This document shows positions 1-62,658 of a stretch of DNA of 62,658 nucleotides, piece after piece. The DNA lies in assembly GCA_934630485.1 (NCBI GenBank), contig CAKTWD010000001.1, forward strand, positions 1 through 62,658. The letters are read 5' to 3'. Source of the stretch: an uncultured Eggerthellaceae bacterium. GTDB lineage: Bacteria > Actinomycetota > Coriobacteriia > Coriobacteriales > Eggerthellaceae. The notes beneath the pieces were generated by a model. That model did not search any database. It was given only the letters and a program-made list of their open reading frames with translations, and was not told where the DNA came from. The position numbers and the translations under genes are program-made. The first letter of the stretch is position 1, and each line of letters opens with the position of its first letter.

Positions 1-1
1 G

Positions 2-1420
2 CATACGTCTGCGGGACGTCGTTCGGGCGCCTCGCAAGTTGCTTATTCGCAAGACCCCCGTCATCGGGGCACTCGCCCGCAAGCCGGCACTCGTCGACCT
101 GCCAATCGCGCGCCTGCGCAGAAAAAGCGCGGCGGTGGCAAGCTGAAGTGCGTTTTGGTCGCGGTCCTTGCATTGGTCCTGGTGGGCGCCGGTGCGGCTT
201 TCGCGTACTACCAGAATATCGAGGGCAACCTGCATGCAGGCCTTGATCAGAAGGATCTTGAGAAGTACCTGGTCGAGACGGATCTGACCAACGAGCCGTT
301 CTATATGCTGCTGATGGGTACTGACGGCTCGTCCGAGCGCGAAGAGGACGAGTCGTTTGGCGGATCGTTCCGTACTGACAGCATCATCCTTGCCCGCATC
401 GATCCGGTGAACAAGAAGGTCTCGATGGTTTCGATTCATCGCGACACCATGGTTGACATGGGCGAATACGGTCAACAGAAAGTCAACGCGGCTCATGCGT
501 TCGGCGGCGCGGTCCTATCTGTCAAAACCATTTCTGACTTTGCGGGCGTTGATATCTCGCACTATGCCGAGATCAATTTCGACGGCTTCCGCGACATCGT
601 CGATGCGCTGGGCGGCGTCGAGGTTGACGTTCCTGTTGAGATCAACGATGAGGATGCTGGCGGCCATCTGGACGCGGGCTTGCAAACCCTCAACGGGGAG
701 CAGGCTCTGATCTTGTGTCGCTCACGCAACACTTATGCCGATTCGGCCGACCCCGATTCGATGCGCGCCGCCAATCAGCGCCTGGTTTTGTCGGCAATCG
801 CCGAGAAGATCCTGTCGTCCGATGTGGCCACTATTGCCAACTCGGTCACGGCAATTTCCAAGTATGTGACTACCGACCTGGATGTTTCCGACATCATTGG
901 CTTGGCTCAGGCGATGCGCGGCATGGACACCTCGACCGACTTCTACACGGCAATGGACCCGGTAACCAACAAGCTCATCGGCGACGGCTGGTACACGTAT
1001 TCCAACGAGGAAGAGTGGAAGGCCATGATGAAGCGTATGGACGAGGGCTTGCCGCCGTCCGAGGATGCGATCATCGACGAAAAGACGGGAACGATCGTTG
1101 CCACTAACGGCCAGGACCCCGCCGATTCCGAGAAGCTGGCTACGATCTCGGTGAAGAACGGCACAACGAAGAGTGCCCGCACGCAAGAGGCGGTGAACCT
1201 GCTGAAGGATGCGGGCTTCACGAATGCTTCGGGTTCGGATGCCAATTCGACCGATCATAAGAAGACCCTGGTCGTCTATAAGAGCGCGTCGCACGAACGC
1301 GAGGCGAATCAGATCGTCGAGGCGCTTGGTCAAGGCACTGCGCAGTTGGATAACGGCGAATATTTGTTTGAAAGCAACTTCTTGGTGTTGATCGGCTCCG
1401 ACTGGAAGGACGCGTCGTAA
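2..1420 (+). CDS. LytR-CpsA-Psr (LCP) family protein; 5' end probably lies outside the window
   Basis: The frame stays open back to base 2. It encodes a basic tail (RRPANRAPAQKKRGGGKLK) followed by one TM helix (VLVAVLALVLVGAGAAFAYY). LCP core motifs are present: FYMLLMGTDGS, RTDSIILARIDP, SIHRDT, GFRDIVDALGGVEVDV. The ORF-track start at 155 is a TTG inside the TM helix. Confidence 0.85.
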   Translation, partial: HTSAGRRSGASQVAYSQDPRHRGTRPQAGTRRPANRAPAQKKRGGGKLKCVLVAVLALVLVGAGAAFAYYQNIEGNLHAGLDQKDLEKYLVETDLTNEPFYMLLMGTDGSSEREEDESFGGSFRTDSIILARIDPVNKKVSMVSIHRDTMVDMGEYGQQKVNAAHAFGGAVLSVKTISDFAGVDISHYAEINFDGFRDIVDALGGVEVDVPVEINDEDAGGHLDAGLQTLNGEQALILCRSRNTYADSADPDSMRAANQRLVLSAIAEKILSSDVATIANSVTAISKYVTTDLDVSDIIGLAQAMRGMDTSTDFYTAMDPVTNKLIGDGWYTYSNEEEWKAMMKRMDEGLPPSEDAIIDEKTGTIVATNGQDPADSEKLATISVKNGTTKSARTQEAVNLLKDAGFTNASGSDANSTDHKKTLVVYKSASHEREANQIVEALGQGTAQLDNGEYLFESNFLVLIGSDWKDAS

Positions 1421-1899
1421 TGCGTTTCACGATAGTCGCTGTTGGAAAACTGAAAGAACGCTTTTGGGTTGATGCGTGCAAGGAGTATCTGAAACGCCTG
1501 CAGCCCTACGCGAAAACCGAGGTCCGCGAAATCGCCGATGTCGACCCGGCGCGCGCTGGCGGCGTGGATGCCGCGCGCAACAAAGAGGGCGATGCGATTT
1601 GCGCTGAGTTGGACAAGCTGTCATCGGGGACGCATGTGGTGTTGATGGCCATCGACGGCATCGAGCGCTCCAGCGAGCAGCTTTCGAGGCATCTTGGTCA
1701 GCTGATGTTGCAGGGCAAGAGCGATTTCGCGTTCGTGATCGGGGGATCCGACGGCGTGAGCGATGCTGTGCGCGCCCGTGCGAACGAGAAGTTGTCGTTC
1801 GGGCCCATCACGCTTCCGCATAACCTTGCTCGCGTGGTTCTTCTGGAGCAGCTGTACCGCACTCAAAAAATTGCCCACAACGAGCCTTATCATAAGTAG
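1420..1899 (+). CDS. rlmH: 23S rRNA (pseudouridine1915-N3)-methyltransferase RlmH (SPOUT)
   Basis: 159 aa. N-terminus MRFTIVAVGKLKE. C-terminal knot region FVIGGSDGV...LSFGPITLPHNLARVVLLEQLYR...YHK. The ATG overlaps the LCP stop codon (TAATG). Confidence 0.9.
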   Translation: MRFTIVAVGKLKERFWVDACKEYLKRLQPYAKTEVREIADVDPARAGGVDAARNKEGDAICAELDKLSSGTHVVLMAIDGIERSSEQLSRHLGQLMLQGKSDFAFVIGGSDGVSDAVRARANEKLSFGPITLPHNLARVVLLEQLYRTQKIAHNEPYHK

Positions 1900-2060
1900 C
1901 GCTTATTCCGCGATGGTCTAAGCGGCGCAAGTGGGTGTTCGCAAAAGCGCGATTGCTTGGCGGAACCAAGCGGCTCCATGTGCCTGCTTCCGCTTATTCT
2001 TAGCCGCCGCCCTGTGCGGCGCGTCCGTGCAGTTGCCTATGTCTAACAAAAGGAGTTCGA

Positions 2061-3026
2061 ATGCGATACGTCTCATGGAACGTCAACGGCTTGCGCGCGG
2101 TGATGAAGAAGGGTTTTGAGGACATCGTCGCCCAGATCAACCCCGATGTGCTTGCCCTTCAAGAGACGAAGCTACAGGCGAACCAAGCTGCTCCCGACCT
2201 GCCGGATTACCTGGAGTTTTGGAGTTACGCCGACCGAAAAGGCTATTCGGGAACGGCAGTTTTCAGCAAGAGGGCTCCGCTGCAGGTGCTTCACGGCTTG
2301 GGGTTTGCGAACCTCGACGATGAAGGTCGCATCGTGGCGTTGGAGTTCCCTGAATGCTGGTTCGTGTGCGTGTACACGCCGAATGCCCAGAACGGTTTGG
2401 CGCGCATCGATCACCGCATGGAGTGGGATGACGCGTTCCGCGACTTCTGCAAAGGCTTGGAAGAGGGCGTTCTGCCTGCTGGCGTGTCTGTCGAGCGCGT
2501 CGATGGTGAAGGAGCCGTCGTACTGTTGCCCGACGCGGGCGCAGGCGAAGGCAAGAACGGCGCGGATATCGACCCTGGTAAGATCATGCTGGGCGCGGGA
2601 CACATCCCGGCATCGTGGTTGCCGCGCACCAGTGCAGGCGAAACCGCTGATGCGAAACCCGTGGTAGTTTGCGGCGATCTGAACGTCGCGCATAATGAGA
2701 TCGACTTGAAGAACCCGGGCCCCAATCGCGGCAACGCGGGTTTCTCGGACGAGGAGCGCGGGAAGTTCGGCGAGCTTCTGCATGCGGGCTTCACTGACAC
2801 CTTCCGCTATTTGCATCCCGACGTTGAGGGCGCGTATTCGTGGTGGAGCTATCGTTTCCACGCGCGTGAGAACAACGCGGGGTGGCGCATCGACTACTTT
2901 CTGGTTAGCGATGCCCTTCGCGAAAACGTGCAGACCGCAAGCATTTTGAGCGAAGTCTACGGATCGGACCATTGTCCCGTTATGCTTGAGCTTGAGAATA
3001 ATCAACTAACACAAATCCAACCGTAA
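2061..3026 (+). CDS. xth: Exodeoxyribonuclease III (Xth/ExoA family) with an internal ~63-aa insertion
   Basis: Motifs SWNVNGLRA, LALQETK, VVCGDLNVAHNEIDLKNP, NAGFSDEER, WRIDYFLVS, SDHCPV. It is 321 aa, against about 250-270 aa for typical members. Confidence 0.9.
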   Translation: MRYVSWNVNGLRAVMKKGFEDIVAQINPDVLALQETKLQANQAAPDLPDYLEFWSYADRKGYSGTAVFSKRAPLQVLHGLGFANLDDEGRIVALEFPECWFVCVYTPNAQNGLARIDHRMEWDDAFRDFCKGLEEGVLPAGVSVERVDGEGAVVLLPDAGAGEGKNGADIDPGKIMLGAGHIPASWLPRTSAGETADAKPVVVCGDLNVAHNEIDLKNPGPNRGNAGFSDEERGKFGELLHAGFTDTFRYLHPDVEGAYSWWSYRFHARENNAGWRIDYFLVSDALRENVQTASILSEVYGSDHCPVMLELENNQLTQIQP

Positions 3027-3162
3027 TTAAGCGGCTGTCCATCGGTGATCCAACACGATCTGACGGCTGTCTAACAGCAGCTGGCAAGAACCCGACAGTA
3101 ATCTAGCGCGAGTCCAACAGGATCCAATAAAAACCCAACCGTAATCCAACAGGAGTTTTCAC

Positions 3163-3756
3163 ATGCAGAACGATAATTCGAACAACACCAGCACCATGGA
3201 TATGGAGAAGATCGAAGCCGGTGTGCGCATGATCTTGGAGGGCGTTGGCGAAGACCCCGATCGCGAGGGCCTGATCGAAACGCCTGCTCGCGTGGCGCGC
3301 ATGTACGAGGAGATCTTCGCCGGCATGAACCAAGACCCGCACGATCTGTTCGAGAAGCTGTTCGACGAACATCATCAGGAAATGGTGATGGTGCGCGAAA
3401 TCCCGTTCTACTCGATGTGCGAGCATCATCTGGCACCGTTCTTCGGTCAGGCTCACATCGCTTACATCCCCGGCAAAGAGGGGAAGGTCTGCGGCCTGTC
3501 GAAGCTTGCTCGCCTGGTCGACCTGTACGCGAAGCGTCCGCAGATTCAGGAGCGCCTTACCTCGCAGATCGCCGATACGCTTGTCAAGGAGCTTAACCCC
3601 GAGGGCGTGATGGTGGTGCTCGAAGCCGAGCACATGTGCATGACCATGCGCGGCGTTAAGAAGCCCGGCTCGAAAACCACCACCAGTGCGGCACGCGGGT
3701 GCTTCCTTTCCAACCAGGCAACGCGTTCCGAGGCTATGAGCTTGATTTTCCGTTAA
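3163..3756 (+). CDS. folE: GTP cyclohydrolase I
   Basis: Motifs [70 protein letters not shown] lies upstream of the ATG. Confidence 0.92.
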
Positions 3757-3834
3757 GCCTTTGCACGGCGGGCCGTCAACGGTGACGCTCATGCTAGACT
3801 TTTGCAAAACAGGATTCGAATCCAGGAGGCTCTT

Positions 3835-4104
3835 ATGAAGTGCGTTCTTTCCGTTTTGGGCAAGGATCGTCCGGGCATCGTCGCTGGAGTTGCCGTCACC
3901 CTTACCGAGTGCGGCGCCAACATCGACGACATCAGCCAGACCATTCTGGGCGACATGTTCTCGATGACTATGCTCACCACGCTGAACGATGAGGTCGCAG
4001 GCTTCGACGACGTTCAGGCCAAGCTTGCCGCGCAGGCCGAGAAGCTGGGTGTCCAGATGACGCTTCAGCGACAAGATGTCTTTAGCTACATGTACGAGGT
4101 GTAG
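3835..4104 (+). CDS. ACT domain-containing protein (UPF0237-like)
   Basis: MKCVLSVLGKDRPGIVAGVAVTLTECGANIDDISQTILGDMFSMTML is typical of small ACT proteins. The internal ATG at 3835 is preceded by CAGGAGG, so it is preferred over the ORF-track start at 3802. Confidence 0.8.
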   Translation: MKCVLSVLGKDRPGIVAGVAVTLTECGANIDDISQTILGDMFSMTMLTTLNDEVAGFDDVQAKLAAQAEKLGVQMTLQRQDVFSYMYEV

Positions 4105-4153
4105 TATTGCTTCGCGGGCAGCAATCGCTGTCCGCGTTTTTATGGAGGTATAA

Positions 4154-5494
4154 ATGCCCATTGGGGTAAGCTTGGTTCTTGTGGCGGCGTTCCTTTTGAT
4201 GAACGCCTTTTTCGTCATCGCCGAATTCGCAATGGTGCGCGTGCGTCCCTCGCAGGTTGAAATGGCCCTGCAGGAAGGTCGCAAGGGCGCGAAAGCGGCA
4301 AAGATCATCACCGACAACGTGAACGATTACCTTTCGGCTTGCCAGTTGGGCATTACCCTGGCTTCGCTTGCCTTGGGCTGGTTGGGCGAGCCCGCGTTCT
4401 CCAACCTTATCCGCCCGTTGCTGGCCCCCATTGGCATCCCCGAAACGGCCATTTCGGCCATTGCCGTCGCCATCGGCTACATCATCATGACCACGCTGCA
4501 TGTGGTGGTGGGCGAGCTTATCCCCAAGTCGTTCGCCATTTACTCGACCGAGTCGTACGCGCTGCACACGGCGCCCGTCCTTCATGTGTTCTACCGCATC
4601 ACGTTCCCCATCATGTGGCTGTTCAACCACCTGACCAGCGCCGTTGTGCGCTTGGCCGGTCACGATCCCGAGAACGAGCATGAGGTTTACACCGACGAGG
4701 AGATCAAACTGCTCATTGACGAGTCCACCGAAAGCGGTCTGATCGACCCCGAGGCTAACGAGATCGTGGACAACATCTTCGACATCGGCGACAAGGATGC
4801 TGAGGCCATTATGACCCCGCGCACCGACCTGATCTGCGTCGATATGGAAGACTCGCTGGAAGAGAATCTTCAAACCGTGCGCAACTACAAGTTCACGCGC
4901 TACCCTGTTTGCCAGGGAAGCAAAGACCGCATCATCGGTTTCGTGCACGTGAAAGACCTGTACACCGCGCCGAAGGGCGAGGACATGAAGGACCTGCGCA
5001 TACGCAGCATCCTTGCCGTGCCCGAGGGGATCCCCGTTGCCAAGCTGCTGCAAGCGCTGCAACGTCAGCACACGAAGATCGCCGTGGTCGTGGACGAGCA
5101 CGGCGGCACCAGCGGCATCGTCACCATGAGCGACATCATGGAGCAGATCGTTGGCCGCATGGACGACGAGTACTCGCATGGCGACGAGGGCCGCATCGTG
5201 GAGTTATCTGATGGCCGCAAGCTCATTGACGGTTCGATGCCTATCGACGAGGTAACCGAGCTTATTGGGTTCACGCCCGAGGAGGCCGACGAATGCGAGA
5301 CGGCGGGCGGCTTGCTGCTATCGCTGTTCGACCGCATTCCCGCCGAGGGCGACGTGATCAGCGTTGCCGAAATGCGTGATGGCGAGCCTGTTGAGGGCGG
5401 CGCATCGGCCCAGTTCACGGTTGTGGACATGGACAACCACCGCATCGACAAGATCGAGGTGCGCGCGATTCCTGCCCAGGATCCGCTGCTTTAA
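4154..5494 (+). CDS. CNNM/DUF21-CBS-CorC_HlyC family membrane protein (hemolysin-like / Mg-Co efflux-like)
   Basis: N-terminal 4-TM DUF21 region (FFVIAEFAMVRVR, ACQLGITLASL). CBS pair (IMTPRTD...VVDEHGGTSGIVTMSDIMEQIVG). C-terminal transporter-associated domain. RBS GGAGG. Confidence 0.88.
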   Translation: MPIGVSLVLVAAFLLMNAFFVIAEFAMVRVRPSQVEMALQEGRKGAKAAKIITDNVNDYLSACQLGITLASLALGWLGEPAFSNLIRPLLAPIGIPETAISAIAVAIGYIIMTTLHVVVGELIPKSFAIYSTESYALHTAPVLHVFYRITFPIMWLFNHLTSAVVRLAGHDPENEHEVYTDEEIKLLIDESTESGLIDPEANEIVDNIFDIGDKDAEAIMTPRTDLICVDMEDSLEENLQTVRNYKFTRYPVCQGSKDRIIGFVHVKDLYTAPKGEDMKDLRIRSILAVPEGIPVAKLLQALQRQHTKIAVVVDEHGGTSGIVTMSDIMEQIVGRMDDEYSHGDEGRIVELSDGRKLIDGSMPIDEVTELIGFTPEEADECETAGGLLLSLFDRIPAEGDVISVAEMRDGEPVEGGASAQFTVVDMDNHRIDKIEVRAIPAQDPLL

Positions 5495-6327
5495 TCTACT
5501 TTCACGCCGCAGAAGCGTTCGGCGTTCTTCCAGAGGATCTTTTCCAGGTCGTCGTCGCTGAAAACGCCAGGAGCTTGCTGTGTGATTTGCTGGTCGAATT
5601 CGACGGCCGGGTCCCACATGGGGAAGTCACTGCCGAACATGACGCGGTCGCATCCCCACAAATGGACGAGCTCGGCCAGGTGGCGCGTGCCGGTGAAGGC
5701 GACGGCGCTGGAGGTGTCCACGAACAGGCGATCCTCGAAAGCAAGATCGCGGGCATCATCATCGTGCATGATGTCGTAGCCGCGGTCGAAGATGGACCAG
5801 CCGCTGAAATGCGTGGCGTCCACCACCAGGTCGGGGAAGGCGCGCAGGATGCGCTTCAGGCGCTTGGGGCTGGAGTAGTCGTAGCGGTAGTCGCCGGTGT
5901 GGATGACCACGGGCGCGCGACCTGCGATTATCTCGTAGAAGTTCATCAGGCGTGGGTCGTCCATGTTCACAAGCTGCGTGTCGGGATGCAGCTTGAAACC
6001 GTGAAGCCCCAGTTCAAGGGCGCGTTCGACTTCTGCTTCCATATCTTTGAAATCGGGATGCATGGTACCGAAGGCGATGAACTCGGGGTGCTCTGCCTGC
6101 TTTTCGGCAAGGAATGAGTTGATGGTGGGGACGGAGTGCGCGGTAGTTGCCACTGAGTGAACGATGAAGTTCGTGATGGGTGAGCGCTTTGTGGCGGCGA
6201 TTAGGTCTTCGGCTGTGCCCTGACCTGCCATTGCTTGTTGGACTCCGTAAAACGCGCCGACTGCCTCCACCGCTCGCGAGGCGATTGCCTCGGGGTAGAT
6301 GTGTGCGTGCGCATCGATGACCGCCAT
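5491..6327 (-). CDS. Amidohydrolase family protein (amidohydrolase_2 type metal-dependent hydrolase)
   Basis: N-terminal MAVIDAHAHIYPE (HxH metal motif), GFKLHPD, VVIHTG, and FGSDFP near the C-terminus. Confidence 0.8.
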   Translation of the reverse strand: MAVIDAHAHIYPEAIASRAVEAVGAFYGVQQAMAGQGTAEDLIAATKRSPITNFIVHSVATTAHSVPTINSFLAEKQAEHPEFIAFGTMHPDFKDMEAEVERALELGLHGFKLHPDTQLVNMDDPRLMNFYEIIAGRAPVVIHTGDYRYDYSSPKRLKRILRAFPDLVVDATHFSGWSIFDRGYDIMHDDDARDLAFEDRLFVDTSSAVAFTGTRHLAELVHLWGCDRVMFGSDFPMWDPAVEFDQQITQQAPGVFSDDDLEKILWKNAERFCGVKVD

Positions 6328-6476
6328 GTCGTTCCTTCCGTTCTTTGGTTTGAATCAAGCTTCACTTTAACGCTTTTTAGTTTCGGGCGCGTGTCGCGTT
6401 GTTGGAGGGCAGTTGGCGAACGGGCGGCGCCGTGTTTGCGTGCCTGGCGCCCGACTGCGGGGTGGGCGGCCTCCCA

Positions 6477-6794
6477 TCAGCCGAATGCCTCCACCCAGAA
6501 GCGCTCGACCGGTGGTTTCCCTAAACTTGCGTCGTAGGTGCGACGTTCCAGGAACAGGTTCGTTTCGCGCGAGCCGATGCGCACGCGGTAGCGCGCGGTT
6601 GAGATGCCCCGGTAGGAAGGTCCGAAGCCGCTGCGCTCGATGATTTCGTCAACGCGGAACGAGCGTCCGTCGGGCCACATGATCACAATCGGGTCGAACC
6701 TTCCCTCGTCGGTTATGCGCATGAAAACGTCGACGTAGCGCTTGTGCGCCCGTCTTCGTGTTCCGCTTGAATCTGTCACCCAATCTGCCGGCAT
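6477..6794 (-). CDS. Small conserved hypothetical protein, divergent from the Y-family polymerase and sharing its LexA box
   Basis: 105-aa ORF with an ATG start. Motifs IVIMWPDGRSFRVDEIIE, ARYRVRIGSRETNLFLER, RFWVE. I recall similar small proteins but cannot name a family. Confidence 0.55.
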   Translation of the reverse strand: MPADWVTDSSGTRRRAHKRYVDVFMRITDEGRFDPIVIMWPDGRSFRVDEIIERSGFGPSYRGISTARYRVRIGSRETNLFLERRTYDASLGKPPVERFWVEAFG

Positions 6795-6805
6795 GTCTGT
6801 TATTA

Positions 6806-6821
6806 TCGAACATCGGTTCGA
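6806..6821. promoter_or_regulatory. LexA (SOS) box TCGAAC-ATCG-GTTCGA
   Basis: A perfect 6-N4-6 palindrome matching the Gram-positive/actinobacterial GAAC-N4-GTTC consensus. It lies 12 bp upstream of the ATG at 6794 (minus strand) and 44 bp upstream of the ATG at 6865 (plus strand). Confidence 0.75.
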
Positions 6822-6864
6822 ATTCTGGTAGCGAACAGACTGTGAAGATTGAAGGGGCGTGCGA

Positions 6865-8241
6865 ATGACGGATAGATTCTTGTCGGCAAAGTGCGAAACG
6901 CCGGCTAATGATGTCGCGTCGCGCTGCGACCTTTCGCAGATGCATCAATCTTCCAACAGAACTTACCTGTGCATTGATCTGAAATCCTTTTACGCTTCGG
7001 TGGAATGCATCGATCGCGGGCTCGACCCGTTTGCTGCCAACCTGGTTGTGGCAGATCCCGAACGCAGTGCCAACACCATTTGCCTTGCCATTACGCCGGC
7101 GTTGAAGGCGCGGGGCGTGAAGAACCGCTGTCGACTGCGCGACGTTCCCGATGGCATCGACTTCGTTTGTGCGGTGCCGCGCATGAAGCGCTATATGGAG
7201 GTATCGGGGCATGTCGTTAACGCGTATCGGCAATTCGTTTCGCCTGATGACATGCATGTTTACTCAATCGATGAGTCGTTCATCGACGCCACGCCGTACT
7301 TGAAGCTCTATGGTGTGGACGGGCGCACGTTCGCGAAGATGCTTATGCAGGCGGTATTCGATCAAACGGGCATCACGGCCACGGCGGGTATTGGCCCGAA
7401 CTTGCTTATGGCAAAGGTTGCGCTTGACGTGTGCGCCAAGCATGCGCTCGACGGCATTGGCCAGCTGGATGACGAGTCATGGCGTCGCGAGATCTGGTTT
7501 CATCGGCCCATCACCGACATATGGGGTATTGGGCCCGGCACCGCGCGGCGACTGGCGAAGCATGGCGTGTTCGACCTGGCGGGCGTGTGCTCGCTGCCGA
7601 AGAAATCCATTCAGAAGGAGTTCGGCAAGAACGGCCTGTTCCTGCTTGATCATGCGTGGGGGCAAGAGCCGTGCACCATTTCCCAGGCGAAGAATTACCG
7701 GCGACGCGACCATTCCATCACGAACGGGCAGGTTCTTATGCGCGATTACGGTTACGAAGAGGCGCAGACGCTTGTTCGCGAGATGGCGCTTTCGTCGTGC
7801 TTGGAGCTTACCGAGAAGGGCCTTGTTGCAACGAGCGTTGGGATTTGGGTGGGTTATTCCTCGTCGGGGGCAAGTCATCATGCGTGGGATCACGGGCGGG
7901 TGCCGGCTTTGGGCGCGGGTGGCAGCGCTAAGTTTCCGCGTCCCACCGACTCGGTGGCGCAAACGATGGACGCGCTGTTGGATCTGTATTTGAAACACGT
8001 TGACCCGCGGATGGCGATTCGACGGGTGAACATCGCGCTTGGCGGTTTGTTCGATAAAAGCGACGTGCAGCCCACGCTCTTTGACGATACCGAGGGCGAA
8101 AGCAAGGAAGAAGCCGTTGCGCAGGCGATGGTTGCCGTGCGGGCACGGTTCGGTAGGAATTCGATGCTAACGGCCACCAGCCTTCTTCCCGAAGCGAACG
8201 GTCGCGAAAGGAACATGCAGGTAGGAGGTCATCGGGCATGA
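6865..8241 (+). CDS. Y-family DNA polymerase (UmuC/UvrX/ImpB-like translesion polymerase)
   Basis: Motifs YLCIDLKSFYASVECIDRGLDP, YSIDESFIDAT (catalytic D-E), ATAGIGPNLLMAKVALD, IWGIGPGTARRL. The start is ambiguous: ATG 6865 follows GAAGGGG, and ATG 6940 is an alternative. Confidence 0.88.
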   Translation: MTDRFLSAKCETPANDVASRCDLSQMHQSSNRTYLCIDLKSFYASVECIDRGLDPFAANLVVADPERSANTICLAITPALKARGVKNRCRLRDVPDGIDFVCAVPRMKRYMEVSGHVVNAYRQFVSPDDMHVYSIDESFIDATPYLKLYGVDGRTFAKMLMQAVFDQTGITATAGIGPNLLMAKVALDVCAKHALDGIGQLDDESWRREIWFHRPITDIWGIGPGTARRLAKHGVFDLAGVCSLPKKSIQKEFGKNGLFLLDHAWGQEPCTISQAKNYRRRDHSITNGQVLMRDYGYEEAQTLVREMALSSCLELTEKGLVATSVGIWVGYSSSGASHHAWDHGRVPALGAGGSAKFPRPTDSVAQTMDALLDLYLKHVDPRMAIRRVNIALGGLFDKSDVQPTLFDDTEGESKEEAVAQAMVAVRARFGRNSMLTATSLLPEANGRERNMQVGGHRA

Positions 8242-8495
8242 TGATGAACGTTGATCAGGTCCGGCGTGCGGCGCAGATCCCTTCGGTTGACGTGTGGAGC
8301 GGGATTTCCGAAGACGAACGCCAGTATCGCGCGCAAGTGCTGGACGACATCGTGAAGCGAGTTGCCGCCGAAGGGGTTCATTACGCCGTGCCTGGGGATG
8401 ATAGGGGCAGGCAATTCATGCCATTTGCAGCGTTGAAGGGGTTCGACGAGGTTATCGCGGAAGGGGAAGGCCAAGAGCGTGGCTGCGGCATGTAA
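8238..8495 (+). CDS. YolD-like protein (accessory partner of Y-family polymerases)
   Basis: The motif GRQFMPFAALKGFDEVI matches the YolD-like signature. The ATG overlaps the polymerase stop (ATGA). RBS GGAGG is at 8224-8228. Confidence 0.7.
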   Translation: MMMNVDQVRRAAQIPSVDVWSGISEDERQYRAQVLDDIVKRVAAEGVHYAVPGDDRGRQFMPFAALKGFDEVIAEGEGQERGCGM

Positions 8496-8546
8496 CGGGG
8501 TTGCGAGCCAAGGTTGTGAAGGTCGCGTGGGCAATGCAAGAAAAGC

Positions 8547-8575
8547 TTGCCATGGGCGTAAGAGGTGAGTAATAT
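8547..8575 (+). promoter_or_regulatory. Candidate sigma-70-type promoter for the tRNA gene (TTGCCA-17 nt-TAATAT)
   Basis: TTGCCA at 8547-8552 and TAATAT at 8570-8575 with a 17-nt spacer, about 50 nt upstream of the tRNA 5' end. Confidence 0.4.
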
Positions 8576-8625
8576 ATCTTCTGCTGTTCGAGAGACAAGC
8601 AAGTTGCGAACAGCGCTACATACAT

Positions 8626-8702
8626 TGCGGGGTGGAGCAGTCTGGTAGCTCGCCGGGCTCATAACCCGGAGGCCGTAGGTTCAAATCCTGCCCCCGCGAC
8701 CA
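8626..8702 (+). tRNA. Initiator tRNA-Met (anticodon CAT)
   Basis: 77 nt, aligning almost base for base with the E. coli tRNA-fMet layout (TGCGGGGTGGAGCAG...GGGCTCATAACCC...GGTTCAAATCC...CCCCGCGACCA). The three G-C pairs closing the anticodon stem are an initiator hallmark. The 1:72 pair is non-Watson-Crick (T:G). CCA is encoded. Confidence 0.93.
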
Positions 8703-8709
8703 AAACTTC

Positions 8710-8742
8710 AACCCTGAACTGGCAAAACAGTTCAGGGTTTTT
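8710..8742 (+). terminator. Intrinsic terminator after the tRNA
   Basis: Hairpin AACCCTGAACTG-gcaaaa-CAGTTCAGGGTT followed by TTTTGTATTT. Confidence 0.7.
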
Positions 8743-9150
8743 GTATTTAAAAAGTTTTGATTTTATAGGCAAAAGTGTCTCTCGGGTCATTCGTCGGCAT
8801 GTCCCTCAGGATGCTCTCGGGCGGAGGCGGGCGCTCGAGCCTGCTCGCGCAGTACCAGAACGCAGCTTTGACCATATGGTCAAAGCCTCATGCCCCTGTG
8901 CTCGTCGAGCACGATCCTTATCTGCCTGTCCTCCCGCTCTCTATGGCGTTGGCGGCGGCGGGGACCTCGCCGTTCTTGGCGAGATCGGCGTCCAGCACGG
9001 GTGGTGGCAAAGGCTCGCTGTAAGCAGCTGCCAGCAGGAAGCTCGAACCTTACTCGGACCTACTCGAACCTGCAGGTGCGAGCTCTGCTCACCCCGACCT
9101 GTTTAACCCCTCGCCACCCTGTCTCTACTAGGATCTACTCGAACCTGCTC

Positions 9151-10593
9151 TTACCTTTTAAGGTCGTAGTACTGTGACGGATCCTTGGGATTGGATCCGT
9201 GCCATTCGAGGAGACCCTTTTCCACCAGCTCCTTGAGCGTGGGCCTGGAGACCTTCACGCTGCGTCCAAGGTGATCCGACAGCTCACCCACGGTGATTCG
9301 TCCTCTGGCGTACACGTATTGCATGGCCGCAAGCTCATACTCGTTGAGCGACTCGAAGACCGCCTGCCCTATGCTGCTCGAAAGGGCATCCTGGCGTCTC
9401 AGCATGCGCGACGTGATGCTGTTCTCGAGAGTCAACTGCACTGATGCATCGTTGGGTTCCTCAAAGATGGGGTCGTTCAGGAAATAGTTTGCCATTTCGT
9501 CGTAGATGCGCTGAACACCTTCGTTGAGCTCACGCACCCAACCGAATTCCGTCAACGTCCGTGCGATTACGGGGTTGCGAGCCCATCGAGTGTTTCGCAT
9601 GTTCTCCAGCGTCACTACGTTGGGCAGTTTGCCTGGGCTCGTGATCTCCATGCGGTCGTCGTACATCATCACGCGGATATGGTCGCCACTGTGGGCGTAG
9701 TTGCGGTGCGTCACGGCGTTTACCAGGCCCTCGAACCAGGCGAACTCTGGGTATTCAGGAACGATCTTGAACTTGCCGTCGTCCCCCAGATACTGGAACT
9801 CGCGCAGCTGCTCGGAGATCATGGCCTTGGCGCCTTCGATGACCTTAGGCAGTGGGCCGTCGAACGTACGTTCCTTCACGATGTTGAGCCTGCGGCCAGT
9901 TTCCATCTTGCCTCCATCGAAGCGGATGACACGCACCCTCGCGCAGGGGATAAACTGGGTGGGGCTCTTGGCGAAGAGAAGGACGCCGGCGTTGGTGAGA
10001 TGCCCGTCCACGAGCATGCTTCGGCTGCGGAGAACCTGCTCGTCCGAGACGTTTGTGCCGAGCTCCTCCTTGTAATGGGCCATGACTTCGGGGTCGATGT
10101 CTTCTATCGTGGAGCGGCCCGCCACTTCATCCTCGAAGCGCCGCTGGTTCTTGTCGTATTCGAGCGCGGTGATCTGGTCGTGATCCAGCTCGACGCTCTT
10201 GTCTCCCTGACGAAGGAAAACAGCCCCATCGCTGCGCCTCGCGATGACGTGGTCGGTCGATGCGCTGATGTCCAGGACGAGAATGAGGTCGTTTTCCCCA
10301 TGGGAGTTTACGACGGGAATCTCGGCGAGCCTCACCATGGGTACAGGCTCGCAGCAGACGAGAGGTGCCTGCTTGAAAGCTTCGATGTCATGAGCCCCGT
10401 TGCGCTTGAACCCGGTAATCTCGCCGCCATCCTCAATGCCGATGACCAGCTTTCCTCCCGAGGCGTTCGCAAAGGCGCAGATATGCCGAGAAATCTCCTT
10501 CGCGTCTTTGCGGGCGCTCTTGCGGTCGAAGTATTGGTTCTCCTTCGCGGTGGAGAAAATGTCGGGGTCGCTCTTGCCGATTGGATGCTGCAT
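9151..10593 (-). CDS. AlbA_2 (Schlafen-like DNA-binding) / HATPase_c_4 / C-terminal winged-HTH protein (often mis-annotated as RecG-like)
   Basis: N-terminal ENQYFDRKSARKDAKEISRHICAFANASGGKLVIGIEDGGEITGF. Central FEGLVNAVTHRNYAHSGDHIRVMMYDDRMEITSPGKLP. C-terminal wHTH-like ITVGELSDHLGRSVKVSRPTLKELVEKGLLE. Confidence 0.8.
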   Translation of the reverse strand: MQHPIGKSDPDIFSTAKENQYFDRKSARKDAKEISRHICAFANASGGKLVIGIEDGGEITGFKRNGAHDIEAFKQAPLVCCEPVPMVRLAEIPVVNSHGENDLILVLDISASTDHVIARRSDGAVFLRQGDKSVELDHDQITALEYDKNQRRFEDEVAGRSTIEDIDPEVMAHYKEELGTNVSDEQVLRSRSMLVDGHLTNAGVLLFAKSPTQFIPCARVRVIRFDGGKMETGRRLNIVKERTFDGPLPKVIEGAKAMISEQLREFQYLGDDGKFKIVPEYPEFAWFEGLVNAVTHRNYAHSGDHIRVMMYDDRMEITSPGKLPNVVTLENMRNTRWARNPVIARTLTEFGWVRELNEGVQRIYDEMANYFLNDPIFEEPNDASVQLTLENSITSRMLRRQDALSSSIGQAVFESLNEYELAAMQYVYARGRITVGELSDHLGRSVKVSRPTLKELVEKGLLEWHGSNPKDPSQYYDLKR

Positions 10594-10688
10594 AGTACCT
10601 CCCGTTTTGTTAGAGGTATATTTTACAGCAGTAAAGAGCCCATTTTCATCATCGGCTCGATGGGAAGGACAAAGCCAAGCGAGGAACG

Positions 10689-11041
10689 ATGATCATCTAC
10701 GAGCAGTTCAAAGAGCTCTACAACGCTATGGGAGGATCTCCCGAGCCCTCCATATTCTTTGATGAGAAATGCGAAGAAGGGTACGTGATCATCAAATACA
10801 ACGATGGTCCTACCTTCCAGAAATGCTTCGCTGGGTCGTCGCACGAAGAGGGCGAGATCGGGTTGCCAGCCTAGACGAGCTCTACCGTGCCACGATGCCC
10901 GACGGAATTTGCCTTGAGCGCGATTGGGGTCGCGTGACCCGAGTAATGCTAGGTGACGTCTTCTGTCTCGAGATTCCCGATGATTTGCAGGATTGCTGGG
11001 AGTTGTGCGTTCCTCTCGCTGCCAAATGGAAGAACGATTAG
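10689..11041 (+). pseudogene. Frame-broken small gene (~118 aa if repaired), unknown function
   Basis: Two adjacent ORFs (10689-10874 and 10769-11041) overlap in different frames. They read through sensibly if one indel is assumed near 10850-10865 (...SSHEEGEIG / ASLDELYRATMPDGICLERDWGRV...). A sequencing error cannot be excluded. Confidence 0.4.
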
Positions 11042-11241
11042 CCTAGCCCCTCAGCATGTCCTCTATCATCGCATAGCGGATTGCGTCGATTGAACGATCT
11101 ATCCATCGGGTATTTTGTCCAGCCAATTGCTGTCCCCGCCGCCGAATACGAGCCGAGGTATTTGGCAAACGCTGGTTGCGAAAACGTGCATAGCGGGCGC
11201 GTTTGAATGAATCGGCAACGCTTGTATAGAGCCCGGAAAGT

Positions 11242-11286
11242 CCTCATAACCCGAAGCCGTAGGTTCAAATCCCGCCCCGCGACCAA
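11242..11286 (+). repeat. Orphan copy of the tRNA-Met 3' part (anticodon loop to ACCA), att-like direct repeat
   Basis: CCTCATAACCCGAAGCCGTAGGTTCAAATCCCGCCCCGCGACCA versus the tRNA sequence GCTCATAACCCGGAGGCCGTAGGTTCAAATCCTGCCCCCGCGACCA. There is no matching 5' half upstream. Confidence 0.75.
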
Positions 11287-11291
11287 CAGTT

Positions 11292-11330
11292 AAAGCAGGT
11301 CAGAACAGTAAAAGTTCTGACCTGCTTTTT
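11292..11330 (+). terminator. Intrinsic terminator following the orphan tRNA 3' fragment
   Basis: Hairpin AAAGCAGGTCAGAAC-agtaaaa-GTTCTGACCTGCTTT followed by TTGTTG. Confidence 0.6.
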
Positions 11331-11552
11331 GTTGTCGGTACCAACTGCTCGTGTTGTCGCTGGCGGAGCTTATAGGCAGGAGCGCTAAATCGCCTTCGGC
11401 CCTTCTTGGGAAACTGCGTGCTAAGGGCGTGCTTGTATGGCACGGCACCTCTAAAACCGATCCTGCACAGTACTGCTCGCTCCCGAGTTCTTCGGAGTAG
11501 GTTCGGAGTGGGAGTTGCGGCTGCTGGCCACTTTGCCGCAGAACGCTAAGGG

Positions 11553-12824
11553 CTACACGAGATCTTGCAGTAGGAATTTCCATGCGGGTTTAACCTCGAT
11601 GCGTGTATCGCCCTCTATGATTTCCCCTTCTTCCTCTTTTGTCGCGATAAGCAATCGACGAATAGATTCGTCGATACGGGCTAGTTTTACTAAGTTGCCT
11701 ATCTCCCTGGGCTTGGCGCTTTCGGAAAGCGAATAGGCCACCTGCACTGCAAGGCCTTGTTCGGGCACATAAAAATCTACGTCAATGCCGTTTTTTGGCG
11801 ATTTCAGGTAATGAAGCCCCTCGCCAAAGGCATCATGCATTGCTACGGCCACCTCGTTTTCGAGCAAGGCTGGCTCCCTTCCGATCAGGAAGAGATTGAG
11901 CAATCCGTTGTCGCTGAAATAGCGCTTCGGATTTCCCTCGCGCTCTACAAACTTTGCAACGGCGTTTTTTACTTCAAACAGCAGGTAAGCCTCGCGAGCC
12001 ATGGTAAGGTAGTCTAACAGCGTGCCCTTGCTGACGTTGTAGCCCAATCCGCGCAACATGCCATGCAGCGCCGTGGCGGAGGTTTCGTTGCAGACGGTTT
12101 CGGCAATTTTCTTCATGAGCACGCGCAAAGCATCGGGGTTTCGCACGCCATTGCACGCCACCATGTCTCCGAACAAGACCTCTTGGTACACGCTTTCCGT
12201 ATATTCGCGAGCAGAGATATAGCGAAGCGATTCGGGAAAGCCGCCATTTTGATAAAACGTATCGAATGCGCTTGCAATGGCTCCTTTGGCCTTTGTCGCG
12301 TATAGCGCCTCGGCATCATGGGGCACACCGACAGCGTCGAGATACTCGTCAAAACGGTAAGGGGTTACATGCTTGACGAAATAGCGCCCACCAAGAGTGG
12401 TAGCTATCTGGCTGCTAAGCATGTTTGCATTGCTGCCGGTTATCCACACGCGTTCGCCAGCGTCGGCCAAGCGTCGCGCAAACTTTTCCCAGCCATCTAC
12501 GTTCTGTATTTCATCAAAGAAGAAGAAGCCCGAATGTCTGCTGAGCTCGCCTTGCGCTGACAGGATGTCATTGAAATCGTCAACGCGGAATTCTGCCAGG
12601 CGCTCGTCCTCAAAATTGATGTAGATGATCCGGTTCCATTCCACGCCCGATTCCACCAGGTCTCGAGCTATTTTGTAGAGCAGGGTGGACTTGCCGGCGC
12701 GGCGCAGACCGGTGATTACGTAGTTAGCCTGAGGGTCGAGCGAGTAGCGACGAGGCACGATGCGCGCATTGCGAATGATTTCATGTTGATCGAAGATGAC
12801 GCTTTTCAGCACTTCATGATTCAT
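11553..12824 (-). CDS. AAA_14 / DUF4143 family ATPase
   Basis: Walker A ITGLRRAGKSTLL and Walker B-like FFFFDEIQNV, with a C-terminal DUF4143-like region. ATG 12824 (MNHEVLKS...) puts Walker A about 40 aa from the start, as is usual. The longer ORF-track form (to 12998) would translate through two palindromes. Confidence 0.85.
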   Translation of the reverse strand: MNHEVLKSVIFDQHEIIRNARIVPRRYSLDPQANYVITGLRRAGKSTLLYKIARDLVESGVEWNRIIYINFEDERLAEFRVDDFNDILSAQGELSRHSGFFFFDEIQNVDGWEKFARRLADAGERVWITGSNANMLSSQIATTLGGRYFVKHVTPYRFDEYLDAVGVPHDAEALYATKAKGAIASAFDTFYQNGGFPESLRYISAREYTESVYQEVLFGDMVACNGVRNPDALRVLMKKIAETVCNETSATALHGMLRGLGYNVSKGTLLDYLTMAREAYLLFEVKNAVAKFVEREGNPKRYFSDNGLLNLFLIGREPALLENEVAVAMHDAFGEGLHYLKSPKNGIDVDFYVPEQGLAVQVAYSLSESAKPREIGNLVKLARIDESIRRLLIATKEEEGEIIEGDTRIEVKPAWKFLLQDLV

Positions 12825-12832
12825 GGGAATAC

Positions 12833-12860
12833 CAATCTGTTCGATGCGCTGAACAGATTG
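12833..12860. promoter_or_regulatory. Palindrome 1: CAATCTGTTC-N8-GAACAGATTG (candidate operator)
   Basis: Perfect 10-bp arms, 9 bp upstream of the ATPase ATG (12824). Confidence 0.5.
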
Positions 12861-12900
12861 TATGGCTTTCCGTACAGTATATCGAACGGAATAATAGCAA

Positions 12901-12924
12901 ATCTGTTCAATATACTGAACAGAT
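12901..12924. promoter_or_regulatory. Palindrome 2: ATCTGTTC-N8-GAACAGAT (candidate operator)
   Basis: Perfect 8-bp arms with the same core as palindrome 1. The two centres are 66 bp apart. Confidence 0.5.
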
Positions 12925-13072
12925 GGCGTGATTTGGAAGGAAGATCGCTTATCGTCCGCGTGTTGTTGGTGCTGAGCTGGCCTAGTTTGCGTAGTCAACC
13001 GCGTTGCCAGATCCCATGCATAACGAACAACTGAAACTCGCGCATCTTTTGGCCCGATTCATTTGGTTAGCG

Positions 13073-14884
13073 CTACAAGCTCTCGTAGTAGCCACGTATT
13101 TTTCTAGCCATAAGGATACGGCGCTGAGCAAGGAAGTCCTCGTAATCGGCCGCACCCATATCGAATATTCCTTCCGGAATGCAATTCGACTCAAGGTTGG
13201 TCAAGAGACCTGCTTTATCAGAAATGTCGCCGAAGTAATTTTTTCCTGCTGCGATGGCTTCTCTCGCTTGTGTGAAGTACTCGCCAGGACGCATTTCGCC
13301 AATCGCTATGTTGATGCGCTTTTCAAGGTAGGTATAGTTCGCGATTTGGTTATAGAGGCGCTGCGGCGCGTCGATCGTCTTCCTCAGATACGCCTTCGGA
13401 AAGATATGGTGGATATCGCCAACGTTGCCGATGACGTCGGCCACCTTGAACCCGTTTGTGAACAGGGTGTTGTCAGCCGAACGAACTTGTGACGCTATGT
13501 AGACCATCCATGCTCCAGTTCGCACTGAAGTCGTAACGAGATTCTGCGGCAAGGTGACTTTCCAGAAATTGTCGGAAAGCTGCGATGCGGCGATCTCGTT
13601 GTAGAACGGGATGAATCCCTGTTCGGATATTCGACCCATGTCGCGGTCCATGACGGATTCCGACGAGCCGGAATAGCGCCCGGTGAGGATGGACATCACG
13701 TACCAGCGCTGCACCCAGCGCTTAAGATCGGTCGAAGGCACGGAGGCATCTTCTCGTAGGGTGAGATACAGATTGTAGGCAAAATTGACAGCGCCCTTGG
13801 ATCCGATGATCGATGAAGATACGAACCCTGCCGAGCGAAGAGCGGCGGTAAAGTCCTGGAAATTGCTTTTACGCATGAACTTAACCACGCCGTCATGCAG
13901 CTTGGTGAAAGACTCGTCTGCTATCTCGCCTTTGAAGTCACGGGCCTCAAAATCGCGGCCAGAAAGAAGAGACACCAGGTCGGCGAGCTTGCCGCGGCCG
14001 AACATGTGCATGAACGCGACGCGCAGGACGTCATTATAGTCAGGGTCGTAAATGTCGTCCTTGTCGTCCTTGAGCCATTCGCACTTATCTGCGAACTCGG
14101 ATTCCATGAACTCGGCGTCGTTTTGGCTGATAATGGCCCAGAATTCGGGCTTGACGGCCAAATGGCAGTAATAGTCGATGGCCTTGCGCAGCATGTTGCC
14201 GCCGTGAACCTCATCGGCAGCGATTTTAGACATTGCGAAGTCGGCTTGGGATAAAACGGCGCCCTTGGAATTGATGCGGATGAAGATGTCCGTAACCTCG
14301 TCTATGCTGCATTCAGCAGCTACGACGATGCAGCCGAGCTGACGCGTTGCTATCGCCTTAAGATCGGTGATTCTTAAGTTCACGACCTTGGGATCGCAGC
14401 CGGGGTTCGCCTCTATGTATTCGTTGACGAAAGTCCAGGAGTCGAAATCAGGGGCGAAGAACTCTGCAATGTCCGATATCCATCGCGGATCTTTATCAAT
14501 CACCGGCGTAAGCACGGCAAAAGGAGTGTCCTCGCCTTCGTAAAGAGGGTTGAAGGCGATCTTTACGCGCTTCGACTCGTAATCTTCATTAAGCACGGCT
14601 TTGCCCGCGAGCGCGGCGGTGAGAGCCGTCACGCGCTGCTGACCGTCGATAAGCACCGTCTTGCCCTCTGCAACGCCGCCGCCCTTGATCTTCACGTCGG
14701 GGTTCTTCCATGTGATCAGATAGCCGGTCGGGTATCCATGGTAAAGAGAGTCGACCAAATCGCGAACTTTGGTGCTGTCCCACACGAAGGGTCGCTGGAT
14801 TTCGGGAATTGCGATGTCGCCGGACTCTATAAGCCCAAGGATGCTTTGCACTGAGTAAGTGGTGACGCTGTAGCAATCTTTCAT
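13073..14884 (-). CDS. DUF262 (ParB-like NTPase) + DUF1524 (His-Me finger nuclease) protein, GmrSD/BrxU/SspE-like
   Basis: N-terminal IPEIQRPFVWDSTKVRDLVDSLYHGYPTGYL and VLIDGQQRVTAL (DGQQR motif). C-terminal GDIHHIFPKAYL...NQIANYTYLEKRINIAIG. Confidence 0.88.
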   Translation of the reverse strand: MKDCYSVTTYSVQSILGLIESGDIAIPEIQRPFVWDSTKVRDLVDSLYHGYPTGYLITWKNPDVKIKGGGVAEGKTVLIDGQQRVTALTAALAGKAVLNEDYESKRVKIAFNPLYEGEDTPFAVLTPVIDKDPRWISDIAEFFAPDFDSWTFVNEYIEANPGCDPKVVNLRITDLKAIATRQLGCIVVAAECSIDEVTDIFIRINSKGAVLSQADFAMSKIAADEVHGGNMLRKAIDYYCHLAVKPEFWAIISQNDAEFMESEFADKCEWLKDDKDDIYDPDYNDVLRVAFMHMFGRGKLADLVSLLSGRDFEARDFKGEIADESFTKLHDGVVKFMRKSNFQDFTAALRSAGFVSSSIIGSKGAVNFAYNLYLTLREDASVPSTDLKRWVQRWYVMSILTGRYSGSSESVMDRDMGRISEQGFIPFYNEIAASQLSDNFWKVTLPQNLVTTSVRTGAWMVYIASQVRSADNTLFTNGFKVADVIGNVGDIHHIFPKAYLRKTIDAPQRLYNQIANYTYLEKRINIAIGEMRPGEYFTQAREAIAAGKNYFGDISDKAGLLTNLESNCIPEGIFDMGAADYEDFLAQRRILMARKIRGYYESL

Positions 14885-15016
14885 ATTCGATCCTAGAAAC
14901 CGGTGCTAAACGAACGAAGCTATTTTACTTCTCATATGCAAATTTCCATCGAGATGGGTTCCGATGGCTGGTGCAATGAGTCTAAGTGGAATTCCGCTTT
15001 CCCCTCCTACTAGCCA

Positions 15017-15673
15017 TCACTTCAAAACGAAGTGGCTTCGGCGGGTCTCGATAAGCCCAGCTTTCTGCATGCGTGAGAGCTCGGCGGAAAGAGCGCTGCG
15101 GTCGACTCCCAGATAGCCGGCAAGCTGTTGGCGATCGAAGGGGATGTCGAACTCGTTTTCGCCCGTCCGCTCGGCGACGTCGGACAAGTACGCCAACACT
15201 TTGCTGCGGATTGTTTTCGGGGCAACATGCAGAATGCGGCGCGAGAGGTTAAGGCTCTGACGTGCGATGATCGCCGTCACGCTTGCGCTGATCCTGACGT
15301 GATACGGGCACGCATGGGTGCAGGTGGTCTGCATTTTCGCAAGGTTCAGGAACAGGACGGCCGTATTCTCGGCGGCGATAACGTCCACCATAAGCGGCTC
15401 GTTGGGCACGGCGGCATATGCCTCGCCGAACATTTCGCCCACCCTTTTCACGCCAAGCACGCTGACATTGCCCCAGCGGTCAACGCTCTCGATGCGCACG
15501 CTTCCTTCAAGGACGACCCCTGCCGTCGCGATGACGTCGCCCATCCGATGGATTCGCGTGCCCGCTTTATAGCGGCGTTCGCGTGCGGCAAGGCAGCCAA
15601 GCATGGCCTCGATTTCTTGAGGGCTCGACCCGTGGAACAGCTGAGTTGTCGCCAGAAACTCGCTTTGCTCCAT
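15017..15673 (-). CDS. Crp/Fnr family transcriptional regulator
   Basis: cNMP-binding-like N-terminal half. C-terminal HTH FDIPFDRQQLAGYLGVDRSALSAELSRMQKAGLIE. ATG 15673 (MEQSEF) follows CGAGGA. Confidence 0.85.
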   Translation of the reverse strand: MEQSEFLATTQLFHGSSPQEIEAMLGCLAARERRYKAGTRIHRMGDVIATAGVVLEGSVRIESVDRWGNVSVLGVKRVGEMFGEAYAAVPNEPLMVDVIAAENTAVLFLNLAKMQTTCTHACPYHVRISASVTAIIARQSLNLSRRILHVAPKTIRSKVLAYLSDVAERTGENEFDIPFDRQQLAGYLGVDRSALSAELSRMQKAGLIETRRSHFVLK

Positions 15674-15694
15674 GATTCCTCGATTCGCATGCAT

Positions 15695-15712
15695 ATGTTG
15701 TAGTTACAACAT
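15695..15712. promoter_or_regulatory. CRP/FNR-type palindrome ATGTTGTA-GT-TACAACAT (TGTTG-N6-CAACA)
   Basis: Perfect 8-bp arms in the divergent crp / 4Fe-4S intergenic region. The geometry matches TGTGA-N6-TCACA sites. Confidence 0.5.
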
Positions 15713-15768
15713 ACAGGATAGTACGTTTTTCGTATCATGCAGCCAGTTCAGACGACGAAAGGGGAGGC

Positions 15769-16506
15769 ATGATTCGCAAAATCATACAGATCGACCAGGA
15801 GAAGTGCGACGGCTGCGGAATCTGCGCCGAAGCGTGCCACGAGGGGGCTATCGAGATCGTTGACGGGAAGGCCGGGCTTGTGCGCGATGATTTCTGCGAC
15901 GGTTTCGGCGACTGTTTGCCGGGTTGTCCCCGGGGCGCCATCTCGTTTGTCGAGCGCGAGGCAGCGGCTTACGACGAAGCGGCCGTTGAGCGTAGCAAGC
16001 GCGAAAAGGAATCTGAAGTGAAGGCTCACGACTGGCCGGCCGTCACCTGTCCTGGATCTGCTGTTCGAACGTTCGACCGCGCAGCTGGGGAGGGCGCTGG
16101 CGCGAATGAAGCCGCCAGATCCGCCGCGTCGCAAAGTGTGTCCTCGCAGCTTCGCAATTGGCCCGTGCAAATTAAGCTGGCTCCTACACAAGCCCCGTAT
16201 TTCCAAGGCGCCAATCTGCTTATTGCCGCCGATTGTTGCGCATTTTCGTACGGCAACTTCCATTCCGATTTCATCCGCAACAAAGTTTGCCTTATTGGCT
16301 GCCCGAAGCTTGACGGCACCGATTATTCCGAGAAGCTGACCGAGATCATTGCGAGCAACGACATCAAAAGCGTCACCATCACGCGCATGGAAGTCCCGTG
16401 CTGCGGCGGTTTGGAGCGCATGGCCGTCAAGGCTTTGCGTGCGTCGGGGAAGTTCATCCCTTGGCAAGTTGTCACGTTCTCGCTTGATGGCCGCATCTTG
16501 GATTAG
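15769..16506 (+). CDS. 4Fe-4S dicluster domain protein with a Cys-rich C-terminal domain
   Basis: Motifs CDGCGICAEACHEGAI and CDGFGDCLPGCPRGAI. C-terminal ADCCAFSY...LIGCPKLDG...EVPCCGG. RBS GGGGAGG. Confidence 0.8.
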   Translation: MIRKIIQIDQEKCDGCGICAEACHEGAIEIVDGKAGLVRDDFCDGFGDCLPGCPRGAISFVEREAAAYDEAAVERSKREKESEVKAHDWPAVTCPGSAVRTFDRAAGEGAGANEAARSAASQSVSSQLRNWPVQIKLAPTQAPYFQGANLLIAADCCAFSYGNFHSDFIRNKVCLIGCPKLDGTDYSEKLTEIIASNDIKSVTITRMEVPCCGGLERMAVKALRASGKFIPWQVVTFSLDGRILD

Positions 16507-16523
16507 CTTGTTGGCTTCACGAC

Positions 16524-16940
16524 TTGCTCCTTCGCACGTTTTCGCTGTCTGACCTCGACGAACTGGTAGAAGTTAGTAACGCGGAGCGGAAAGCAGCTTT
16601 CGAAAGCTTTGACACGCTGATCATTTCGGCCTATCAGCAGCGTGCTTTTCTGGGATCGCCTGTCGTTGTGATCAGGCGTGAAGGCGACGCCGTGCGAGTC
16701 AGCGTGAATAGCCGGCACTTTAGTAGAGACTTTGAGACGAAAGAGATTTTCCTTGTCGAAAGCGCGGATGCGTCGAAGTTGCTGTCTGCGATCTTTGCGA
16801 CTCATGCGGACAGGTGGGTCAAGCGATTCAGGCCAAATTGTTGCGTTCTTGATGGGTATTCATGGACGATAAACGTCTACGCGGGCAATCGATATTTCGA
16901 GTGCGACGGCGAAATCGTCATGCCGAACGTTTTCGGGTAG
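16524..16940 (+). CDS. Hypothetical protein (TTG start; no in-frame ATG except near the C-terminal end)
   Basis: 138-aa ORF starting 18 nt after the previous stop. Its C-terminal pattern RW..(K)F....G.SWTINV....F...G....P..F resembles residues ~75-130 of the product of 46900-47646. Confidence 0.3.
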   Translation: MLLRTFSLSDLDELVEVSNAERKAAFESFDTLIISAYQQRAFLGSPVVVIRREGDAVRVSVNSRHFSRDFETKEIFLVESADASKLLSAIFATHADRWVKRFRPNCCVLDGYSWTINVYAGNRYFECDGEIVMPNVFG

Positions 16941-17144
16941 TTTGCGAAGAAGGGGCGCTGCAGATTGCGGTGCCCTTCCGTGCATTTGATGCTCGTGCGG
17001 ATGAGTGCTTGACGACGCAGCTGTCCTTTTGCTCGACATCGGTTGTTGGGGCTTCAAAAGGAGTGCTAACGACGCCTTCTTATCATTAGCGCCCCTGAAA
17101 AATTCTAACGACACTTTAGGGGCGAAAAAAGTTATTAGGGCGCT

Positions 17145-17205
17145 GTTAAGTCACTGGTTGGGGGTTTCGCGGCTTCCGCCCGAAATCCCCAACCAGTGAC
17201 TTAAC
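17145..17205. repeat. 61-nt near-perfect self-complementary element
   Basis: GTTAAGTCACTGGTTGGGG...CCCCAACCAGTGACTTAAC (19-bp arms). The interior pairs further (GTTTCGCGG-ctt-CCGCCCGAAAT). An A7 run lies on the 3' side of the plus strand. Confidence 0.8.
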
Positions 17206-17230
17206 AAAAAAAGAGCCAAGGAAACTCTCA

Positions 17231-17278
17231 TTGACAAGGCAACTAGGTCGACCTACTATGCTATGTAGGTCGACCTAG
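17231..17278 (+). promoter_or_regulatory. relB-yafQ promoter (TTGACA-17-TACTAT) with nested palindromic operators
   Basis: TTGACA at 17231-17236 and TACTAT at 17254-17259. CTAGGTCGACCTAC (17243-17256) and its exact reverse complement GTAGGTCGACCTAG (17265-17278) overlap and follow the -10 box. Confidence 0.6.
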
Positions 17279-17295
17279 TATCTTAAGGAGGAAAA

Positions 17296-17547
17296 ATGGC
17301 TGCTGATACCGTTGCGGTGAACTTCTCGATGAGCCGCGAATTGTATAACGAATACAAACAACTCGTGTTGGACGGCGGAGAGAACGTGAAGGGAAATCTC
17401 GTTCGCTACATGGAGAGCGTCGTGCATTACAAAATGACGAACCCCTCGACAATCGCCGCTATCGAGGAAGTAGAGCGTTTGAAGAAAGACCCGAACAGGA
17501 AAACGTACGGAAGCTTCGCGGAAGCCATGGAGGATTTAGGCGAATGA
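17296..17547 (+). CDS. RelB/DinJ family antitoxin
   Basis: 83 aa. N-terminal ribbon-helix-helix-like VAVNFSMSRELYNEYKQLV. RBS AAGGAGG. The stop overlaps the toxin start (ATGA). Confidence 0.85.
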   Translation: MAADTVAVNFSMSRELYNEYKQLVLDGGENVKGNLVRYMESVVHYKMTNPSTIAAIEEVERLKKDPNRKTYGSFAEAMEDLGE

Positions 17548-17822
17548 GCGAATACAGGATCGTCCTCACCTCCCATTTTAAGAAGGACATCAAGGTGGCG
17601 AAACGCCGTGGCTACGATATGAGGCTCATAGAAAAAGTCGTCGACACGCTTGCCGCCGGCGAAGAACTAGAGGCGAAGTACAGAGACCACAAGCTTGCCG
17701 GCAATTACGCCGAATGCAGGGAATGCCACATCACCCCCGACTGGCTTCTGATTTACGAGCACTGCGAAGATGAATTGATTCTTTATTTGACGAGAACCGG
17801 CACGCACAGCGACGTATTCTGA
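17544..17822 (+). CDS. YafQ/RelE family type II toxin (mRNA interferase)
   Basis: 92 aa. Motifs HFKKDIKVAKRRGYDM, YRDHKLAGNYAECRECHITPDWLLIY, LYLTRTGTHSDVF. Confidence 0.88.
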   Translation: MSEYRIVLTSHFKKDIKVAKRRGYDMRLIEKVVDTLAAGEELEAKYRDHKLAGNYAECRECHITPDWLLIYEHCEDELILYLTRTGTHSDVF

Positions 17823-17852
17823 AGAAGAACCCGCATAATGCGGGTTCTTCTT
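17822..17852 (+). terminator. Intrinsic terminator after yafQ
   Basis: Hairpin AAGAAGAACCCGC-ataat-GCGGGTTCTTCTT immediately after the stop codon. Confidence 0.6.
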
Positions 17853-18031
17853 GGGTATGCAAAGTATCGGAAGTATCGGAAGTGTCGCGAAACAGAAAGC
17901 GGGACGCAACCACCAATTCAGCAAATCGACGGGCTGCGTATTCCAATCACTTGTTTAACAAATCCAACCAGTAATTTCACATACCTGTTATTAGAAGGCA
18001 GGGGGGGGTTCGCCCGACGCCTCTCAATCCC

Positions 18032-19753
18032 CTATCGTCCTCCGCGGGCGATATGGCACGGGTACCACTTCTGGAACCATGCGGTGAAGACGCCCATCAG
18101 CGCGGGAAGTACCGAGTTGATGGCGCCAACCAAGCTGGCCGCATCCGTCTGCATGATGAAGTACGTCCAAATGGGCGCGACCAGATAAAGCACGCCCCAC
18201 GCCACGGTCAGGATGCGGTTCGTCTTCATGAAGATGGGGTTGCGCAGCGCTTCGTCCCCGTTGTAGCTGTTCTTGGAGTAATGCGCGGTCAGCGGAACCT
18301 TTAGGAAACAGGAGACGCTCCACATCAGCCCGAACAGGGCATACGACGCCGGAATCATTAGCACGGGGGAGGCCCCTGCCAGCAACGCGATGGAGCAGGC
18401 GCCAACAGCAAGCGCCGAAATCTTGTCGTACGCGGTTGCTTTGGTCCGATGCATCAGGACAGGCGGCAGCACGCACGCCGCCACGCTGATCAGGCTGCCC
18501 CAGAAGCTGTTGATTGATGCGGCTATCCAGAAGACGATCCAGGGAATCAAAAGCAGTAGCATATTGGTTTTCGGCTCGCCCGCGTTTTTGCCCGCGCTAA
18601 CTCCGCGGTTATGACCGTCGATGCCGCCCGCATCCGAGCCCATGTCGGCGTTCGCGGCTCCGAAATATTCGTCCCAGTGCATCATCAGGTCGAAGTCGCC
18701 TTCAACCGAGTACAGGTGCTGCATAAGCGCCTCGTCGCCGCGGATCTTGCCAGCGGCAATGGACTGCCAAACATCAAATGGCGTGTTGATCCGTGTGGTG
18801 TAATCCGTGGCGAAGCCCTCGGCGGGCGCTTCTTCAATGCGGCTTCCGTTCGCCCCAAGGACAACGCGGTAGGTCTTGTCGATGTCGGTGTAGTGCATGT
18901 CCAGCGCAAGGTCGTGCCCCGGCCAAGCCTGTTTGCGGTACAGGGCGGCCATCTGGCGGGTGAACACCAGGCTGGGGTCCTCTTTTTCGCCTGACTCGTT
19001 AACGCCCCAGCTGGCGTCGGCCATCGCTTCGAAGACGTCGCGCGGGAACAGGTTCTGGTCAAGCTTGCTGCGGGTTTCGCGTGAGATACCGTCAGCTGCG
19101 CGGCCGTTAGTTGTGGAGCCTGTGCTGACTACGTAACTGGTCGCGAACTCCTCGCCGGCTTTCTTCACCCAAGAGAGGTACTCGTCGGTGCGCGCGGCCA
19201 GCTCTTTCACGCGGAAAAGCTCACCTTGCCCGCAAAAGATCGTGGTGTAGCCGCCTTTGCCGCAAAGGCGGTCGAACAGGTCGGTCACGCCGCTGTAATT
19301 GCCCTTGGCAGTGTAGAAACCGCAGGTCGAAACTACCACCGTGCGTTTGCCGCCCATGTCGTAGCGCGACGGGTGCCCGCCGCTTTCCGTCTCGACGCTC
19401 ATGAAGGGAAGCGACATGGGGAGCTGGCGGTCGATCAGGTTCTTCAGCGGGCCGGGCAGCCCGAAGTAGTACAAGGGGAAGCTCCAGACAATTACGTCAG
19501 CCCACAGTATCTTTTCGATAACCAACTGCATGTCGTCATGGAGACAGCATGTTCCTGGAGTTTTGCTCCAGCACGAGAAACAGCCCAGACAGGATTTGAT
19601 GTTGAGCGTGCCGACGTTTAGGGTTTCAACTACGGGTGCCTGCCCATGGGCACTCTCTTCTTGCGCGGTGATTCCCTGCATGAAAGCGCTGGTCAAGCGC
19701 CAGGTATTGCTTCGTTCGCCCTTGGGGCTGCCGTTGATTGCCAGGATGTTCAT
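18032..19753 (-). CDS. Flavodoxin-like FMN reductase + SCP2-like domain + C-terminal multi-TM domain fusion protein
   Basis: N-terminal MNILAINGSPKGERSNT...CLGCFSCW...VWSFPLYYFGLPGPLKNLIDR. Middle YRVVLGANGSRIEE...PFDVWQSIAAGKIRGDEALMQHLYSVEGDFDLMMHW (SCP2-like). The C-terminal ~190 aa holds about 5 hydrophobic helices. ATG 19753 is preferred over 19780. Confidence 0.8.
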   Translation of the reverse strand: MNILAINGSPKGERSNTWRLTSAFMQGITAQEESAHGQAPVVETLNVGTLNIKSCLGCFSCWSKTPGTCCLHDDMQLVIEKILWADVIVWSFPLYYFGLPGPLKNLIDRQLPMSLPFMSVETESGGHPSRYDMGGKRTVVVSTCGFYTAKGNYSGVTDLFDRLCGKGGYTTIFCGQGELFRVKELAARTDEYLSWVKKAGEEFATSYVVSTGSTTNGRAADGISRETRSKLDQNLFPRDVFEAMADASWGVNESGEKEDPSLVFTRQMAALYRKQAWPGHDLALDMHYTDIDKTYRVVLGANGSRIEEAPAEGFATDYTTRINTPFDVWQSIAAGKIRGDEALMQHLYSVEGDFDLMMHWDEYFGAANADMGSDAGGIDGHNRGVSAGKNAGEPKTNMLLLLIPWIVFWIAASINSFWGSLISVAACVLPPVLMHRTKATAYDKISALAVGACSIALLAGASPVLMIPASYALFGLMWSVSCFLKVPLTAHYSKNSYNGDEALRNPIFMKTNRILTVAWGVLYLVAPIWTYFIMQTDAASLVGAINSVLPALMGVFTAWFQKWYPCHIARGGR

Positions 19754-19918
19754 TGGGCGCTCCTTAGTTTGGTGGCGCATTGCTCGGCTCAGTCGCTTTG
19801 TTGGGTGCGCGATGCCTCACTTACGAGCTGAATGATATATCACTGGCGGAATAGAGGAAGAGCAAGGGGAGTCAATGTTTGGTAAAGGTTGGGATGGTGG
19901 AAGAAAATGGCGAAGACG

Positions 19919-20123
19919 CTAGAGGACGCTGGAGCCGTTCGTCGTTTCGCTTTCGCGGCATGCGTCGATGTAGTCGTCGACCGCGTTGCGGAACGCCTTC
20001 TCGATTCCATCCGCAGTATCCGACTCGTATTCGCGCAGTCCATTGATGTCGTCCACTAGGCCGTAGAAAACGCCCCGCTCGTCATCGTGCTTCGGGGCGA
20101 GTGATCCCTGCGGGGTTTGCCGC
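19919..20123 (-). pseudogene. HicB-family (COG4226-type) antitoxin fragment, lacking both a start codon and the C-terminal DNA-binding domain
   Basis: The minus-strand frame reads ...GSLAPKHDDERGVFYGLVDDINGLREYESDTADGIEKAFRNAVDDYIDACRESE...*. This matches the HicB N-domain pattern F.G.V..I.....G.....L..AF...VDDY...C. Two in-frame TAG codons lie immediately upstream and there is no ATG. Confidence 0.55.
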
Positions 20124-20545
20124 TACTAAGCGTATAATGATGCTCGGTAAGGCGACTTCTCGGCAACCGTTGAAGAAGTGATCGTAAAGAAGCCACTCGA
20201 TTGCGCCTGGGAGGAGCGGGTTCAACAGCTTAAGGTTCTCCTGAACGCCCGGGTCTGAGCTCTTTCGCTACGACGTAGTCGCTCTGGTGGTAGGTAGCTT
20301 GATTCCGATCAAGACCTTCCAATAATCTATGGGTGGTATCTCGAAAAATGCTTATGGGAGCGCACCTGCTAAACTCATTGTGGCGTTTGCCTGAATAGGG
20401 CGCGTTTCGCAGGATGCGCACCCATCGCCCTATCACCCAACAGACTCAGCAGCTTTGCGGCTTTTCTTAAGGAGCGAAGCTGCTGGCGCTTTGGCGGCAC
20501 TATGATTTGCAGCAGAAATCACGAGTGATCGATCGGGGCATCTGC

Positions 20546-20974
20546 ATGCAAAACGAGGTGCGCGTTTCGGCTGGCGGGAAAGCTGCCGCCAAGAAAAAGA
20601 CCGGCGGGTTCCTTCGCCAAGCCATGACATACTACGGCGTTTCCGCCGCGCAAACCTTCGTCGAGTTCGGCGTGTTCGCCGTCATGCAGCTTCTTGGGCT
20701 GGCAACGGGCACGGCCAACGGCATTGCCGTGGCATGCTCGGGATCGTTCAACTTCTTAATGAACCGCAACATCACTTTCAAGGCCTCAAGCAACTTCTGG
20801 CGCAGCGTCGTTCTGTTCATTCTTCTGTATCTATGGAACTTCCTGTTCGGCACGTGGTTCATTTCCGCAACGGCATCTGCCTTCGGCCTGCCGCAGACGG
20901 TGGGCAAGTTCATCACCATGGCAATGCAGGGCGTCTGGGGTTTCTGCCTGTGCAAATGGGTTATCTTCAAATAG
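20546..20974 (+). CDS. GtrA family membrane protein
   Basis: Motifs YYGVSAAQTFVEFGVFAVM and NFLMNRNITFKAS, with 4 TM helices. The start is uncertain (20507, 20546 or 20624). Confidence 0.8.
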   Translation: MQNEVRVSAGGKAAAKKKTGGFLRQAMTYYGVSAAQTFVEFGVFAVMQLLGLATGTANGIAVACSGSFNFLMNRNITFKASSNFWRSVVLFILLYLWNFLFGTWFISATASAFGLPQTVGKFITMAMQGVWGFCLCKWVIFK

Positions 20975-21031
20975 GTTGAAAGACTCGACTTTAATTTGCG
21001 CGGCCGCGCTTGGAGCATTACGGGGGCAGCG

Positions 21032-22753
21032 ATGCATGATCTGAATAAAGTTCTGTTTTACAAAACGTCGTTCGACGTCCAGCTGGTTGCGGGCGACGAT
21101 TTGCTGTGGCCGATCATCTTCGAGATCAAAAACTGGATGACATCCAAATGGAACGGCCCCGCGTGCTACGGCGACGCCTCCTGTGACGGCCCGCAGTACG
21201 ACGGCGCTCCTAGTGATGCCACGCCCGTGCTTGCCACCGACAACCAGGAATGGTCGGCACTTAAGCGAAAAGGCCAGATCAGATCGACGGATGATGACGC
21301 CTCGGTGGTTATCGAATCAGCCACGTTCTACGATAGCCTTTTCGGCAACAAATGGGCCTGCGCCATCTCCGAGACTATAAAGGTTGAGGGCTGCGCCTTT
21401 CGCGAATGGCGTACGGAAATCGGCTTTATCTGGCGCGAGCAAGATCGCGGCACGTTGTCGCTGATTCTTTCCTACAGCGATCAGCCGGGTTTCCTGGGCC
21501 CGCTGCAACCCACTCCTTCCGAAACCATCCCAGGCATTGTTCTTAGGCTGTCGGACAACAATCGCATCCGCTGCTCGGTTTCGGGCAGGAGCAATTTCAT
21601 GGAGCCCACCCGCCTTGAGGTTGGCGACTTCGTGGGTTTCTGGTCGTTCGTCTCCGACAAGAACCGCAACACGCCCGTCGTGTTCGTTAGCCCTGCAGTC
21701 GACGATGGGGCGGCAACGCTTTTGATTGACCCGCAGGCCGTTTCTGCGGCTTTGGGCCCCTCGGCGGTGGTCTTTTTCAGCGAAAGCCCCGCCTTCATGG
21801 ACGAGATGAATGCCTGCCTTCCAAGAGCTGAGCTGCGCTGCACGAACGGCGCGGTTCGCGTGTACGAGCCCAAGAAGAGTCTTGCCGAGCACTGGAAACA
21901 TCGCTTTTTCTCGCCCGCTGCAATTGAAGAGCTGGGCGGCGCCGAGGCTTTGATCCTGCTACTAAGACGGGCGCTGGCTCAGGATGTTCACTTCTACGAA
22001 GACACGGTACGGCTTGATGACGTGCACGATCTTGTTCGCCGCAGCACGTTCGAGAAGCGGCTGCATCAACGTGTCGATGATGCTCAGGACGAAACGGATC
22101 AGGTTCGACTGGAGCTTGACGAGTTCCTTGACGATCACGAGCGAACGCTTAACGAGAGGGATCGCTTGGACGAGGAGAACAAGAAGCTGCGTCAGCAACT
22201 GGATGCGGCGGAGTCGAAAGCGTCAAGCCTTCAGCAGGCGTTTGAGGGTTCGGGCATGGTCGAGGCGCCGGTTGCGGGCTTGCCGCTGTATCCCAAGTCG
22301 CGAAAAGACATCGTGAATATGTTCTTGGAGGCGTATCCGAGCAGGTTCGACCTGACCGAGCGCGCGTGGCGTTCGCTGGACAATTGCGAGAGCAGCCCCG
22401 AGGTTTTGTGGAACGCGCTGTACTATCTGTGCACGCTTTTGCATTCGCTTTGGCACAGCGGGTCGGGCGTCGATTTGGAGCGAAGCTTTAACGATTCCGC
22501 CAGCGGGTTTGAGTACAAGCGCGGCGAAGGGCGCAACTCGCGTGCGGACAAGGCTGTGATGGCGTCTCGCTACGATGTGTACAACGGCCGCGAGATTTTC
22601 GCGGAGCCCCACATCAGCAAGGGAAATAGCCGAGGTAAATCGAAGGAGAACAGCATCAGGATTTATTTAGCCTTGGATGAGCCGTCGGGCATGATCATCC
22701 TTTCCAGCATCGGTGAGCATTTGGACAACCATTCCACGCGCAACTTTCATTAG
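21032..22753 (+). CDS. Orphan 573-aa soluble protein: unknown N-domain + coiled coil + C-terminal domain with a RelE/ParE-like strand motif
   Basis: Long ORF with host-like codon usage. ATG 21032 follows GGGGG. No Walker, TM or nuclease motif was recognised. Coiled coil RLHQRVDDAQDETDQVRLELDEFLDDHERTLNERDRLDEENKKLRQQLDAAESKASSLQQ. C-terminus ...ENSIRIYLALDEPSGMIILSSIGEHLDNH. Confidence 0.75.
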   Translation: MHDLNKVLFYKTSFDVQLVAGDDLLWPIIFEIKNWMTSKWNGPACYGDASCDGPQYDGAPSDATPVLATDNQEWSALKRKGQIRSTDDDASVVIESATFYDSLFGNKWACAISETIKVEGCAFREWRTEIGFIWREQDRGTLSLILSYSDQPGFLGPLQPTPSETIPGIVLRLSDNNRIRCSVSGRSNFMEPTRLEVGDFVGFWSFVSDKNRNTPVVFVSPAVDDGAATLLIDPQAVSAALGPSAVVFFSESPAFMDEMNACLPRAELRCTNGAVRVYEPKKSLAEHWKHRFFSPAAIEELGGAEALILLLRRALAQDVHFYEDTVRLDDVHDLVRRSTFEKRLHQRVDDAQDETDQVRLELDEFLDDHERTLNERDRLDEENKKLRQQLDAAESKASSLQQAFEGSGMVEAPVAGLPLYPKSRKDIVNMFLEAYPSRFDLTERAWRSLDNCESSPEVLWNALYYLCTLLHSLWHSGSGVDLERSFNDSASGFEYKRGEGRNSRADKAVMASRYDVYNGREIFAEPHISKGNSRGKSKENSIRIYLALDEPSGMIILSSIGEHLDNHSTRNFH

Positions 22754-22786
22754 AGCGCGAGCGTGGTTGGATGCGTTTGGTGCTAG

Positions 22787-23983
22787 CTAACGGTTGCGAC
22801 GCCTTGTTGCGGCAACGCCAGCTGCGGCTGCTGCGGCGGCGGTACCAAGGGCGACTGCCATCGCGCCGTTGTCGCCCGTTGCGGGCAGAGCGGTCTCGGC
22901 GGGCTTAACAACAGGCGTGACCTTAGCGGGTGCGGGGTCTGCCGCAGGTTTTTCTTCTTCAGGCTGCGGGGCGGGGTCGGGCTTGCCTTCCGGCTCGGGT
23001 TTCACTTCCGGATCTGGTTTGACTTCTGGACCCGGCTTGACTTCCGGGTCAGGTTTGACCTCAGGATCGGGCTTAACTTCGGGATCGGTCGTGTCGGTGC
23101 CGATTAGATACACGTTGCTGCCAAAGACACAGCGGAGATAGTACTCGTGTCGCGTCATGAGAATGGTCCCCTCCCCGTTGTTGAAGTTGCTGAAATCGGG
23201 GTCGGCAAATGCGCCAATGTGGGCCGTGTGGAACAAATTCAGGCTGTAGGAAATCAGGGGATCGGCGTCGCCGCCCGTAAAGACCAAGGTCGCCCTTTCG
23301 AGATTGTCGACGGAGGCCAGGCTGATCGAAACGTTTGCTTCTTTGGCGTCTTCGGTTTTGACAAGGGACTCAGTATCGGGATCGATCCTGAAGAGGTGGA
23401 CGCTTTCGTTACGCCAAAGGGTGAAGCCCTCGGGCGCGTTGGGGAAGTCGTACACGAACGCTTCGTCTTGGACTAACGTGAACGCAGGAGGCAGTTCTAG
23501 GTCGTAGAAGTGGTTGACGACGGTGGTGTTGACTCTGATCTCGCCGCCGCCTGGGGTGGTTGCGCCGCGGGCGGCGGGTGCTGCTGCCGGTGCGGATGCG
23601 GTGGCGGATTCGCTTGCGAGTGCGACGGCTGCGGCCGGTTCGGCGGCGTTGAGGGCGGCCGTGGGTGCAGCTTCGCTGGCAACTGCGGGGTCGGAAGGCG
23701 ATTCGACTTTCACCGCGCTAGGTTCGGCGGCGTTAGGCGCCGCAACTGCGGTTTTTGCTGCTTGCTTGGCTGGATCCGCGGTAGTCGCGACGGCAATATC
23801 TTTCCCTGCAGTAGGTTCGGGTGTTTCGCTTGCCAGCGCTACGCCGGGCAGAAGGAGCTGTCCCGCCACAAGGGCGCTTACCCCGAAGGTGGCGATTTTG
23901 GCGCCCGTACGACGCTTCGCGCCGCGGATGAGCGAGCGGGTCCGTTCGTTCTGGCTTTGCGGTGCAACATGCCGTCTGTGCAT
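22787..23983 (-). CDS. LPXTG-anchored cell-wall surface protein with PEVKPD repeats
   Basis: Signal peptide (KIATFGVSALVAGQLLLPGVALA) and Ala/Pro-rich spacer. Globular domain of ~190 aa. (D/G)PEVKP x5 plus EPEGKP. C-terminal LPATG + hydrophobic helix + RRRNR sorting signal. Confidence 0.85.
   Translation of the reverse strand: MHRRHVAPQSQNERTRSLIRGAKRRTGAKIATFGVSALVAGQLLLPGVALASETPEPTAGKDIAVATTADPAKQAAKTAVAAPNAAEPSAVKVESPSDPAVASEAAPTAALNAAEPAAAVALASESATASAPAAAPAARGATTPGGGEIRVNTTVVNHFYDLELPPAFTLVQDEAFVYDFPNAPEGFTLWRNESVHLFRIDPDTESLVKTEDAKEANVSISLASVDNLERATLVFTGGDADPLISYSLNLFHTAHIGAFADPDFSNFNNGEGTILMTRHEYYLRCVFGSNVYLIGTDTTDPEVKPDPEVKPDPEVKPGPEVKPDPEVKPEPEGKPDPAPQPEEEKPAADPAPAKVTPVVKPAETALPATGDNGAMAVALGTAAAAAAAGVAATRRRNR
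22979..23086 (-). repeat. Six tandem 18-nt units encoding (D/G/E)PE(V/G)KP
   Basis: Read directly from the sequence: units begin at 22979, 22997, 23015, 23033, 23051 and 23069. Confidence 0.85.
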
Positions 23984-24229
23984 AAGGCGCTCCTTGTTCG
24001 TAGGTCGGTTTCCGTGGATCTACATCGCGCCCGCCCGATTCGCCGGGTTCGCGCATGCGAACTTTCATGCGAGCCAGGAAATAGCGGAAGCTAATTTTCT
24101 CATGATCGACCCGACGCAGGCAATGGCCTGCTGTCCAATTCTTGGGGGGAGGCTGGGTTGGTTCGGGATGGGGGCTGGTAATAGCTGGCGATTGTCCCGC
24201 TGTTTGGGGCAGTTGGCTTGCTGACGATT

Positions 24230-24275
24230 TTGAGTTACCCTACAATTACCATATAATATCGAATTGTAGGGTAAC
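24230..24275 (+). promoter_or_regulatory. Promoter TTGAGT-16-TATAAT enclosed by a perfect 14-bp inverted repeat (operator)
   Basis: GTTACCCTACAATT (24234-24247) and AATTGTAGGGTAAC (24262-24275) flank TATAAT (24252-24257). This lies 20 nt upstream of the ATG at 24295. Confidence 0.55.
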
Positions 24276-24294
24276 CAAGATGGGAGGACGCCTT

Positions 24295-24606
24295 ATGTCG
24301 GTGTTCGAGGAGGTGCTTGAGGAGGAGTTCGGAAGATCCGTTCGCCTTAGTGACCATATGCAAGCTGAGCTTGAGCTGCTGCCCAAGGGAAGTGTCCGTT
24401 CGCGAAAGATAAAAGGTCGCGAGTACTATTATCTGAATTATCGCGAGGGCGATAAAGTGAAGTCTGACTATGTCCCCGCATCTGACATTGATGATGTTCG
24501 TCGGAAAATTGAACGTCGGAAAGAGTTGAAGGCTGCTTTAAAAGAGCAAGAACGCACACGCCAGCAGATCGAGCGAGCTTTGGGGAGGGTCCCCGATGTT
24601 GTCTGA
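24295..24606 (+). CDS. Small protein partner of the GSU2403-type nucleotidyltransferase (putative antitoxin/regulator)
   Basis: 103 aa from ATG 24295 (RBS GGAGG 7 nt upstream). Motif KIKGREYYYLNYREGDKVKSDYV followed by a charged helix RRKIERRKELKAALKEQERTRQQIE. It overlaps the next gene by 11 nt. Confidence 0.7.
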   Translation: MSVFEEVLEEEFGRSVRLSDHMQAELELLPKGSVRSRKIKGREYYYLNYREGDKVKSDYVPASDIDDVRRKIERRKELKAALKEQERTRQQIERALGRVPDVV

Positions 24607-25243
24607 ACAGCAGCATGCGTTTGCCCGCGTTCTTGATCTTATTGAAGAGGCTGGCTGCATGTCTTTTGTTGTTCTGATTGGCTCGTGGGCGGAGTATGTA
24701 TACAAAGAAGCTGGGATTTTGCCCGGCTTTGACCCTAATATCAGGACACTGGATGTCGACTTTCTTATACGTAATTTGAGGCGCCCTGTTCCAGCTGCGA
24801 GTTTGGCGGTGCTTGCAAAAGAGAAAGGCTTCTTTGTTGAGTCGGATCGTCTGAATGGGTCGACGAAGATCCTTGACGCGTCGGGTCTTGAAGTCGAGTT
24901 TCTAATTCGAAAAATGGGCGCTGGCGCGGAGGTCGCGCTTAAAACGAATGTCGGGGTGACTGCGCAAACGCTTCGGCATTTGGAAATTCTCTCGACGAAT
25001 CTTCTTGAGACAATTTGTTTGGGGCATGTGCTTCGGGTTCCTGCGCCTGAGGCATACGTGATTCACAAGATGGTGATAAACGACGAAAGAGGCCCGAAGG
25101 CCGAGAAGGACGCAGTGGCCGTTATGGCCTTAGCTTCTTATCTTGTCGAAGAAAAAGCGATTGCTATATTCGAATCACTTACCAAAAAGGAACAGTTGCG
25201 CGTCAGGGCCTTTATCGCGAAGTACGGCATCGAGAATCAGTAG
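24596..25243 (+). CDS. GSU2403-family nucleotidyltransferase-fold protein (AbiEii/MNT-like putative toxin)
   Basis: NTase signature VVLIGSWAEYVY...TLDVDFLI (hG[GS]...DxD), then EVEFL and APEAYVIHKMV. Confidence 0.82.
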   Translation: MLSEQQHAFARVLDLIEEAGCMSFVVLIGSWAEYVYKEAGILPGFDPNIRTLDVDFLIRNLRRPVPAASLAVLAKEKGFFVESDRLNGSTKILDASGLEVEFLIRKMGAGAEVALKTNVGVTAQTLRHLEILSTNLLETICLGHVLRVPAPEAYVIHKMVINDERGPKAEKDAVAVMALASYLVEEKAIAIFESLTKKEQLRVRAFIAKYGIENQ

Positions 25244-25300
25244 GCTAGGCTCGCGATGCACGGAGCAGACATGAGGTTTAATGCGTGGGCTTGCTCTGGG

Positions 25301-25930
25301 TTAGATCAGCGAAATCAGTAGTTCGTGGATGCGAGTGTCGGCGTCCAACTCGGGGTGGAACGCGACGCCGATTTGGTTTCCGCTGCGTACGGCAACGATG
25401 CGGCCGTCAACCTGGGCAAGGACCTGCGCATCGCCGCGGGCTTCTTTGATGAACGGCGCACGGATGAACGTCATGGGGATGTCCGCCGGCTCCGTTTCGT
25501 CAGGCAAACCCGCGCAGGGTGCGGTAGTGCGGAAACTTCCAAGCTGCCTGCCGTAAGCGTTGCGCTGAACGGTGACGGGAAGGGTTCCAAACGCGCCAGC
25601 TGCGGTTGAGCCCGCGGCGACGGGGCCGTTGGGATCGCCCGCTGCGGGGACGCCTTCCTCCACGGTTTCGGCCAGCAGGATAAGACCCGCGCAGGTGCCA
25701 AGCGCAGGCATGCCTTCGGCAATGCGCTGACGCAGGGGTTCGAGCATTCCCAGTTCGCGGAGCATTTTCGCCTGAGCGGTGCTTTCGCCGCCGGGAAGCA
25801 CTAGCGCGTCGAAAGGTTTTTCCAGATCGGCCGCCTGGCGAAGCTCGATGCACTCGCAGCCAAGCTTGCGCAGCATGCGCTCGTGCTCGATAAATGCTCC
25901 CTGAACAGCCAAAACGGCGATAGTCTTCAT
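25301..25930 (-). CDS. pdxT: Pyridoxal 5'-phosphate synthase glutaminase subunit
   Basis: Motifs IAVLAVQGAFIEH, LVLPGGESTA, LGTCAGLILL, AFHPEL. Confidence 0.92.
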   Translation of the reverse strand: MKTIAVLAVQGAFIEHERMLRKLGCECIELRQAADLEKPFDALVLPGGESTAQAKMLRELGMLEPLRQRIAEGMPALGTCAGLILLAETVEEGVPAAGDPNGPVAAGSTAAGAFGTLPVTVQRNAYGRQLGSFRTTAPCAGLPDETEPADIPMTFIRAPFIKEARGDAQVLAQVDGRIVAVRSGNQIGVAFHPELDADTRIHELLISLI

Positions 25931-26072
25931 AAGGCTCCCTTTTTCGAATAAGAAAGGAAGGCCGTGAGCGCGGCCTTCCCGGTGATGCGTTTGCGTGCAG
26001 GCTTGGTTTGCTGGGCAGCGTGGTGCGCCCTCCCCCGCGATCGCCTGCGGGTTTGATTGGCCGGCGGTGCGG

Positions 26073-26963
26073 TTACTTGCCGCGCTCGGCCATGAGCAGG
26101 GCGATCTCGCTCTCGTTGATGCCGACCATGGCCTCGCCCAGGTCCTCGGACAGCTCGGCGATCAGCTTGGCGTCGGTATAGTTGGCGACGGCCTTGACGA
26201 TTGCCTGCGCGCGCTTGGCGGGGTTGCCGCTCTTGAAGATGCCGCTGCCGACGAATACGCCCTCGGCGCCCAGCTGCATCATGAGCGCGGCGTCGGCGGG
26301 GGTGGCCACGCCGCCGGCTGCGAAGTTCACTACGGGCAAGCTGCCGTTCTCGTGCACGTACTTCACCAGTTCAACGGGAACCTGCAGCTGCTTGGCCGCT
26401 TCGAACAGCTCGTCCTCGCGCAGATTCTGGATATGGCGGATCTCGCGATTCATCATGCGCATGTGGCGCACGGCTTGAACGACGTCGCCGGTGCCGGGCT
26501 CGCCCTTGGTGCGGATCATGGTTGCGCCCTCGGCGATGCGGCGAAGTGCCTCACCTAGATCGCGGGCGCCGCAGACGAACGGAACGCTGAACTGGGTCTT
26601 GTCGATGTGGTACGTGTCATCAGCAGGAGACAGGACCTCGGATTCGTCGATGTAGTCGATGTCGATGGCTTGCAGGATCTGAGCCTCGACGAAGTGACCG
26701 ATGCGGCATTTGGCCATGACGGGGATGCTGACAGCCTCCTGAATTCCCTTGATCATCTTGGGGTCGCTCATGCGAGAGACGCCACCTGCGGCGCGGATGT
26801 CGGCGGGGATGCGCTCGAGCGCCATAACGGCGCAGGCGCCGGCTTCTTCGGCGATACGAGCCTGCTCTGGGGTGGTGACGTCCATAATGACGCCGCCCTT
26901 CAACATCTGGGCAAGCTGGCGGTTGAGCGCAACGCGCTCGGCAGCGGTCTGTTCTTCGGTCAT
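26073..26963 (-). CDS. pdxS: Pyridoxal 5'-phosphate synthase lyase subunit
   Basis: Motifs [80 protein letters not shown]. Confidence 0.95.
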
Positions 26964-27000
26964 ATCGGTTCCTTTCGGTCCGTTGGGTTTCTGTTGTGCA

Positions 27001-27038
27001 ATGGATGGAAGATTAGTCGTTAGCTGGATATATGGATA
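27001..27038. promoter_or_regulatory. Candidate PdxR operator: three TGGAT(A/G) motifs in the pdxS-pdxR divergent region
   Basis: ATGGATGGA (27001-27009), TGGATA (27025-27030) and TGGATA (27033-27038). Confidence 0.3.
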
Positions 27039-27106
27039 TAGTCAGAATCAACTTAATAAGTAAGACCAGTTAGGTGTCTGCCGGATTCAGTTGCAGGGGG
27101 GGACGG

Positions 27107-28675
27107 ATGTTCTCGTACGACATGGCGAATCGGGATGGGCAAACTCTGTATGAGCACCTCTACCGCTGTATTCGTCACGATATCGCTCACGGGGCCGTTT
27201 CGGCAGGGCAGAAGCTTCCTTCGAAGCGCGCTTTGGCCGAGCATCTGGGCGTGAGTCTTGTTACCGTCGAGGCGGCGTATCGTCAGCTTGTTGCCGAGGG
27301 CTACGTGATATCGCGTGAGCGAAGCGGCTATTTCGTTTGCGAGTTGGCGCCCGCAGAAAAAATCGGTTTGCTTTCCGATGGATTGCCATCGAGCTTGCGT
27401 GCGAGTGATGATGGATTGCCGTCAGACGTTCGGGCGGCTGCTGATGGGTTGGTGTTGGATTCGCAGGCGGCTGCAGGTAGGTCGCTGTCAAATTCTGGGT
27501 CAGCCCTCGATGGCGCGGAGTTCGACTCTCCGATCCAATTCGACTTCACGCGCGGCGATGCCGCAACGAAGATCTTCCCGTATTCTGCTTGGGCAAAGAC
27601 GGTCCGCCGTGTGCTTTCCGATGGCACGCCCGAATCGCTGGCGCAGGCTTCAACCGCCGCGGGCTCGCCGCAGCTTCGTCGCGCAATCGCCAACTATCTG
27701 CGTGAGTATCGCGGCATGAGCGTGTCTTCCGATCAGATCATTATCGGAGCAGGATCGCAAGTGTTGTATCAGTTAGTGGCTCAGCTTCTTGGCCGCCAGA
27801 AAGTCTACGCCATCGAAACGCCGGGCTACCCGCTTCTTGCCAAAATGTATGCAGCGCTTAATGCAGAATCTTGCTTGATTCCCGTTGATGAGCAGGGTAT
27901 GAATGTTGGCGCGCTGATGGAATCTGACGCGGATGTTCTGCACGTTATGCCGTCGCATCAGTTTCCAACCGGTGTGGTAATGTCTGCGGCTCGTCGCCGC
28001 GAGTTGCTTAACTGGACGCGCGAAGCGTCGGGCCGCTTCATCATCGAAGACGACTACGATTCTGAGTTCCGCATGCACGGCCGTCCGGTTGCAACGCTTT
28101 TCGGCATCGATGCGGCGGGCAAGGTTCTTTATCTGAACTCGTTCGCAAAAAGCCTTGGCAGCGCATTTCGCATTGCCTATCTGGTTCTTCCCGAATCGCT
28201 GGCCCAGCGATTCAACGCTGAGCTGGGTTTCTATTCGAATACGGTCAGCCCGCTTGATCAGCTTGCGCTGGCGTCGTTTATTGAGGAGGGGCATTACGAG
28301 CGCCATGTCAATCGACTGCGCACCCACGCGCGTCGTTCGCAGGAGGCTTTGGTCGAGGCGTTGCGAAAAGGCCCCCTGGCGCATCGTTTGCGGTTCGAAG
28401 GCTTTGGCAGGGGCTTGCATTTCGTCATGGCATTTAAGGACAAGCGTTCTGAAGCCGAGCTAGCGGGTTTGGCTGCGAAGGCAGGGGTCTGGATTGCCCC
28501 GATGGGTTCGTTTTCGCTTGCCGCAGACGCGCTGGCCCCTGACGCGCTGGCCGCAGATTCGCCTGAATCAACGTCTTTCGGCGATGGAATGCCGCGCTTC
28601 GTTCTGCGATACGATGGCTCGAGTGAGTCAGCTGCGGAAGATGCTGCTCGCGCGCTGGAATCTGCATGGTCTTAG
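27107..28675 (+). CDS. pdxR: MocR/PdxR-type GntR-family regulator fused to a fold-type I aminotransferase-like domain
   Basis: wHTH LPSKRALAEHLGVSLVTVEAAYRQLVAEGYV. Long low-complexity linker with GLPS(S/D) repeats. PLP-Lys motif YLNSFAKSLG. It is divergent from pdxST. Confidence 0.88.
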   Translation: MFSYDMANRDGQTLYEHLYRCIRHDIAHGAVSAGQKLPSKRALAEHLGVSLVTVEAAYRQLVAEGYVISRERSGYFVCELAPAEKIGLLSDGLPSSLRASDDGLPSDVRAAADGLVLDSQAAAGRSLSNSGSALDGAEFDSPIQFDFTRGDAATKIFPYSAWAKTVRRVLSDGTPESLAQASTAAGSPQLRRAIANYLREYRGMSVSSDQIIIGAGSQVLYQLVAQLLGRQKVYAIETPGYPLLAKMYAALNAESCLIPVDEQGMNVGALMESDADVLHVMPSHQFPTGVVMSAARRRELLNWTREASGRFIIEDDYDSEFRMHGRPVATLFGIDAAGKVLYLNSFAKSLGSAFRIAYLVLPESLAQRFNAELGFYSNTVSPLDQLALASFIEEGHYERHVNRLRTHARRSQEALVEALRKGPLAHRLRFEGFGRGLHFVMAFKDKRSEAELAGLAAKAGVWIAPMGSFSLAADALAPDALAADSPESTSFGDGMPRFVLRYDGSSESAAEDAARALESAWS

Positions 28676-28775
28676 GTTGATGCAGTTTTCGTTACTTTCA
28701 ATTAATAGTAGCTACCGCAGATAGGGGCATGTTTCTAGAATCGTTCCGTTAGATTGATTGAAAGTCGGTTCGGTA

Positions 28776-29984
28776 ATGAGCATGTTCAGCGAGTATTCTG
28801 CCACCGAAGTTAAGAACGACTTGTTGGCGGGCATTGTTTCGTGTTTTTCAGTGATCCCCGAAGTTGTCGGGTTCTGCCTGTTGGCGGGCGTGAGTCCCAC
28901 GTTGGGGCTTTGGACCTCGATTGTGTTTCTGATTCTGGGGTCGTTTTTGGGCGGTCGCCCTGCTATGGTTTCGGCAGGCGCGGGCTCGATGGCCCTGGTT
29001 GTTATGACGCTTATCGCCGATTACGGAACCGAGTACCTGTTCGCGGCCGTTCTTTTGGCCGGCGTCGTCCAGCTGCTGCTGGGTTTCCTTCATGCTGACA
29101 AGCTCATCCGCTTCGTGCCCGCAACGGTAATGCTGGGCTTCGTGGACGCTTTGGCGATCGTCATTTTCTCGGCGCAGATCTCGTCGCTTAAGGACGGTTC
29201 GCTGCTGATGTTCGTCTTCGTTGCGGTGGCCATGGCTATTGTCTACCTGTTCCCGAAGCTAACCGACAAGGTTCCCTCGACTTTGGTGGCGTTGCTGGCG
29301 GTGACGGCGCTCAGCTTGCTGACCGGTGGAACGACCACGTCGGTTGGCGCGATGGCGCAGATTTCGGCCGGCTTGCCAAACTTCTGGGTGCCGACGATTT
29401 TGGCCGACCCGCAAACATGGGTGATCGTGCTGCCGTACGCGGTTTCGCTGGCGTTCGTCGGCTTGCTTGAAACCATGCTGACCGAGCAGGTGGTCGACGA
29501 GATGACTGGCACGTTCAGCGATGCGAACCGCGAGCTGAAAAGCCAGGGCGTGGCGAATGTTGCCAGTGGCTTTTTGGGTGCCATGCCCGGTTGCGCGATG
29601 ATCGGCCAGGCCATGGTCAACGTGAATTCCGGCGGGCGAGGCCGTTTGAGCACGCTGTGCGCCGGCGTTTTGCTGTGCGCGCTGGTGGTTCTTGGCGGCG
29701 AGCTTCTGAACTACGTGCCGCTTGCGGCGCTGGTGGGCGTCATGATCACGGTGGCTATCTCGACGTTCGACTGGAAGCAGACGCGTCGCGTTCTGGTTGA
29801 TGGTTTTAGCAACCCCAGCAAGACGATCGAGCTGATCACGACGCTGGTTACGATTGGCGTGGTGGTTTCGACTAAGAATCTGGCGTTTGGCGCCGGTGCG
29901 GGAATGATCGTTTACTACGGCGCCCGAGCGATCCTTGGCGAGTTCTCGTTCCGCGAGGCGTTCCGTAAGTTGCTGCATCGCTAG
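28776..29984 (+). CDS. SulP-family anion transporter, transmembrane domain only (no STAS domain)
   Basis: Motifs DLLAGIVSCFSVIPEVVGFCLLAGVSP and GVANVASGFLGAMPGCAMIGQAMVN. It ends about 30 aa after the last TM helix. Confidence 0.85.
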   Translation: MSMFSEYSATEVKNDLLAGIVSCFSVIPEVVGFCLLAGVSPTLGLWTSIVFLILGSFLGGRPAMVSAGAGSMALVVMTLIADYGTEYLFAAVLLAGVVQLLLGFLHADKLIRFVPATVMLGFVDALAIVIFSAQISSLKDGSLLMFVFVAVAMAIVYLFPKLTDKVPSTLVALLAVTALSLLTGGTTTSVGAMAQISAGLPNFWVPTILADPQTWVIVLPYAVSLAFVGLLETMLTEQVVDEMTGTFSDANRELKSQGVANVASGFLGAMPGCAMIGQAMVNVNSGGRGRLSTLCAGVLLCALVVLGGELLNYVPLAALVGVMITVAISTFDWKQTRRVLVDGFSNPSKTIELITTLVTIGVVVSTKNLAFGAGAGMIVYYGARAILGEFSFREAFRKLLHR

Positions 29985-30000
29985 ATTAACTAGCTTCAAT

Positions 30001-30096
30001 AACGACAGTAGCCGCTCCTAAAGCGGCTACTTAACCATATTGGCCGTGGAGGGCGTGACCAAACGCTCCACGTCTGCTCCGCATTATACCATGCGG
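30001..30096 (+). repeat. Copy 1 of a ~100-bp dispersed intergenic element
   Basis: AACGACAGTAGCCGCTCCTAAAGCGGCTAC...GCCGTGGAGGGCGTGACCAAACGCTCCACGTCTGCTCCGCATTATACCATGCGG. It aligns with 33240-33342. Confidence 0.75.
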
Positions 30097-30292
30097 CAGT
30101 TCGGGCTACTGATTCCGCGGTATCGTTGCCCCGTTAAAAAACCTGTTGAAGAAGGCCTAATTCTGCCGCTAAGGGATGCCGGCTCTGTGCAGAGTCGAAA
30201 ACCTTTGTCGGGTGTATTAAACCTTTCGCTTCTGTGTTGTAGCATGTGCCCGTGAAAGCGAGCGTCCGCACGATTGCGGGCGCGTTTTGCTC

Positions 30293-31510
30293 ATGCGAGT
30301 ACGCGCTGAATTGATTGGAGGAGCCGTGTCTGCGTTGCGGGTGAGGGTTTGCCTCGCATTGTTGGTGATTGCGGGTTTTGCTCTTGGTTGCTCGGAGTTC
30401 GTCGTTATCGGAATCCAGCCCGAATTGGCGGAAGCGTTCGGCGTTTCGCTGTCGCAAACGGGCAATTTCATGAGTTTCTTTGCGGTGGCATATGCTGTCG
30501 CTACTCCCATTCTCGCCCTGGTCACGGGCCGGTTCAAGCGCTTCACGCTGCTGATTGCCTACAGTGCGGTGCTGATCGTCGGCAATTTGCTGTCAGTCAT
30601 GGCCACCTCGTTTTCGACCATGCTTTTGGCTCGCGTGCTCATTGGCTTGGTTTCCGGTGCTTTGCTTGCTGTTGAGGTCACCTTCATTCCCGAGTTCCTT
30701 GATTCGAAGCGCGTGCCCATTGCTATTTCGATCGTTTACGCGGCGTTCTCGTTTGCCATGGTGCTTTCCACTTCGCTGGGCAAGCTGGCCGCAGAGGTTC
30801 TGTCTTGGCATGTGGCGCTGGTTGCTGTTCTGGTGATCTCGATTGCTGCCAGTGTTGCGATGCTTCTGGTTCTGCCGCGCTCTGGCAAAACCGACGAGCC
30901 TGCAACTGCTCGCGAGCAGCTTCCGTATCTGCACGATTCGCGCGTTATCGCCGGTATGTGCGTTTTCATCTTCGGTGTTGGATCGGTGTATGTTTTCTAC
31001 GGCTATGTTACGCCTTACCTGCAGGGCGTTTTGGGCGTTTCGCCTATTGGGACCAGCGCGGTGCTGATGGGTTATGGCGCGATGTGCATGGTGTCGAACC
31101 TGATATCGGGCTGGGTTGCAAGCCGTTTTGGCATGAAGGCGCTGATCGCGTCCTTTCTTGTTCAGGCGGGTTTGCTATTTGCGCTGTTCATGGTGGGTGG
31201 GGCTACGACCCCGGGCATCGTCATCACGTTACTTATCGGCCTGACGATGTACGTTGTCTCCACCCCGTGCCTGACGATGTTCATGGACGTTGCCCGTCAC
31301 GAGCATCCCAAGGCTCTGACGCTTGCGGCCTCTACCGAGCCGATGGCGTTCAACGTGGGAATTGCGTTTGGCACGGCGATGGGCGGTGCCGTGGTGAACG
31401 GCCCGGGAATCCAGTGTGCGGGTCTGTTTGGCGCGTTGTTCTCGCTGATTGCCTGCGGAATCGTGGTGGCAGCCGTGCGTGCTTCCCAAAGGAAGCGGAG
31501 GGCGGCATAG
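30293..31510 (+). CDS. MFS transporter (12 TM)
   Basis: Hydrophobic 12-helix pattern with the loop 2-3 motif LVTGRFKRFTLL. The start is either 30287 (TTG) or 30293 (ATG). Confidence 0.85.
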   Translation: MRVRAELIGGAVSALRVRVCLALLVIAGFALGCSEFVVIGIQPELAEAFGVSLSQTGNFMSFFAVAYAVATPILALVTGRFKRFTLLIAYSAVLIVGNLLSVMATSFSTMLLARVLIGLVSGALLAVEVTFIPEFLDSKRVPIAISIVYAAFSFAMVLSTSLGKLAAEVLSWHVALVAVLVISIAASVAMLLVLPRSGKTDEPATAREQLPYLHDSRVIAGMCVFIFGVGSVYVFYGYVTPYLQGVLGVSPIGTSAVLMGYGAMCMVSNLISGWVASRFGMKALIASFLVQAGLLFALFMVGGATTPGIVITLLIGLTMYVVSTPCLTMFMDVARHEHPKALTLAASTEPMAFNVGIAFGTAMGGAVVNGPGIQCAGLFGALFSLIACGIVVAAVRASQRKRRAA

Positions 31511-31724
31511 CGTTTGTTAGCCTGGCGCCGCCGGGCGCGGTTTCTTGGGAAAGCGAACGTGATTTGAAGCAAGCGCGTGTCCCAAGCGCGGAATCTGATG
31601 GCGAAACCAAGAGGGCGGCCCACTGGGTCGCCCTCGTTGCATGTGCGTGATCGTGCGCTTGGATTGTTAAGCTGTCTAGTGGCGGAGCGCCGTTGGCTTG
31701 CGGTTGGCGCTGTGCTCCGGTTGT

Positions 31725-32912
31725 CTACTCTTCGCCCGTGCCCTTCAGCATGGTCTCGACTTTGTCGTGGACTTCCTTCAGGCCGGCTTCGTCGATGGTC
31801 CACTGGTGGGTGATGGTGCCGCACGGCATTTCGAACCCGCATTTCTCCAGGTACTCGGCCACTTCCTTGGGGCCCGAAGGAGCCCAGCCGTACGATCCGA
31901 ACGGGATGCCGATGCGGTTCTTCGGCGACAGCCCCTTCATGTAGCAAAGGAACGCGGCGACGGTGGGCATCATGGACGAGTTCAACGTGGGCGAACCAAC
32001 GGCGATGTACTTGGCGGAAAGCACTTCGGTCATGATGTCGGAGATGTGGTTGACGTTCAGGTCAAGCAGCCTGACGGCAATGCCGTTCTCGACGAACGTT
32101 TCGGCGATTTGCTCGGCCATTTTTTCGGTGGTGTGCCACATGCTGTCATAGACGACCAGCGCGTACTCGTCGGTTTCGTTGGCGGACCACTTCTTGTAGG
32201 CGGCGATGATCTCGGGAACGTGTGAGCGCCAAATGATACCGTGAGCAGGCGCGATGATGTCAATGTCAAGACCGGCGACCGCCTCGAGCGCCTTCTGGAC
32301 TTGGCGCGAGTAGGGAAGCACGATGTTGGCGTAGTACTTCTTGGCCTGTTCCATGACCTCGCACAGATCGACCTCGTCGTCGAAATGCATGCTGGACGCG
32401 AAGTGCTGACCGAAGGCGTCGTTGCTGAACAGGATCTTCTCTTCGGCGCAGTACGTGACCATGTTGTCGGGCCAGTGAACCATGGGCGTGTGCACGAACG
32501 TCAGGGTGCGCTTGCCGATGCTCAGGGTTTCGCCCGACTTCACCGGTAGGTAATCGAAATCGTTGCCGTAGTGGGCCTGCAAGCCGGCAAGCCCCTTGGG
32601 GGCACTGGTGACCAGCTTTGCGTTAGGGCAGCGGCTCATGACGACGGGGATCGAGCCGGAGTGGTCCATCTCGACGTGGTTGGACACCAGGTATTCGATT
32701 TTCGCGGGATCGACGATTTGCGAGATGCGGTCGAGCAGGTCGTCCGCGAAGGGACGCTTGCACGTGTCGATGAGCGTGACATGCTCGTCGACGATGAGAT
32801 AGGCGTTGTACGTGGAGCCCCAGTCGGTGGTGTAGCCGTGGAAGTTGCGCTCGTTCCAATCGACGCCGCCAACCCAATAGATGCCCGGCTTGACTTCAGC
32901 TGCATTCAGCAT
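31725..32912 (-). CDS. fprA: FprA-family A-type flavodiiron protein (O2/NO reductase)
   Basis: Metallo-beta-lactamase-like diiron motif YLVSNHVEMDHSG. C-terminal flavodoxin-like domain LVVYDSMWHTTEKMA...GSPTLN. Confidence 0.9.
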   Translation of the reverse strand: MLNAAEVKPGIYWVGGVDWNERNFHGYTTDWGSTYNAYLIVDEHVTLIDTCKRPFADDLLDRISQIVDPAKIEYLVSNHVEMDHSGSIPVVMSRCPNAKLVTSAPKGLAGLQAHYGNDFDYLPVKSGETLSIGKRTLTFVHTPMVHWPDNMVTYCAEEKILFSNDAFGQHFASSMHFDDEVDLCEVMEQAKKYYANIVLPYSRQVQKALEAVAGLDIDIIAPAHGIIWRSHVPEIIAAYKKWSANETDEYALVVYDSMWHTTEKMAEQIAETFVENGIAVRLLDLNVNHISDIMTEVLSAKYIAVGSPTLNSSMMPTVAAFLCYMKGLSPKNRIGIPFGSYGWAPSGPKEVAEYLEKCGFEMPCGTITHQWTIDEAGLKEVHDKVETMLKGTGEE

Positions 32913-33239
32913 GATTGCCCCTTTCTCCTAATGACTCGAATATAGCAGCTTTAATAATGGGAATCAATATCAATAAGAAGAGTGACTGGTTGTTGTCATA
33001 GGGATGTTGGATGGCTGTTGGATTGGTGCGACTTTTTAGCGAAACCACCGTCATGTGGCTGGCAGGTTGATTTTGTAGCATGTTCGCTGGATGCGGGGTG
33101 TGCCCTCTGCCTTTTTCGCAAAAAGGGGAGGTGATTGCCATGGAGTTAGATCTGATCTGCTTCGTGCTTGTTGAAGTGCGAAGAATTCTTCATTTGGCGA
33201 TCGTTCTGATCGTTCTCTTGTAGCAATAGCTCGACTACA

Positions 33240-33342
33240 AACGACAGAAGCCGCTCCTAAGACGGCTTCTGTCGTTTGTAAACACTAGCCGCAGAGGGTG
33301 TGTCCATACGCCCCGCGTCTTGCTTGATTATATCATGCTTGG
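33240..33342 (+). repeat. Copy 2 of the ~100-bp dispersed intergenic element
   Basis: AACGACAGAAGCCGCTCCTAAGACGGCTTCTGTCGTTTGT...GCCGCAGAGGGTGTGTCCATACGCCCCGCGTCTTGCTTGATTATATCATGCTTGG. Confidence 0.75.
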
Positions 33343-33364
33343 GAAGAGGTCGGCGTTACCTGAG

Positions 33365-34282
33365 TTAGGCGTACTTCATCAGCTCGTCGATGTACTCCTT
33401 CAGGACACCCTCGATCGGCGTTCCCTTCTTCACCAGATAGCCCAGGCTCATATTCATATCGCTCTCGTAGGGGATTGCAACCGTGCCCTCGGTAGACAAT
33501 GCCTTGCCGGTCAGATTGCACCAAATTGCGTAGCCGTCGGCCTCGGCGATGCTCTCGGTCAGCTCGCGCAGCGAGGCGAACAGCGTGTCGTTGACCTTCT
33601 GCCTGTCGCCCGCAAGGAACGCCTTGCGCATGTCGGTTGCATGCAGTGAGTTCATATAGAAGTACTGCTCGTAATAGAACATGGGGTACTGGACAAGGTC
33701 GGACGGGTAGAGCTTCTCCCTATTGGCCAGCGGGTGGTGCCTGCTGACATACGCATAGATCTGCGCATCGAACAGCTCGTGATACTCAAGCTCGCCGCTT
33801 TCCAAGTACTTGCGCAAGGCGCCTTCGTTGCCTTCGGAAAGAAGCAGCAGGCCGATGTCACGTATGCCGTTGCTGATGTCGTAAGCCATCTTTGGGGCTT
33901 GAACGACCTCGATGCTGAAGTCGATGTCCGCGTGAGCATGGGCTTCGGCCACGCTCATCAGGGCGTTTACGCCAAAGCCGAAAGGCAACATGGAAACATG
34001 CAGGCGCGATGAGATGTTGTTTTGGTTGCAGAACTCGCGCTCGAACGCGTCCATCTCAGCGACGACGCGCTCGGCCGCATTCATGACCTTGGCACCGCGC
34101 TCCGTGACGGAAACGCCGCGCTTGCCGCGATCGAGAACGCTGAATCCCAGCTCGTCTTCAACTTGGCTCAGTGCTTCGTACAAGGTGCTCTTTGAAATTC
34201 CCAAACTCTTCGCAGCAGAGTTGATGGAACCCCGCTCTGCCGTTTCCAGCAAATAGCGAAGCTGCTGAACGGTTATCTTCAC
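33365..34282 (-). CDS. LysR family transcriptional regulator
   Basis: HTH ITVQQLRYLLETAERGSINSAAKSLGISKSTLYEALSQVEDELG. A GTG start at 34282 preceded by GGGAGA is preferred over the ORF-track start at 34369. Confidence 0.88.
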   Translation of the reverse strand: MKITVQQLRYLLETAERGSINSAAKSLGISKSTLYEALSQVEDELGFSVLDRGKRGVSVTERGAKVMNAAERVVAEMDAFEREFCNQNNISSRLHVSMLPFGFGVNALMSVAEAHAHADIDFSIEVVQAPKMAYDISNGIRDIGLLLLSEGNEGALRKYLESGELEYHELFDAQIYAYVSRHHPLANREKLYPSDLVQYPMFYYEQYFYMNSLHATDMRKAFLAGDRQKVNDTLFASLRELTESIAEADGYAIWCNLTGKALSTEGTVAIPYESDMNMSLGYLVKKGTPIEGVLKEYIDELMKYA

Positions 34283-34665
34283 GTGATTCTCCCTACGTGT
34301 TCGACTCTGCCGAACATGATATGCCGATATGTTCGGTTCTGCCATAGTGATATCCGATCGCAACCTCAACCATAGCTTATATTGAGCGTGGTATAGTGCG
34401 GAATGTGTTCGGAATACCCTCCTATAGCATAATGTGGTGTTCGATATAACCGAACAAACAAAGGCGATGCGGAAGAGAGGTCGCGATCGCCAAGGGAGTG
34501 CAAACGCGAGCCAAATGCATCGTTCGAAAGCGATGCACGGTTCGTCAAAGAAGAGGCAAGAAATCGACGCGGACTTTTGAGGAGGGAAGACGGTCGGTTC
34601 GCAATCGCGGTTGGCGTACGGGAGGTGCGCGGCCGTAATTTCAACTCTTTCGGAAAGGGGAGGGT

Positions 34666-36084
34666 ATGGAAACGAAAAAACGCGTTTCTGTCATCCATTA
34701 CATCGTAGTTCTAGCGTTCTGCTTCCTGTTCCAGTTCGTTCCCGGTCCGCTGGGCATCTCGCAGCAGGGTATGTGCCTGCTTGGCTGCTTTATCGGCGCC
34801 ATCTACGGCTGGATCACCATCGACATGCTGTGGCCCAGCCTTGTCGCACTTGTCTCCGCCGGCTTCACGTTCGGCATGACCCAGGTCATGGCCGCCACGT
34901 TCGGCTCCGCCACGGTTCTCACGCTTGTTCTTTGCATGGGCTCCATCGGCATCGCAATGAAGAACGGTGCCTTCAACTGGTTGGTAAGCCTGCTGCTTAA
35001 CAACAAGTTCATGCAAGGAAAGCCTTGGCTGACCATCTGGATCATCCTGGTTCTTGCTTTCCCGTTCGGCCCGTTCAACCCGATCATCATGATGATCATC
35101 TTCGGTGCTTTCATCACCTCCATGCTTGAGTCTTGCCACGTGAAGAAGAACTCGAAGCTGGCCATCTTCCTGTATCTTGGTTGCGCGCTCAGCCTGATGA
35201 ACGGCCAGATTCTCTTCCCGTTCTTCGGCACCGGCCTGGTCTTCTTCCAGAGCTACAACGCCATGTTCCCGAACATCCCGATCGACATGGTTCCCTACCT
35301 TGGTTTCATGATCGTCATGGGCATCCTGATCGCCACCGTTTACATGCTGGTCATGCGCTACGTCTTCAGGGTTGACGCTGAGCCTTTGACCGAGTACTGC
35401 AAAGAGTGCGAGATGGTCAAGTGCACGCGTGACCAGAAGGTCGCTCTGCTTCTGTTCGTCGGCCTCATCATCCTGAACCTCTTGGGTTCGCTGCCGCTGG
35501 GCGCAATCTCCGTATTCGTTTCCAAGTTCGGCATCGCTGGTTACTGCATGATCCTCTGCATCGTTGCCGGTCTTCTCCCCGACGCCGAGGGCAAGCCTCT
35601 GGCCAATCTGGAAGAGCTCTTCCATATGGCTAACTGGGGTCAGGTTTGCATGGTCGCCGTCGTCATGCTGATGGCAACCTACATGAGCAGCAAGGACCTG
35701 GGCATCACCGCCGCAATGGCAACCGTGTTCAAGTCGCTCATGGGTCTGTCTCCCTGGGTCTTCATCATCGTCTCGCTGGTTCTGGCAGTTGTCCTTACCA
35801 ACGTTGCGAACAACATGATCATCGCCGTTATGGTCATGCCCTTCCTGGTCAACTACGCTCAGGCCGTTGGTATCAACACCACGATGTGCATCGTCCTTCT
35901 GTGGATCCTCGTTCAGCTCGCTCTTGCAACCCCCGCAGCTTCGCCGGTTACCGCAGTTGCCATGACGCAGGAATTGGCTGACGCAAGCGAGATGAGCAAG
36001 ACCGCTCTGAAGATCCTGCCCATCATGCTGATCATCGAGATGGCCATCGCCATTCCTGTCGCCCAGATCTTCTTCCCGATGTAA
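34666..36084 (+). CDS. Ion-transporter-superfamily permease (DASS/ArsB-NhaD-like), substrate unknown
   Basis: 472 aa with about 12-14 hydrophobic helices and a two-halves organisation. The family assignment rests on overall appearance only. Confidence 0.75.
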   Translation: METKKRVSVIHYIVVLAFCFLFQFVPGPLGISQQGMCLLGCFIGAIYGWITIDMLWPSLVALVSAGFTFGMTQVMAATFGSATVLTLVLCMGSIGIAMKNGAFNWLVSLLLNNKFMQGKPWLTIWIILVLAFPFGPFNPIIMMIIFGAFITSMLESCHVKKNSKLAIFLYLGCALSLMNGQILFPFFGTGLVFFQSYNAMFPNIPIDMVPYLGFMIVMGILIATVYMLVMRYVFRVDAEPLTEYCKECEMVKCTRDQKVALLLFVGLIILNLLGSLPLGAISVFVSKFGIAGYCMILCIVAGLLPDAEGKPLANLEELFHMANWGQVCMVAVVMLMATYMSSKDLGITAAMATVFKSLMGLSPWVFIIVSLVLAVVLTNVANNMIIAVMVMPFLVNYAQAVGINTTMCIVLLWILVQLALATPAASPVTAVAMTQELADASEMSKTALKILPIMLIIEMAIAIPVAQIFFPM

Positions 36085-36241
36085 GTCGATTACATCAACT
36101 GCACGTCATTCAGGTTGCGCGGCCCGCAGGTTTGAAAACCGAAAGCCGTGGTCGCGCAACCTGGCAGGTGCCTTCTAGCAAGCGCAGCTGCCGAACACCT
36201 ATTAGGTCTTAAGCAAATCGGACATAGAAAGAGGTTTCGAA

Positions 36242-38359
36242 ATGTTAAGGTCACGTGGTCTTACCGACAAACTGCTCGTGCTTGGCGTGGACGGAATGGA
36301 TCCCCGCTGGGCAAAGCGCATGGTCGACGAGGGCAAGATGCCCCACCTGAAGGAGCTCATGGAGCGCGGCGCTTGCCGTGACGACCTGATGCTTCTGGGC
36401 GCCAACCCCACCATCACCCCGCCGATGTGGGCAACGCTGGGCACCGGTGCTTACCCCATGACGCACGGCATCATCGACTACAACGTCTCCGCTAAGGACG
36501 ACAAGGACATCACCCTGGGCGCATTCAGCTCGCGTTTCATGACCGCCGAGCCGCTGTGGAACATCACGGCTGAGTCCGGCAAGAAGACGCTTGTCATGCA
36601 CTGGCCTGGCGGTTCGTTCCCTCCGACCAGCGATTCCCCGAACCTGTTCACTGTTGACGGCTCTTCCCCTGGAGCAACCTGCGCTTACTCCAACGTGCGC
36701 GACATGGACACCATCTTCGTCGCCAGCACCAAGGCCGAGACCCCCTCGTGCGCATTCATGTCGGTTGTCACGTCCGAGGTTGAAGGCGACGAGAAACTTG
36801 TCCCGCATGTTCTGACCACCCTTGACGGTCGTCCGCTGTGCTCTCGCGGCAAGACGCCCGAGGCCAAGGAGCGCATGAAGAAGTACCTGCAGGCCTACAA
36901 GGAGTTCATCGGCGTTCCCGGCTACACGCCCGATCACAGCTTCGTCAACGACAACATCGTCTTTGACGAGGAGAAGGGCATCATGTGGAGCACCGCCGAC
37001 TTCCCGACCGGCTGCTCGATCTCGCCTGTTTCCGAGCCCGAGGGCTGGGACATCGAGGTTCCCGAAGGCGCCAAGGAATTCATCATCCTTACGATGCACG
37101 GCCGCGTCACTCGCAACGCCCTTATCCTGAAGAACGCCGAGGGCGTGTACGATCACGTTGCGATTTACAAGAACAAGCAGGCCACCGAGCCCGTCACCGT
37201 TCTTGAGAACGATGTCTTCACCGGCGTCATCGACTACATCCCCACCAAGGATGGCGGCGAAGAGATGATCTTCCGCAACATGCGCCTTCTGAAGATCGCC
37301 GAGGACGGCTCCTATGTCCGCATTTGGGCTTCCCGTGGCTCCAGCTGCGAAGAGGACACCGTGTTCTTCCCGAAGAGCCTGTTGAAGGAGTCCATCGAGG
37401 CTGCCGGTCCGCTGGTTCCGACCAGCCAGATGTCCGGCCTGGACAAGGACCTCATCATGAAGTGCAACCTCCCGCAGTGGGAGCTCTCCGCCGAGTGGCA
37501 GAGCAAGTTCATGCACTACATGATCGAGAAGCACGGCGTTGAGGTCATCTTCAGCCACTTCCATAACTGCGACCTGCAGGGTCACTGCTACATGAAGTAC
37601 ATGAAGAACCGCGACACCAGCCGTTACGACGAGTCCGAGGTCGTGAAGTTCGCCGAGGCAACCTACAAGGTTACCGACGACTACATCGGAAGTTTCATGC
37701 ACTTGCTGGACGAGGGTTGGACCATCCTTCTGGTTTCCGATCACGGTCTGATGTGCTCCGAGGAAGAGTCCGTCGCTCAGGGCGACAACATGGGCGTCAG
37801 CCTCGAGCCGCTGCACAAGTGGGGCTACACCGTGCTGAAGCGCGATGAGGACGGCAACGAGATCCCCGAGATCGATTGGACCAAGACCCGCGCTATCATG
37901 ACGCGTTGCAACAGCATCTACATCAACGTGAAGGGCCGCGACAAACACGGCATCGTCGAGCCCGAGGATCAGTTCGCCCTCGAGGAAGAGATCATCACGA
38001 AGATGTACGAGTACAAGCATCCAAAGACGGGTTACCACCTGTTCGCGTATGCTCTGCACAACCGCGACGCCATCCTGCTTGGCATGGGCGGCCCGAACGC
38101 TGCGGACATCATCTTCAACGTCAGTGGCCTTTACGCCGAGGACCATGGTGGCGGCCTTTCGACCTCGCTTGGTTACAACGACACCTCGCTCAGCCCGATC
38201 TTTGCGGCAGCAGGCCCCGGCATCAAGGAGAACTTCCGTACCGACATGTACATCCGCGAGGTTGACGTGGCGCCTACGGCAGCAGCTCTGCTGGGTGTTC
38301 GCTTCCCCGCACAGTGCGAGGGCGCACCCGCCTACAGCATCTTCTCCGAGGATCTGTAG
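36242..38359 (+). CDS. Alkaline-phosphatase-superfamily phosphodiesterase / nucleotide pyrophosphatase-like protein (705 aa)
   Basis: Metal/nucleophile motifs LLVLGVDGMDP, NPTITPPMWATLGTG, FHNCDLQGH, ILLVSDHGL. Confidence 0.85.
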   Translation: MLRSRGLTDKLLVLGVDGMDPRWAKRMVDEGKMPHLKELMERGACRDDLMLLGANPTITPPMWATLGTGAYPMTHGIIDYNVSAKDDKDITLGAFSSRFMTAEPLWNITAESGKKTLVMHWPGGSFPPTSDSPNLFTVDGSSPGATCAYSNVRDMDTIFVASTKAETPSCAFMSVVTSEVEGDEKLVPHVLTTLDGRPLCSRGKTPEAKERMKKYLQAYKEFIGVPGYTPDHSFVNDNIVFDEEKGIMWSTADFPTGCSISPVSEPEGWDIEVPEGAKEFIILTMHGRVTRNALILKNAEGVYDHVAIYKNKQATEPVTVLENDVFTGVIDYIPTKDGGEEMIFRNMRLLKIAEDGSYVRIWASRGSSCEEDTVFFPKSLLKESIEAAGPLVPTSQMSGLDKDLIMKCNLPQWELSAEWQSKFMHYMIEKHGVEVIFSHFHNCDLQGHCYMKYMKNRDTSRYDESEVVKFAEATYKVTDDYIGSFMHLLDEGWTILLVSDHGLMCSEEESVAQGDNMGVSLEPLHKWGYTVLKRDEDGNEIPEIDWTKTRAIMTRCNSIYINVKGRDKHGIVEPEDQFALEEEIITKMYEYKHPKTGYHLFAYALHNRDAILLGMGGPNAADIIFNVSGLYAEDHGGGLSTSLGYNDTSLSPIFAAAGPGIKENFRTDMYIREVDVAPTAAALLGVRFPAQCEGAPAYSIFSEDL

Positions 38360-38528
38360 AAAAACTCTTGTAGCTTCGCGTAGGTCCTCCCGTCCTGCGC
38401 TGAAGCGATATAGCTCGAACGGGGCACTGCAAACGTCCGCTCCGCTAGAGGAATCGACCCAGCCGGTCCACCTTCCCTTTGCCGGCTGGGTCGTTCCATG
38501 TCGTCGCTTGAATGCGGCGACATCGGCC

Positions 38529-38561
38529 GAAGCCGTCCTTATGGGCGGCTTCTTTCATTTT
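38529..38561 (+). terminator. Terminator-like hairpin plus T-tract with no obvious upstream gene
   Basis: GAAGCCG-tccttatgg-CGGCTTC followed by TTTCATTTT, 170 nt after the stop at 38359. Confidence 0.45.
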
Positions 38562-38975
38562 GCGCGGCGCTTGCCAAGGGGGCTCCGCGTTGTGCGTTGT
38601 GGCATGCGCGCTACGAGCGTTGCCGCTTCGCCCGCTGGTGCCGTCATCGTCTTTCACTATGGCATGTTTGTGGGACTGCCCGCCTTGCTTCTAGAGCCGG
38701 GGTCTCGTCGTGTTTATACTGAACCCATCGAGCAAGCGTGCTCCTAAACCTGAGCAGCTTACGTCGACCGCCGCAAAGCGGGGTCGCCATGCGAATCTGT
38801 GCCGGCTTGCCGAAACCCAAGACAACTGAATCGTCGGGCGCATCTTATGCGCATTTCATCAGTGCGCTCTGCTTGCGATGTTCGATTCCGGGTGGCGCAT
38901 GAAGAGGTGGCTTTTGCGCGTCCGTTGCGGTTTGGTTGCCTTCTGTTGTTAAGAGCAAGCTGTGAAAGGAAGCAT

Positions 38976-40859
38976 ATGCAAGGAAAGTCCCTTACGTTGC
39001 TGCTGTTCGTTTTGTACGGCAGCGCATTTTTGGCAGGTTTCAACGAGAACTTGATGAACGTCGCGCTCGTTTCGATCATGAACGAGTACGGCATCGATTC
39101 GGTTGCCGCGCAGTGGACGGTAACCGGTTACATGATCGCTGGCACGATCGTGGTTATGTGCATGGCGTTTTTCTTTCGTCGTATCCCGCTGCGCACGCTG
39201 TATTATGCGGCAGCGCTATTCAGCTTTGTTGGATCGCTGATCGGCGTCTTCGCGTCGAGCTTCGCGCTGTTGATGGTTGCGCGATTGATCCAGGCCGTCG
39301 GTAGCGGCATCTTCATCCCGCTTATGATGAACACCATTTTGGTGGTCACGCCTAAGAACAAGCTGGGAACCTACCTGTCAATTGGCAGTTGCATGATTAC
39401 GTTCGGTCCGGCGCTTGCGCCTGTCGTGTGCGGCGCGGTTGTCACGGCGTTCGGGTGGCACAGCATCTTCGTGGTTCCCACTGTTGCGATGGCCGTTCTT
39501 GCCGCCGTCGCGGTGCCTTCGGTCAAGAACATGGAGAACCAGGAAGCGCATCTTGATGTTGCGTCCGTCGTGCTTTCGGCGGTTTTCTTGATGTCGCTGA
39601 GTTTTGGCTTGGTCATGCTCACGCTGGACGCGTTTGTTGCTGCGATCTCTCTTGTCGTGATGGCTGTTTCTGTTGCGCTGTTCATTCTTCGCCAGCTGCG
39701 TTGTGAGAACCCGCTGATCGACCTTACGCCCATGAAGAGCATCGCGTTTTGGCCGTCCATCATTTTGACCACCATCGCCATGATGGGAAGCTTCAGCTGC
39801 AGCGTTTTGCTGCCGATGTATCTTGAGGGAGCGACTGGTTTGACGGCGTTCATGGCGGGTTTGACCATTCTTGTTCCTGTGTTGGGCAACGCCGCAACGT
39901 CGCTTTTGGGCGGCCGCATCATGGACTCGCGCGGTGAATGGCCGTTGCTTCCCGTTGGATATGCGGTTGTGGCTTGCGGTTTTGCGATTCTGGCTTTCCT
40001 GGCTCCCACTCTTTCGCTTCCGGGCATGTTCGTCGGCGCATTTTTGGTCATGTCGGGCACCGGCTTGATTTTCTCGCCGTCGCAGTCGGCGGGATTCAAG
40101 ACGCTCACTCCCGAGCAGAACCCCTTTGGCGTGGCACTTTCTACCACGTTCGTTCAGATCGCGGCTTGCATCGCGCCTTCTCTTTACACGGGCATCCTTA
40201 CCTCGGGTCAGATGGGCTCGCTCGCCGCGGGCGCCTCACCGCAGGTTGCTTTGGCCAACGGTTTTTCGTCGGCCATGATGGTTGCCATGTTCGTGGCGGC
40301 GGCTGGTTCGCTGATCGGCTTCGCCTATGCTCGCGCGGTCGTAAGGCGTAGGGAGAATGCCAAGATCAAGCGCCAGGCCATGCCCGCAAACGAGCGTCCC
40401 TTGGCGCGCCTTGTCCAGCCCGAGCCCTACACGCTTTCCGCCGATGCGCCCGTTAGCGCCGCGATGCAGCTGTTCGTTGATCGCAAGATCGGTGGCCTTC
40501 CTTTGGTGGATGGGCAGGGAAAACCTGCTGGGTTCGTGTCGGACGGCGACGTCATTAGGTTCCTTGCTGACAAGCATCCGCTGATCACCAACGCGTACAC
40601 GATGATCGAGACGGCGAACAACCAATCGTTCGACGAGCGTTTGAGCGAGCTTCTTAATTTGCCGCTGCGCGACATCGCCACCGATAAGCTTGTCTCGCTT
40701 GATTCTTCGGCCACGCTCGAAGAGGCGTGTTCGCTGCTTGCTACGCACAAGCTGAAGAAGGTGCCGGTTGTTCAGGGCGACCGCATCGTCGGCACCATCA
40801 ACCGCAGCGATCTTCTGCGTTACGCCATGGAGCGCAGCCTTCAGGTAGCGAGCGCTTAG
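38976..40859 (+). CDS. MFS (DHA2-like, 14 TM) transporter fused to a C-terminal CBS pair
   Basis: MFS motifs LMVARLIQAVGSGIFIPL. The C-terminal ~140 aa has two CBS repeats (VSAAMQLFVDRKIGGLPLVD...; LEEACSLLATHKLKKVPVVQGDRIVGTINRSDLL). ATG 38976 follows AAAGGAAG. Confidence 0.85.
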   Translation: MQGKSLTLLLFVLYGSAFLAGFNENLMNVALVSIMNEYGIDSVAAQWTVTGYMIAGTIVVMCMAFFFRRIPLRTLYYAAALFSFVGSLIGVFASSFALLMVARLIQAVGSGIFIPLMMNTILVVTPKNKLGTYLSIGSCMITFGPALAPVVCGAVVTAFGWHSIFVVPTVAMAVLAAVAVPSVKNMENQEAHLDVASVVLSAVFLMSLSFGLVMLTLDAFVAAISLVVMAVSVALFILRQLRCENPLIDLTPMKSIAFWPSIILTTIAMMGSFSCSVLLPMYLEGATGLTAFMAGLTILVPVLGNAATSLLGGRIMDSRGEWPLLPVGYAVVACGFAILAFLAPTLSLPGMFVGAFLVMSGTGLIFSPSQSAGFKTLTPEQNPFGVALSTTFVQIAACIAPSLYTGILTSGQMGSLAAGASPQVALANGFSSAMMVAMFVAAAGSLIGFAYARAVVRRRENAKIKRQAMPANERPLARLVQPEPYTLSADAPVSAAMQLFVDRKIGGLPLVDGQGKPAGFVSDGDVIRFLADKHPLITNAYTMIETANNQSFDERLSELLNLPLRDIATDKLVSLDSSATLEEACSLLATHKLKKVPVVQGDRIVGTINRSDLLRYAMERSLQVASA

Positions 40860-41085
40860 CGTTTCGGCTCCGCTTCGCGATTCAGGCACCGCAACATCGC
40901 GGCCCCGTGCAACTGAACCGCCTCCCATTTCTTGGATATGAGAAATTGGAGGTAGTTCACAACTGCATACGGGGTCGCTTTGCGTTTGCCCGCGCCCTCG
41001 ACACCACCTCTTCTTGTTGCGTGACCTTGTATGTCGTACCCTGTTCTTTACTGTTTTCGCTCGTGGACATCCGAAAGAGAGACCG

Positions 41086-42036
41086 ATGGCAGAGAAGTCT
41101 TCCGACACCGATTTCCATATGGACTGCGTGAAATGCAACGGCGCGATGGAGCTAAGTGATGACGGCTTGGCTCTGGAATGCCCCTATTGCGGTAATCGCG
41201 AACCGCTTGACGCGGCCACGCTCGAGCGCCTGCGCGCGATCGACGAGAAGGAGCTTGCAGCGGAAAAAGAGCGCACCCGCGCAGAACTTAAGAAGCAGCA
41301 GGCCGAATGGGAGCGCAAGGACGAAGCGAAGCGAAAGCGCCGCCGGGTTCTTCGCATTCTTGCGTGCATTTTCTTTTTCCTGATCCTCCTTTCTGTCGCC
41401 TGCAGCGCAATAGACGACGCGCTGTACGAAAGGGAGCAGGCGCAAAGGCTGAATTCGGGCTACGACTGGCCGACTAGCGGTCTGGCCCAGAAAATCCCGC
41501 AGCCGAAATCAACCACCGGGCACATTTCCTTGAACTACAGCGATTCGTTCGACATCGAGGTTCCAGCCGGCGAAGGCGATTACGATGAGTACATTGAGGA
41601 ATGCCGTAAGTGGGGTTTCACGGTCGATCCTGTTTCGGGGAGGACTTCCTACAAGGCATACAATTCCGAGGGTTACCGTCTGAACGTCTACAATTGGTCG
41701 GCTTCGGGCACGATGGACATCAGCATCGACGCGCCGCTTGAAATGAGCGATATCGTGTGGCCCTCGAATGGCATGGGCGCATTGCTTCCCGCTCCGCCTT
41801 CGTTGAAGGGCATGATCGAATCCGAATACGCTTCGGGTTTTCAGGCTTATGTGGGAGGCATTTCGCCTGAAGCGTTCAGTGCGTACGCGGACGCGTGCAT
41901 CGCGGCCGGTTTCAACGTCGATTATCGCAAGCGCAACGATTACTTCTACGGCGAGAACGCTGACGGCGCCCATTTGAACCTTGAGTACGAGGGGTTCAAT
42001 ACCATGAGCATTCATTTGTACGCACCTGAGAAATAG
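41086..42036 (+). CDS. Zinc-ribbon / coiled-coil / single-TM protein with two DUF6591-like extracytoplasmic repeats
   Basis: CVKCNGAMEL...CPYCGN. Charged helix EKERTRAELKKQQAEWERKDEAKRKRRR. TM helix ILACIFFFLILLSVACSAI. Two related modules (YDEYIEECRKWGFTVD...; FSAYADACIAAGFNVDY...). Confidence 0.75.
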   Translation: MAEKSSDTDFHMDCVKCNGAMELSDDGLALECPYCGNREPLDAATLERLRAIDEKELAAEKERTRAELKKQQAEWERKDEAKRKRRRVLRILACIFFFLILLSVACSAIDDALYEREQAQRLNSGYDWPTSGLAQKIPQPKSTTGHISLNYSDSFDIEVPAGEGDYDEYIEECRKWGFTVDPVSGRTSYKAYNSEGYRLNVYNWSASGTMDISIDAPLEMSDIVWPSNGMGALLPAPPSLKGMIESEYASGFQAYVGGISPEAFSAYADACIAAGFNVDYRKRNDYFYGENADGAHLNLEYEGFNTMSIHLYAPEK

Positions 42037-42238
42037 TAAATCGAACAACGCTTGCCCCGCAATAGCGACCGTTCATGGGTGTAATCAGGGCATTTGCGTT
42101 AAAGACTCGTGAATGGATCGGTTTTCGAAGAGCTTTGCCTTCGATGACTTTATAATGATGCCCACTGATTTTAGGAGCTTTCGGCCGCGATCCCGCGGTT
42201 TTGGGGGTTTCGCAAGCCGATCTCATAGGGAGAACCAC

Positions 42239-43807
42239 ATGGAATTCGTCAACACATTCTGGGCGCTGGTGCCGCCTGTCGTCGCCATCGTCCTAGCGCT
42301 AATCACGAAAGAGACGTACAGCTCGCTGTTCATCGGCATCGTCGTGGGCGCCCTGCTGCTGGCAGGCCTTGACCCCATCCAGACGATGAACAACATCATC
42401 AGCAACGAGATTCCCGTTGCTGATGGCGGTGACCCGCTGGTTGTCGGTTTCGTGCACGCCATCAGCGATGCCAACAACGCCGGCATCTTCATTTTCTTGA
42501 TCATGCTGGGTGCTATGGTTGCGCTTATCAATGCGGCCGGTGGATCTGCTGCGTTCGGCAAGTGGGCTGCTTCGCACATCAAGACCCGTGTTGGCGCGCA
42601 GCTGTCAACGTTCGTCTTGGGCGTTTTGATCTTCATCGATGACTACTTCAACTGTTTGACGGTTGGTTCGGTCATGCGTCCCGTTACCGATGCGTGCAAG
42701 ATCAGCCGCGCCAAGCTGGCCTACATCATCGACTCGACCGCTGCTCCCATCTGCATGATCGCGCCGATTTCCTCGTGGGCCGCTGCTGTTTCGGCAACCG
42801 CCTCCGATCTTGATAACGGCATGAGCGGCATCCAGCTGTTCATCTCGGCTATTCCGTTCAACTTCTACTCGCTTCTGACCATCGTCTTCGTTGTTGCGCT
42901 GTGCATCATGGGCTTCGATTACGGCCCCATGGCCAAGAAGGAGCTTGAGGCCTACCGCGAAGGCAAGTCCGGTTCTCTGGGCGGCGAGGTTAGGATCACC
43001 AACGAGAAGGCTTCGCTGTGGGACATGATGATCCCGGTCATCATTTTGATTGTCTGCTGCATCGTCGGCATGCTGTACGTCGGCGGCTTCTGGGATCCCG
43101 AAGCCGACGGCTACATGAGCCTGATCGGCGCTTTCGCTGACACCAGCGCATCCATCGGCCTGCCGTGGGGCGGTATCATCGCTTTGGTTGCCACCGTCGC
43201 TTACCTGGTGCTTCGCAAGGTCATCTCGTTCAACCGCGCTATGGAGTGTCTGATCGAGGGCTTCAAGGCCATGGTTCCGGCTCTGCTCATCCTTACCTTC
43301 GCTCTTACCCTGAAGCTCACCACTACGGCTCTTGGCGCCGACGTGTTCGTCGCAGGTCTGATGGAGGGTGCTGCAGCCAGCTTGTTCAACATGCTGCCCG
43401 CCATCATCTTCCTGGTTGCCGTGTTCCTGGCGTTCTCGACGGGTACCAGCTGGGGCACGTTCGGCATTCTGATCCCCATTGTTACCGCCATCTTCGCTAC
43501 CAGCGACTACACGCTGATGACCATCGGCATCTCGGCTTGCTTGGCTGGCGCTGTTTGCGGCGACCATATCTCGCCGATCTCCGACACCACCATCATGGCA
43601 TCGGCTGGCGCGAACGTGAATCACATCGATCACGTCAACACGCAGCTGCCGTACGCCCTGACCGTTGCCGGTGTGTCGTTCGTCTGCTTCGTGATTGCCG
43701 GCTTCGTGCAGAACTTCCTGATCTGCCTGGCCGTTGGCGTCATCTTGATCGTCGGCATCCTGACCGTGCTTAAGCGCGCGATCGGCGTGAACGCTTCTGC
43801 TGAATAA
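42239..43807 (+). CDS. nhaC: NhaC-family Na+/H+ antiporter-like transporter
   Basis: Motifs MEFVNTFWALVPPVVAIVLALITKETYSSLFIGIVVG, IFIDDYFNCLTVGSVMRP, CGDHISPISDTTI. ATG 42239 follows GGGAGA. Confidence 0.88.
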   Translation: MEFVNTFWALVPPVVAIVLALITKETYSSLFIGIVVGALLLAGLDPIQTMNNIISNEIPVADGGDPLVVGFVHAISDANNAGIFIFLIMLGAMVALINAAGGSAAFGKWAASHIKTRVGAQLSTFVLGVLIFIDDYFNCLTVGSVMRPVTDACKISRAKLAYIIDSTAAPICMIAPISSWAAAVSATASDLDNGMSGIQLFISAIPFNFYSLLTIVFVVALCIMGFDYGPMAKKELEAYREGKSGSLGGEVRITNEKASLWDMMIPVIILIVCCIVGMLYVGGFWDPEADGYMSLIGAFADTSASIGLPWGGIIALVATVAYLVLRKVISFNRAMECLIEGFKAMVPALLILTFALTLKLTTTALGADVFVAGLMEGAAASLFNMLPAIIFLVAVFLAFSTGTSWGTFGILIPIVTAIFATSDYTLMTIGISACLAGAVCGDHISPISDTTIMASAGANVNHIDHVNTQLPYALTVAGVSFVCFVIAGFVQNFLICLAVGVILIVGILTVLKRAIGVNASAE

Positions 43808-43886
43808 CTCGGAGCGGTGGCGTTTGGGGCGGCAATGCCCCGGCTACGTTGAACAACGTGGCTAGATTTGCTGCAAGATCGAATTA

Positions 43887-43917
43887 AGGGAGTCGCTTTG
43901 GCGGCTCCCTTTCTTTG
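43887..43917 (+). terminator. Intrinsic terminator after nhaC
   Basis: AGGGAGTCGC-tttg-GCGGCTCCCT followed by TTCTTTG. Confidence 0.65.
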
Positions 43918-44072
43918 TGTCTGGTGACGTTCTTTGCGCCTTGCACAGATTTTCCCGTTTTGCGGGGGTAGGGGTGCGTGATTGCGAGGGGCGCTCTGCC
44001 CGATCTGGGGTTTTGCGATGATGGATGCGGAAGGTGAGCGTGTACTTTGTTTTCCGTATCGTAAAAGGCCGC

Positions 44073-44142
44073 AAAACGGTCAAATCTGTGCAGCCGGGAC
44101 GGATAGGCGCGCTGAAAACAGTCGAATCTGTGCAGCCGGGAC
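44073..44142 (+). repeat. Two 28-nt direct repeats (AAAACRGTCRAATCTGTGCAGCCGGGAC) with a 42-bp period
   Basis: 44073-44100 and 44115-44142 differ at 2 of 28 positions. Confidence 0.8.
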
Positions 44143-44255
44143 AGACAAGGCGCCCAGGTTCGCGCGACCGCAAACCCAGCGCGTTCAGCTCGGATTTTGC
44201 GAAAGATAGCTAATGCAGCAGCCGGCTAATGCGAAAGCTAGCTAATGCCGCACTT

Positions 44256-45563
44256 TTAGGCCAGCGAGAATGCGTAGAACATCTTCGACTGGCTGACCAA
44301 GGTGCTGACATCCCAGGTTTTTTCGGAACGCTCGGCGGAATAGGGATCGTTGATGATAACTTTGCCGTCGGCGTCAAGGCCGCACGCCACGATGAAGTGG
44401 CCGTTTTGGGTGAAATCACCGGGGCCCATGTTGATAATCAGTACCTGACCTGCGGAAAGCGGTGCGGTAAGGTTGGAAGGTTGGGGGTTCAGTTGGTTGC
44501 ACGTAAGTCCCAGCTGCTCGGCGGCGCTGAAAAGGAACTTAGTGTCGGTGCCGTCGTACTGCGTTTCGAAACCGCCATTGGTTGCGATGACGCCCATGTC
44601 GTAGGGCGACTTGTCGGTTAGGCCGGTCAGCGCCTGGTAAACCATGGCAAACGACGTGGGGCAGCATCCTGTCAGCGCAAACGTGGTGGAGCTGTACTGG
44701 GTGTAGCCCCAGCGCTTGTCCCACTGGTACAGGCGCGGCACGTTGGTCTTGCTCTCGGCGGACGGCGTGGATGCGTCACCCGAGGGCTTGTCTTGCGGGT
44801 ACATGTTGGGCCAATCGCGCACGAACGATGCGGCTTCGGGCTCGTTTCCAGCCAAGCGCAAAAGTTTGCCCTGAACTGCGGTGCCGTCGGCAGTGTACGA
44901 GTCGGGGTGCGAGGCAACCCAGTATGCGTTCTCGTTGCTGCTGGCGGTTTGCAGCAGAGCGGCGGTGTCTTCGGCGCCCAAAAGGTTCTCAAGCGCGGCT
45001 TTGTCGGGCTTTGAGCCGTCCTCATTTGAATACGAAGATGCGCTCACGGCCTTCTGAGCTTCGCGAAGATCTTGTTGAACAGGGTCGGCGGGCGTGGCGC
45101 AGGCGCGGATAACCAGAACCAAAATAACGAGGATGGCAACCGCTGCTGCAATGCCAATGAGGGCGTTGCGCTTGCCGAAACGCTCGACGGCGTTGGCATA
45201 GGCGTTCGCGAAGAAATCGCCGATGCCCTTGAATGCGTTGGCGATGGCGGCACCTGCGCCCGCTAGGGCGTTGGCGGCCTGCTGTGAGCGCTGCGGTGAT
45301 TGTGCGGGTTTGCGGTTCGTGTGCGGTGCTTGCGCGGGTTTGCGGTTCGTGTGCGGTGCTTGCGCGGGTTTGCGGTTCGTACCCGAGCGGGGTGCTTGCG
45401 GACGCTGCGATTGGCGCGGCCTCTGCGATCCTGCAGGGCGATGGCCTTGCGGCATGCGCACGTGGCTGGACGGCTGCGCTTCGCCGCGTTTCGCCTGGCG
45501 AGCCTGCAGTCGCTTGCGTGCGGCTTCCTTGCGAGCTTCATCGCTCATGAAATCGTCGGACAT
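44256..45563 (-). CDS. Membrane-anchored C39-like (Peptidase_C39_2) cysteine peptidase-domain protein
   Basis: Basic N-terminus with TNRKPAQAPH x3 and one TM helix (LIGIAAAVAILVILVLVI). C-terminal YQWDKRWGY, LTGCCPTSFAMVYQ (catalytic Cys context), GHFIVACGLDADGKVIINDP. Confidence 0.8.
   Translation of the reverse strand: MSDDFMSDEARKEAARKRLQARQAKRGEAQPSSHVRMPQGHRPAGSQRPRQSQRPQAPRSGTNRKPAQAPHTNRKPAQAPHTNRKPAQSPQRSQQAANALAGAGAAIANAFKGIGDFFANAYANAVERFGKRNALIGIAAAVAILVILVLVIRACATPADPVQQDLREAQKAVSASSYSNEDGSKPDKAALENLLGAEDTAALLQTASSNENAYWVASHPDSYTADGTAVQGKLLRLAGNEPEAASFVRDWPNMYPQDKPSGDASTPSAESKTNVPRLYQWDKRWGYTQYSSTTFALTGCCPTSFAMVYQALTGLTDKSPYDMGVIATNGGFETQYDGTDTKFLFSAAEQLGLTCNQLNPQPSNLTAPLSAGQVLIINMGPGDFTQNGHFIVACGLDADGKVIINDPYSAERSEKTWDVSTLVSQSKMFYAFSLA
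45301..45380 (-). repeat. 30-nt tandem repeat, about 2.7 copies, coding for TNRKPAQAPH
   Basis: Units at 45301-45330 and 45331-45360 differ at one base. A partial third unit is at 45361-45380. Confidence 0.85.
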
Positions 45564-45777
45564 TGTGCCTCCTTCAAGGCATGCACACCTGCGCGTCGGT
45601 GCCTTTCAGCTCCTCTTCAGTCAGTTGGATTGTATCCGAATTGCCGTTTTTCTGCAGATCTTGACCTGCTGGCTGCGCTCTTATTCGATCAGCGGAAACG
45701 GTAGTACAATCACCAGAAATGAAAGCTATGGTGAACTACTCGCTATGGTGATCAGCGGCAATACGCGTTAATGGGAG

Positions 45778-46824
45778 ATGATTTCGTTGGAGAAGAAAGA
45801 TCTCGATTGGGGCAACCTGAGCTTCGATTACATGCCCACCGATTACAGCTACGTCTGTAATTTCAAAAACGGCGAATGGGAAGAGGGCGGCCTGACCACC
45901 GACCACTCCATCCAGCTGTCCGAGTGCGCGGGCATTTTCCATTACTGCCAGGAGGTCTTTGAGGGCCTGAAGGCATACACCACCGAGGACGGCGACATCG
46001 TCTGCTTCCGCCCTGATCTGAACGCCAAGCGCATGAGCGATTCCGCTGAGCGCCTGTGCATGCCCTCGTTCCCCGAGGACAAGTTCGTCGAGGCCGTCAA
46101 GGAAGTCGTTAAGGCGAACGCCGCTTGGGTTCCGCCGTTCGGCTCGGGCGCCACGCTGTACGTCCGTCCGTTCATGATTGCCACGGGCATCGTCATTGGC
46201 GTTGCCCCTGCTACCGAGTACCAGTTCCGCATTCTGGTCACGCCGGTCGGCCCGTACTTCAAGGGCGGCGACACGGCTGTCACCTTGGGCATCTCCAAGT
46301 ACGACCGCGCTGCTCCGCATGGCACCGGCAACATCAAGGCCGGCCTGAACTACGCCATGAGCATCAAGGCCGGCGTCGAGGCCCACGCAGCCGGCTATGC
46401 CGAGAACCTGTACCTCGATTCCGAGAGCCGCACCTATGTTGAGGAGACGGGTGGCGCCAACATCCTGTTCGTCGACAAGGCGGGCAACCTTGTTGTTCCG
46501 CAGTCGCACACCGACTCCATCCTTCCGTCGGTCACGCGCCGTTCGCTGGTCACCGTTGCCAAGGACATGCTTGGCATGAACGTCATCGAGCGCCCGGTCA
46601 AGTTCGACGAGGTGCTTGCCGGCGACTTCGTTGAGTGCGGTCTGTGCGGCACGGCTGCCGTTATCAGCCCCGTTGGCCACATCGAGGGCGAAGGCGTCGA
46701 CGTCGAGTTCCCCGACGGCGCCGTTACCTCCGGCCCCGTCATGAAGAAGCTGCGCGAAACCCTTACCGCCATCCAAAGCGGCAAGATCGAGGGTCCTGCC
46801 GGCTGGGTTGTCAAGATCTGCTAG
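45778..46824 (+). CDS. ilvE: Branched-chain amino acid aminotransferase
   Basis: 348 aa, fold-type IV. Motifs FEGLKAY, LYVRPF, YFKGG, NIKAGLNY, GGANILFV, GTAAVISPV. Confidence 0.93.
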   Translation: MISLEKKDLDWGNLSFDYMPTDYSYVCNFKNGEWEEGGLTTDHSIQLSECAGIFHYCQEVFEGLKAYTTEDGDIVCFRPDLNAKRMSDSAERLCMPSFPEDKFVEAVKEVVKANAAWVPPFGSGATLYVRPFMIATGIVIGVAPATEYQFRILVTPVGPYFKGGDTAVTLGISKYDRAAPHGTGNIKAGLNYAMSIKAGVEAHAAGYAENLYLDSESRTYVEETGGANILFVDKAGNLVVPQSHTDSILPSVTRRSLVTVAKDMLGMNVIERPVKFDEVLAGDFVECGLCGTAAVISPVGHIEGEGVDVEFPDGAVTSGPVMKKLRETLTAIQSGKIEGPAGWVVKIC

Positions 46825-46899
46825 ACTACGCCCCATCCAAGCATGATGCGCCGGACGCCTACTGGGTGCCCGGCGCTTTGATTATTCAAGGAGCACCAC

Positions 46900-47646
46900 A
46901 TGGCCGAAGAAACACCCGCGCGACGTAACCCGCCGTTCCAGAACATCTCGTTCACGTTGGTTCAGGATCGCTTGGGACGTAAGCTCTTCCGCATGAAGCG
47001 CGTTGGCGAAGAGTACGAGCTGCATGTCGAAAAGGGCAGCTCGTCGAACCCGTCGTCGCAGTTTACGCGCATGGTGCCGCAGGAAACGGCGCAGCGCTTC
47101 AAGGATGCGCTTGACGCTTTGGGCGTGTTCTCGTGGGAAGAGAAGTACGGTGATGCGTCTGCTCCCGGCTCGATGCGCTGGTCGCTGAACACGGTGTTCA
47201 AGGAAGATGTCTTCAGTGTGGCATCGAAGGGCGGAAGCGACGCTCCGCGCGAATTCGACGCTTTCTTGGAAGAGCTGTACAAGCTTGACTTCCCGCGTCC
47301 GGAAAAGGCGGCCCCTTCGCCTGCTGCCGCTGCTAAGTCGCCGATTCCGACCATGAGCGCCGCCGGTTTCGAGATGAGTAACGCGCTGCGTTCGATGGGC
47401 CTTGATCCGTCATCTCTTCCCGAGGGCATGGGTGACGCGCTCAGTCAGATGCTGGGCAGCGTTTCCTCGGCGGATGCCATCGACGCCATGTCACAGATGA
47501 GGCGCAACCCCATGGAAATGCAACAGCGTATGAAGGACGAGTTCAGTCATCTTTCGCCAGACGAGCAGGAAAAGATGATCGACGCCCTTTCAAAGACAGG
47601 TATCGCTTCTCGCGCCTGGTGGGAGCGATTCCTTCGGGGCTTATAG
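46900..47646 (+). CDS. Hypothetical protein
   Basis: 248-aa ORF with RBS AAGGAG. It has an N-terminal globular part and a C-terminal Met/Ser/Asp-rich part. No family was recognised. Confidence 0.65.
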   Translation: MAEETPARRNPPFQNISFTLVQDRLGRKLFRMKRVGEEYELHVEKGSSSNPSSQFTRMVPQETAQRFKDALDALGVFSWEEKYGDASAPGSMRWSLNTVFKEDVFSVASKGGSDAPREFDAFLEELYKLDFPRPEKAAPSPAAAAKSPIPTMSAAGFEMSNALRSMGLDPSSLPEGMGDALSQMLGSVSSADAIDAMSQMRRNPMEMQQRMKDEFSHLSPDEQEKMIDALSKTGIASRAWWERFLRGL

Positions 47647-47768
47647 ATTCTTGTGATAACATATTCGATTAACGCCGCAGTCGTGAAATAACGGTTGTGG
47701 TGTTGCGGTTTTTGGGGGAAACCGCAGGTCAGTTATGTGTTGCTAGTTTTGAAAGAAGAGGTTGAAAC

Positions 47769-48146
47769 ATGGCAACAAGCAGCGAGGAAGATTACCTACG
47801 CGCTATTTACGAGTTGGATAACGGTACGGGCATGGTCCGTTCCGTTGACGTTGCAACGGCATTGGGTGTAAGTAAGCCCAGCGTGAACAAGGCATTGACC
47901 GTTCTCGAGGAGGAGGGCTACATCACGCGTATGCGCTACGCCCCCATCCAGCTTACTCACAAAGGCAAGATCAACGGCAAGCGTCTGCAGGATCGCTACC
48001 AGGCTGTTCAGGCGTTCCTTGTCGAGAAGCTTGGCATCAAGCCCGAGGTTGCCGCCGAAGAGGCTCACAAGATGGAGCACGCGCTGTCTAAGGACACCGT
48101 CACCCGCCTGAAGGAGTTCATGGATTCCGAGGCTTTGTCGAAATAG
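47769..48146 (+). CDS. mntR: DtxR/MntR family metal-dependent transcriptional regulator
   Basis: Motifs SEEDYLRAIYEL, ALGVSKPSVNKALTVLEEEGYI, EAHKMEHALS. Confidence 0.88.
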   Translation: MATSSEEDYLRAIYELDNGTGMVRSVDVATALGVSKPSVNKALTVLEEEGYITRMRYAPIQLTHKGKINGKRLQDRYQAVQAFLVEKLGIKPEVAAEEAHKMEHALSKDTVTRLKEFMDSEALSK

Positions 48147-48285
48147 CGGCAAGGTCGTCATACGGCTTGGCTTTTGTCAAGCGTGGGATCGAAGCACAAG
48201 GCATCGCGTTCGCGGTGCCTTTTCTTTTCCTTGCAGCTGCGTCGCTGGCGTGCGATGATCGAAACGTTGAGCGAAGGAGGCAAGA

Positions 48286-48909
48286 ATGGAGAACGTCGAC
48301 GCGAACGGCTTGACCGAGGCGCAGTTCCTTGCGGAATACAAGCAGAAAGATTACCCGAAGCCCTCGTTGACGGCGGACATGGCGGTGTTTCGTCCCGTTG
48401 GCGGTCCCGAAGGCGAATGGGAAGTTCTGTTGATCCGTCGCGGCGGGCATCCGTTCTTGGGCTGCTGGGCTTTCCCCGGTGGGTTCGTCGAGCCAGGGGA
48501 AGACGCCGATCAGGCTGCCGTTCGCGAGCTTCAGGAGGAAACGGGGCTGGTCGATGTCTCCTTGGAGCAGTTCGGTTTGTACAGCACGCCGGGCCGTGAT
48601 CCTCGCGCGTGGACCGCGTCCGAAGCGTATCTGGGCGTTGTCAACAAGAACGCGCAGGCGTGTGCCGGCGACGATGCGGCCGACGCGAAGTGGTTCAGTT
48701 TGTCTCTGAGTGAAATCGATCAAACAGGGACGTATCGCTTGGCTGCAACCGCGGCGGAAGACGAGCTGCTTGTTGAGTTCTCGGTATCGCCTCGCATGTT
48801 CGGGTCGTGCAAGGCAAGTGTGACCCGTGCTGAAGAATTCGCCTTCGATCATGGCCGCATACTTGCCGATGCGTATTTGGCGTTGCAGGGGACGATCAAC
48901 TGCGACTAG
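48286..48909 (+). CDS. NUDIX hydrolase
   Basis: Nudix box GGFVEPGEDADQAAVRELQEETGL. RBS GAAGGAGG. Confidence 0.85.
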   Translation: MENVDANGLTEAQFLAEYKQKDYPKPSLTADMAVFRPVGGPEGEWEVLLIRRGGHPFLGCWAFPGGFVEPGEDADQAAVRELQEETGLVDVSLEQFGLYSTPGRDPRAWTASEAYLGVVNKNAQACAGDDAADAKWFSLSLSEIDQTGTYRLAATAAEDELLVEFSVSPRMFGSCKASVTRAEEFAFDHGRILADAYLALQGTINCD

Positions 48910-49032
48910 GTGCTAGGACGATTAATCGCGAAGACGCCGCAATAAGCGAGACTCGACCAAGCGGCAACGCAGATCGTCTGCGCGCTTGCCGCACTGGCCG
49001 CTGCATCGCCATCTAGCTCGCATCAAGCAAAA

Positions 49033-49062
49033 AGGAAGCCCGGGCATTTGCTCGGGCTTCCT
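49033..49062. terminator. Bidirectional terminator between the convergent NUDIX gene and purL
   Basis: AGGAAGCCCG-ggcatttgct-CGGGCTTCCT flanked by AAAA on the 5' side and TCGTGTT on the 3' side. Confidence 0.65.
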
Positions 49063-49109
49063 TCGTGTTCGCGTATGTTGCGATGTTCAAGTGCGTTGCC
49101 GTTGGGCGG

Positions 49110-52100
49110 TTAGCACGAGAAGTAATCGACGCCGCCTTCGATGATGGGCTGGAAGGTGCGGTCGGGGATATTCTGGTACACGCCGTCGCTCCAGCGCTCG
49201 CTGTGGCCCATCTTGCCGAAGACGCGGCCGTCGGGGCTGGTGATGCCTTCGATTGCCCAAACCGAACCGTTGGGATTGGCGGCAAGGTCCATGGAGGGGT
49301 TGCCGTTGGCGTCAATGTACTGGGTGGCGATCTGGCCGGCGGCCTTCAGCTGCTCAAGCAGTTCGGGGCTTGCCACGAAGCGGCCTTCGCCATGGCTGAT
49401 GGCCACGGTGTGCATGTCACCAACCTCGCAGCGGGAAAGCCACGGGGACATGGTGGACGCGATGCGCGTGCGGACGATGCTGCTCTGGTGACGGCCGATG
49501 TTGTTGAACGTCAGCGTGGGGCAGTTCTCGTCCATGGGGCGGATGTCGCCGAAGGGAACCAGACCCAGCTTGATAAGCGCCTGGAAGCCGTTGCAGATGC
49601 CCAGGATCAGGCCATCACGGTTCCACAGCAGATCGCGCACGGCCTCGGTGACCTCGGGAGCACGGAAGAACGCGGTGATGAACTTGGCGGAGCCGTCGGG
49701 CTCGTCGCCGCCGCTGAAGCCGCCAGGGATCATGAGGATCTGGCTTTCGCGGATGCGCTTCGCGAGCTCCTTGGTGCTTTCGGCAACGGCAGCAGGCGTC
49801 AGGTTGTTGATGACGAACGTGTCGGGCTTGGCTCCGGCACGCTGGAAGGCGCGTGCGGTGTCGTACTCGCAGTTGTTGCCAGGGAACACGGGGATGATGA
49901 CGCGCGGTGCGCCGATGGTGCCGTCGTAGGTAAGCGGCAGCTTCTCGGCGAAGCTGATGGTCTCGACCTGCGGGGTTTCGATGCCGACAGCCTTGCTGCG
50001 GTAGGGGTACACGGGTTCGAGCTTGCCTTCGTAGGCGTCAAGGATCTTGTCAAGGTCGATGACCTCGTCGCCAGCGGAGAAGGTGAAGCCGGAGGTGGTG
50101 GTGCCCGTCAGGTTGATGCGGACCGCGTCGCTGCCGGTGGGTTCGGGAGCTTCGTCAGCAAGCTCGACCAGGAACGCGCCGTAGGCATTCTTGAACAGGA
50201 CGTCCGTGGGAACGTCGTGGTTCAGGCCGAAGCCGATGCGGTTGCCCAAAGTAGCCTTGAACAGGGCCTCGGCGCCGCCACCGAAGCCAAGCGTGGAAGC
50301 GGACAGCACAACGCCGTCGTCGATGAGCTTCTGAACGATGTCCATGGCCTCGCGCTGGCCGGCTGCGTCGGGACGGCCGTCAGGCAGGTAGTCGTGGGCT
50401 TCGATGCAGAAGACGCGATGGCCTGCGCCCTTGAACTCGGGGCTGACGATGTGGTCGGTCTTGCCAACGGCAGTGGCGAAGCTGACAAGCGTGGGAGGAA
50501 CATCCAGGTCCTCGAAGCTGCCGGACATGGAGTCCTTGCCGCCGATGGAGCCAACTTCGAAGTCGAGTTGGGCCATAAGCGCGCCAAGAAGCGAAGCCGC
50601 GGGCTTGCCCCAACGCTCGGGGGCGGTGCGCAGGCTTCCGAAATATTCCTGGAAGGTGAAGTAAGCATCTTCGCGCTTGAAGCCGGTGGCGATGAGCTTG
50701 GAAAGGCTCTCGACGACGGCAAGGTAAGCGCCGGCGAACTGGTTCTTCTCGGAGAGATACGGGTTGAAGCCCCATGCCATGCCGGAGCACGTGGTGGTCT
50801 CGCCGTCAACGGGAAGCTTGGCGACCATTGCCTGGGCAGGGGTGAGCTGGGTCTTGCCGCCGAAGGGCATGAGCACGGTGGAAGCGCCGATGGTCGAGTC
50901 GAAACGCTCGGACAGGCCCTTGTTGGAGCAGACGTTCAGGTCGGTGATCACGTCAAGCAGGCGCTCTTCGAATGTATCGCCCTTCCAAGATGCCTGGTAG
51001 GCCTCCTGCTTGGGGATGTGAACGTTCATTTCCTTGGAGGCGCCGTTCGATGCCAGGAAGTCGCGGCTGATGTCGACGATGGCGTCGCCGTTCCAGATCA
51101 TGCGAACGCGAGCTTCCTCGGTGACGGTGGCAACGGGCGTGGCCTCGAGGTTCTCTTCGTGGGCATAGCGGATGAACTCGTCGACGTCGGCTGCGGCCAC
51201 ATCGACGGCCATGCGCTCCTGGCTTTCGGACAGGGCAAGCTCGGTGCCGTCAAGGCCGTCGTACTTTTTGGGAAGTGCATTCAAGTCGACGCGGATGCCG
51301 TCGGCAAGCTCGCCGATGGCAACGCTGACGCCGCCTGCGCCGAAGTCGTTGCAACGCTTGATGAGACGCGTGGCCTCGCCGCGACGGAACAGGCGCTGGA
51401 TCTTGCGCTCGACGGGCGCGTTGCCCTTCTGAACTTCGGCACCGCATTCTTCAAGCGATTCCATGTTGTGAGCCTTGGACGACCCGGTTGCGCCGCCGAT
51501 GCCGTCACGGCCGGTGCGGCCGCCCAGCAGGATGACGACGTCGCCCGGGGCGGGCGTTTCGCGACGGACGTGGTCGGCGGGCGTTGCGCCCACAACCGCG
51601 CCGATTTCCATGCGCTTGGCGGCGTAGCCGGGATGGTACAGCTCGTTGACCTGGCCGGTTGCCAAGCCGATCTGGTTGCCGTAGCTGGAGTAGCCGGCTG
51701 CGGCGGTGGTGACCAGCTTGCGCTGGGGAAGCTTGCCAGCAAGCGTTTCGGACATAGGAGCCAGCGGGTTCGCGGCGCCGGTGACGCGCATTGCCTGGTA
51801 AACGTAGCTGCGGCCGGACAGAGGGTCGCGGATGCAGCCGCCGATGCAGGTTGCTGCGCCGCCGAACGGCTCGATCTCGGTGGGATGGTTGTGCGTCTCG
51901 TTCTTGAACAGGAACAGCCAATCCTCTTCCTGGCCGTCGACATCGACCTTCACCTTGACGGTGCAGGCGTTGATCTCTTCGGATTCGTCGAGGTTCTTCA
52001 GGGTGCCCGTGGACTTCAGGTAGCGGGCGCCGATGGTGCCCAGGTCCATAAGGCAGACGGGCTTCTCATCGCGGCCAAGCTCATGGCGAAGCTCGAGGTA

Positions 52101-52928
52101 CTTGTCGAAAGCGGCCTTGACCACTTCGTCATCGATCTGCACGTCGGTGAGCTCGGTGCCGAACGTGGTGTGGCGGCAGTGGTCCGACCAGTAGGTGTCG
52201 ATCATCTTGATCTCGGTGATGGTGGGGTCGCGCTGCTCTTCGGCGAAGTAGTCGCGGCACATCGTGATGTCGGCCAGGTCCATGGCGAGGCCGCGATCGG
52301 CGATGAACCGCGCAAGCTCGTCGGTGGAGAGCTTGGTGAAGCCCTCGACGATCTCGACGGGCTGCGGCGTGGGCTGGGCGATTTTCAGCGTCTCGCGCGG
52401 TGCGAGGCTTGCCTCACGCGTTTCGACGGGGTTGATGACGTAGTGCTTGATTTCCTGCAGAGCCTGATCGGTGCATTCGCCTTCGATGACGTAGATCTTG
52501 GCGAAGGCGACAACAGGGCGCTCGCCCTGGCTGATGAGCTGTACGCACTCGGCGGCGGAGTCGGCGCGCTGGTCGAACTGGCCGGGAAGAGCCTCGACGG
52601 CGAAAACGCGGATGTTTTCGGGAAGCGCGACGATTCCCGTGGTGGGCTTGCCCTGACGGGCGAGTTCCTGGGCGGTTTCGGTGGCAAGCTGGGCGCCGCT
52701 GACGGGCAGGGTGTGGGTGGCGTTGTCAACCTGAGGCTCGCTGAAGACAGTGGGCACGGTCTGGTCGAACAGGGCTTCGTCGATGCCCTCGACGTCGTAC
52801 TGGTTGATTAGACGCAGATTCGCATCGGGCGAAAGGCCCTCGGGAACTGCAATGTGCAGTTCGGCGAGCAGCTGTTTCGCTTCTACGTCGAAACCGGGCT
52901 TCTTCTCTACGTAAATGCGCGAGACCAT
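49110..52928 (-). CDS. purL: Phosphoribosylformylglycinamidine synthase, single-chain large form
   Basis: 1272 aa. N-terminal PurS-like region, AIR-synthase-related duplications (NHPTEIEPFGGAATCIGG; GGKDSMSG), and C-terminal GATase LGICNGFQAL...ISHGEGR. Confidence 0.95.
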   Translation of the reverse strand: MVSRIYVEKKPGFDVEAKQLLAELHIAVPEGLSPDANLRLINQYDVEGIDEALFDQTVPTVFSEPQVDNATHTLPVSGAQLATETAQELARQGKPTTGIVALPENIRVFAVEALPGQFDQRADSAAECVQLISQGERPVVAFAKIYVIEGECTDQALQEIKHYVINPVETREASLAPRETLKIAQPTPQPVEIVEGFTKLSTDELARFIADRGLAMDLADITMCRDYFAEEQRDPTITEIKMIDTYWSDHCRHTTFGTELTDVQIDDEVVKAAFDKYLELRHELGRDEKPVCLMDLGTIGARYLKSTGTLKNLDESEEINACTVKVKVDVDGQEEDWLFLFKNETHNHPTEIEPFGGAATCIGGCIRDPLSGRSYVYQAMRVTGAANPLAPMSETLAGKLPQRKLVTTAAAGYSSYGNQIGLATGQVNELYHPGYAAKRMEIGAVVGATPADHVRRETPAPGDVVILLGGRTGRDGIGGATGSSKAHNMESLEECGAEVQKGNAPVERKIQRLFRRGEATRLIKRCNDFGAGGVSVAIGELADGIRVDLNALPKKYDGLDGTELALSESQERMAVDVAAADVDEFIRYAHEENLEATPVATVTEEARVRMIWNGDAIVDISRDFLASNGASKEMNVHIPKQEAYQASWKGDTFEERLLDVITDLNVCSNKGLSERFDSTIGASTVLMPFGGKTQLTPAQAMVAKLPVDGETTTCSGMAWGFNPYLSEKNQFAGAYLAVVESLSKLIATGFKREDAYFTFQEYFGSLRTAPERWGKPAASLLGALMAQLDFEVGSIGGKDSMSGSFEDLDVPPTLVSFATAVGKTDHIVSPEFKGAGHRVFCIEAHDYLPDGRPDAAGQREAMDIVQKLIDDGVVLSASTLGFGGGAEALFKATLGNRIGFGLNHDVPTDVLFKNAYGAFLVELADEAPEPTGSDAVRINLTGTTTSGFTFSAGDEVIDLDKILDAYEGKLEPVYPYRSKAVGIETPQVETISFAEKLPLTYDGTIGAPRVIIPVFPGNNCEYDTARAFQRAGAKPDTFVINNLTPAAVAESTKELAKRIRESQILMIPGGFSGGDEPDGSAKFITAFFRAPEVTEAVRDLLWNRDGLILGICNGFQALIKLGLVPFGDIRPMDENCPTLTFNNIGRHQSSIVRTRIASTMSPWLSRCEVGDMHTVAISHGEGRFVASPELLEQLKAAGQIATQYIDANGNPSMDLAANPNGSVWAIEGITSPDGRVFGKMGHSERWSDGVYQNIPDRTFQPIIEGGVDYFSC

Positions 52929-53034
52929 GAAATCCGCCTTCCTTGAAGTGCGCGTATCGGGTTTGATTGTTAATGGATGCCGTTGCGCGGGTGGAAACCG
53001 CTTTGCGTTTGGCGTCTCGACTTGCCATTATATA

Positions 53035-55266
53035 ATGCTGGGCATGGGAAACGTTGAGAACATAAGCCGCTCGTCAGTTGTCCGCATTTTAGCGGGGCTG
53101 CACGATGCGCTTTGGGCGGTTGCATGCGCGGTCGTTTTGGTGCCCGTTTGGACGGCGCCGGCGTTCGCGTACGTCGATCCGTCCATTATGACCTACACGA
53201 TTCAGGCTGTTGCGGGCGTTGCCGTCGCTTTGTCCACGGTGCTGGGCGTCGCGGCGCGCAGGTCGCGCAAGAAGCTGATGAAACTGCTGGATTTCGACGA
53301 GAACGCTCGTCGCGAGGTTGACCCGCCCGTCCATCGCACCGATGGGAAGGACATGCCAGCAAATGCGGCTGCGGGTGTTGGCGAAGGCGCTGCCTGTGAA
53401 GGCGAGGCTGCTGCGAGCGTCGGTGCCGGCGAAGGCAAGCGCGCGGCGAAGCACGTCCAGCGCAAGAAGCGTCGTGCGCGCAAGTACGCCCCGGCGTGGC
53501 GCACGCGTTTCAACTATGCACTTCTGGCCTGTGCCTTCACGGTGTGCACCATCTTCGTGGTTGCCCCGTGCGAGGTTGTCGGCGGCAGTGCCGGTTCGTT
53601 GGTGTTCTCGCTTGCCGACGTGTGGTGGGTTGTGGCGCTGCCGGCCGTCGGAGTCGTGGCGGTGCTCGCGCTTCTGTTGTCGGCCCTGCGAGGCCGCATC
53701 TTCAATTTCTTCTTGGTTTTGATTACCAGCATTGGCGTAGCGGCGTACGTTCAGGTTCTGGTGTTGAACTATGGCATGCCCATTGCCGACGGCGGCACTA
53801 TTGTGTGGGCCGAGCACAACACCATGATGGTTGTTTCCAGCGTTGTGTGGATCGCCATCATTGCGCTGTCGTTGCTGCTTAGCCTGTTCAACCGATTCCG
53901 CGCCCAGGGTGTCGTCGCCTTGGTTAGCGCCTGCCTTCTGGTGGTGCAGGGCGTTGGCGTGGCAAGCTTGTTCATTGCCCCGCCGGCCGCAACCGAGCAA
54001 GCGGGCGGCATGGACGACCTCACGCACACCAATTTGGTCTCGCAGACCGAGTCGGTTCTGACCGAAGACGGCCTGTATTCGGTTTCCAGCAAGAACAACG
54101 TGATCGTGTTCGTGTTGGACACCTACGATCAAACGCTTCTGAACACCGTTTCCAACATGAATTCGCACATGCTTGATGAGATGACGGATTTCACCGAGTT
54201 CACCAACTGCACGGGCTCGATGACTCCTACGCGTTTCGCGGTGCCGTACCTGCTTACGGGCGAGCTGCCCAAGGTGGGCGAGGATTCCAACGTTTACCTG
54301 GCGAATCGCTATGCGCGCGGAACGTTCTTGGCCGACGCGCAGAACGCGGGCTACTCGGTTGGCCTGTACACCGACTCGTTGCAGATCGGAAGCTTGCCCG
54401 AAGCCGAGCAGAAGGCCATTGCGGCAACTACCATCAACATGCACAAGGTTGCGGCATCGAGCTTGGATTTCCGCGGCACCTTCGAGGCTTTGTGCCAGAT
54501 CGCCTTGTACCGCGATGCCCCGTGGCCCCTTAAGCACAATTTCTGGTATTACACCGACCAGATCAACGGCCGCATCGTCAGCTACAACCCCGATGCCGAG
54601 CCGGGCGAGCGCGTCTACACCATGAACGATCCGCGCTACTACGGCCAGCTGCAGCGCCAGGGCCTTGCGGTTGACGACGATGCGCCCGCCGGCGCGTTCC
54701 GCTTCATTCATTTGTTGGGCGCCCACTACCCGTATTCCATCGACGAGCACGCGAACGACCTGGGTACCGACAATTCCACCAAGGAACAGCAGGCGCAGGG
54801 TTCGATGCATATCGTGGCCGAGTACCTTCGCCAGCTGAAGGAGCTGGGCGTGTACGACCAGTCAACCGTCATCATCACGGCCGATCACGGCAAGTGGTTC
54901 CTGACACCCGAGCCCCTGACCACCACCAGCACGCCTATCATGCTGGTGAAGCCCGCCAAGCAAAGCGCTCAGACCGGTGGCGCTGCCGAAAACGTTCAGG
55001 GTGCAGCTGTTCAGAAGTCGGGCATGCCCGTCAGCCATCACGACTACTTGCCGACGGTCGCCCAAGTCATGGGCCTTGATTCGTCGAAATACGGCAGCGG
55101 TCAGACGTTCTTCGAGGTGAACGACCCCGATCGCGTGCGCACCTATTTGACCACCGACAGCATCGGCCTGCGCGGAATCGGTTGGCGCGAGTACGCCATC
55201 GTGGGCGATAGCCTGCGCATGTCGAATTGGTACGAGACCGGCAATTATTGGAGCATCGAGGAATAG
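53035..55266 (+). CDS. LTA-synthase/sulfatase-domain membrane protein
   Basis: About 6 TM helices, then an extracytoplasmic sulfatase-like domain (VIVFVLDTYDQ, GSMTPTRFA, IITADHGKW). The ORF-track start at 52915 would overlap the purL 5' end. ATG 53035 or 53044 is preferred. Confidence 0.8.
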   Translation: MLGMGNVENISRSSVVRILAGLHDALWAVACAVVLVPVWTAPAFAYVDPSIMTYTIQAVAGVAVALSTVLGVAARRSRKKLMKLLDFDENARREVDPPVHRTDGKDMPANAAAGVGEGAACEGEAAASVGAGEGKRAAKHVQRKKRRARKYAPAWRTRFNYALLACAFTVCTIFVVAPCEVVGGSAGSLVFSLADVWWVVALPAVGVVAVLALLLSALRGRIFNFFLVLITSIGVAAYVQVLVLNYGMPIADGGTIVWAEHNTMMVVSSVVWIAIIALSLLLSLFNRFRAQGVVALVSACLLVVQGVGVASLFIAPPAATEQAGGMDDLTHTNLVSQTESVLTEDGLYSVSSKNNVIVFVLDTYDQTLLNTVSNMNSHMLDEMTDFTEFTNCTGSMTPTRFAVPYLLTGELPKVGEDSNVYLANRYARGTFLADAQNAGYSVGLYTDSLQIGSLPEAEQKAIAATTINMHKVAASSLDFRGTFEALCQIALYRDAPWPLKHNFWYYTDQINGRIVSYNPDAEPGERVYTMNDPRYYGQLQRQGLAVDDDAPAGAFRFIHLLGAHYPYSIDEHANDLGTDNSTKEQQAQGSMHIVAEYLRQLKELGVYDQSTVIITADHGKWFLTPEPLTTTSTPIMLVKPAKQSAQTGGAAENVQGAAVQKSGMPVSHHDYLPTVAQVMGLDSSKYGSGQTFFEVNDPDRVRTYLTTDSIGLRGIGWREYAIVGDSLRMSNWYETGNYWSIEE

Positions 55267-55389
55267 GCGCTTGACGAATTGTTTCAGCGTCGTTGCGCCC
55301 CTTTTCTTGGTTTTCGCCCGTCGCATATAATTGAATTCGCTTTTGCTTCGAATCGCACGAAGGCGAAAGCGTAAGGGATGGGGGACCAC

Positions 55390-56529
55390 ATGATTTACCG
55401 CGATTTCCAAGATGAAAAACTTTCCAACCTCGGGCTTGGCCTGATGCGCCTTCCTGTGATCGACGGGGACGACAGCAAGATCGATGAGGCGGCCGCGTTC
55501 GAGATGATCGACTACGCGTACAACCACGGCGTGAACTATTTCGACACCGCGTGGGGCTACCACAGCGGCAACTCCGAGCTGACAACCGGTCGCGCGCTGA
55601 AGCGCTATCCGCGCGAAAGCTTCAACTTGGCTTCGAAGTTTCCCGGCTACGATGTGACGAATTTCGGCAAGCACGAAGAGATCTTCGCAACGCAGCTTGA
55701 GAAACTGCAGGTCGATTACCTTGATTTCTATCTCATTCACAACGTGAACGAGCTGAACATCGAACAGTATCTTGACGACGAGCAGTTCGGAACCATCAGT
55801 TATTTCGTCGAGCAGAAGAAGGCTGGACGTATCAGGCACCTGGGCTTCTCGTGTCACGGATCGTTCGACACGTTTAAGCGATTCCTTGATAAGTACGGCG
55901 ACGACATGGAGTTCTGCCAGATCCAGCTGAACTACATGGACTGGACCTTCCAAGAGGTCAATCGCAAGGTTGAGTATCTTAATCAGCTGAATATGCCCAT
56001 TTGGGTGATGGAGCCCTTGCGTGGCGGCAACCTGGTGGAATTCGAAGACTGCGACAAGCCAGCGCTTGAGGCGCTTCGCCTGGGTGTTTCCGCTGTTGAA
56101 TGGGCATATCGCTTCCTCCAGAGCATCCCCGGCGTTGCCATGGTTCTCTCGGGTTCGTCGACTATGGAGCAGCTTGAGCAGAACATCCAGCTGTTCGGCG
56201 AGGACAAGCCGCTGAACGAGCAAGAGATGCAGGCCATTCTTGCGGTGGGCCATCGTCTGGCGACTGCGGGCAAGCTGTCGTGCACCAAGTGCCATTACTG
56301 CACCAGCCATTGCCCCATGGGGCTTGATATCCCGTACCTGATCTCGCTTTACAACGAGCATATCTCGCGTGAGGGCATGCGCTTCATGGCGCCTATGGCC
56401 GTGTCGGCGCTGCCCGAGGACAAGCGTCCCAGCGCGTGCATCGCTTGCCGCGCATGCGAGGGCGTTTGCCCGCAGCAGATCGCCATTGCCGACACCTTCG
56501 CCCAGTTCGTGGAGATGCTGAAGGGATAG
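55390..56529 (+). CDS. Aldo/keto reductase with a C-terminal 4Fe-4S-type Cys cluster
   Basis: Motifs GLGLMRLP, NYFDTAWGYH, DFYLIHN, and C-terminal CTKCHYCTSHCP / CIACRACEGVCP. The start is 55378 or 55390. Confidence 0.88.
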   Translation: MIYRDFQDEKLSNLGLGLMRLPVIDGDDSKIDEAAAFEMIDYAYNHGVNYFDTAWGYHSGNSELTTGRALKRYPRESFNLASKFPGYDVTNFGKHEEIFATQLEKLQVDYLDFYLIHNVNELNIEQYLDDEQFGTISYFVEQKKAGRIRHLGFSCHGSFDTFKRFLDKYGDDMEFCQIQLNYMDWTFQEVNRKVEYLNQLNMPIWVMEPLRGGNLVEFEDCDKPALEALRLGVSAVEWAYRFLQSIPGVAMVLSGSSTMEQLEQNIQLFGEDKPLNEQEMQAILAVGHRLATAGKLSCTKCHYCTSHCPMGLDIPYLISLYNEHISREGMRFMAPMAVSALPEDKRPSACIACRACEGVCPQQIAIADTFAQFVEMLKG

Positions 56530-56676
56530 CTGCAGCTGTAAGGCGCAGGCTGGCGACGACCGTCTTTCGATAGCGAATCGGCTGTTCTCGTCGGCGAGCA
56601 AGCAAACGAAACGAGCCCGGTGGCATTGCCATCGGGCTCGTCGCTTGTTGCGTTTCTGTTTGGTTGGGTTTGCGCT

Positions 56677-57924
56677 TTAGATCTCGTGGATGAACAGGCC
56701 GCTGCGCAGTTTCGGCTCGAACCATGTGGATTTGGGCGGCATCAGCATGCCCGCGTCGGCAACGGCGAACAGTTCGGCAATGGACGTGGGGTACAGCGCG
56801 AAAGCGCAGACGCTGTCATCGGCACAGCGGCGGTCAAGCTCGTCAAGGCCGCGGATGCCGCCGACGAAGTCGATGCGCTCGTCGGTGCGGGGATCGTGGA
56901 TGCCAAGAACAGGCTCAAGCAGGATGTCGTGCAAAAGCGAGACGTCCAGGCCCGCAACCGGGTCGTCGGAGCGGTCTTCAGGGTGAACCACCAGGCGATA
57001 CCAGGTGCCGTCAAGCAGCATGCTGAACTCGCCCTTGTTCTGCGGGCGCGCAGCTTCGGCGTTGCCCTCGGGACCGATCTCGGAAACATCGAAGCGTTTT
57101 TCGGCTTCGGCCAGGAAGTCGGTGGCTGATAGGCCGTTCAGGCTCTTCAGCACGCGGTTGTAATCAAGAATGGCCAGTTCGGAATCGGGGAACAGCACGC
57201 ACAGGTAGTAGTTGAACGGCTCTTCGCCCGTGTAGTCGGGGTTTTCGGCGCGCATCTCCTTGGCGACACGCGCGGCGGCGGCGTTGCGGTGATGGCCGTC
57301 GGCGATGTAGACGCTGTCCATTTCGGCGAAGGCTGCACGCACGGCCTCGATCGCTGCGGGATCGGCTAGCGCGAAGCCGCGATGGCGCACACCGTCGTCG
57401 CCGGTGAAGTCGAACAGGGGCTCGCCGGTCTTCGCGGCCTCGCAAGCGTTGCTGACCTGGTCGTTCTGATGGTATGCCAAGAAAATGGGACCGGTCTGCG
57501 CACTGCACTCGCGCACGTGGCGCACGCGGCCTTCCTCTTTCTCGGCGCGGGTGTTTTCGTGCTTCTTGATGGTGCCGTTCAGGTAATCGTCAACGGCGGC
57601 GCAGGCAACCAAGCCGGTCTGCGTGCGGCCGTTCATGGTGAGCTCGTACACGTAGAACTGCGGCTGCTCGTCGCGGGCGAAGACGCCATCGTTTTTGGCG
57701 GCGCGCAGAAGCTCGCCTGCCTTGACGAACGCCTCTTCGTCGGAAACCTGCTGCTCAACGGGGAAGTTCACCTGAGGCTGGTCGATGGCCAGGAACGATT
57801 CGGGGTTCTCGGCCACGATGCGGCGCGACTCTTCGACGCTGTACACGTCGTAGGGAAGCGCGGCCACGCGCTCTGTTTTCTGCGGGATGGGTCGAAGTGC
57901 TGCGAAAGGCCTGATGTCCGCCAT
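56677..57924 (-). CDS. DUF1015 domain-containing protein
   Basis: Motifs MADIRPFAALRP, ALPYDVY, YIADGHHR, PPKSTWFEPKL. Confidence 0.88.
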   Translation of the reverse strand: MADIRPFAALRPIPQKTERVAALPYDVYSVEESRRIVAENPESFLAIDQPQVNFPVEQQVSDEEAFVKAGELLRAAKNDGVFARDEQPQFYVYELTMNGRTQTGLVACAAVDDYLNGTIKKHENTRAEKEEGRVRHVRECSAQTGPIFLAYHQNDQVSNACEAAKTGEPLFDFTGDDGVRHRGFALADPAAIEAVRAAFAEMDSVYIADGHHRNAAAARVAKEMRAENPDYTGEEPFNYYLCVLFPDSELAILDYNRVLKSLNGLSATDFLAEAEKRFDVSEIGPEGNAEAARPQNKGEFSMLLDGTWYRLVVHPEDRSDDPVAGLDVSLLHDILLEPVLGIHDPRTDERIDFVGGIRGLDELDRRCADDSVCAFALYPTSIAELFAVADAGMLMPPKSTWFEPKLRSGLFIHEI

Positions 57925-57937
57925 TCTTGGCTCCTTG

Positions 57938-58393
57938 CTACTCGGCGACGCGAACTTTGACGACGATCTTGCTCAACGGTCCCTGGTGAAGACCGTTGGT
58001 GATACCCGGCTTGTGGGCTTCGCCGGGCCAAACGATGCAGAAATCGCCGGCGCGCAGGCTGATGACGGACGGCATGCTGCCGGGCTCGTCGAACACTGAG
58101 AAGTCGTCGCCTGTCATGGGGTGCTCTTCAAGGCTTGCGGGGGCTTCGACCAACAGCTCGGAACCCTCGACGACCACCTGGATGTCGGCGTATTCCTCGT
58201 GCATCTCGTACTGCTTGGCGTCGACCGGGACGGGCTCGTACGACTGCACGTTGGCGAAAACGCCGTCGGCGATGTCTACGCGACCCAGTTTAAGAGAGCC
58301 AAGGTCGGTGGTGCGCAGGAATGCGAAAGCTTGGTCGAATCGGGTGGAAATGCCGGCGTAACGGTCGGCGTTGCTCAAAGAATCCTTGATCAT
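57938..58393 (-). CDS. YhcH/YjgK/YiaL (DUF386) family protein
   Basis: 151 aa from ATG 58393 (RBS GGAGAGG). Motifs MIKDSLSNADRY, HEEYADIQVVVEGSE, FCIVWPGEAHKP. The longer ORF-track form has no support. Confidence 0.85.
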   Translation of the reverse strand: MIKDSLSNADRYAGISTRFDQAFAFLRTTDLGSLKLGRVDIADGVFANVQSYEPVPVDAKQYEMHEEYADIQVVVEGSELLVEAPASLEEHPMTGDDFSVFDEPGSMPSVISLRAGDFCIVWPGEAHKPGITNGLHQGPLSKIVVKVRVAE

Positions 58394-58691
58394 GATGAGA
58401 TGCCTCTCCTTCGCCCCGAAGGGCATGTTTTCGGTTGGCGCGGGGCGTTTCCCGTCCCGTTTTTCGAACAACGAGATTATATGCCGCTCTCCGTTGGTTT
58501 CAATTGTGAGAAGGAAACGCTTGTGCGCCGTTCGCGCGTGGAAGATTGGTACTATGAGCCGAGAAAAACGAACGTCGAAAGGGCTTTTGCGCCCTGTTGA
58601 GGCGCTCTGGCGCCTCCGATTCCCCGAAAGCGAGGCAAGCATGTCGTTGCGTGCATCCGATCCCAATAAAAAAGCCGATCAGCGTACTACC

Positions 58692-59996
58692 ATGGACTTG
58701 GGCGCGGTGTTGCCCAAAACCGCCGAGGTTCGCGACGGTCACCTGTTCATCGGCGGCGTCGACATGGTTGAGCTTGCCCATCAGCAGGGAACGGCCTTGT
58801 ACGTTTTCGACGAGGCCGACCTGCGCGATCGCATGGAGCAATATCGCAACAGCTTCCATTCCCGCTATCAGAATTCCGACGTGCTGTATGCAAGCAAGGC
58901 GTTCCTTAACAAGGAAGTGCTGCGCATCGCTATGGAAGAGGACATGTGCCTTGACGTGTCGGGCGGTGGCGAGCTTGCCTGCGCTCAAGCCGTCGGCTTC
59001 CCCATGGAGCGCGTTTTCGTGCATGGCAACAACAAAACGCCTGCTGAACTGCGCGAGGCGATTTCCGCAGGCGTAGGGCATATCGTGGTTGACAGCCGCA
59101 TCGAGGCGAAGCGCATCTCCGAGATCGCGGGCGAGCTTGGCCGTGTTCAGCCTGTTCTGATGCGCATCACCCCCGGCGTCGAGGCCGACACGCACGAGTA
59201 CATCAAAACCGGCTGCGAGGACACGAAGTTCGGTTTCACCATGCTGGACGACTTCGCCTTCAAGTGCGTGGGCGATGTCCTTGCCTTCGACAACGTGCAG
59301 CTTGACGGTTTCCATTGCCATATCGGCTCGCAGATCTTCGCGTTGCATTCGTTCCGTGAGGCCATTCAGGTCATGATCGAGTTCGTCACGCGCGTGAAGG
59401 AAACGTACGGCTTCGAGGCCAAGGTGCTCGACATGGGCGGCGGCCTGGGCATTGCCTACATGGCCGAGGACAAGCCTTCCAGCATCGCCGACTTCGCCGA
59501 GGTCACCGCTTCGTCTGTGAAAGAGCTGTGCGCAAAGCACGGTCTTGCCGAGCCTCGCCTTTTGGTGGAGCCCGGCCGTAGCTTGGTGGCTAACGCCGGC
59601 GTCACGCTGTACACGGCAGGCATCCTGAAAACGCTGCCGAACATCCGCAAGATCGTGGCGGTTGACGGCGGCATGTCCGACAACATTCGCACCGCGCTTT
59701 ACAATGCCGATTACGAGGCGGTCATTGCGAACAAGGCCGATCAGCCGCGCACCGAGGTGGTTTCCCTTTGCGGAAAGCACTGCGAAAGCGGCGATGCCGT
59801 GGTCATAGACGGCTCGATTCAGCATGTCGACCTGGGCGACATCGTCTGCGTCTTCGCCACGGGTGCGTATTGCTATACCATGTCATCATCGTATAACGGT
59901 CAGCCCCGACCGGCCATCGTGTTCGTGAGGGACGGTCAAGCACGCGTTGTCACGCGCCGCGAGACGTACGCCGACCTTATGGCTCGCGACATCTAA
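58692..59996 (+). CDS. lysA: Diaminopimelate decarboxylase
   Basis: Motifs LYVFDE, VLYASKAF (PLP Lys), HCHIGSQ, DMGGGLGIAY, EPGRSLV, CGKHCESGD. The start is uncertain: 58641 or 58692. Confidence 0.9.
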   Translation: MDLGAVLPKTAEVRDGHLFIGGVDMVELAHQQGTALYVFDEADLRDRMEQYRNSFHSRYQNSDVLYASKAFLNKEVLRIAMEEDMCLDVSGGGELACAQAVGFPMERVFVHGNNKTPAELREAISAGVGHIVVDSRIEAKRISEIAGELGRVQPVLMRITPGVEADTHEYIKTGCEDTKFGFTMLDDFAFKCVGDVLAFDNVQLDGFHCHIGSQIFALHSFREAIQVMIEFVTRVKETYGFEAKVLDMGGGLGIAYMAEDKPSSIADFAEVTASSVKELCAKHGLAEPRLLVEPGRSLVANAGVTLYTAGILKTLPNIRKIVAVDGGMSDNIRTALYNADYEAVIANKADQPRTEVVSLCGKHCESGDAVVIDGSIQHVDLGDIVCVFATGAYCYTMSSSYNGQPRPAIVFVRDGQARVVTRRETYADLMARDI

Positions 59997-60014
59997 AAAA
60001 CGAAAGGACAAGCC

Positions 60015-61298
60015 ATGACGATCAGGATCGGACTTGTGGGAACCGGCACCGTTGGCGGCGGCTGCCTGGACATCCTTGCCAACCATCGCGATGACTTCAA
60101 GCGCCATTACGGCGTAGACATCGAGCTTGCGCGCGTCTGTTCGCGCAAACCTGACGCCGCTCGCGCTCACGGCGTCGAGCACCTGTTCACCACCGACTTC
60201 CATGAAGTCGTGACTGATCCGTCCATCGACCTGGTCATCGAGCTTATCGGCGGCGTGGGTGCCGCTCATGACGTCGTATGCGACGCGCTGCGCAACGGCA
60301 AGAGCGTCGTCACGGCTAATAAGGCACTTATCGCGTCTGCCGGTGACGAGATCTTCGCGCTTGCCAAAGAGAACAACGTCGACATTTATTACGGCGCCAG
60401 CGTTGGCGGCGGCATTCCCATCATCGGCCCGCTGAAGCATTCGCTCATCGCGAACGGCATCACGTCGGTCATGGGCATCGTCAACGGCACCACCAACTAC
60501 ATGCTCACGCGCATGGACGAGGACGGCCTGAGCTACGAGGTCGCCCTGGCAGAGGCGCAGGCCAAGGGCTATGCCGAGGCCGATCCAACCGCTGACCTCG
60601 ACGGTTTCGACGCTGCAGCGAAAATCGCCATCTTGGCTTCGCTCGCGTTCAAGTCGCGCGTCACCATGGACGACGTGTACTGCGAGGGCATCCGCAACAT
60701 TTCGCCCGTCGATCTTGATGCGGCTCGCGACATGGGCTTCAGCGTGAAGCTTCTGGCGTTGGCTCATCGTTCCGAGGCTGGCATTGACGTGCATGTGCAT
60801 CCCACGATGATTCCGCTGGACCACCAGCTTTCCAAGGTCAATGGCGTGAACAATGCCATCTATGTCACGGGCGACGCCGTGGGCGAGACCATGTTCTTCG
60901 GCATGGGCGCCGGTGCGGGTCCTGCCGCCAGCGCCGTCATGGGCGACGTGGTTGAGGTTGCCCGCCGCATGGAAATGGGCCTGGCCCCCATCTTTGACAA
61001 CGACTGCCCCGACACGCTGCCGCTTGTTCCCATGGCCGAGCTGAAAACCAAGTACTACATCCGCTTCACCGTGGCCGACCGCCCCGGCGTTCTGGCGGCA
61101 ATGGCCACCGTGTTCGCCAACCATGGCGTCAGCGTGCGTTCGGTCATCCAGCGCGGCGAGGCCGCTGGCGTTTCCGTCGAGGTCGTGTACGTTACCCATA
61201 CGGCGCGCGAAGCCGATATCCAGCAGGTCGTCGACGAGATCGGCCAGCTTGAGGATGTTCTGATGAAGGAACCTTCGATCATCCGCGTGGAGGCGTAA
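60015..61298 (+). CDS. hom: Homoserine dehydrogenase
   Basis: Rossmann motif IGLVGTGTVGGG, then TANKAL, GIVNGTTNYML, and a C-terminal ACT domain YYIRFTVADRPGVLA. Confidence 0.93.
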   Translation: MTIRIGLVGTGTVGGGCLDILANHRDDFKRHYGVDIELARVCSRKPDAARAHGVEHLFTTDFHEVVTDPSIDLVIELIGGVGAAHDVVCDALRNGKSVVTANKALIASAGDEIFALAKENNVDIYYGASVGGGIPIIGPLKHSLIANGITSVMGIVNGTTNYMLTRMDEDGLSYEVALAEAQAKGYAEADPTADLDGFDAAAKIAILASLAFKSRVTMDDVYCEGIRNISPVDLDAARDMGFSVKLLALAHRSEAGIDVHVHPTMIPLDHQLSKVNGVNNAIYVTGDAVGETMFFGMGAGAGPAASAVMGDVVEVARRMEMGLAPIFDNDCPDTLPLVPMAELKTKYYIRFTVADRPGVLAAMATVFANHGVSVRSVIQRGEAAGVSVEVVYVTHTAREADIQQVVDEIGQLEDVLMKEPSIIRVEA

Positions 61299-61301
61299 AG
61301 C

Positions 61302-61982
61302 GTGACTGTGAAGCCTGAAGAACTGGGCCTTATCCTTGACTGTGATGGCGTGCTGCTTGACTCGATGGGCGCTTGGGAAAAAGCCGAGATCGACGTGTGC
61401 GCCACTGTCGGCATCGTCCCGACGAAAGAGGACATCGACCATGTGAACACCCTCACGTTGGTCGAGGCTTGCGAATACTACAACACGAAGTACGGCGCCG
61501 GCGGCAGCGTCGGGGAGACGCTGCGTATCATCGATTCCAGCATGCAGCGCTTCTACGACAACGACGTCGTTGCCGAGCCGGGCGCGCTTGAGTTCGTGCG
61601 CGAGCTTCGCGAGCTGGGCGTTCGCATGTGCGTCGTGTCGTCCAGCCCGCTTCGTTATCTTCAGGCAGGTTTGGGAAGCTGCGGCTTCCTTCCGTATTTC
61701 GATGGGGTGCTCTCGGCTGACGAGCTGAAACTCACCAAGCGTGAGCATCCCATTTTCGAGCGTGCCCTTGAGATTCTGGGCACCGAGAAAGAGAACACCT
61801 GGGGTTTCGACGACACGGCGTATGCCCTGCAAACGCTGAACAGCGTGGGTTGCCATACCATCGGCATCTACAGCAGCGACCTTAACGGAACCGTCGAGCG
61901 CCTGCGTGCCGATTCCGAGTTCACGTTCCCGGGCGGTTTGGAAGAGCTTGGTTCGAAGGGTTTCTTAGAACTAGCTATCTAA
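61302..61982 (+). CDS. HAD-superfamily hydrolase
   Basis: GTG start. Motif I LILDCDGVLLDS, motif II VVSSS, and a C-terminal FDDTAY-type motif. Confidence 0.8.
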   Translation: MTVKPEELGLILDCDGVLLDSMGAWEKAEIDVCATVGIVPTKEDIDHVNTLTLVEACEYYNTKYGAGGSVGETLRIIDSSMQRFYDNDVVAEPGALEFVRELRELGVRMCVVSSSPLRYLQAGLGSCGFLPYFDGVLSADELKLTKREHPIFERALEILGTEKENTWGFDDTAYALQTLNSVGCHTIGIYSSDLNGTVERLRADSEFTFPGGLEELGSKGFLELAI

Positions 61983-62069
61983 TTGTGGTATGGCATGGTG
62001 TTCGCGTGGGGCGGTATCATCGCTGCGTATAATCAAAGCTATCTGAATCGTAGCGAATGAGGTTTCACC

Positions 62070-62658
62070 ATGCCTATCCGAATCCCGGACGCGCTGCCTG
62101 CAACCAGCGCGCTTGAGAGCGAGAACATCTTCGTCATGACGGAGTTCCGTGCCTTGCACCAGGACATCCGTCCGCTGAAGGTGGTCATCCTAAATCTGAT
62201 GCCCACCAAAGAGACAACCGAGACGCAGATCATGCGCAAGTTGTCGAACACTCCGTTGCAGATCGACATCACGCTGCTGCACACGGCAAGCCACAGCGCT
62301 AAGAACGTGTCCGAAAGCCATCTGGATTCGTTTTATCGCACGTTCGACGAGATCCGCGATCAGCACTTCGACGGCATGATCATCACGGGCGCCCCGGTCG
62401 AGACCCTTCATTTCACCGACGTGGACTACTGGGACGAGCTGTGCGAGATCATGGAGTGGTCGAACACCAACGTTCACTCGGTGTTCCATATTTGCTGGGG
62501 CGCGCAGGCCGGCATCTACTATCACTACGGAATCGCGAAGCACGACCTTCCCGAGAAAATGTTCGGCGTGTTCAAGCATTACCTGGTCAAAAGCACGTCG
62601 CCGTTGGTGCGCGGCTTGGATGACGAGTTCTGGGCACCGCATTCCCGCTTCACTGAGG
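62070..62658 (+). CDS. metA: Homoserine O-acyltransferase (MetA family), 3' end outside the window
   Basis: Read from the sequence: [25 protein letters not shown]...[18 protein letters not shown]...[11 protein letters not shown]...HICWGAQAG. There is no stop before the end of the window, so it is absent from the ORF track. Confidence 0.9.

What the first reader, a model, noticed from the sequence alone, without database searches (positions are those of the whole stretch)
21032..22753. Orphan 573-aa protein (unknown N-domain, coiled coil, RelE/ParE-like C-terminal motif) downstream of GtrA
This is the largest gene in the window that I cannot place in any family.
- It has no Walker A, TM helix, HNH, PD-(D/E)xK or HEPN Rx4-6H motif that I can see.
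- It has three parts. The N-terminal ~330 aa is an aromatic-rich globular region (WPIIFEIKNWMTSKWNG, EWRTEIGFIWREQDRGTLSLILSY, PVVFVSP, AVVFFSE, NGAVRVYEP). Next is a ~65-aa highly charged coiled coil.
- The third part is a ~150-aa C-terminal domain ending FAEPHISKGNSRGKSKENSIRIYLALDEPSGMIILSSIGEHLDNH. That last stretch follows the R-I-x-Y-x-x-D-x(3-5)-I-x-I-x-x-I-G-x-H strand pattern of RelE/ParE-type toxin folds.
- It starts 57 nt after a GtrA-family gene on the same strand, where a glycosyltransferase would normally be expected.
- It lies inside the accessory region, between toxin-antitoxin debris and another TA-like pair.

A sensor plus coiled-coil plus toxin-like effector layout is what single-gene abortive-infection or defence proteins often look like.
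Basis: partly seen in the sequence, partly recalled or inferred. Interest (0 to 1): 0.7.

Follow-up and report, generated by a model that had tools for sequence, protein, structure and literature searches.

The report
Divergent HEC-07 antiphage RNase-like protein
The "orphan" 573-residue gene is a real, conserved gene and a distant gut-Coriobacteriia relative of HEC-07, a recently described single-gene antiphage protein that carries a RelE-like RNA-cutting domain, so it is a new member of a known but mechanistically unstudied defence family.

Summary
The ORF at 21032-22753 (+) is real and under purifying selection (dN/dS about 0.1). Its C-terminal domain is the most constrained part.

It is not an orphan. 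Pfam and NCBIfam have no family for it, but PADLOC's HEC-07 model matches almost end to end (E=4.6e-24). A profile of its clade aligns over 481 columns with the clade of the tested Pseudomonas aeruginosa HEC-07 protein (hhalign probability 99.3%, E=2e-20). A 2024 preprint reports that HEC-07 lowers phage plaquing in E. coli.

The AlphaFold model (pLDDT 85) shows four parts:
- an N-terminal alpha+beta domain;
- a thioredoxin-like domain without CxxC;
- one 78-residue charged helix;
- a C-terminal domain whose best PDB neighbours are nearly all RelE, HigB, YoeB or HP0892 toxins. These matches are statistically weak (best E=0.04, TM 0.5-0.6).

The C-domain also matches the effector end of Menshen NsnC, which is described as a YafQ-like BECR RNase with an H-R-H triad. 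H527, R543 and H563 are nearly invariant in 279 relatives.

The GtrA neighbour is lineage-specific and incidental. Genomic contexts are mixed but often defence islands.

Verdict: new member of a known kind. RNase activity and defence in this host remain inferred.

The parts
21032..22753 (+). Whole gene: 573-aa HEC-07-family protein, including the stop codon
   Evidence: ORF and translation. PADLOC HEC-07 PDLC04161 E=4.6e-24, aa 108-568 against profile positions 92-552 of 553. hhalign against the clade of the tested HEC-07: probability 99.3%, E=2e-20, 481 columns. dN/dS 0.09-0.12.
21022..21026 (+). Shine-Dalgarno-like GGGGG, 5 nt upstream of the ATG
   Evidence: Read directly from the sequence. 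No sigma-70-like promoter lies in the 57-nt gap after GtrA, so co-transcription with GtrA is possible. This is inferred.
21032..21526 (+). Domain 1 (aa 1-165): alpha+beta domain, order beta-alpha-alpha-beta5; presumed sensor or regulatory domain
   Evidence: AlphaFold model, pLDDT mostly above 90. W35, W74, W108, R124, W126, T128 and E129 are conserved in nearly all of 279 relatives, including the Pseudomonadota HEC-07 clade. Foldseek gives only weak START/Bet v1-like hits (E>=2.6e-3, TM<=0.36). The preprint calls the equivalent HEC-07 domain AdoMetDC-like.
21155..21241 (+). Lineage-specific insert (aa 42-70), predicted disordered
   Evidence: Present only in the window protein and P0001 in alignment A1. 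pLDDT is below 50 for aa 46-60.
21527..22012 (+). Domain 2 (aa 166-327): alpha/beta, thioredoxin-like, without a CxxC motif
   Evidence: AlphaFold model. Weak matches to thioredoxin 2 (7ysi: probability 0.80, TM 0.42) and mimivirus thioredoxin-like R548 (probability 0.80, TM 0.47). No CxxC. P167, R212, R276, Y278 and H290 are conserved across all clades. This agrees with the preprint's description.
22013..22246 (+). Single long charged helix (aa 328-405); probable coiled-coil or dimerisation stalk
   Evidence: DSSP helix 328-405, pLDDT 84-90. 46% charged residues. Only coiled-coil families give weak Pfam, NCBIfam or PDB matches here. The tested HEC-07 has an equivalent helical segment.
22247..22291 (+). 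Flexible linker (aa 406-420)
   Evidence: pLDDT is below 50 for aa 407-418.
22292..22750 (+). C-terminal effector domain (aa 421-573): RelE/YafQ-like (BECR) fold with extra helices and an insertion
   Evidence: Stand-alone model: pLDDT 91.7, pTM 0.87. Foldseek top hits are M. tuberculosis RelE1 and RelE2, T. thermophilus RelE, E. coli RelE, HigB2, YoeB and HP0892, with target-normalised TM 0.49-0.62 but E>=0.04. PADLOC NsnC (Menshen) models match 17 of 23 family C-domains (best 1.7e-9; window 1.7e-3). dN/dS 0.01-0.07.
22610..22612 (+). Codon for H527, first member of the putative H-R-H catalytic triad (start of core strand beta2)
   Evidence: His in 277 of 279 full-length relatives. Aligns with H509 of the tested HEC-07.
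22658..22660 (+). Codon for R543, second member of the putative triad (strand beta3, RIY motif)
   Evidence: Arg in 259 of 279 relatives, Ser in 19. Aligns with R523 of the tested HEC-07.
22718..22720 (+). Codon for H563, third member of the putative triad (GxHLDN motif after the last strand)
   Evidence: His in 277 of 279 relatives. Aligns with H543 of the tested HEC-07, the histidine the preprint singles out as the RelE-family catalytic residue.

Best explanation
The gene encodes a divergent member of the HEC-07 family of single-protein antiphage defence systems. It belongs to a Coriobacteriia / gut-Firmicutes clade.

**Proposed mechanism**
1. The two N-terminal globular domains (an alpha+beta domain and a thioredoxin-like domain without a redox motif) sense or transduce an infection cue.
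2. The 78-residue helix holds the protein as a coiled-coil dimer.
3. The C-terminal RelE/YafQ-like (BECR-fold) domain, with its conserved His527-Arg543-His563 triad, is an RNase. Once released from auto-inhibition it cuts RNA (mRNA on the ribosome, or tRNA/rRNA), stops translation and so blocks phage production.
4. No antitoxin or partner gene is needed, so control is in cis.

**Shown here:** the gene is real and constrained; it is homologous to HEC-07 over its full length; the domain layout; a RelE-like fold as the best structural match; conservation of the triad; the lack of any conserved partner gene.

**Taken from the literature:** a HEC-07 representative lowers phage plaquing in E. coli.

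**Inferred:** RNase activity, its target, the trigger, dimerisation, auto-inhibition, and defence activity of this particular orthologue in its own host.
For: **Family membership**
- PADLOC HEC-07 models hit at E=4.6e-24, 1.5e-8 and 1.8e-3. The best covers aa 108-568 against profile positions 92-552 of 553. Other clade members hit the same model at 1e-20 to 1e-35, and the tested protein P0187 at 5e-223.
- The tested HEC-07 (P. aeruginosa NCTC13717, WP_033943166.1) was recovered as P0187 from the preprint's Table S2.
- BLASTP of the window protein against P0187 gives E=1e-7 over the C-terminal 196 aa. H527/R543/Y545/H563 align with H509/R523/Y525/H543.
- Profile-profile comparison of A1 against A4: probability 99.3%, E=2e-20, 481 aligned columns spanning all domains.

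**Function of the family**
- HEC-07 is one of seven of nine candidates that reduced plaquing. Its domains are described as AdoMetDC-like, thioredoxin-like without CxxC, and RelE-family with a conserved H543.

**Structure**
- Full-length model pLDDT 85.2; C-domain model pLDDT 91.7.
- The C-domain's PDB neighbours are overwhelmingly RelE-superfamily toxins, with target-normalised TM up to 0.62.
- Thioredoxin-like hits for domain 2.

**Effector domain**
- 17 of 23 family C-domains hit Menshen NsnC HMMs at their C-terminal end (best 1.2e-10 to 1.7e-9; window 1.7e-3).
- NsnC-C is described as a YafQ-like BECR RNase with an H-R-H triad (PMC12065111).
- H527 and H563 are His in 277 of 279 relatives; R543 is Arg in 259 of 279.
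- The C-domain is the most constrained part of the gene (dN/dS 0.01-0.07).

**Single-gene, accessory character**
- No partner gene recurs next to homologues.
- Eight of nine metagenomic contexts, counting the window itself, hold defence or mobile genes within about 10 kb:
  - McrBC, AbiTii, AbiEii and a type I RM remnant;
  - dndACDE;
  - BrxL, GmrSD and IS21;
  - type III Res, an AAA_15/21 ATPase and a transposase;
  - Gabija plus a SMODS/SLATT pair;
  - a TIR protein and a Schlafen-type protein;
  - MobL, a giant helicase and a group II intron;
  - the window itself, with a HEC-05-like GmrSD_N protein, PDC-S01 and two TA-like pairs.
Against: - **No activity data for this protein.** Nothing exists for it or for any member of its clade. 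It shares only about 21% identity with the tested HEC-07, and that only over the C-terminal third in pairwise BLAST.
- **Single preprint.** The defence phenotype of HEC-07 comes from one preprint. No HEC-07 active-site mutant is reported there, and no later paper in the library adds to it.
- **The RelE-like assignment is statistically weak.** No Foldseek hit reaches E<=1e-3. A profile of the C-domain finds nothing in PDB sequences. hhalign against a small YafQ/HP0892 profile is negative. No Pfam RelE/ParE/YafQ hit was found.
- **The N-terminal fold is unresolved.** START-like hits here disagree with the AdoMetDC-like label in the preprint.
- **Context is not uniformly defensive.**
  - Among 138 neighbour ORFs in 16 species-representative genome loci, most are housekeeping. 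Only a few are type I RM, HerA, AAA_21 or PDC-S01.
  - One homologue sits alone among core genes.
  - The window gene keeps its place between GtrA and the PdxST operon in three related genomes, and its GC content is genome-like.
- **No hits on plasmids**. The only 'phage' record with a hit looks bacterial.
- **Size.** A 573-aa protein is an unusual shape for a ribosomal A-site RNase of the RelE type.
Confidence: 0.7

Rival explanations
1. It is a self-contained toxin or stress-response module (a fused toxin-antitoxin-like or addiction element) that shuts down translation under some cellular stress or stabilises the local genomic region. It has no dedicated antiphage role in this host.
For: - RelE-like fold.
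- Intact TA-like pairs lie nearby.
- Synteny is stable across three related genomes, and the gene's GC content is genome-like.
- Many homologues sit in housekeeping surroundings.
Against: - The tested family member did reduce phage plaquing.
- Eight of nine long metagenomic contexts contain defence or mobile genes.
- Two large, conserved N-terminal domains are more than a simple addiction module needs.
Confidence: 0.13
2. The RelE-like domain is not a nuclease. It serves as an RNA- or ribosome-binding module, or the protein acts through its N-terminal domains, for example by binding or modifying a small molecule. Any defence or regulatory effect would then be non-nucleolytic.
For: - Sequence-level links to catalytic RelE/YafQ families are absent.
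- 19 of 279 relatives have Ser in place of R543.
- The N-terminal domains carry their own nearly invariant polar residues: R124, T128, E129, R212, R276, H290.
- Weak START-like (ligand-binding fold) hits.
Against: - The two histidines are conserved in 277 of 279 relatives, at positions matching RelE-family catalytic sites.
- The homologous NsnC domain is interpreted as an active BECR RNase.
- The strongest purifying selection falls on the C-domain.
Confidence: 0.12
3. It works with the upstream GtrA-family membrane protein in cell-surface glycan modification, taking the place of the expected glycosyltransferase.
For: - Same strand, with a 57-nt gap and no promoter-like site between the two genes.
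- The GtrA-gene pair is kept in L001 and L003.
Against: - No TM segment and no glycosyltransferase signature or fold hit.
- GtrA is not next to any of the more distant homologues examined.
- Full-length homology to a defence protein.
Confidence: 0.02

Closest known systems
HEC-07 (Hma-embedded candidate 07; PADLOC-DB models PDLC04158-04161; tested representative WP_033943166.1 of Pseudomonas aeruginosa NCTC13717; Payne et al., bioRxiv 10.1101/2024.01.29.577857)
   Same: - One-gene system of about 550-570 aa.
- Same order of parts: N-domain, thioredoxin-like domain without CxxC, long helix, RelE-like C-domain.
- Shared motifs: RxWxTE, VR(V/T)Y, RH, HxK.G, R(I/L)YF, HLDN.
- H563 corresponds to the highlighted H543.
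   Different: - Only about 20% identity, and only the C-terminal third is found by pairwise BLAST.
- Different phyla: Actinomycetota (Coriobacteriia) and Bacillota rather than Pseudomonadota.
- Not embedded in an Hma system here.
- Has a 29-aa disordered insert in domain 1.
- Carries extra clade-specific invariant motifs (SYGDxPGFLG, C270, RRALAQDV) that the Pseudomonadota clade lacks.
- Untested experimentally.
Menshen NsnC C-terminal effector domain (PB-BECR1; PMC12065111)
   Same: - The C-domain is detectably homologous at HMM level to the C-terminal end of NsnC models.
- Both are YafQ/RelE-like BECR folds with a His-Arg-His set of conserved residues.
   Different: - NsnC is about 300 aa with an inactive-PIN N-domain. 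It works with NsnA (ParB-DUF262) and NsnB (ABC ATPase).
- Here the domain is fused in cis to different N-terminal domains, and no nsnB-like ATPase is adjacent.
- Residue-by-residue equivalence of the triads was not checked, because no NsnC sequence was retrieved.
Type II toxin-antitoxin toxins of the RelE superfamily (RelE, YafQ/HP0892, YoeB, HigB)
   Same: - They are the best structural neighbours of the C-domain.
- The core is strand, two helices and a three-stranded sheet, with basic or His residues on beta2, on beta3 and after beta4.
   Different: - Those toxins are about 90-aa stand-alone proteins with an adjacent antitoxin gene.
- This domain is about 150 aa, with extra helices and an insertion, and sits at the end of a 573-aa protein without an antitoxin.
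- No Pfam or profile-level sequence match.
- The window also carries a genuine YafQ toxin at 17544-17822. It is unrelated in sequence to this domain.
Fused toxin-sensor defence proteins such as CapRel (named from general knowledge; analogy only)
   Same: A single polypeptide in which a translation-targeting toxin domain is presumably held off in cis and released by a phage cue.
   Different: - Unrelated folds: CapRel has a RelA/SpoT-like pyrophosphokinase toxin, whereas this protein has a RelE-like RNase.
- No trigger is known for HEC-07.

Membership tests
HEC-07 (PADLOC / Payne et al. 2024) | Significant, near full-length match to a PADLOC HEC-07 HMM | tested here: met
   PDLC04161 E=4.6e-24, aa 108-568 against profile 92-552 of 553. 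PDLC04160 E=1.5e-8. The first ~100 aa lie outside the best stretch but are aligned by hhalign.
HEC-07 (PADLOC / Payne et al. 2024) | Homology over the whole length to the experimentally tested representative | tested here: met
   hhalign A1 against A4 (the clade of P0187 = WP_033943166.1): probability 99.3%, E=2e-20, 481 columns, positions 22-547 against 42-558. Pairwise BLASTP gives only E=1e-7 over the C-terminal third.
HEC-07 (PADLOC / Payne et al. 2024) | C-terminal RelE-family domain with the conserved histidine (H543 of the tested protein) | tested here: met
   H563 aligns with H543 and is His in 277 of 279 relatives. RelE-superfamily proteins are the top fold neighbours.
HEC-07 (PADLOC / Payne et al. 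2024) | Second domain thioredoxin-like, lacking CxxC | tested here: met
   No CxxC. Thioredoxin hits with probability 0.80 and TM 0.42-0.47, but weak E-values.
HEC-07 (PADLOC / Payne et al. 2024) | N-terminal AdoMetDC-like domain | tested here: inconclusive
   Whole-chain Foldseek returned only weak START/Bet v1-like hits (E>=2.6e-3, TM<=0.36) and no AdoMetDC or spermine-synthase hit.
HEC-07 (PADLOC / Payne et al. 2024) | Single-gene system without a conserved partner | tested here: met
   The flanking genes differ in every context examined.
HEC-07 (PADLOC / Payne et al. 2024) | Embedded in an Hma (helicase-methylase-ATPase) system. This is how the family was discovered; it is not a detection rule. 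| tested here: not met
   No Hma-type genes lie around the window gene. Some relatives sit beside other systems such as Dnd, BREX, Gabija or McrBC.
HEC-07 (PADLOC / Payne et al. 2024) | Reduces phage plaquing | not testable with these tools
   Reported only for the P. aeruginosa representative expressed in E. coli.
RelE/ParE superfamily type II toxins | RelE-type fold | tested here: inconclusive
   The top-ranked PDB neighbours are consistently RelE, HigB, YoeB or HP0892 with target-normalised TM 0.49-0.62. However, the best E is 0.04 and RMSD is 5-9 A.
RelE/ParE superfamily type II toxins | Sequence-profile match to a RelE/ParE/YafQ family | tested here: not met
   No such Pfam hit at E<=10. 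A C-domain profile against PDB sequences returned nothing. hhalign against a YafQ/HP0892 mini-profile gave probability 1%.
RelE/ParE superfamily type II toxins | Small stand-alone toxin with an adjacent cognate antitoxin gene | tested here: not met
   It is the C-terminal domain of a 573-aa protein. Upstream is GtrA; downstream is a convergent LPXTG protein.
Menshen (NsnABC) | NsnC-type C-terminal BECR effector domain (PB-BECR1) with an H-R-H triad | tested here: met
   17 of 23 family C-domains hit NsnC model PDLC03899 (best 1.7e-9) and 15 of 23 hit PDLC03912 (best 1.2e-10). The window C-domain scores E=1.7e-3. H527, R543 and H563 are conserved. Their equivalence to the NsnC triad is inferred, not aligned.
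Menshen (NsnABC) | Three-gene operon nsnA (ParB-DUF262) - nsnB (ABC ATPase/DUF3696) - nsnC (inactive PIN + effector) | tested here: not met
   No ABC ATPase or inPIN is adjacent. The DUF262 protein 6 kb upstream is on the other strand and scores best as HEC-05. This is therefore a shared effector domain, not a Menshen system.
HEPN RNases | All-alpha HEPN fold with a conserved Rx4-6H motif | tested here: not met
   Three literal Rx4-6H strings exist. However, H320 and H332 are not among the conserved columns, and R520...H527 lies in a beta-rich domain. No HEPN hit in Pfam, PADLOC or Foldseek.

The most novel reading that the evidence does not exclude
HEC-07 proteins and the three-gene Menshen system may share one mobile H-R-H BECR RNase effector module. 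In HEC-07 that module would be controlled in cis by a START-like (ligand-binding-type) domain and a redox-dead thioredoxin-like domain, joined through a dimeric coiled coil.

If so, this human-gut Coriobacteriia clade would be a single-chain immune RNase that senses a small molecule or metabolite. Its logic would be new: neither a TA system nor a nucleotide-signalling system.

The Menshen link was found here. It is not mentioned in either paper.
Probability: 0.2. Interest if true: 0.6.

Novelty: new member of a known kind. Interest (0 to 1): 0.35.

Why it matters
- **Wider reach of the family.** HEC-07 is one of the newest antiphage systems and is known only from a preprint. It has one tested Pseudomonas protein and no mechanism. 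This finding shows the family extends, at about 20% identity but with the whole architecture intact, into abundant human-gut Coriobacteriia and Firmicutes. One 90%-identity cluster alone holds 421 sequences.
- **Testable catalytic residues.** H527, R543 and H563 are a concrete, nearly invariant candidate catalytic triad.
- **A shared effector.** The effector domain is tied to that of Menshen NsnC, so a single RNase assay could inform two defence systems.
- **Annotation.** A 'hypothetical protein' in gut MAGs becomes a probable defence gene. Around it the window holds a small, variable defence island: a HEC-05-like GmrSD protein, PDC-S01, a YafQ TA pair and an NTP_transf_8 pair.

Tried and rejected
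- **Pfam, NCBIfam, PHROGs on the full protein:** only coiled-coil noise.
- **Profile searches against PDB sequences,** full length and C-domain: only coiled-coil proteins, or nothing.
- **hhalign of the C-domain against a YafQ/HP0892 mini-profile** built from PDB alignments and the window's own YafQ: no relationship detected. The four-sequence profile was probably too thin.
- **Whole-chain Foldseek (PDB, BFVD):** no hit at E<=1e-3. The multi-domain query blurred the results.
- **Word-indexed search with the C-domain profile,** meant to pull in NsnC-like or other architectures: it returned only fragments and a 246-aa coiled-coil + C-domain form.
- **Plasmid collection:** no hit.
- **Phage collection:** one 'UNVERIFIED bacteriophage' scaffold whose neighbours are aroQ/aroE-type bacterial genes, so it is not evidence of phage carriage.
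- **Looking for strains that lack the gene, via the exact PdxS protein:** all contigs had the same arrangement, so this was uninformative.
- **Bulk Pfam/PADLOC scan of 138 neighbour ORFs:** the tool reports only the 25 commonest families. Apparent PD-T4-6 hits are PknB-type kinases, so no clean enrichment statistic could be derived.
- **Readings considered and rejected:** a HEPN reading, a GtrA-linked glycosylation reading, and membership of Menshen as a system.
Full report

Yes. An ORF runs from ATG 21032 to the stop at 22751-22753 on the + strand and encodes 573 aa.
- The longer TTG start at 20996 is unlikely. All homologues start with the same MHDLN... sequence, and a GGGGG Shine-Dalgarno-like run lies 5 nt before the ATG.
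- The upstream ORF (20507-20974) is a GtrA-family protein (Pfam E=1.1e-11). The gap is 57 nt, as stated.
- Orthologues in two related genome assemblies (L001, L003; 93-94% identity) give dN/dS of 0.09-0.12. By segment, the value is 0.01-0.07 for the C-terminal domain, against 0.06-0.10 for domain 2, 0.11-0.25 for domain 1 and 0.06-0.31 for the helix. This is a functional gene, not a chance ORF.

The motif statements were checked.
- No Walker A, no CxxC, and no hydrophobic stretch long enough for a TM helix.
- The literal pattern Rx4-6H does occur three times, but not in a conserved all-alpha context.

**2. It is not an orphan.**

Pfam, NCBIfam and PHROGs give only coiled-coil noise over aa 340-405. 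PADLOC's HEC-07 models match:
- PDLC04161, E=4.6e-24, aa 108-568 against profile positions 92-552 of 553;
- PDLC04160, E=1.5e-8;
- PDLC04159, E=1.8e-3.

The family is large.
- A word-indexed search found 42 relatives, most full length at 32-42% identity.
- An exhaustive profile search of 1.84 billion cluster representatives found 582 at E<1e-30 and 2487 at E<1e-10. Nearly all of the listed ones are 540-620 aa and matched end to end.
- Species-representative genomes carrying it are Eggerthellaceae, Coriobacteriaceae, Adlercreutzia, Enterorhabdus, Atopobiaceae, Oscillospiraceae, Ruminococcaceae and Lachnospiraceae. The window itself therefore comes from a gut Coriobacteriia organism.

**3. What HEC-07 is.**

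The only paper in the library that describes it is Payne et al., bioRxiv 10.1101/2024.01.29.577857.
- HEC ('Hma-embedded candidate') systems were picked because they are nested in Hma defence systems.
[quoted passage not shown] Only HEC-01 and HEC-09 failed.
- HEC-07 is a single protein with three described domains: an AdoMetDC-like N-domain, a thioredoxin-like domain without CxxC, and a C-terminal domain like the H. pylori RelE-family toxin, with a conserved histidine H543.
- No HEC-07 mutant is reported.

From Table S2 I took the tested protein (P. aeruginosa NCTC13717, WP_033943166.1; truncated in the table at about 400 aa) and recovered the full 549-aa sequence as P0187.
- Pairwise BLASTP against the window protein is weak: E=1e-7, 21% identity over the last 196 aa. 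It aligns H527/R543/Y545/H563 with H509/R523/Y525/H543, and ...HLDNHST with ...HLDNRAT at the C-termini.
- A profile of the window's clade (A1, 29 sequences) against a profile of the Pseudomonadota clade (A4, 18 sequences) gives hhalign probability 99.3%, E=2e-20. It spans 481 aligned columns covering every domain.
- P0187 scores 5e-223 on the same PADLOC model that the window clade hits at 1e-20 to 1e-35.

Membership of the HEC-07 family is therefore well supported, as a deep, separate clade.

**4. Anatomy.**

The AlphaFold model built on A1 has mean pLDDT 85.2. It shows:
- **Domain 1, aa 1-165.** Order beta-alpha-alpha-beta5, with a disordered 29-aa insert (aa 42-70) found only in this lineage.
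- **Domain 2, aa about 166-327.** An alpha/beta domain.
- **One uninterrupted helix, aa 328-405.**
- **A low-confidence linker, aa 406-420.**
- **The C-domain, aa 421-573.**

Whole-chain Foldseek was uninformative. The best PDB hits were START/Bet v1-like at E>=2.6e-3 and TM<=0.36. Thioredoxin hits had probability 0.8 and TM 0.42-0.47. This is compatible with the thioredoxin-like assignment but leaves the fold of domain 1 open.

I re-modelled the C-domain alone (A2; pLDDT 91.7, pTM 0.87).
- Its PDB neighbours are almost exclusively RelE-superfamily toxins. They are M. tuberculosis RelE1 (E=0.04, probability 0.87, target-normalised TM 0.55) and RelE2, T. thermophilus RelE, E. coli RelE (TM up to 0.62), HigB2, YoeB, HP0892 and archaeal RelE.
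- No hit passes E=1e-3, and the RMSDs are large. The fold call rests on the consistency of the hit list and on TM>0.5 normalised to the small targets.
- The secondary-structure order fits a RelE core with an inserted helical/hairpin segment. That order is strand 439-441, helices 443-451 and 456-475, an insert, strands 527-530, 542-549 and 554-561, then a short helix. This register is my inference.

**5. An independent sequence link for the effector domain.**

PADLOC's Menshen NsnC models match the C-terminal 70-140 residues of the family.
- 17 of 23 C-domains hit PDLC03899 (best 1.7e-9) and 15 of 23 hit PDLC03912 (best 1.2e-10).
- The window's own C-domain scores E=1.7e-3.
- In a MAFFT alignment of 279 full-length relatives from all three searches, H527 and H563 are His in 277, and R543 is Arg in 259.

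The C-domain is thus best described as a YafQ/RelE-like BECR domain of the NsnC type, with a candidate H-R-H active site. Neither paper mentions this connection.

The direct sequence tests against RelE/YafQ were negative: no Pfam hit, no PDB sequence hit, and hhalign probability 1% against a four-sequence YafQ/HP0892 profile.

**6. Context.**

In the window, the gene sits at the edge of a small variable island:
- a Schlafen/AlbA_2-HATPase_c_4 protein, 9151-10593 (-);
- an AAA_14/DUF4143 ATPase matching PADLOC PDC-S01 (E=3e-80), 11553-12998 (-);
- a GmrSD_N-only protein matching HEC-05 (BrxU-like, E=5.6e-31), 13073-14884 (-);
- an intact RelB-like/YafQ pair, 17296-17822;
- a flavodoxin-membrane fusion;
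- GtrA;
- the HEC-07-like gene;
- a convergent LPXTG surface protein;
- a DUF6788/NTP_transf_8 pair, 24295-25243;
- then the core PdxT/PdxS operon.

GC falls to about 52% over 11-15 kb but is genome-like (58-59%) over the gene itself.

Related assemblies keep Flavodoxin-GtrA-gene-LPXTG-PdxTS. They gain or lose the GmrSD protein, the YafQ pair, the NTP_transf_8 pair and even the LPXTG gene.

GtrA is next to none of the relatives at about 40% identity or lower (and the context look-ups below). The GtrA adjacency is therefore a lineage accident.

Contexts of eight more distant relatives on long contigs:

| Relative | Neighbouring genes |
|---|---|
| P0014 | McrBC, AbiTii, AbiEii, a type I RM remnant |
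| P0039 | dndACDE |
| P0020 | BrxL, GmrSD, IS21 |
| P0035 | type III Res, an AAA_15/21 ATPase, a transposase |
| P0013 | Gabija plus a SMODS/SLATT pair and an integrase fragment |
| P0019 | a TIR protein and a Schlafen-type protein |
| P0036 | a MobL relaxase, a 2026-aa helicase, a group II intron |
| P0032 | purely housekeeping genes |

Against a simple 'defence-island gene' picture, a bulk scan of 138 neighbour ORFs in 16 genome loci was dominated by housekeeping families. Only isolated type I RM, HerA, AAA_21 and PDC-S01 hits appeared. This agrees with the preprint's remark that most of its candidates are not enriched next to other systems. No conserved partner gene exists.

**7. Mechanism.**

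The best-supported model is a single-chain abortive or translation-arrest system.
- The N-terminal domains sense an infection cue. Their own invariant residues (W35, W74, W108, R124, W126, T128, E129, R212, R276, Y278, H290) are shared with the Pseudomonadota clade, which argues for a conserved ligand or partner surface.
- The long helix pairs two chains.
- The BECR RNase with the H-R-H triad is unleashed to cut RNA and stop translation.

What is shown: homology, architecture, conservation and constraint. What comes from the literature: the family's plaque-reduction phenotype. What is inferred: nuclease activity, target, trigger, dimerisation and cis auto-inhibition.

Whether a domain tethered to a 420-aa N-terminal body can enter the ribosomal A site like RelE is open. 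BECR enzymes also include ribosome-independent tRNases, so the target is left undecided.

**8. Rivals.**
- A non-defence stress or addiction toxin (about 0.13).
- A non-catalytic RNA/ribosome-binding role, or N-domain-centred chemistry (about 0.12).
- A GtrA-linked envelope function (about 0.02).

The evidence for and against each is given in the structured fields.

**9. Novelty and score.**

This is a new, deeply divergent member (clade) of a known but barely characterised kind. The 'orphan' label and the weight given to GtrA were not.

Two things are new here:
- the extension of HEC-07 to abundant gut Actinomycetota and Bacillota;
- the HMM-level tie between the HEC-07 effector domain and Menshen NsnC, with a shared H-R-H set.

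Interest is moderate (0.35). A defence specialist would not be surprised, but the family's mechanism is an open and now more testable question.

Noticed in passing
window 13073-14884 (-): A 603-aa protein with only the GmrSD_N/DUF262 domain in Pfam (E=4e-26). Its best PADLOC match is HEC-05, the BrxU-like type IV restriction family (E=5.6e-31), with weak NsnA and HEC-06 hits. It lies in a 52% GC stretch. It is present in L003 but missing from L001.
   Followed up: partly
window 11553-12998 (-): An AAA_14 + DUF4143 ATPase that matches the PADLOC candidate system PDC-S01 (E=3.1e-80). Similar AAA_14/DUF4143 genes recur near HEC-07-like genes in other contigs (L024, L035).
   Followed up: partly
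window 9151-10593 (-): A Schlafen AlbA_2 + HATPase_c_4 protein of 480 aa. It matches the N-terminal part of one PADLOC pAgo model (E=5e-46), but there is no Argonaute domain and no neighbouring Argonaute gene. A Schlafen-type protein also neighbours the homologue P0019 (L045).
   Followed up: partly
window 17296-17822 (+): An intact two-gene TA module, not debris: an 83-aa RelB-like ORF overlapping a 92-aa YafQ toxin. The toxin scores Pfam YafQ_toxin E=5e-34 and PDB HP0892 E=1.7e-20, and keeps the GTHSDVF C-terminus. It is absent from the related genomes L001 and L003. GC here drops to 49%.
   Followed up: partly
window 24295-25243 (+): An overlapping DUF6788 (103 aa) / NTP_transf_8 nucleotidyltransferase (215 aa) pair, laid out like a TA module. 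It is present in the window, L001, L002 and L031, but absent from L003 and L032-L034, whose flanks are otherwise collinear. It has no PADLOC hit.
   Followed up: partly
window 18032-19780 (-): An unusual 582-aa fusion. The N-terminal part is a flavodoxin-like FMN reductase (Flavodoxin_2 E=8e-19). The middle has a weak SCP2 sterol-carrier-like match. The C-terminal ~170 aa look like a multi-pass membrane domain.
   Followed up: no
window 22787-23983 (-): A convergent LPXTG-anchored surface protein with a tandem PDPEVK(P) repeat. It diverges quickly (72% identity in L003, against 94% for the HEC-07-like gene next to it) and is missing in L002.
   Followed up: no
P0321 and relatives; L041-L043, 6001-6741: A 246-aa form made only of the coiled coil plus the C-terminal RelE-like domain (36-37% identity to the window C-domain). 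It occurs as 15 clusters, one of them with 598 member sequences, in a fixed housekeeping context, with about 400 nt of non-coding DNA upstream. It is either a widespread truncated remnant or a functional short variant.
   Followed up: partly
L040 (GenBank MT839861.1), 4132-6525: The only 'phage' record with a homologue (25% identity, E=8e-46) is an UNVERIFIED faecal scaffold. Its neighbours look like bacterial aroQ, aroE and polysaccharide deacetylase genes. The homologue loses its reading frame just before the GxHLDN motif and runs on as a 797-aa ORF.
   Followed up: partly
window 21155-21241 (aa 42-70 of the protein): A Cys/Gly/Asp/Pro-rich 29-aa insert (GPACYGDASCDGPQYDGAPSDATPV). It occurs only in this Coriobacteriaceae lineage and is predicted disordered. 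It interrupts the otherwise conserved domain 1 between helix 1 and helix 2.
   Followed up: no
literature / PDB: The preprint labels PDB 4LTT as HP0892. In the PDB sequence table, 4LTT groups with HP0894 (1Z8M), while HP0892 is 2OTR/4NRN. This does not affect the conclusion.
   Followed up: no

Follow-up and report, generated by a model that had tools for sequence, protein, structure and literature searches.

The window, a 62,658-nucleotide stretch of DNA from an uncultured Eggerthellaceae bacterium, carries a two-gene cassette on the forward strand. It consists of a 103-aa gene (24295-24606) and a 215-aa nucleotidyltransferase (NTase) gene (24596-25243) that overlaps the first by 11 nt. The first-pass annotation had described a two-gene unit joined in this way, and the description holds. 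The composition profile and the identification of the neighbours delimit a low-G+C cassette (24200-25250, no strand assigned), with a G+C content of about 0.49 exactly across this interval against about 0.62 in the flanks. On one side lies a gene for an LPXTG surface protein and on the other pdxT. The locus is inside a defence island that spans tRNA-Met to pdxT in the window and contains AlbA_2, AAA_14/DUF4143, GmrSD_N (HEC-05-like) and HEC-07-like genes; the AAA_14/DUF4143 gene matches the PADLOC candidate PDC-S01. A genome of the same genus, G420, keeps pdxT but lacks the left flank, and the borders of the cassette insertion are approximate, not base-exact. An 11-nt near-repeat found on either side of the cassette (24212-24222 and 25285-25295) is probably due to chance.

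A sigma-70-like promoter precedes the small gene (24230-24257, forward strand). In a consensus scan its -35 hexamer, TTGAGT (24230-24235), and its -10 hexamer, TATAAT (24252-24257), separated by a 16-nt spacer, agree with the consensus at 10 of 12 positions. The promoter is bracketed by a perfect inverted repeat, as had been noticed at first pass. The left arm, GTTACCCTACAATT (24234-24247), and the right arm, AATTGTAGGGTAAC (24262-24275), both unstranded features, are complementary at 14/14 positions and lie 14 nt apart. Their cores are the half-sites TTACCCTACA (24235-24244) and TGTAGGGTAA (24265-24274). By our own estimate, about 2e-4 perfect 14-nt inverted repeats with a loop of 30 nt or less are expected per 1.5 kb. 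The -35 overlaps the left arm, the -10 sits between the arms, and the transcription start probably falls within the right arm. That the inverted repeat might act as an RNA element or as a terminator was considered and rejected on geometry: since the -10 lies between the arms, the right arm at most is transcribed.

The arrangement had been likened to the autoregulation of toxin-antitoxin (TA) operons, and comparison with related loci agrees with this. The core TTACCCTACA-N20-TGTAGGGTAA is found in every one of 80 upstream regions from homologous loci, with 0 mismatches in 67 of them and a gap of 20 nt in 78. Information content, computed from 14 loci with unrelated contexts, is about 1.96 bits per position in the arms, 0.78 in the spacer and 0.25-0.3 in the flanks. 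These data point to a strongly conserved promoter operator. It is retained at loci where the NTase was lost, and the 1.65-Mb assembly contains no copy of the half-site other than these two arms. Distant pairs have different palindromes of the same geometry (TAACCAACAA-N18, TACAACCAACAT-N18 and TAACCTACA-N20); in each of these pairs, as in the fused genes described below, a distinct palindrome sits at this same place in the promoter. Because the YYY domain of the small protein is the sole product common to all palindrome-bearing loci, it is the likely autorepressor.

The small gene is preceded by a Shine-Dalgarno sequence, GGAGG (24283-24287, forward strand), read from the sequence, with 7 nt between it and the ATG at 24295. 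Its product, a DUF6788-like YYY-domain protein that includes KIKGREYYYLNYREGDKVKSDYV, is predicted from translation, homologues and model to be an autorepressor and the partner, or antitoxin, of the NTase. A 154-aa frame starting at TTG was discarded, as its extra N-terminus is translated operator; all homologues begin MSV(L/F)E, so the longer frame is not a real gene. The family yielded 195 homologues and, at 50% identity, 1541 clusters. Of 80 loci, 75 have a small gene of 103 codons. Paired and orphan copies share a dN/dS of 0.16, which places the orphan genes, too, under purifying selection. The protein does not seem to belong among the canonical DUF6788 proteins. It scores 21.3 bits against the PF20586 (DUF6788) HMM, whose gathering cut-off is 27.2, with only residues 44-92 aligned, and was missed when the genome was searched with the Pfam model; its homologues bear a precomputed PF20586.4 label. 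The two canonical members examined have a CGKxxCxC knuckle, which is absent from the small protein, and adjoin a downstream DDE-transposase-like ORF, identified by eye. The AlphaFold2 model (mean pLDDT 95.6) consists of a helix (residues 3-28), three strands (33-39, 42-51 and 54-60) and a second helix (62-96). A structure search gave no significant match to this model in the PDB or in the BFVD viral model library, so the case for DNA binding is made from operator co-variation. The PDB, searched by sequence with each protein singly and with two profiles, yielded no relatives. The fold of the small protein is unrecognised, and its probable role is that of a repressor that binds the operator.

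The downstream gene had been assigned to the GSU2403 type, and a minimal NTase signature, LIGS...DVDFL, had been noted in its 215-aa product. The signature is present, and Pfam places the protein in PF12281 (NTP_transf_8/GSU2403-family) with 71.4 bits, the cut-off being 26.3, and with residues 9-187 aligned to positions 3-205 of the 218-position profile. A genome-level PF12281 search agrees with this assignment. Since fused PF12281 members score 170-204 bits, the cassette NTase belongs to a divergent subfamily. The pol-beta NTase signature (hG[GS], DxD and a third acidic residue) is found in it, where G29-S30, D53-V-D55 and E99/E101 show little or no variation among 59 homologues. The family-invariant residues are G29, T51, D53, D55, K158, R165, K168, K171 and D172. 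Among them, G29, T51-x-D53-x-D55, K158 and K171-D172 are constant across all three PF12281 architectures (see below). On the evidence of Pfam, the AlphaFold2 model (pLDDT 93.3) and Foldseek, the protein is a pol-beta-fold NTase that we predict to act as a growth-inhibiting effector. The best structural match to a toxin in Foldseek is MenT1 (8an4; E 1.3e-4, TM-score 0.50-0.55), and MenT3 (8xhr) is matched at E 3.7e-3; antibiotic NTases score about as well as MenT1 (see below).

By sequence, the NTase does not belong to the DUF1814/AbiEii family. It has no match to PF08843 at E<=1 in Pfam. When its family was aligned by hhalign with 19 AbiEii proteins from related genomes, the probability was 18% (E 1.3e-3) and the alignment, which pairs T-x-D-x-D, was confined to the region of the N-terminal motifs. 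The catalytic positions of these toxins, MenT1 T39/D41/K137/D152, MenT3 S78/D80/K189/D211 and AbiEii T65/D67/D69 (PMC10435456, PMC11375011, bioRxiv 10.64898/2026.01.19.700257), do seem to be retained, if equivalence is drawn from residue order and spacing. T51/D53/K158/D172 of the cassette NTase parallel the MenT1 residues in both respects (PMC10435456), and so the likeness to AbiEii and MenT toxins proposed by the first-pass annotation stands.

An internal Shine-Dalgarno sequence for the NTase gene, GGGGAGGG (24583-24590, forward strand; from sequence), is located within the 3' end of the small gene. A GGGAAGGG-type motif and the ATG...TGA overlap are present at most of the 24 paired loci compared. 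A candidate RNA hairpin on the NTase ribosome-binding site (24580-24596) was rejected, with a z of -0.79 relative to shuffled sequences and no conservation across the 24 paired loci.

Co-conservation of the pair was one of the points on which the first-pass annotation had said that its reading might fall. Across 401 genomes of the order, the small gene lies directly upstream of all 8 full-length NTases (8/8). The same order is seen in 3/3 distant pairs from Lachnospiraceae and Clostridia MAGs, which have unrelated neighbours. The NTase is full in 38 of 80 small-gene loci, truncated in 19 and absent in 23, leaving 42/80 without a full NTase. The small gene is alone and intact in 38 of the 76 loci that do not end at a contig edge and, in the order-wide scan, occurs without any NTase match in 5 genomes; the sole NTase piece lacking the small gene is a 64-codon remnant. 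This asymmetric loss, in which the small gene may stand alone and a full-length NTase never does, is the pattern that TA logic predicts. Loss of the downstream gene only could instead reflect a recombination hotspot on the downstream side. The cassette is mobile, occurring in unrelated contexts of Coriobacteriia and Clostridia, and in Collinsella a truncated NTase adjoins R-M, AbiE, DUF262 and IS cargo. The NTase found just two distant proteobacterial matches in plasmid collections, and its family is absent from phage collections, indicating that plasmids and phages are not the usual carriers of the cassette. PADLOC-DB v2 has no match for the small protein, the NTase, their fused homologue or the AbiEi_2-type pair described below, and NCBIfam has none for either cassette protein; PHROGs returned a single weak match of unknown function. 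A full-text literature search found no paper on PF12281, on GSU2403 as an NTase or on DUF6788, consistent with the earlier remark that the GSU2403 family has no experimentally defined activity.

Fusion of the two into one gene is widespread, and the cassette pair is a split version of that gene. The fused proteins of the GSU2403 family (about 350 aa, canonical PF12281) begin with a YYY domain homologous to the small protein and continue with the NTase domain; hhalign of the small family with their N-terminus gives a probability of 93.4% (E 2.5e-7, residues 30-74 on 31-78). Unlike the cassette, they are single polypeptides encoded by solo genes, with nearly zero conserved neighbours. These genes carry a palindrome, GTTATACGCA-N14-TGCGTATAAC, on the same TTGAGT -35, which differs from that of the cassette in its half-site, GTTATACGCA, and in its N14 spacing. 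These solo fused forms are at odds with a classical TA module of two partners. Their wide occurrence implies that a separate labile antitoxin can be dispensed with, and any toxicity of theirs would have to be kept in check in cis. CapRel is a precedent for a fused toxin-antitoxin. In a sister PF12281 subfamily, from other Coriobacteriia, the gene upstream of and overlapping that of the NTase encodes an AbiEi_2 (PF09952)-like protein. The NTase is of the same family and has the same invariant residues as that of the cassette, to which it is 26-30% identical, and it is about 55 aa longer at the C-terminus. The partner, however, is an AbiEi_2-like protein of 362-375 aa, not a YYY protein.

Comparative evidence from the operator, the linkage, the asymmetric loss and the catalytic core favours the TA-like reading of the first-pass annotation. 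We put at roughly 60% the probability that the cassette is a horizontally acquired module, foreign to its host, self-repressed and of the toxin-antitoxin/abortive-infection type. According to this model, the YYY protein would bind the half-sites TTACCCTACA and TGTAGGGTAA, probably as a dimer. The centres of the half-sites are separated by 30 bp, or roughly three turns of the helix, which puts both on the same side of the DNA; since their positions coincide in part with those of the -35 and the transcription start, the bound protein would shut off the operon's own promoter. Translation of the NTase is likely to be coupled to that of the small gene, given the Shine-Dalgarno sequence and the overlap, so that the NTase would be made only alongside its partner. 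Fold, family and motifs suggest that the NTase is an active pol-beta-fold enzyme. By analogy with the known toxins, it would add nucleotides to the 3' ends of tRNA or other RNA and arrest translation when released or over-expressed. Since the two proteins form one polypeptide in many genomes, the small protein probably contacts the NTase. A speculative further step is that it may switch the enzyme off by occluding it, by triggering autophosphorylation at the invariant Thr51, or by both, on the pattern of MenA1 acting on MenT1 and AbiEi acting on AbiEii. In MenT1 the autophosphorylated residue is the Thr at the position equivalent to T51 (PMC11375011).

The AbiEi/AbiEii systems of Streptococcus agalactiae and Lactococcus resemble the cassette in being bicistronic, with the regulator/antitoxin first and a pol-beta-fold NTase second, and in their residence on mobile or defence loci. 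AbiE is an abortive-infection TA system that was classed as type IV at first and for which type VII was proposed in 2026. T65/D67/D69 and the C-terminal K and D motif of AbiEii are similar to those of the cassette NTase. In both systems the promoter is flanked by an inverted repeat, that of AbiE being of 11 bp, N27 and 11 bp (PMC3985639), and repression by the same means is predicted for the cassette. The differences are considerable. The cassette NTase is of PF12281 and not of DUF1814/PF08843. Its partner lacks the winged helix-turn-helix and the C-terminal domain of AbiEi, has zero matches to AbiEi Pfam families and is instead a 103-aa protein of helix, three-stranded sheet and helix unmatched in the PDB. 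The occurrence of fused homologues in many genomes also sets the cassette apart from AbiE. MenA1/MenT1 (Rv0078B/Rv0078A), MenT3 and MenT4 of Mycobacterium tuberculosis share with it a compact NTase of about 190-215 aa and a small upstream partner that is not a winged helix-turn-helix protein. Sequence homology between the cassette and these mycobacterial systems is undetectable. MenA1, a helical peptide, has a mass of 7.4 kDa, and transcriptional autoregulation is reportedly absent from MenAT1 (PMC11375011); the cassette partner, in contrast, presumably acts as a repressor through an operator that is very conserved.

The most serious competitor to the TA-type model, which we nevertheless consider unlikely, holds that the small protein is a dedicated repressor of a stress- or phage-induced NTase and neither binds nor neutralises the enzyme, the fusions simply attaching a DNA-binding domain to it. 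CapW and BrxR are dedicated transcriptional repressors of this kind in other defence systems. The YYY domain is also N-terminal to unrelated effectors, namely AAA_14/DUF4143-like proteins of 600-670 aa that match PADLOC candidate PDC-S01, and palindromes lie upstream of 2/3 of the full-length fusions. Orphan small genes retain the operator and purifying selection, and transposases accompany canonical DUF6788 proteins, both as expected of a regulator. However, the 11-nt coupled overlap kept at most paired loci compared is typical of stoichiometric partners, and the fusion partner is the NTase itself, with the order of the domains unchanged. Binding of an NTase toxin by its small partner also has precedents, in MenA1 and AbiEi (PMC11375011). 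The genomic patterns predicted by this alternative and by the TA-type model are nearly identical.

Clearly less probable is a non-toxic enzyme that nucleotidylates a small molecule, either an antibiotic or a metabolite, the cassette being a resistance or detoxification unit with the small protein as its repressor. In Foldseek, ANT(2'')-Ia (E 5.8e-5 to 4e-4), LnuA (E 3.6e-4) and a fungal NTase-like protein (5uvd) rank level with or above MenT1, and the first two share with the cassette NTase a minimal NTase fold and a helical C-terminal domain. The stable retention of solo fused genes by many genomes would also suit such a role. Yet the invariant T-x-D-x-D, K and KD set agrees with that of MenT and AbiEii (PMC10435456), including C-terminal residues of the MenT type. 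The sister subfamily is partnered by AbiEi_2-like proteins of the antitoxin type. Unlike ANT(2'')-Ia and LnuA, the cassette has no resistance-element context and combines an overlapping partner gene, an operator and a location in defence islands. The scarcity of the family on plasmids, its absence from phages and the frequent truncation of the NTase while the regulator stays are further points against a resistance unit. The reverse polarity, as in MNT-HEPN systems, where the minimal NTase is the antitoxin and acts by nucleotidylation, would make the small protein the toxin and is highly improbable: this protein has neither HEPN nor nuclease features in its helix, three-strand, helix model (neither cassette protein matches HEPN in Pfam, and the model fold is not HEPN), its gene is retained on its own, intact and subject to purifying selection, in half of the loci with complete ends, without any trace of the NTase in 23/80 and without an NTase match in the 5 genomes mentioned, and its upstream position and operator logic suit an antitoxin or regulator.

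NTase toxins such as AbiEii and MenT are abundant factors in phage defence and persistence, and to our knowledge all known members are in DUF1814. If the TA-type model is true, PF12281 would be a second family of NTase toxins with the same catalytic logic and a different partner. The split, fused and AbiEi_2-partnered versions would then offer a natural test of how antitoxins exert control, including the generality of Thr autophosphorylation. Should Thr51 be the switch, type VII control would extend to this second family and to toxin-antitoxins fused in a single polypeptide. The hosts are common human-gut Coriobacteriia (Collinsella, Eggerthellaceae), whose defence repertoires are poorly charted.

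The small protein may also represent a new DNA-recognition fold, as it has no structural relative in the PDB and its operators co-vary with lineage. We suggest tentatively, and as a rather doubtful extension of the TA-type model, that the YYY domain defines a new DNA-binding class, in which the DNA-binding module would consist of a beta-sheet of three strands that two long helices clamp, as modelled. It would be a portable repressor that brings its own operator to PF12281 NTases and to AAA_14/DUF4143 ATPase-nucleases, and for the NTase it would also be the partner, acting in cis or in trans, that turns the enzyme off through Thr51 autophosphorylation. DUF6788 proteins related to the YYY domain adjoin transposase genes.

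The cassette consists of a small ORF of 103 aa (ATG at 24295, end at 24606), with a GGAGG ahead of it at 24283-24287, and an NTase ORF of 215 aa (24596-25243) that overlaps it by 11 nt. The promoter-like site, TTGAGT-16 nt-TATAAT (24230-24257; 10 of 12 consensus matches), is bracketed by the two arms detected in an inverted-repeat search, GTTACCCTACAATT (24234-24247) and AATTGTAGGGTAAC (24262-24275), which are 14 nt apart and complementary at 14 of 14 positions. Both the overlapping gene pair and the bracketed promoter are thus as described in the first-pass annotation. The cassette is foreign to its high-G+C host genome (a 1.65-Mb Eggerthellaceae-type MAG, 87% complete), since the composition profile falls sharply from a G+C of ~0.62 to ~0.49 exactly over 24200-25250.

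We regard the cassette as a probable (roughly 0.6) self-repressed module of the toxin-antitoxin or abortive-infection type. The small protein would bind two half-sites 30 bp apart and thereby repress the promoter, translation of the NTase would be coupled to that of the small gene, and the small protein would probably neutralise the NTase directly. The repressor part of this model can be held with considerable confidence, while the toxicity of the NTase is only somewhat favoured.

The operator was compared among 80 loci with relatives of the small protein, Collinsella predominating; all upstream regions that were long enough, those of the window and of 79 loci, were examined. TTACCCTACA-N20/21-TGTAGGGTAA is present in all 80 regions. 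The gap is 20 nt in 78 of them, and 67 have no mismatch over the 20 arm positions. Information content, measured across the 14 loci whose surroundings are unrelated, is 1.96 bits per position in the arms, against 0.78 in the spacer and 0.25-0.3 in the flanks. A search of the whole 1.65-Mb assembly finds the half-site confined to the cassette locus. Because the -10 element sits between the arms, an RNA hairpin is ruled out in favour of a DNA operator. More distant pairs, found in MAGs of Lachnospiraceae and Clostridia, carry other palindromes of the same geometry, namely TAACCAACAA-N18, TACAACCAACAT-N18 and TAACCTACA-N20, the last of which is present twice. The palindrome differs by lineage, each having its own, and the only product common to loci with a split pair, an orphan small gene or a fused gene is the YYY domain. 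From these two observations we infer, as the best-supported reading, that the YYY domain is the autorepressor of its own promoter; no DNA-binding relative of the fold is known, and for this reason the claim stays at that level. The operator that had looked autoregulatory at first sight is upheld by its arms in 80/80 regions.

The small protein scores 21.3 bits on DUF6788, under the threshold of 27.2. It has 195 close homologues, and a profile search gathers 1541 clusters at 50% identity, mainly stand-alone proteins of ~100 aa. In its model (pLDDT 95.6), two long helices (3-28 and 62-96) flank a three-stranded beta-meander (33-39/42-51/54-60), on which the invariant R35, R37, Y44, Y46, R50 and Y59 sit. 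At E<=1e-3 it retrieves nothing from the PDB or the viral model library BFVD; prefoldin beta comes nearest in topology (TM-score ~0.5). Two canonical DUF6788 proteins that were examined (L088 266-610(+) and L089 1611-1955(-)) have 114 aa and a CGKxxCxC Cys knuckle. Directly downstream of both genes lies an ORF of 437-463 aa that was taken, by eye, for a DDE transposase, which suggests that the fold serves mobile elements generally as a DNA-binding accessory.

The two genes are lost unequally. The NTase is full-length, with the same overlap, at 38 of the 80 small-gene loci, reduced to its first 42-64 codons at 19 (3 of them cut off by a contig end) and missing at 23 (1 cut off), and the small gene has 103 codons in 75. 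Among 401 genomes of the order, the small gene lies directly upstream of 8/8 full-length NTases, in agreement with the co-conservation expected of a TA-like pair. Frameshifted or truncated NTases likewise keep it, 5 genomes have it without any NTase match, and the sole NTase piece lacking it is a 64-codon remnant missing both ends. Decay stages in other genomes (G538:C37:7564-8457, G385:C1:59939-60792 and L106 1589-1780) include an NTase split between two frames, a small gene interrupted by an in-frame TGA and, at L106, a 64-codon remnant without small gene or operator. The asymmetry of loss matches the toxin-antitoxin prediction; part of it could stem from a recombination hotspot on the 3' side. 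The dN/dS of the small gene is 0.16, equal in paired and orphan loci. As an alternative, which we consider unlikely, the small protein would act solely as a repressor and make no neutralising contact.

In Collinsella, changing cargo, identified by eye from ORF translations, lies downstream of truncated or missing NTases, whose breakpoints recur at codons 42-64. At L010, L019, L024, L025, L060 and L084 this variable hotspot (~4300-8000, 3' of the small gene) contains a gene for a C5 methyltransferase together with a restriction-like one, an AbiEi/AbiEii pair, a DUF262 protein accompanied by an IS200-type TnpA, and a helicase/PLD-like protein of ~960 aa. Collinsella-type loci also occur on records labelled Roseburia sp. 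CAG:303 (L056) and Treponemataceae (L026). These labels probably reflect mis-binning, as the contigs in an order-level sample around the L056 genome were identical to those in the Coriobacteriales sample.

The NTase scores 71.4 bits on Pfam PF12281 (NTP_transf_8, GSU2403 family), where the cut-off is 26.3, as the GSU2403-type assignment had anticipated. Neither it nor the small protein has an NCBIfam or PADLOC match, and the PDB holds no sequence-related entry, family profiles being included in the search. The AlphaFold2 model (mean pLDDT 93.3) and its Foldseek neighbours place the protein among minimal pol-beta NTases: 5uvd, an NTase-like protein of fungal origin (E 7.7e-6), ANT(2'')-Ia, the toxin MenT1 (8an4, E 1.3e-4, TM-score 0.50-0.55), LnuA, CCA-adding enzymes and MenT3. 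PF12281 NTases come in three arrangements, YYY-fused, YYY-split or downstream of a 362-375-aa AbiEi_2 (PF09952)-like protein. Identity between the three groups is only 26-30%, and G29, T51, D53, D55, A123, Q124, P149, H157, K158, R165, K168, K171 and D172 are invariant across them. The T-x-D-x-D, Lys and Lys-Asp of PF12281 recur in the same order and spacing as T39/D41/K137/D152 of MenT1 and S78/D80/K189/D211 of MenT3, and T65/D67/D69 of AbiEii parallels the first of these motifs (PMC10435456; PMC11375011; bioRxiv 10.64898/2026.01.19.700257; PMC3985639). In these toxins, the Thr or Ser is autophosphorylated on antitoxin induction and tRNA 3' ends are extended. Similarity to AbiEii in sequence is marginal (hhalign 18%) and confined to the N-terminal motifs. 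The NTase is predicted to work like the MenT/AbiEii group, yet it is outside DUF1814. In a rival reading, to which the ANT(2'')-Ia and LnuA matches would correspond, the NTase is non-toxic, modifies a small molecule as ANT/Lnu enzymes do and has its own repressor; this is quite improbable beside the shared MenT residues. A reversed polarity of the MNT-HEPN kind is highly improbable. The AbiEi_2-type arrangement is seen at L003 1764-3664, L004 2820-4765 and L005 1709-3669, where the partner overlaps an NTase of 271-278 aa; like the split and fused forms, this pair has no PADLOC or NCBIfam match.

The top PF12281 scores in the class Coriobacteriia (170-204 bits; ~42 such matches, with the family in 63 of 301 genomes) belong to solo genes of ~350 aa (L002 2866-3909(-), L007 2755-3810(+), L090-L097 and L099, for example), nearly without conserved neighbours. 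The same motif (...GSFVTKTVKGQEYYYFQ...GGxKRQTYVG...) is found in their first ~100 residues, ahead of the NTase domain. Profile comparison aligns positions 30-74 of the small family with 31-78 of the fused N-termini (probability 93.4%, E 2.5e-7); the pair is a split form of the fused protein. A palindrome, GTTATACGCA-N14-TGCGTATAAC, overlaps the TTGAGT -35 upstream of 11/11 fused genes examined. As such solo genes show, it is not essential that a labile antitoxin be made separately; if toxic, the fused proteins must inhibit themselves in cis. A plasmid of Ruegeria sp. AD91A carries a proteobacterial example of a fused GSU2403-family gene (L109 2250-3408). Several TGTTCAACA/TGTTGAACA sites lie within ~90 bp before its start, and the self-operator theme therefore reaches beyond Gram-positive bacteria. 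The YYY domain is also N-terminal in AAA_14/DUF4143-like ATPases of 600-670 aa with a nuclease-like EIKHS-type motif (L100 552-2552(-), L102 288-2180(-) and L103 1784-3601(+), the last matching PADLOC candidate PDC-S01). Palindromes whose arms share a TAAC/GTTA-type element precede 5/7 YYY-domain genes checked, including those at L100 and L103 (e.g. GTTATACCC-N15-GGGTATAAC); none of >=7 nt was found upstream at L102.

Systems in which an NTase toxin is paired with an autoregulating partner are already known. The PF12281 NTase family, absent from PADLOC v2 and NCBIfam, is undescribed, as are the fold of the partner and the solo form in which the two are fused. A full-text literature search returned no paper on PF12281 or DUF6788, nor any that treats GSU2403 as an NTase, consistent with the earlier remark that the GSU2403 family is not known to have a defined activity.

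The cassette lies in a defence-type island (8626-25300) between tRNA-Met (8626-8702) and pdxT (25301-25930). The island encodes an AlbA_2/HATPase_c_4 protein (9151-10593), an AAA_14/DUF4143 protein (11553-12998; PDC-S01 at 268 bits), a GmrSD_N protein resembling HEC-05 (13073-14884) and a HEC-07-like protein (20996-22753). An LPXTG-type surface-protein gene (LPATG motif) is immediately upstream of the cassette. A canonical AbiEii (PF08843) match is present in the same genome (G000:C160:1461-2030(-)), and AbiEii is found in 30/61 genomes sampled from the family. In a genome of the same genus (G420), pdxT is conserved, but the cassette is absent, as is most of the island. Just beyond both low-G+C cassette ends lies a 10/11-nt direct near-repeat, GTTGGCTTGCT (24212-24222) and GTGGGCTTGCT (25285-25295), which could be due to chance or be an insertion scar.
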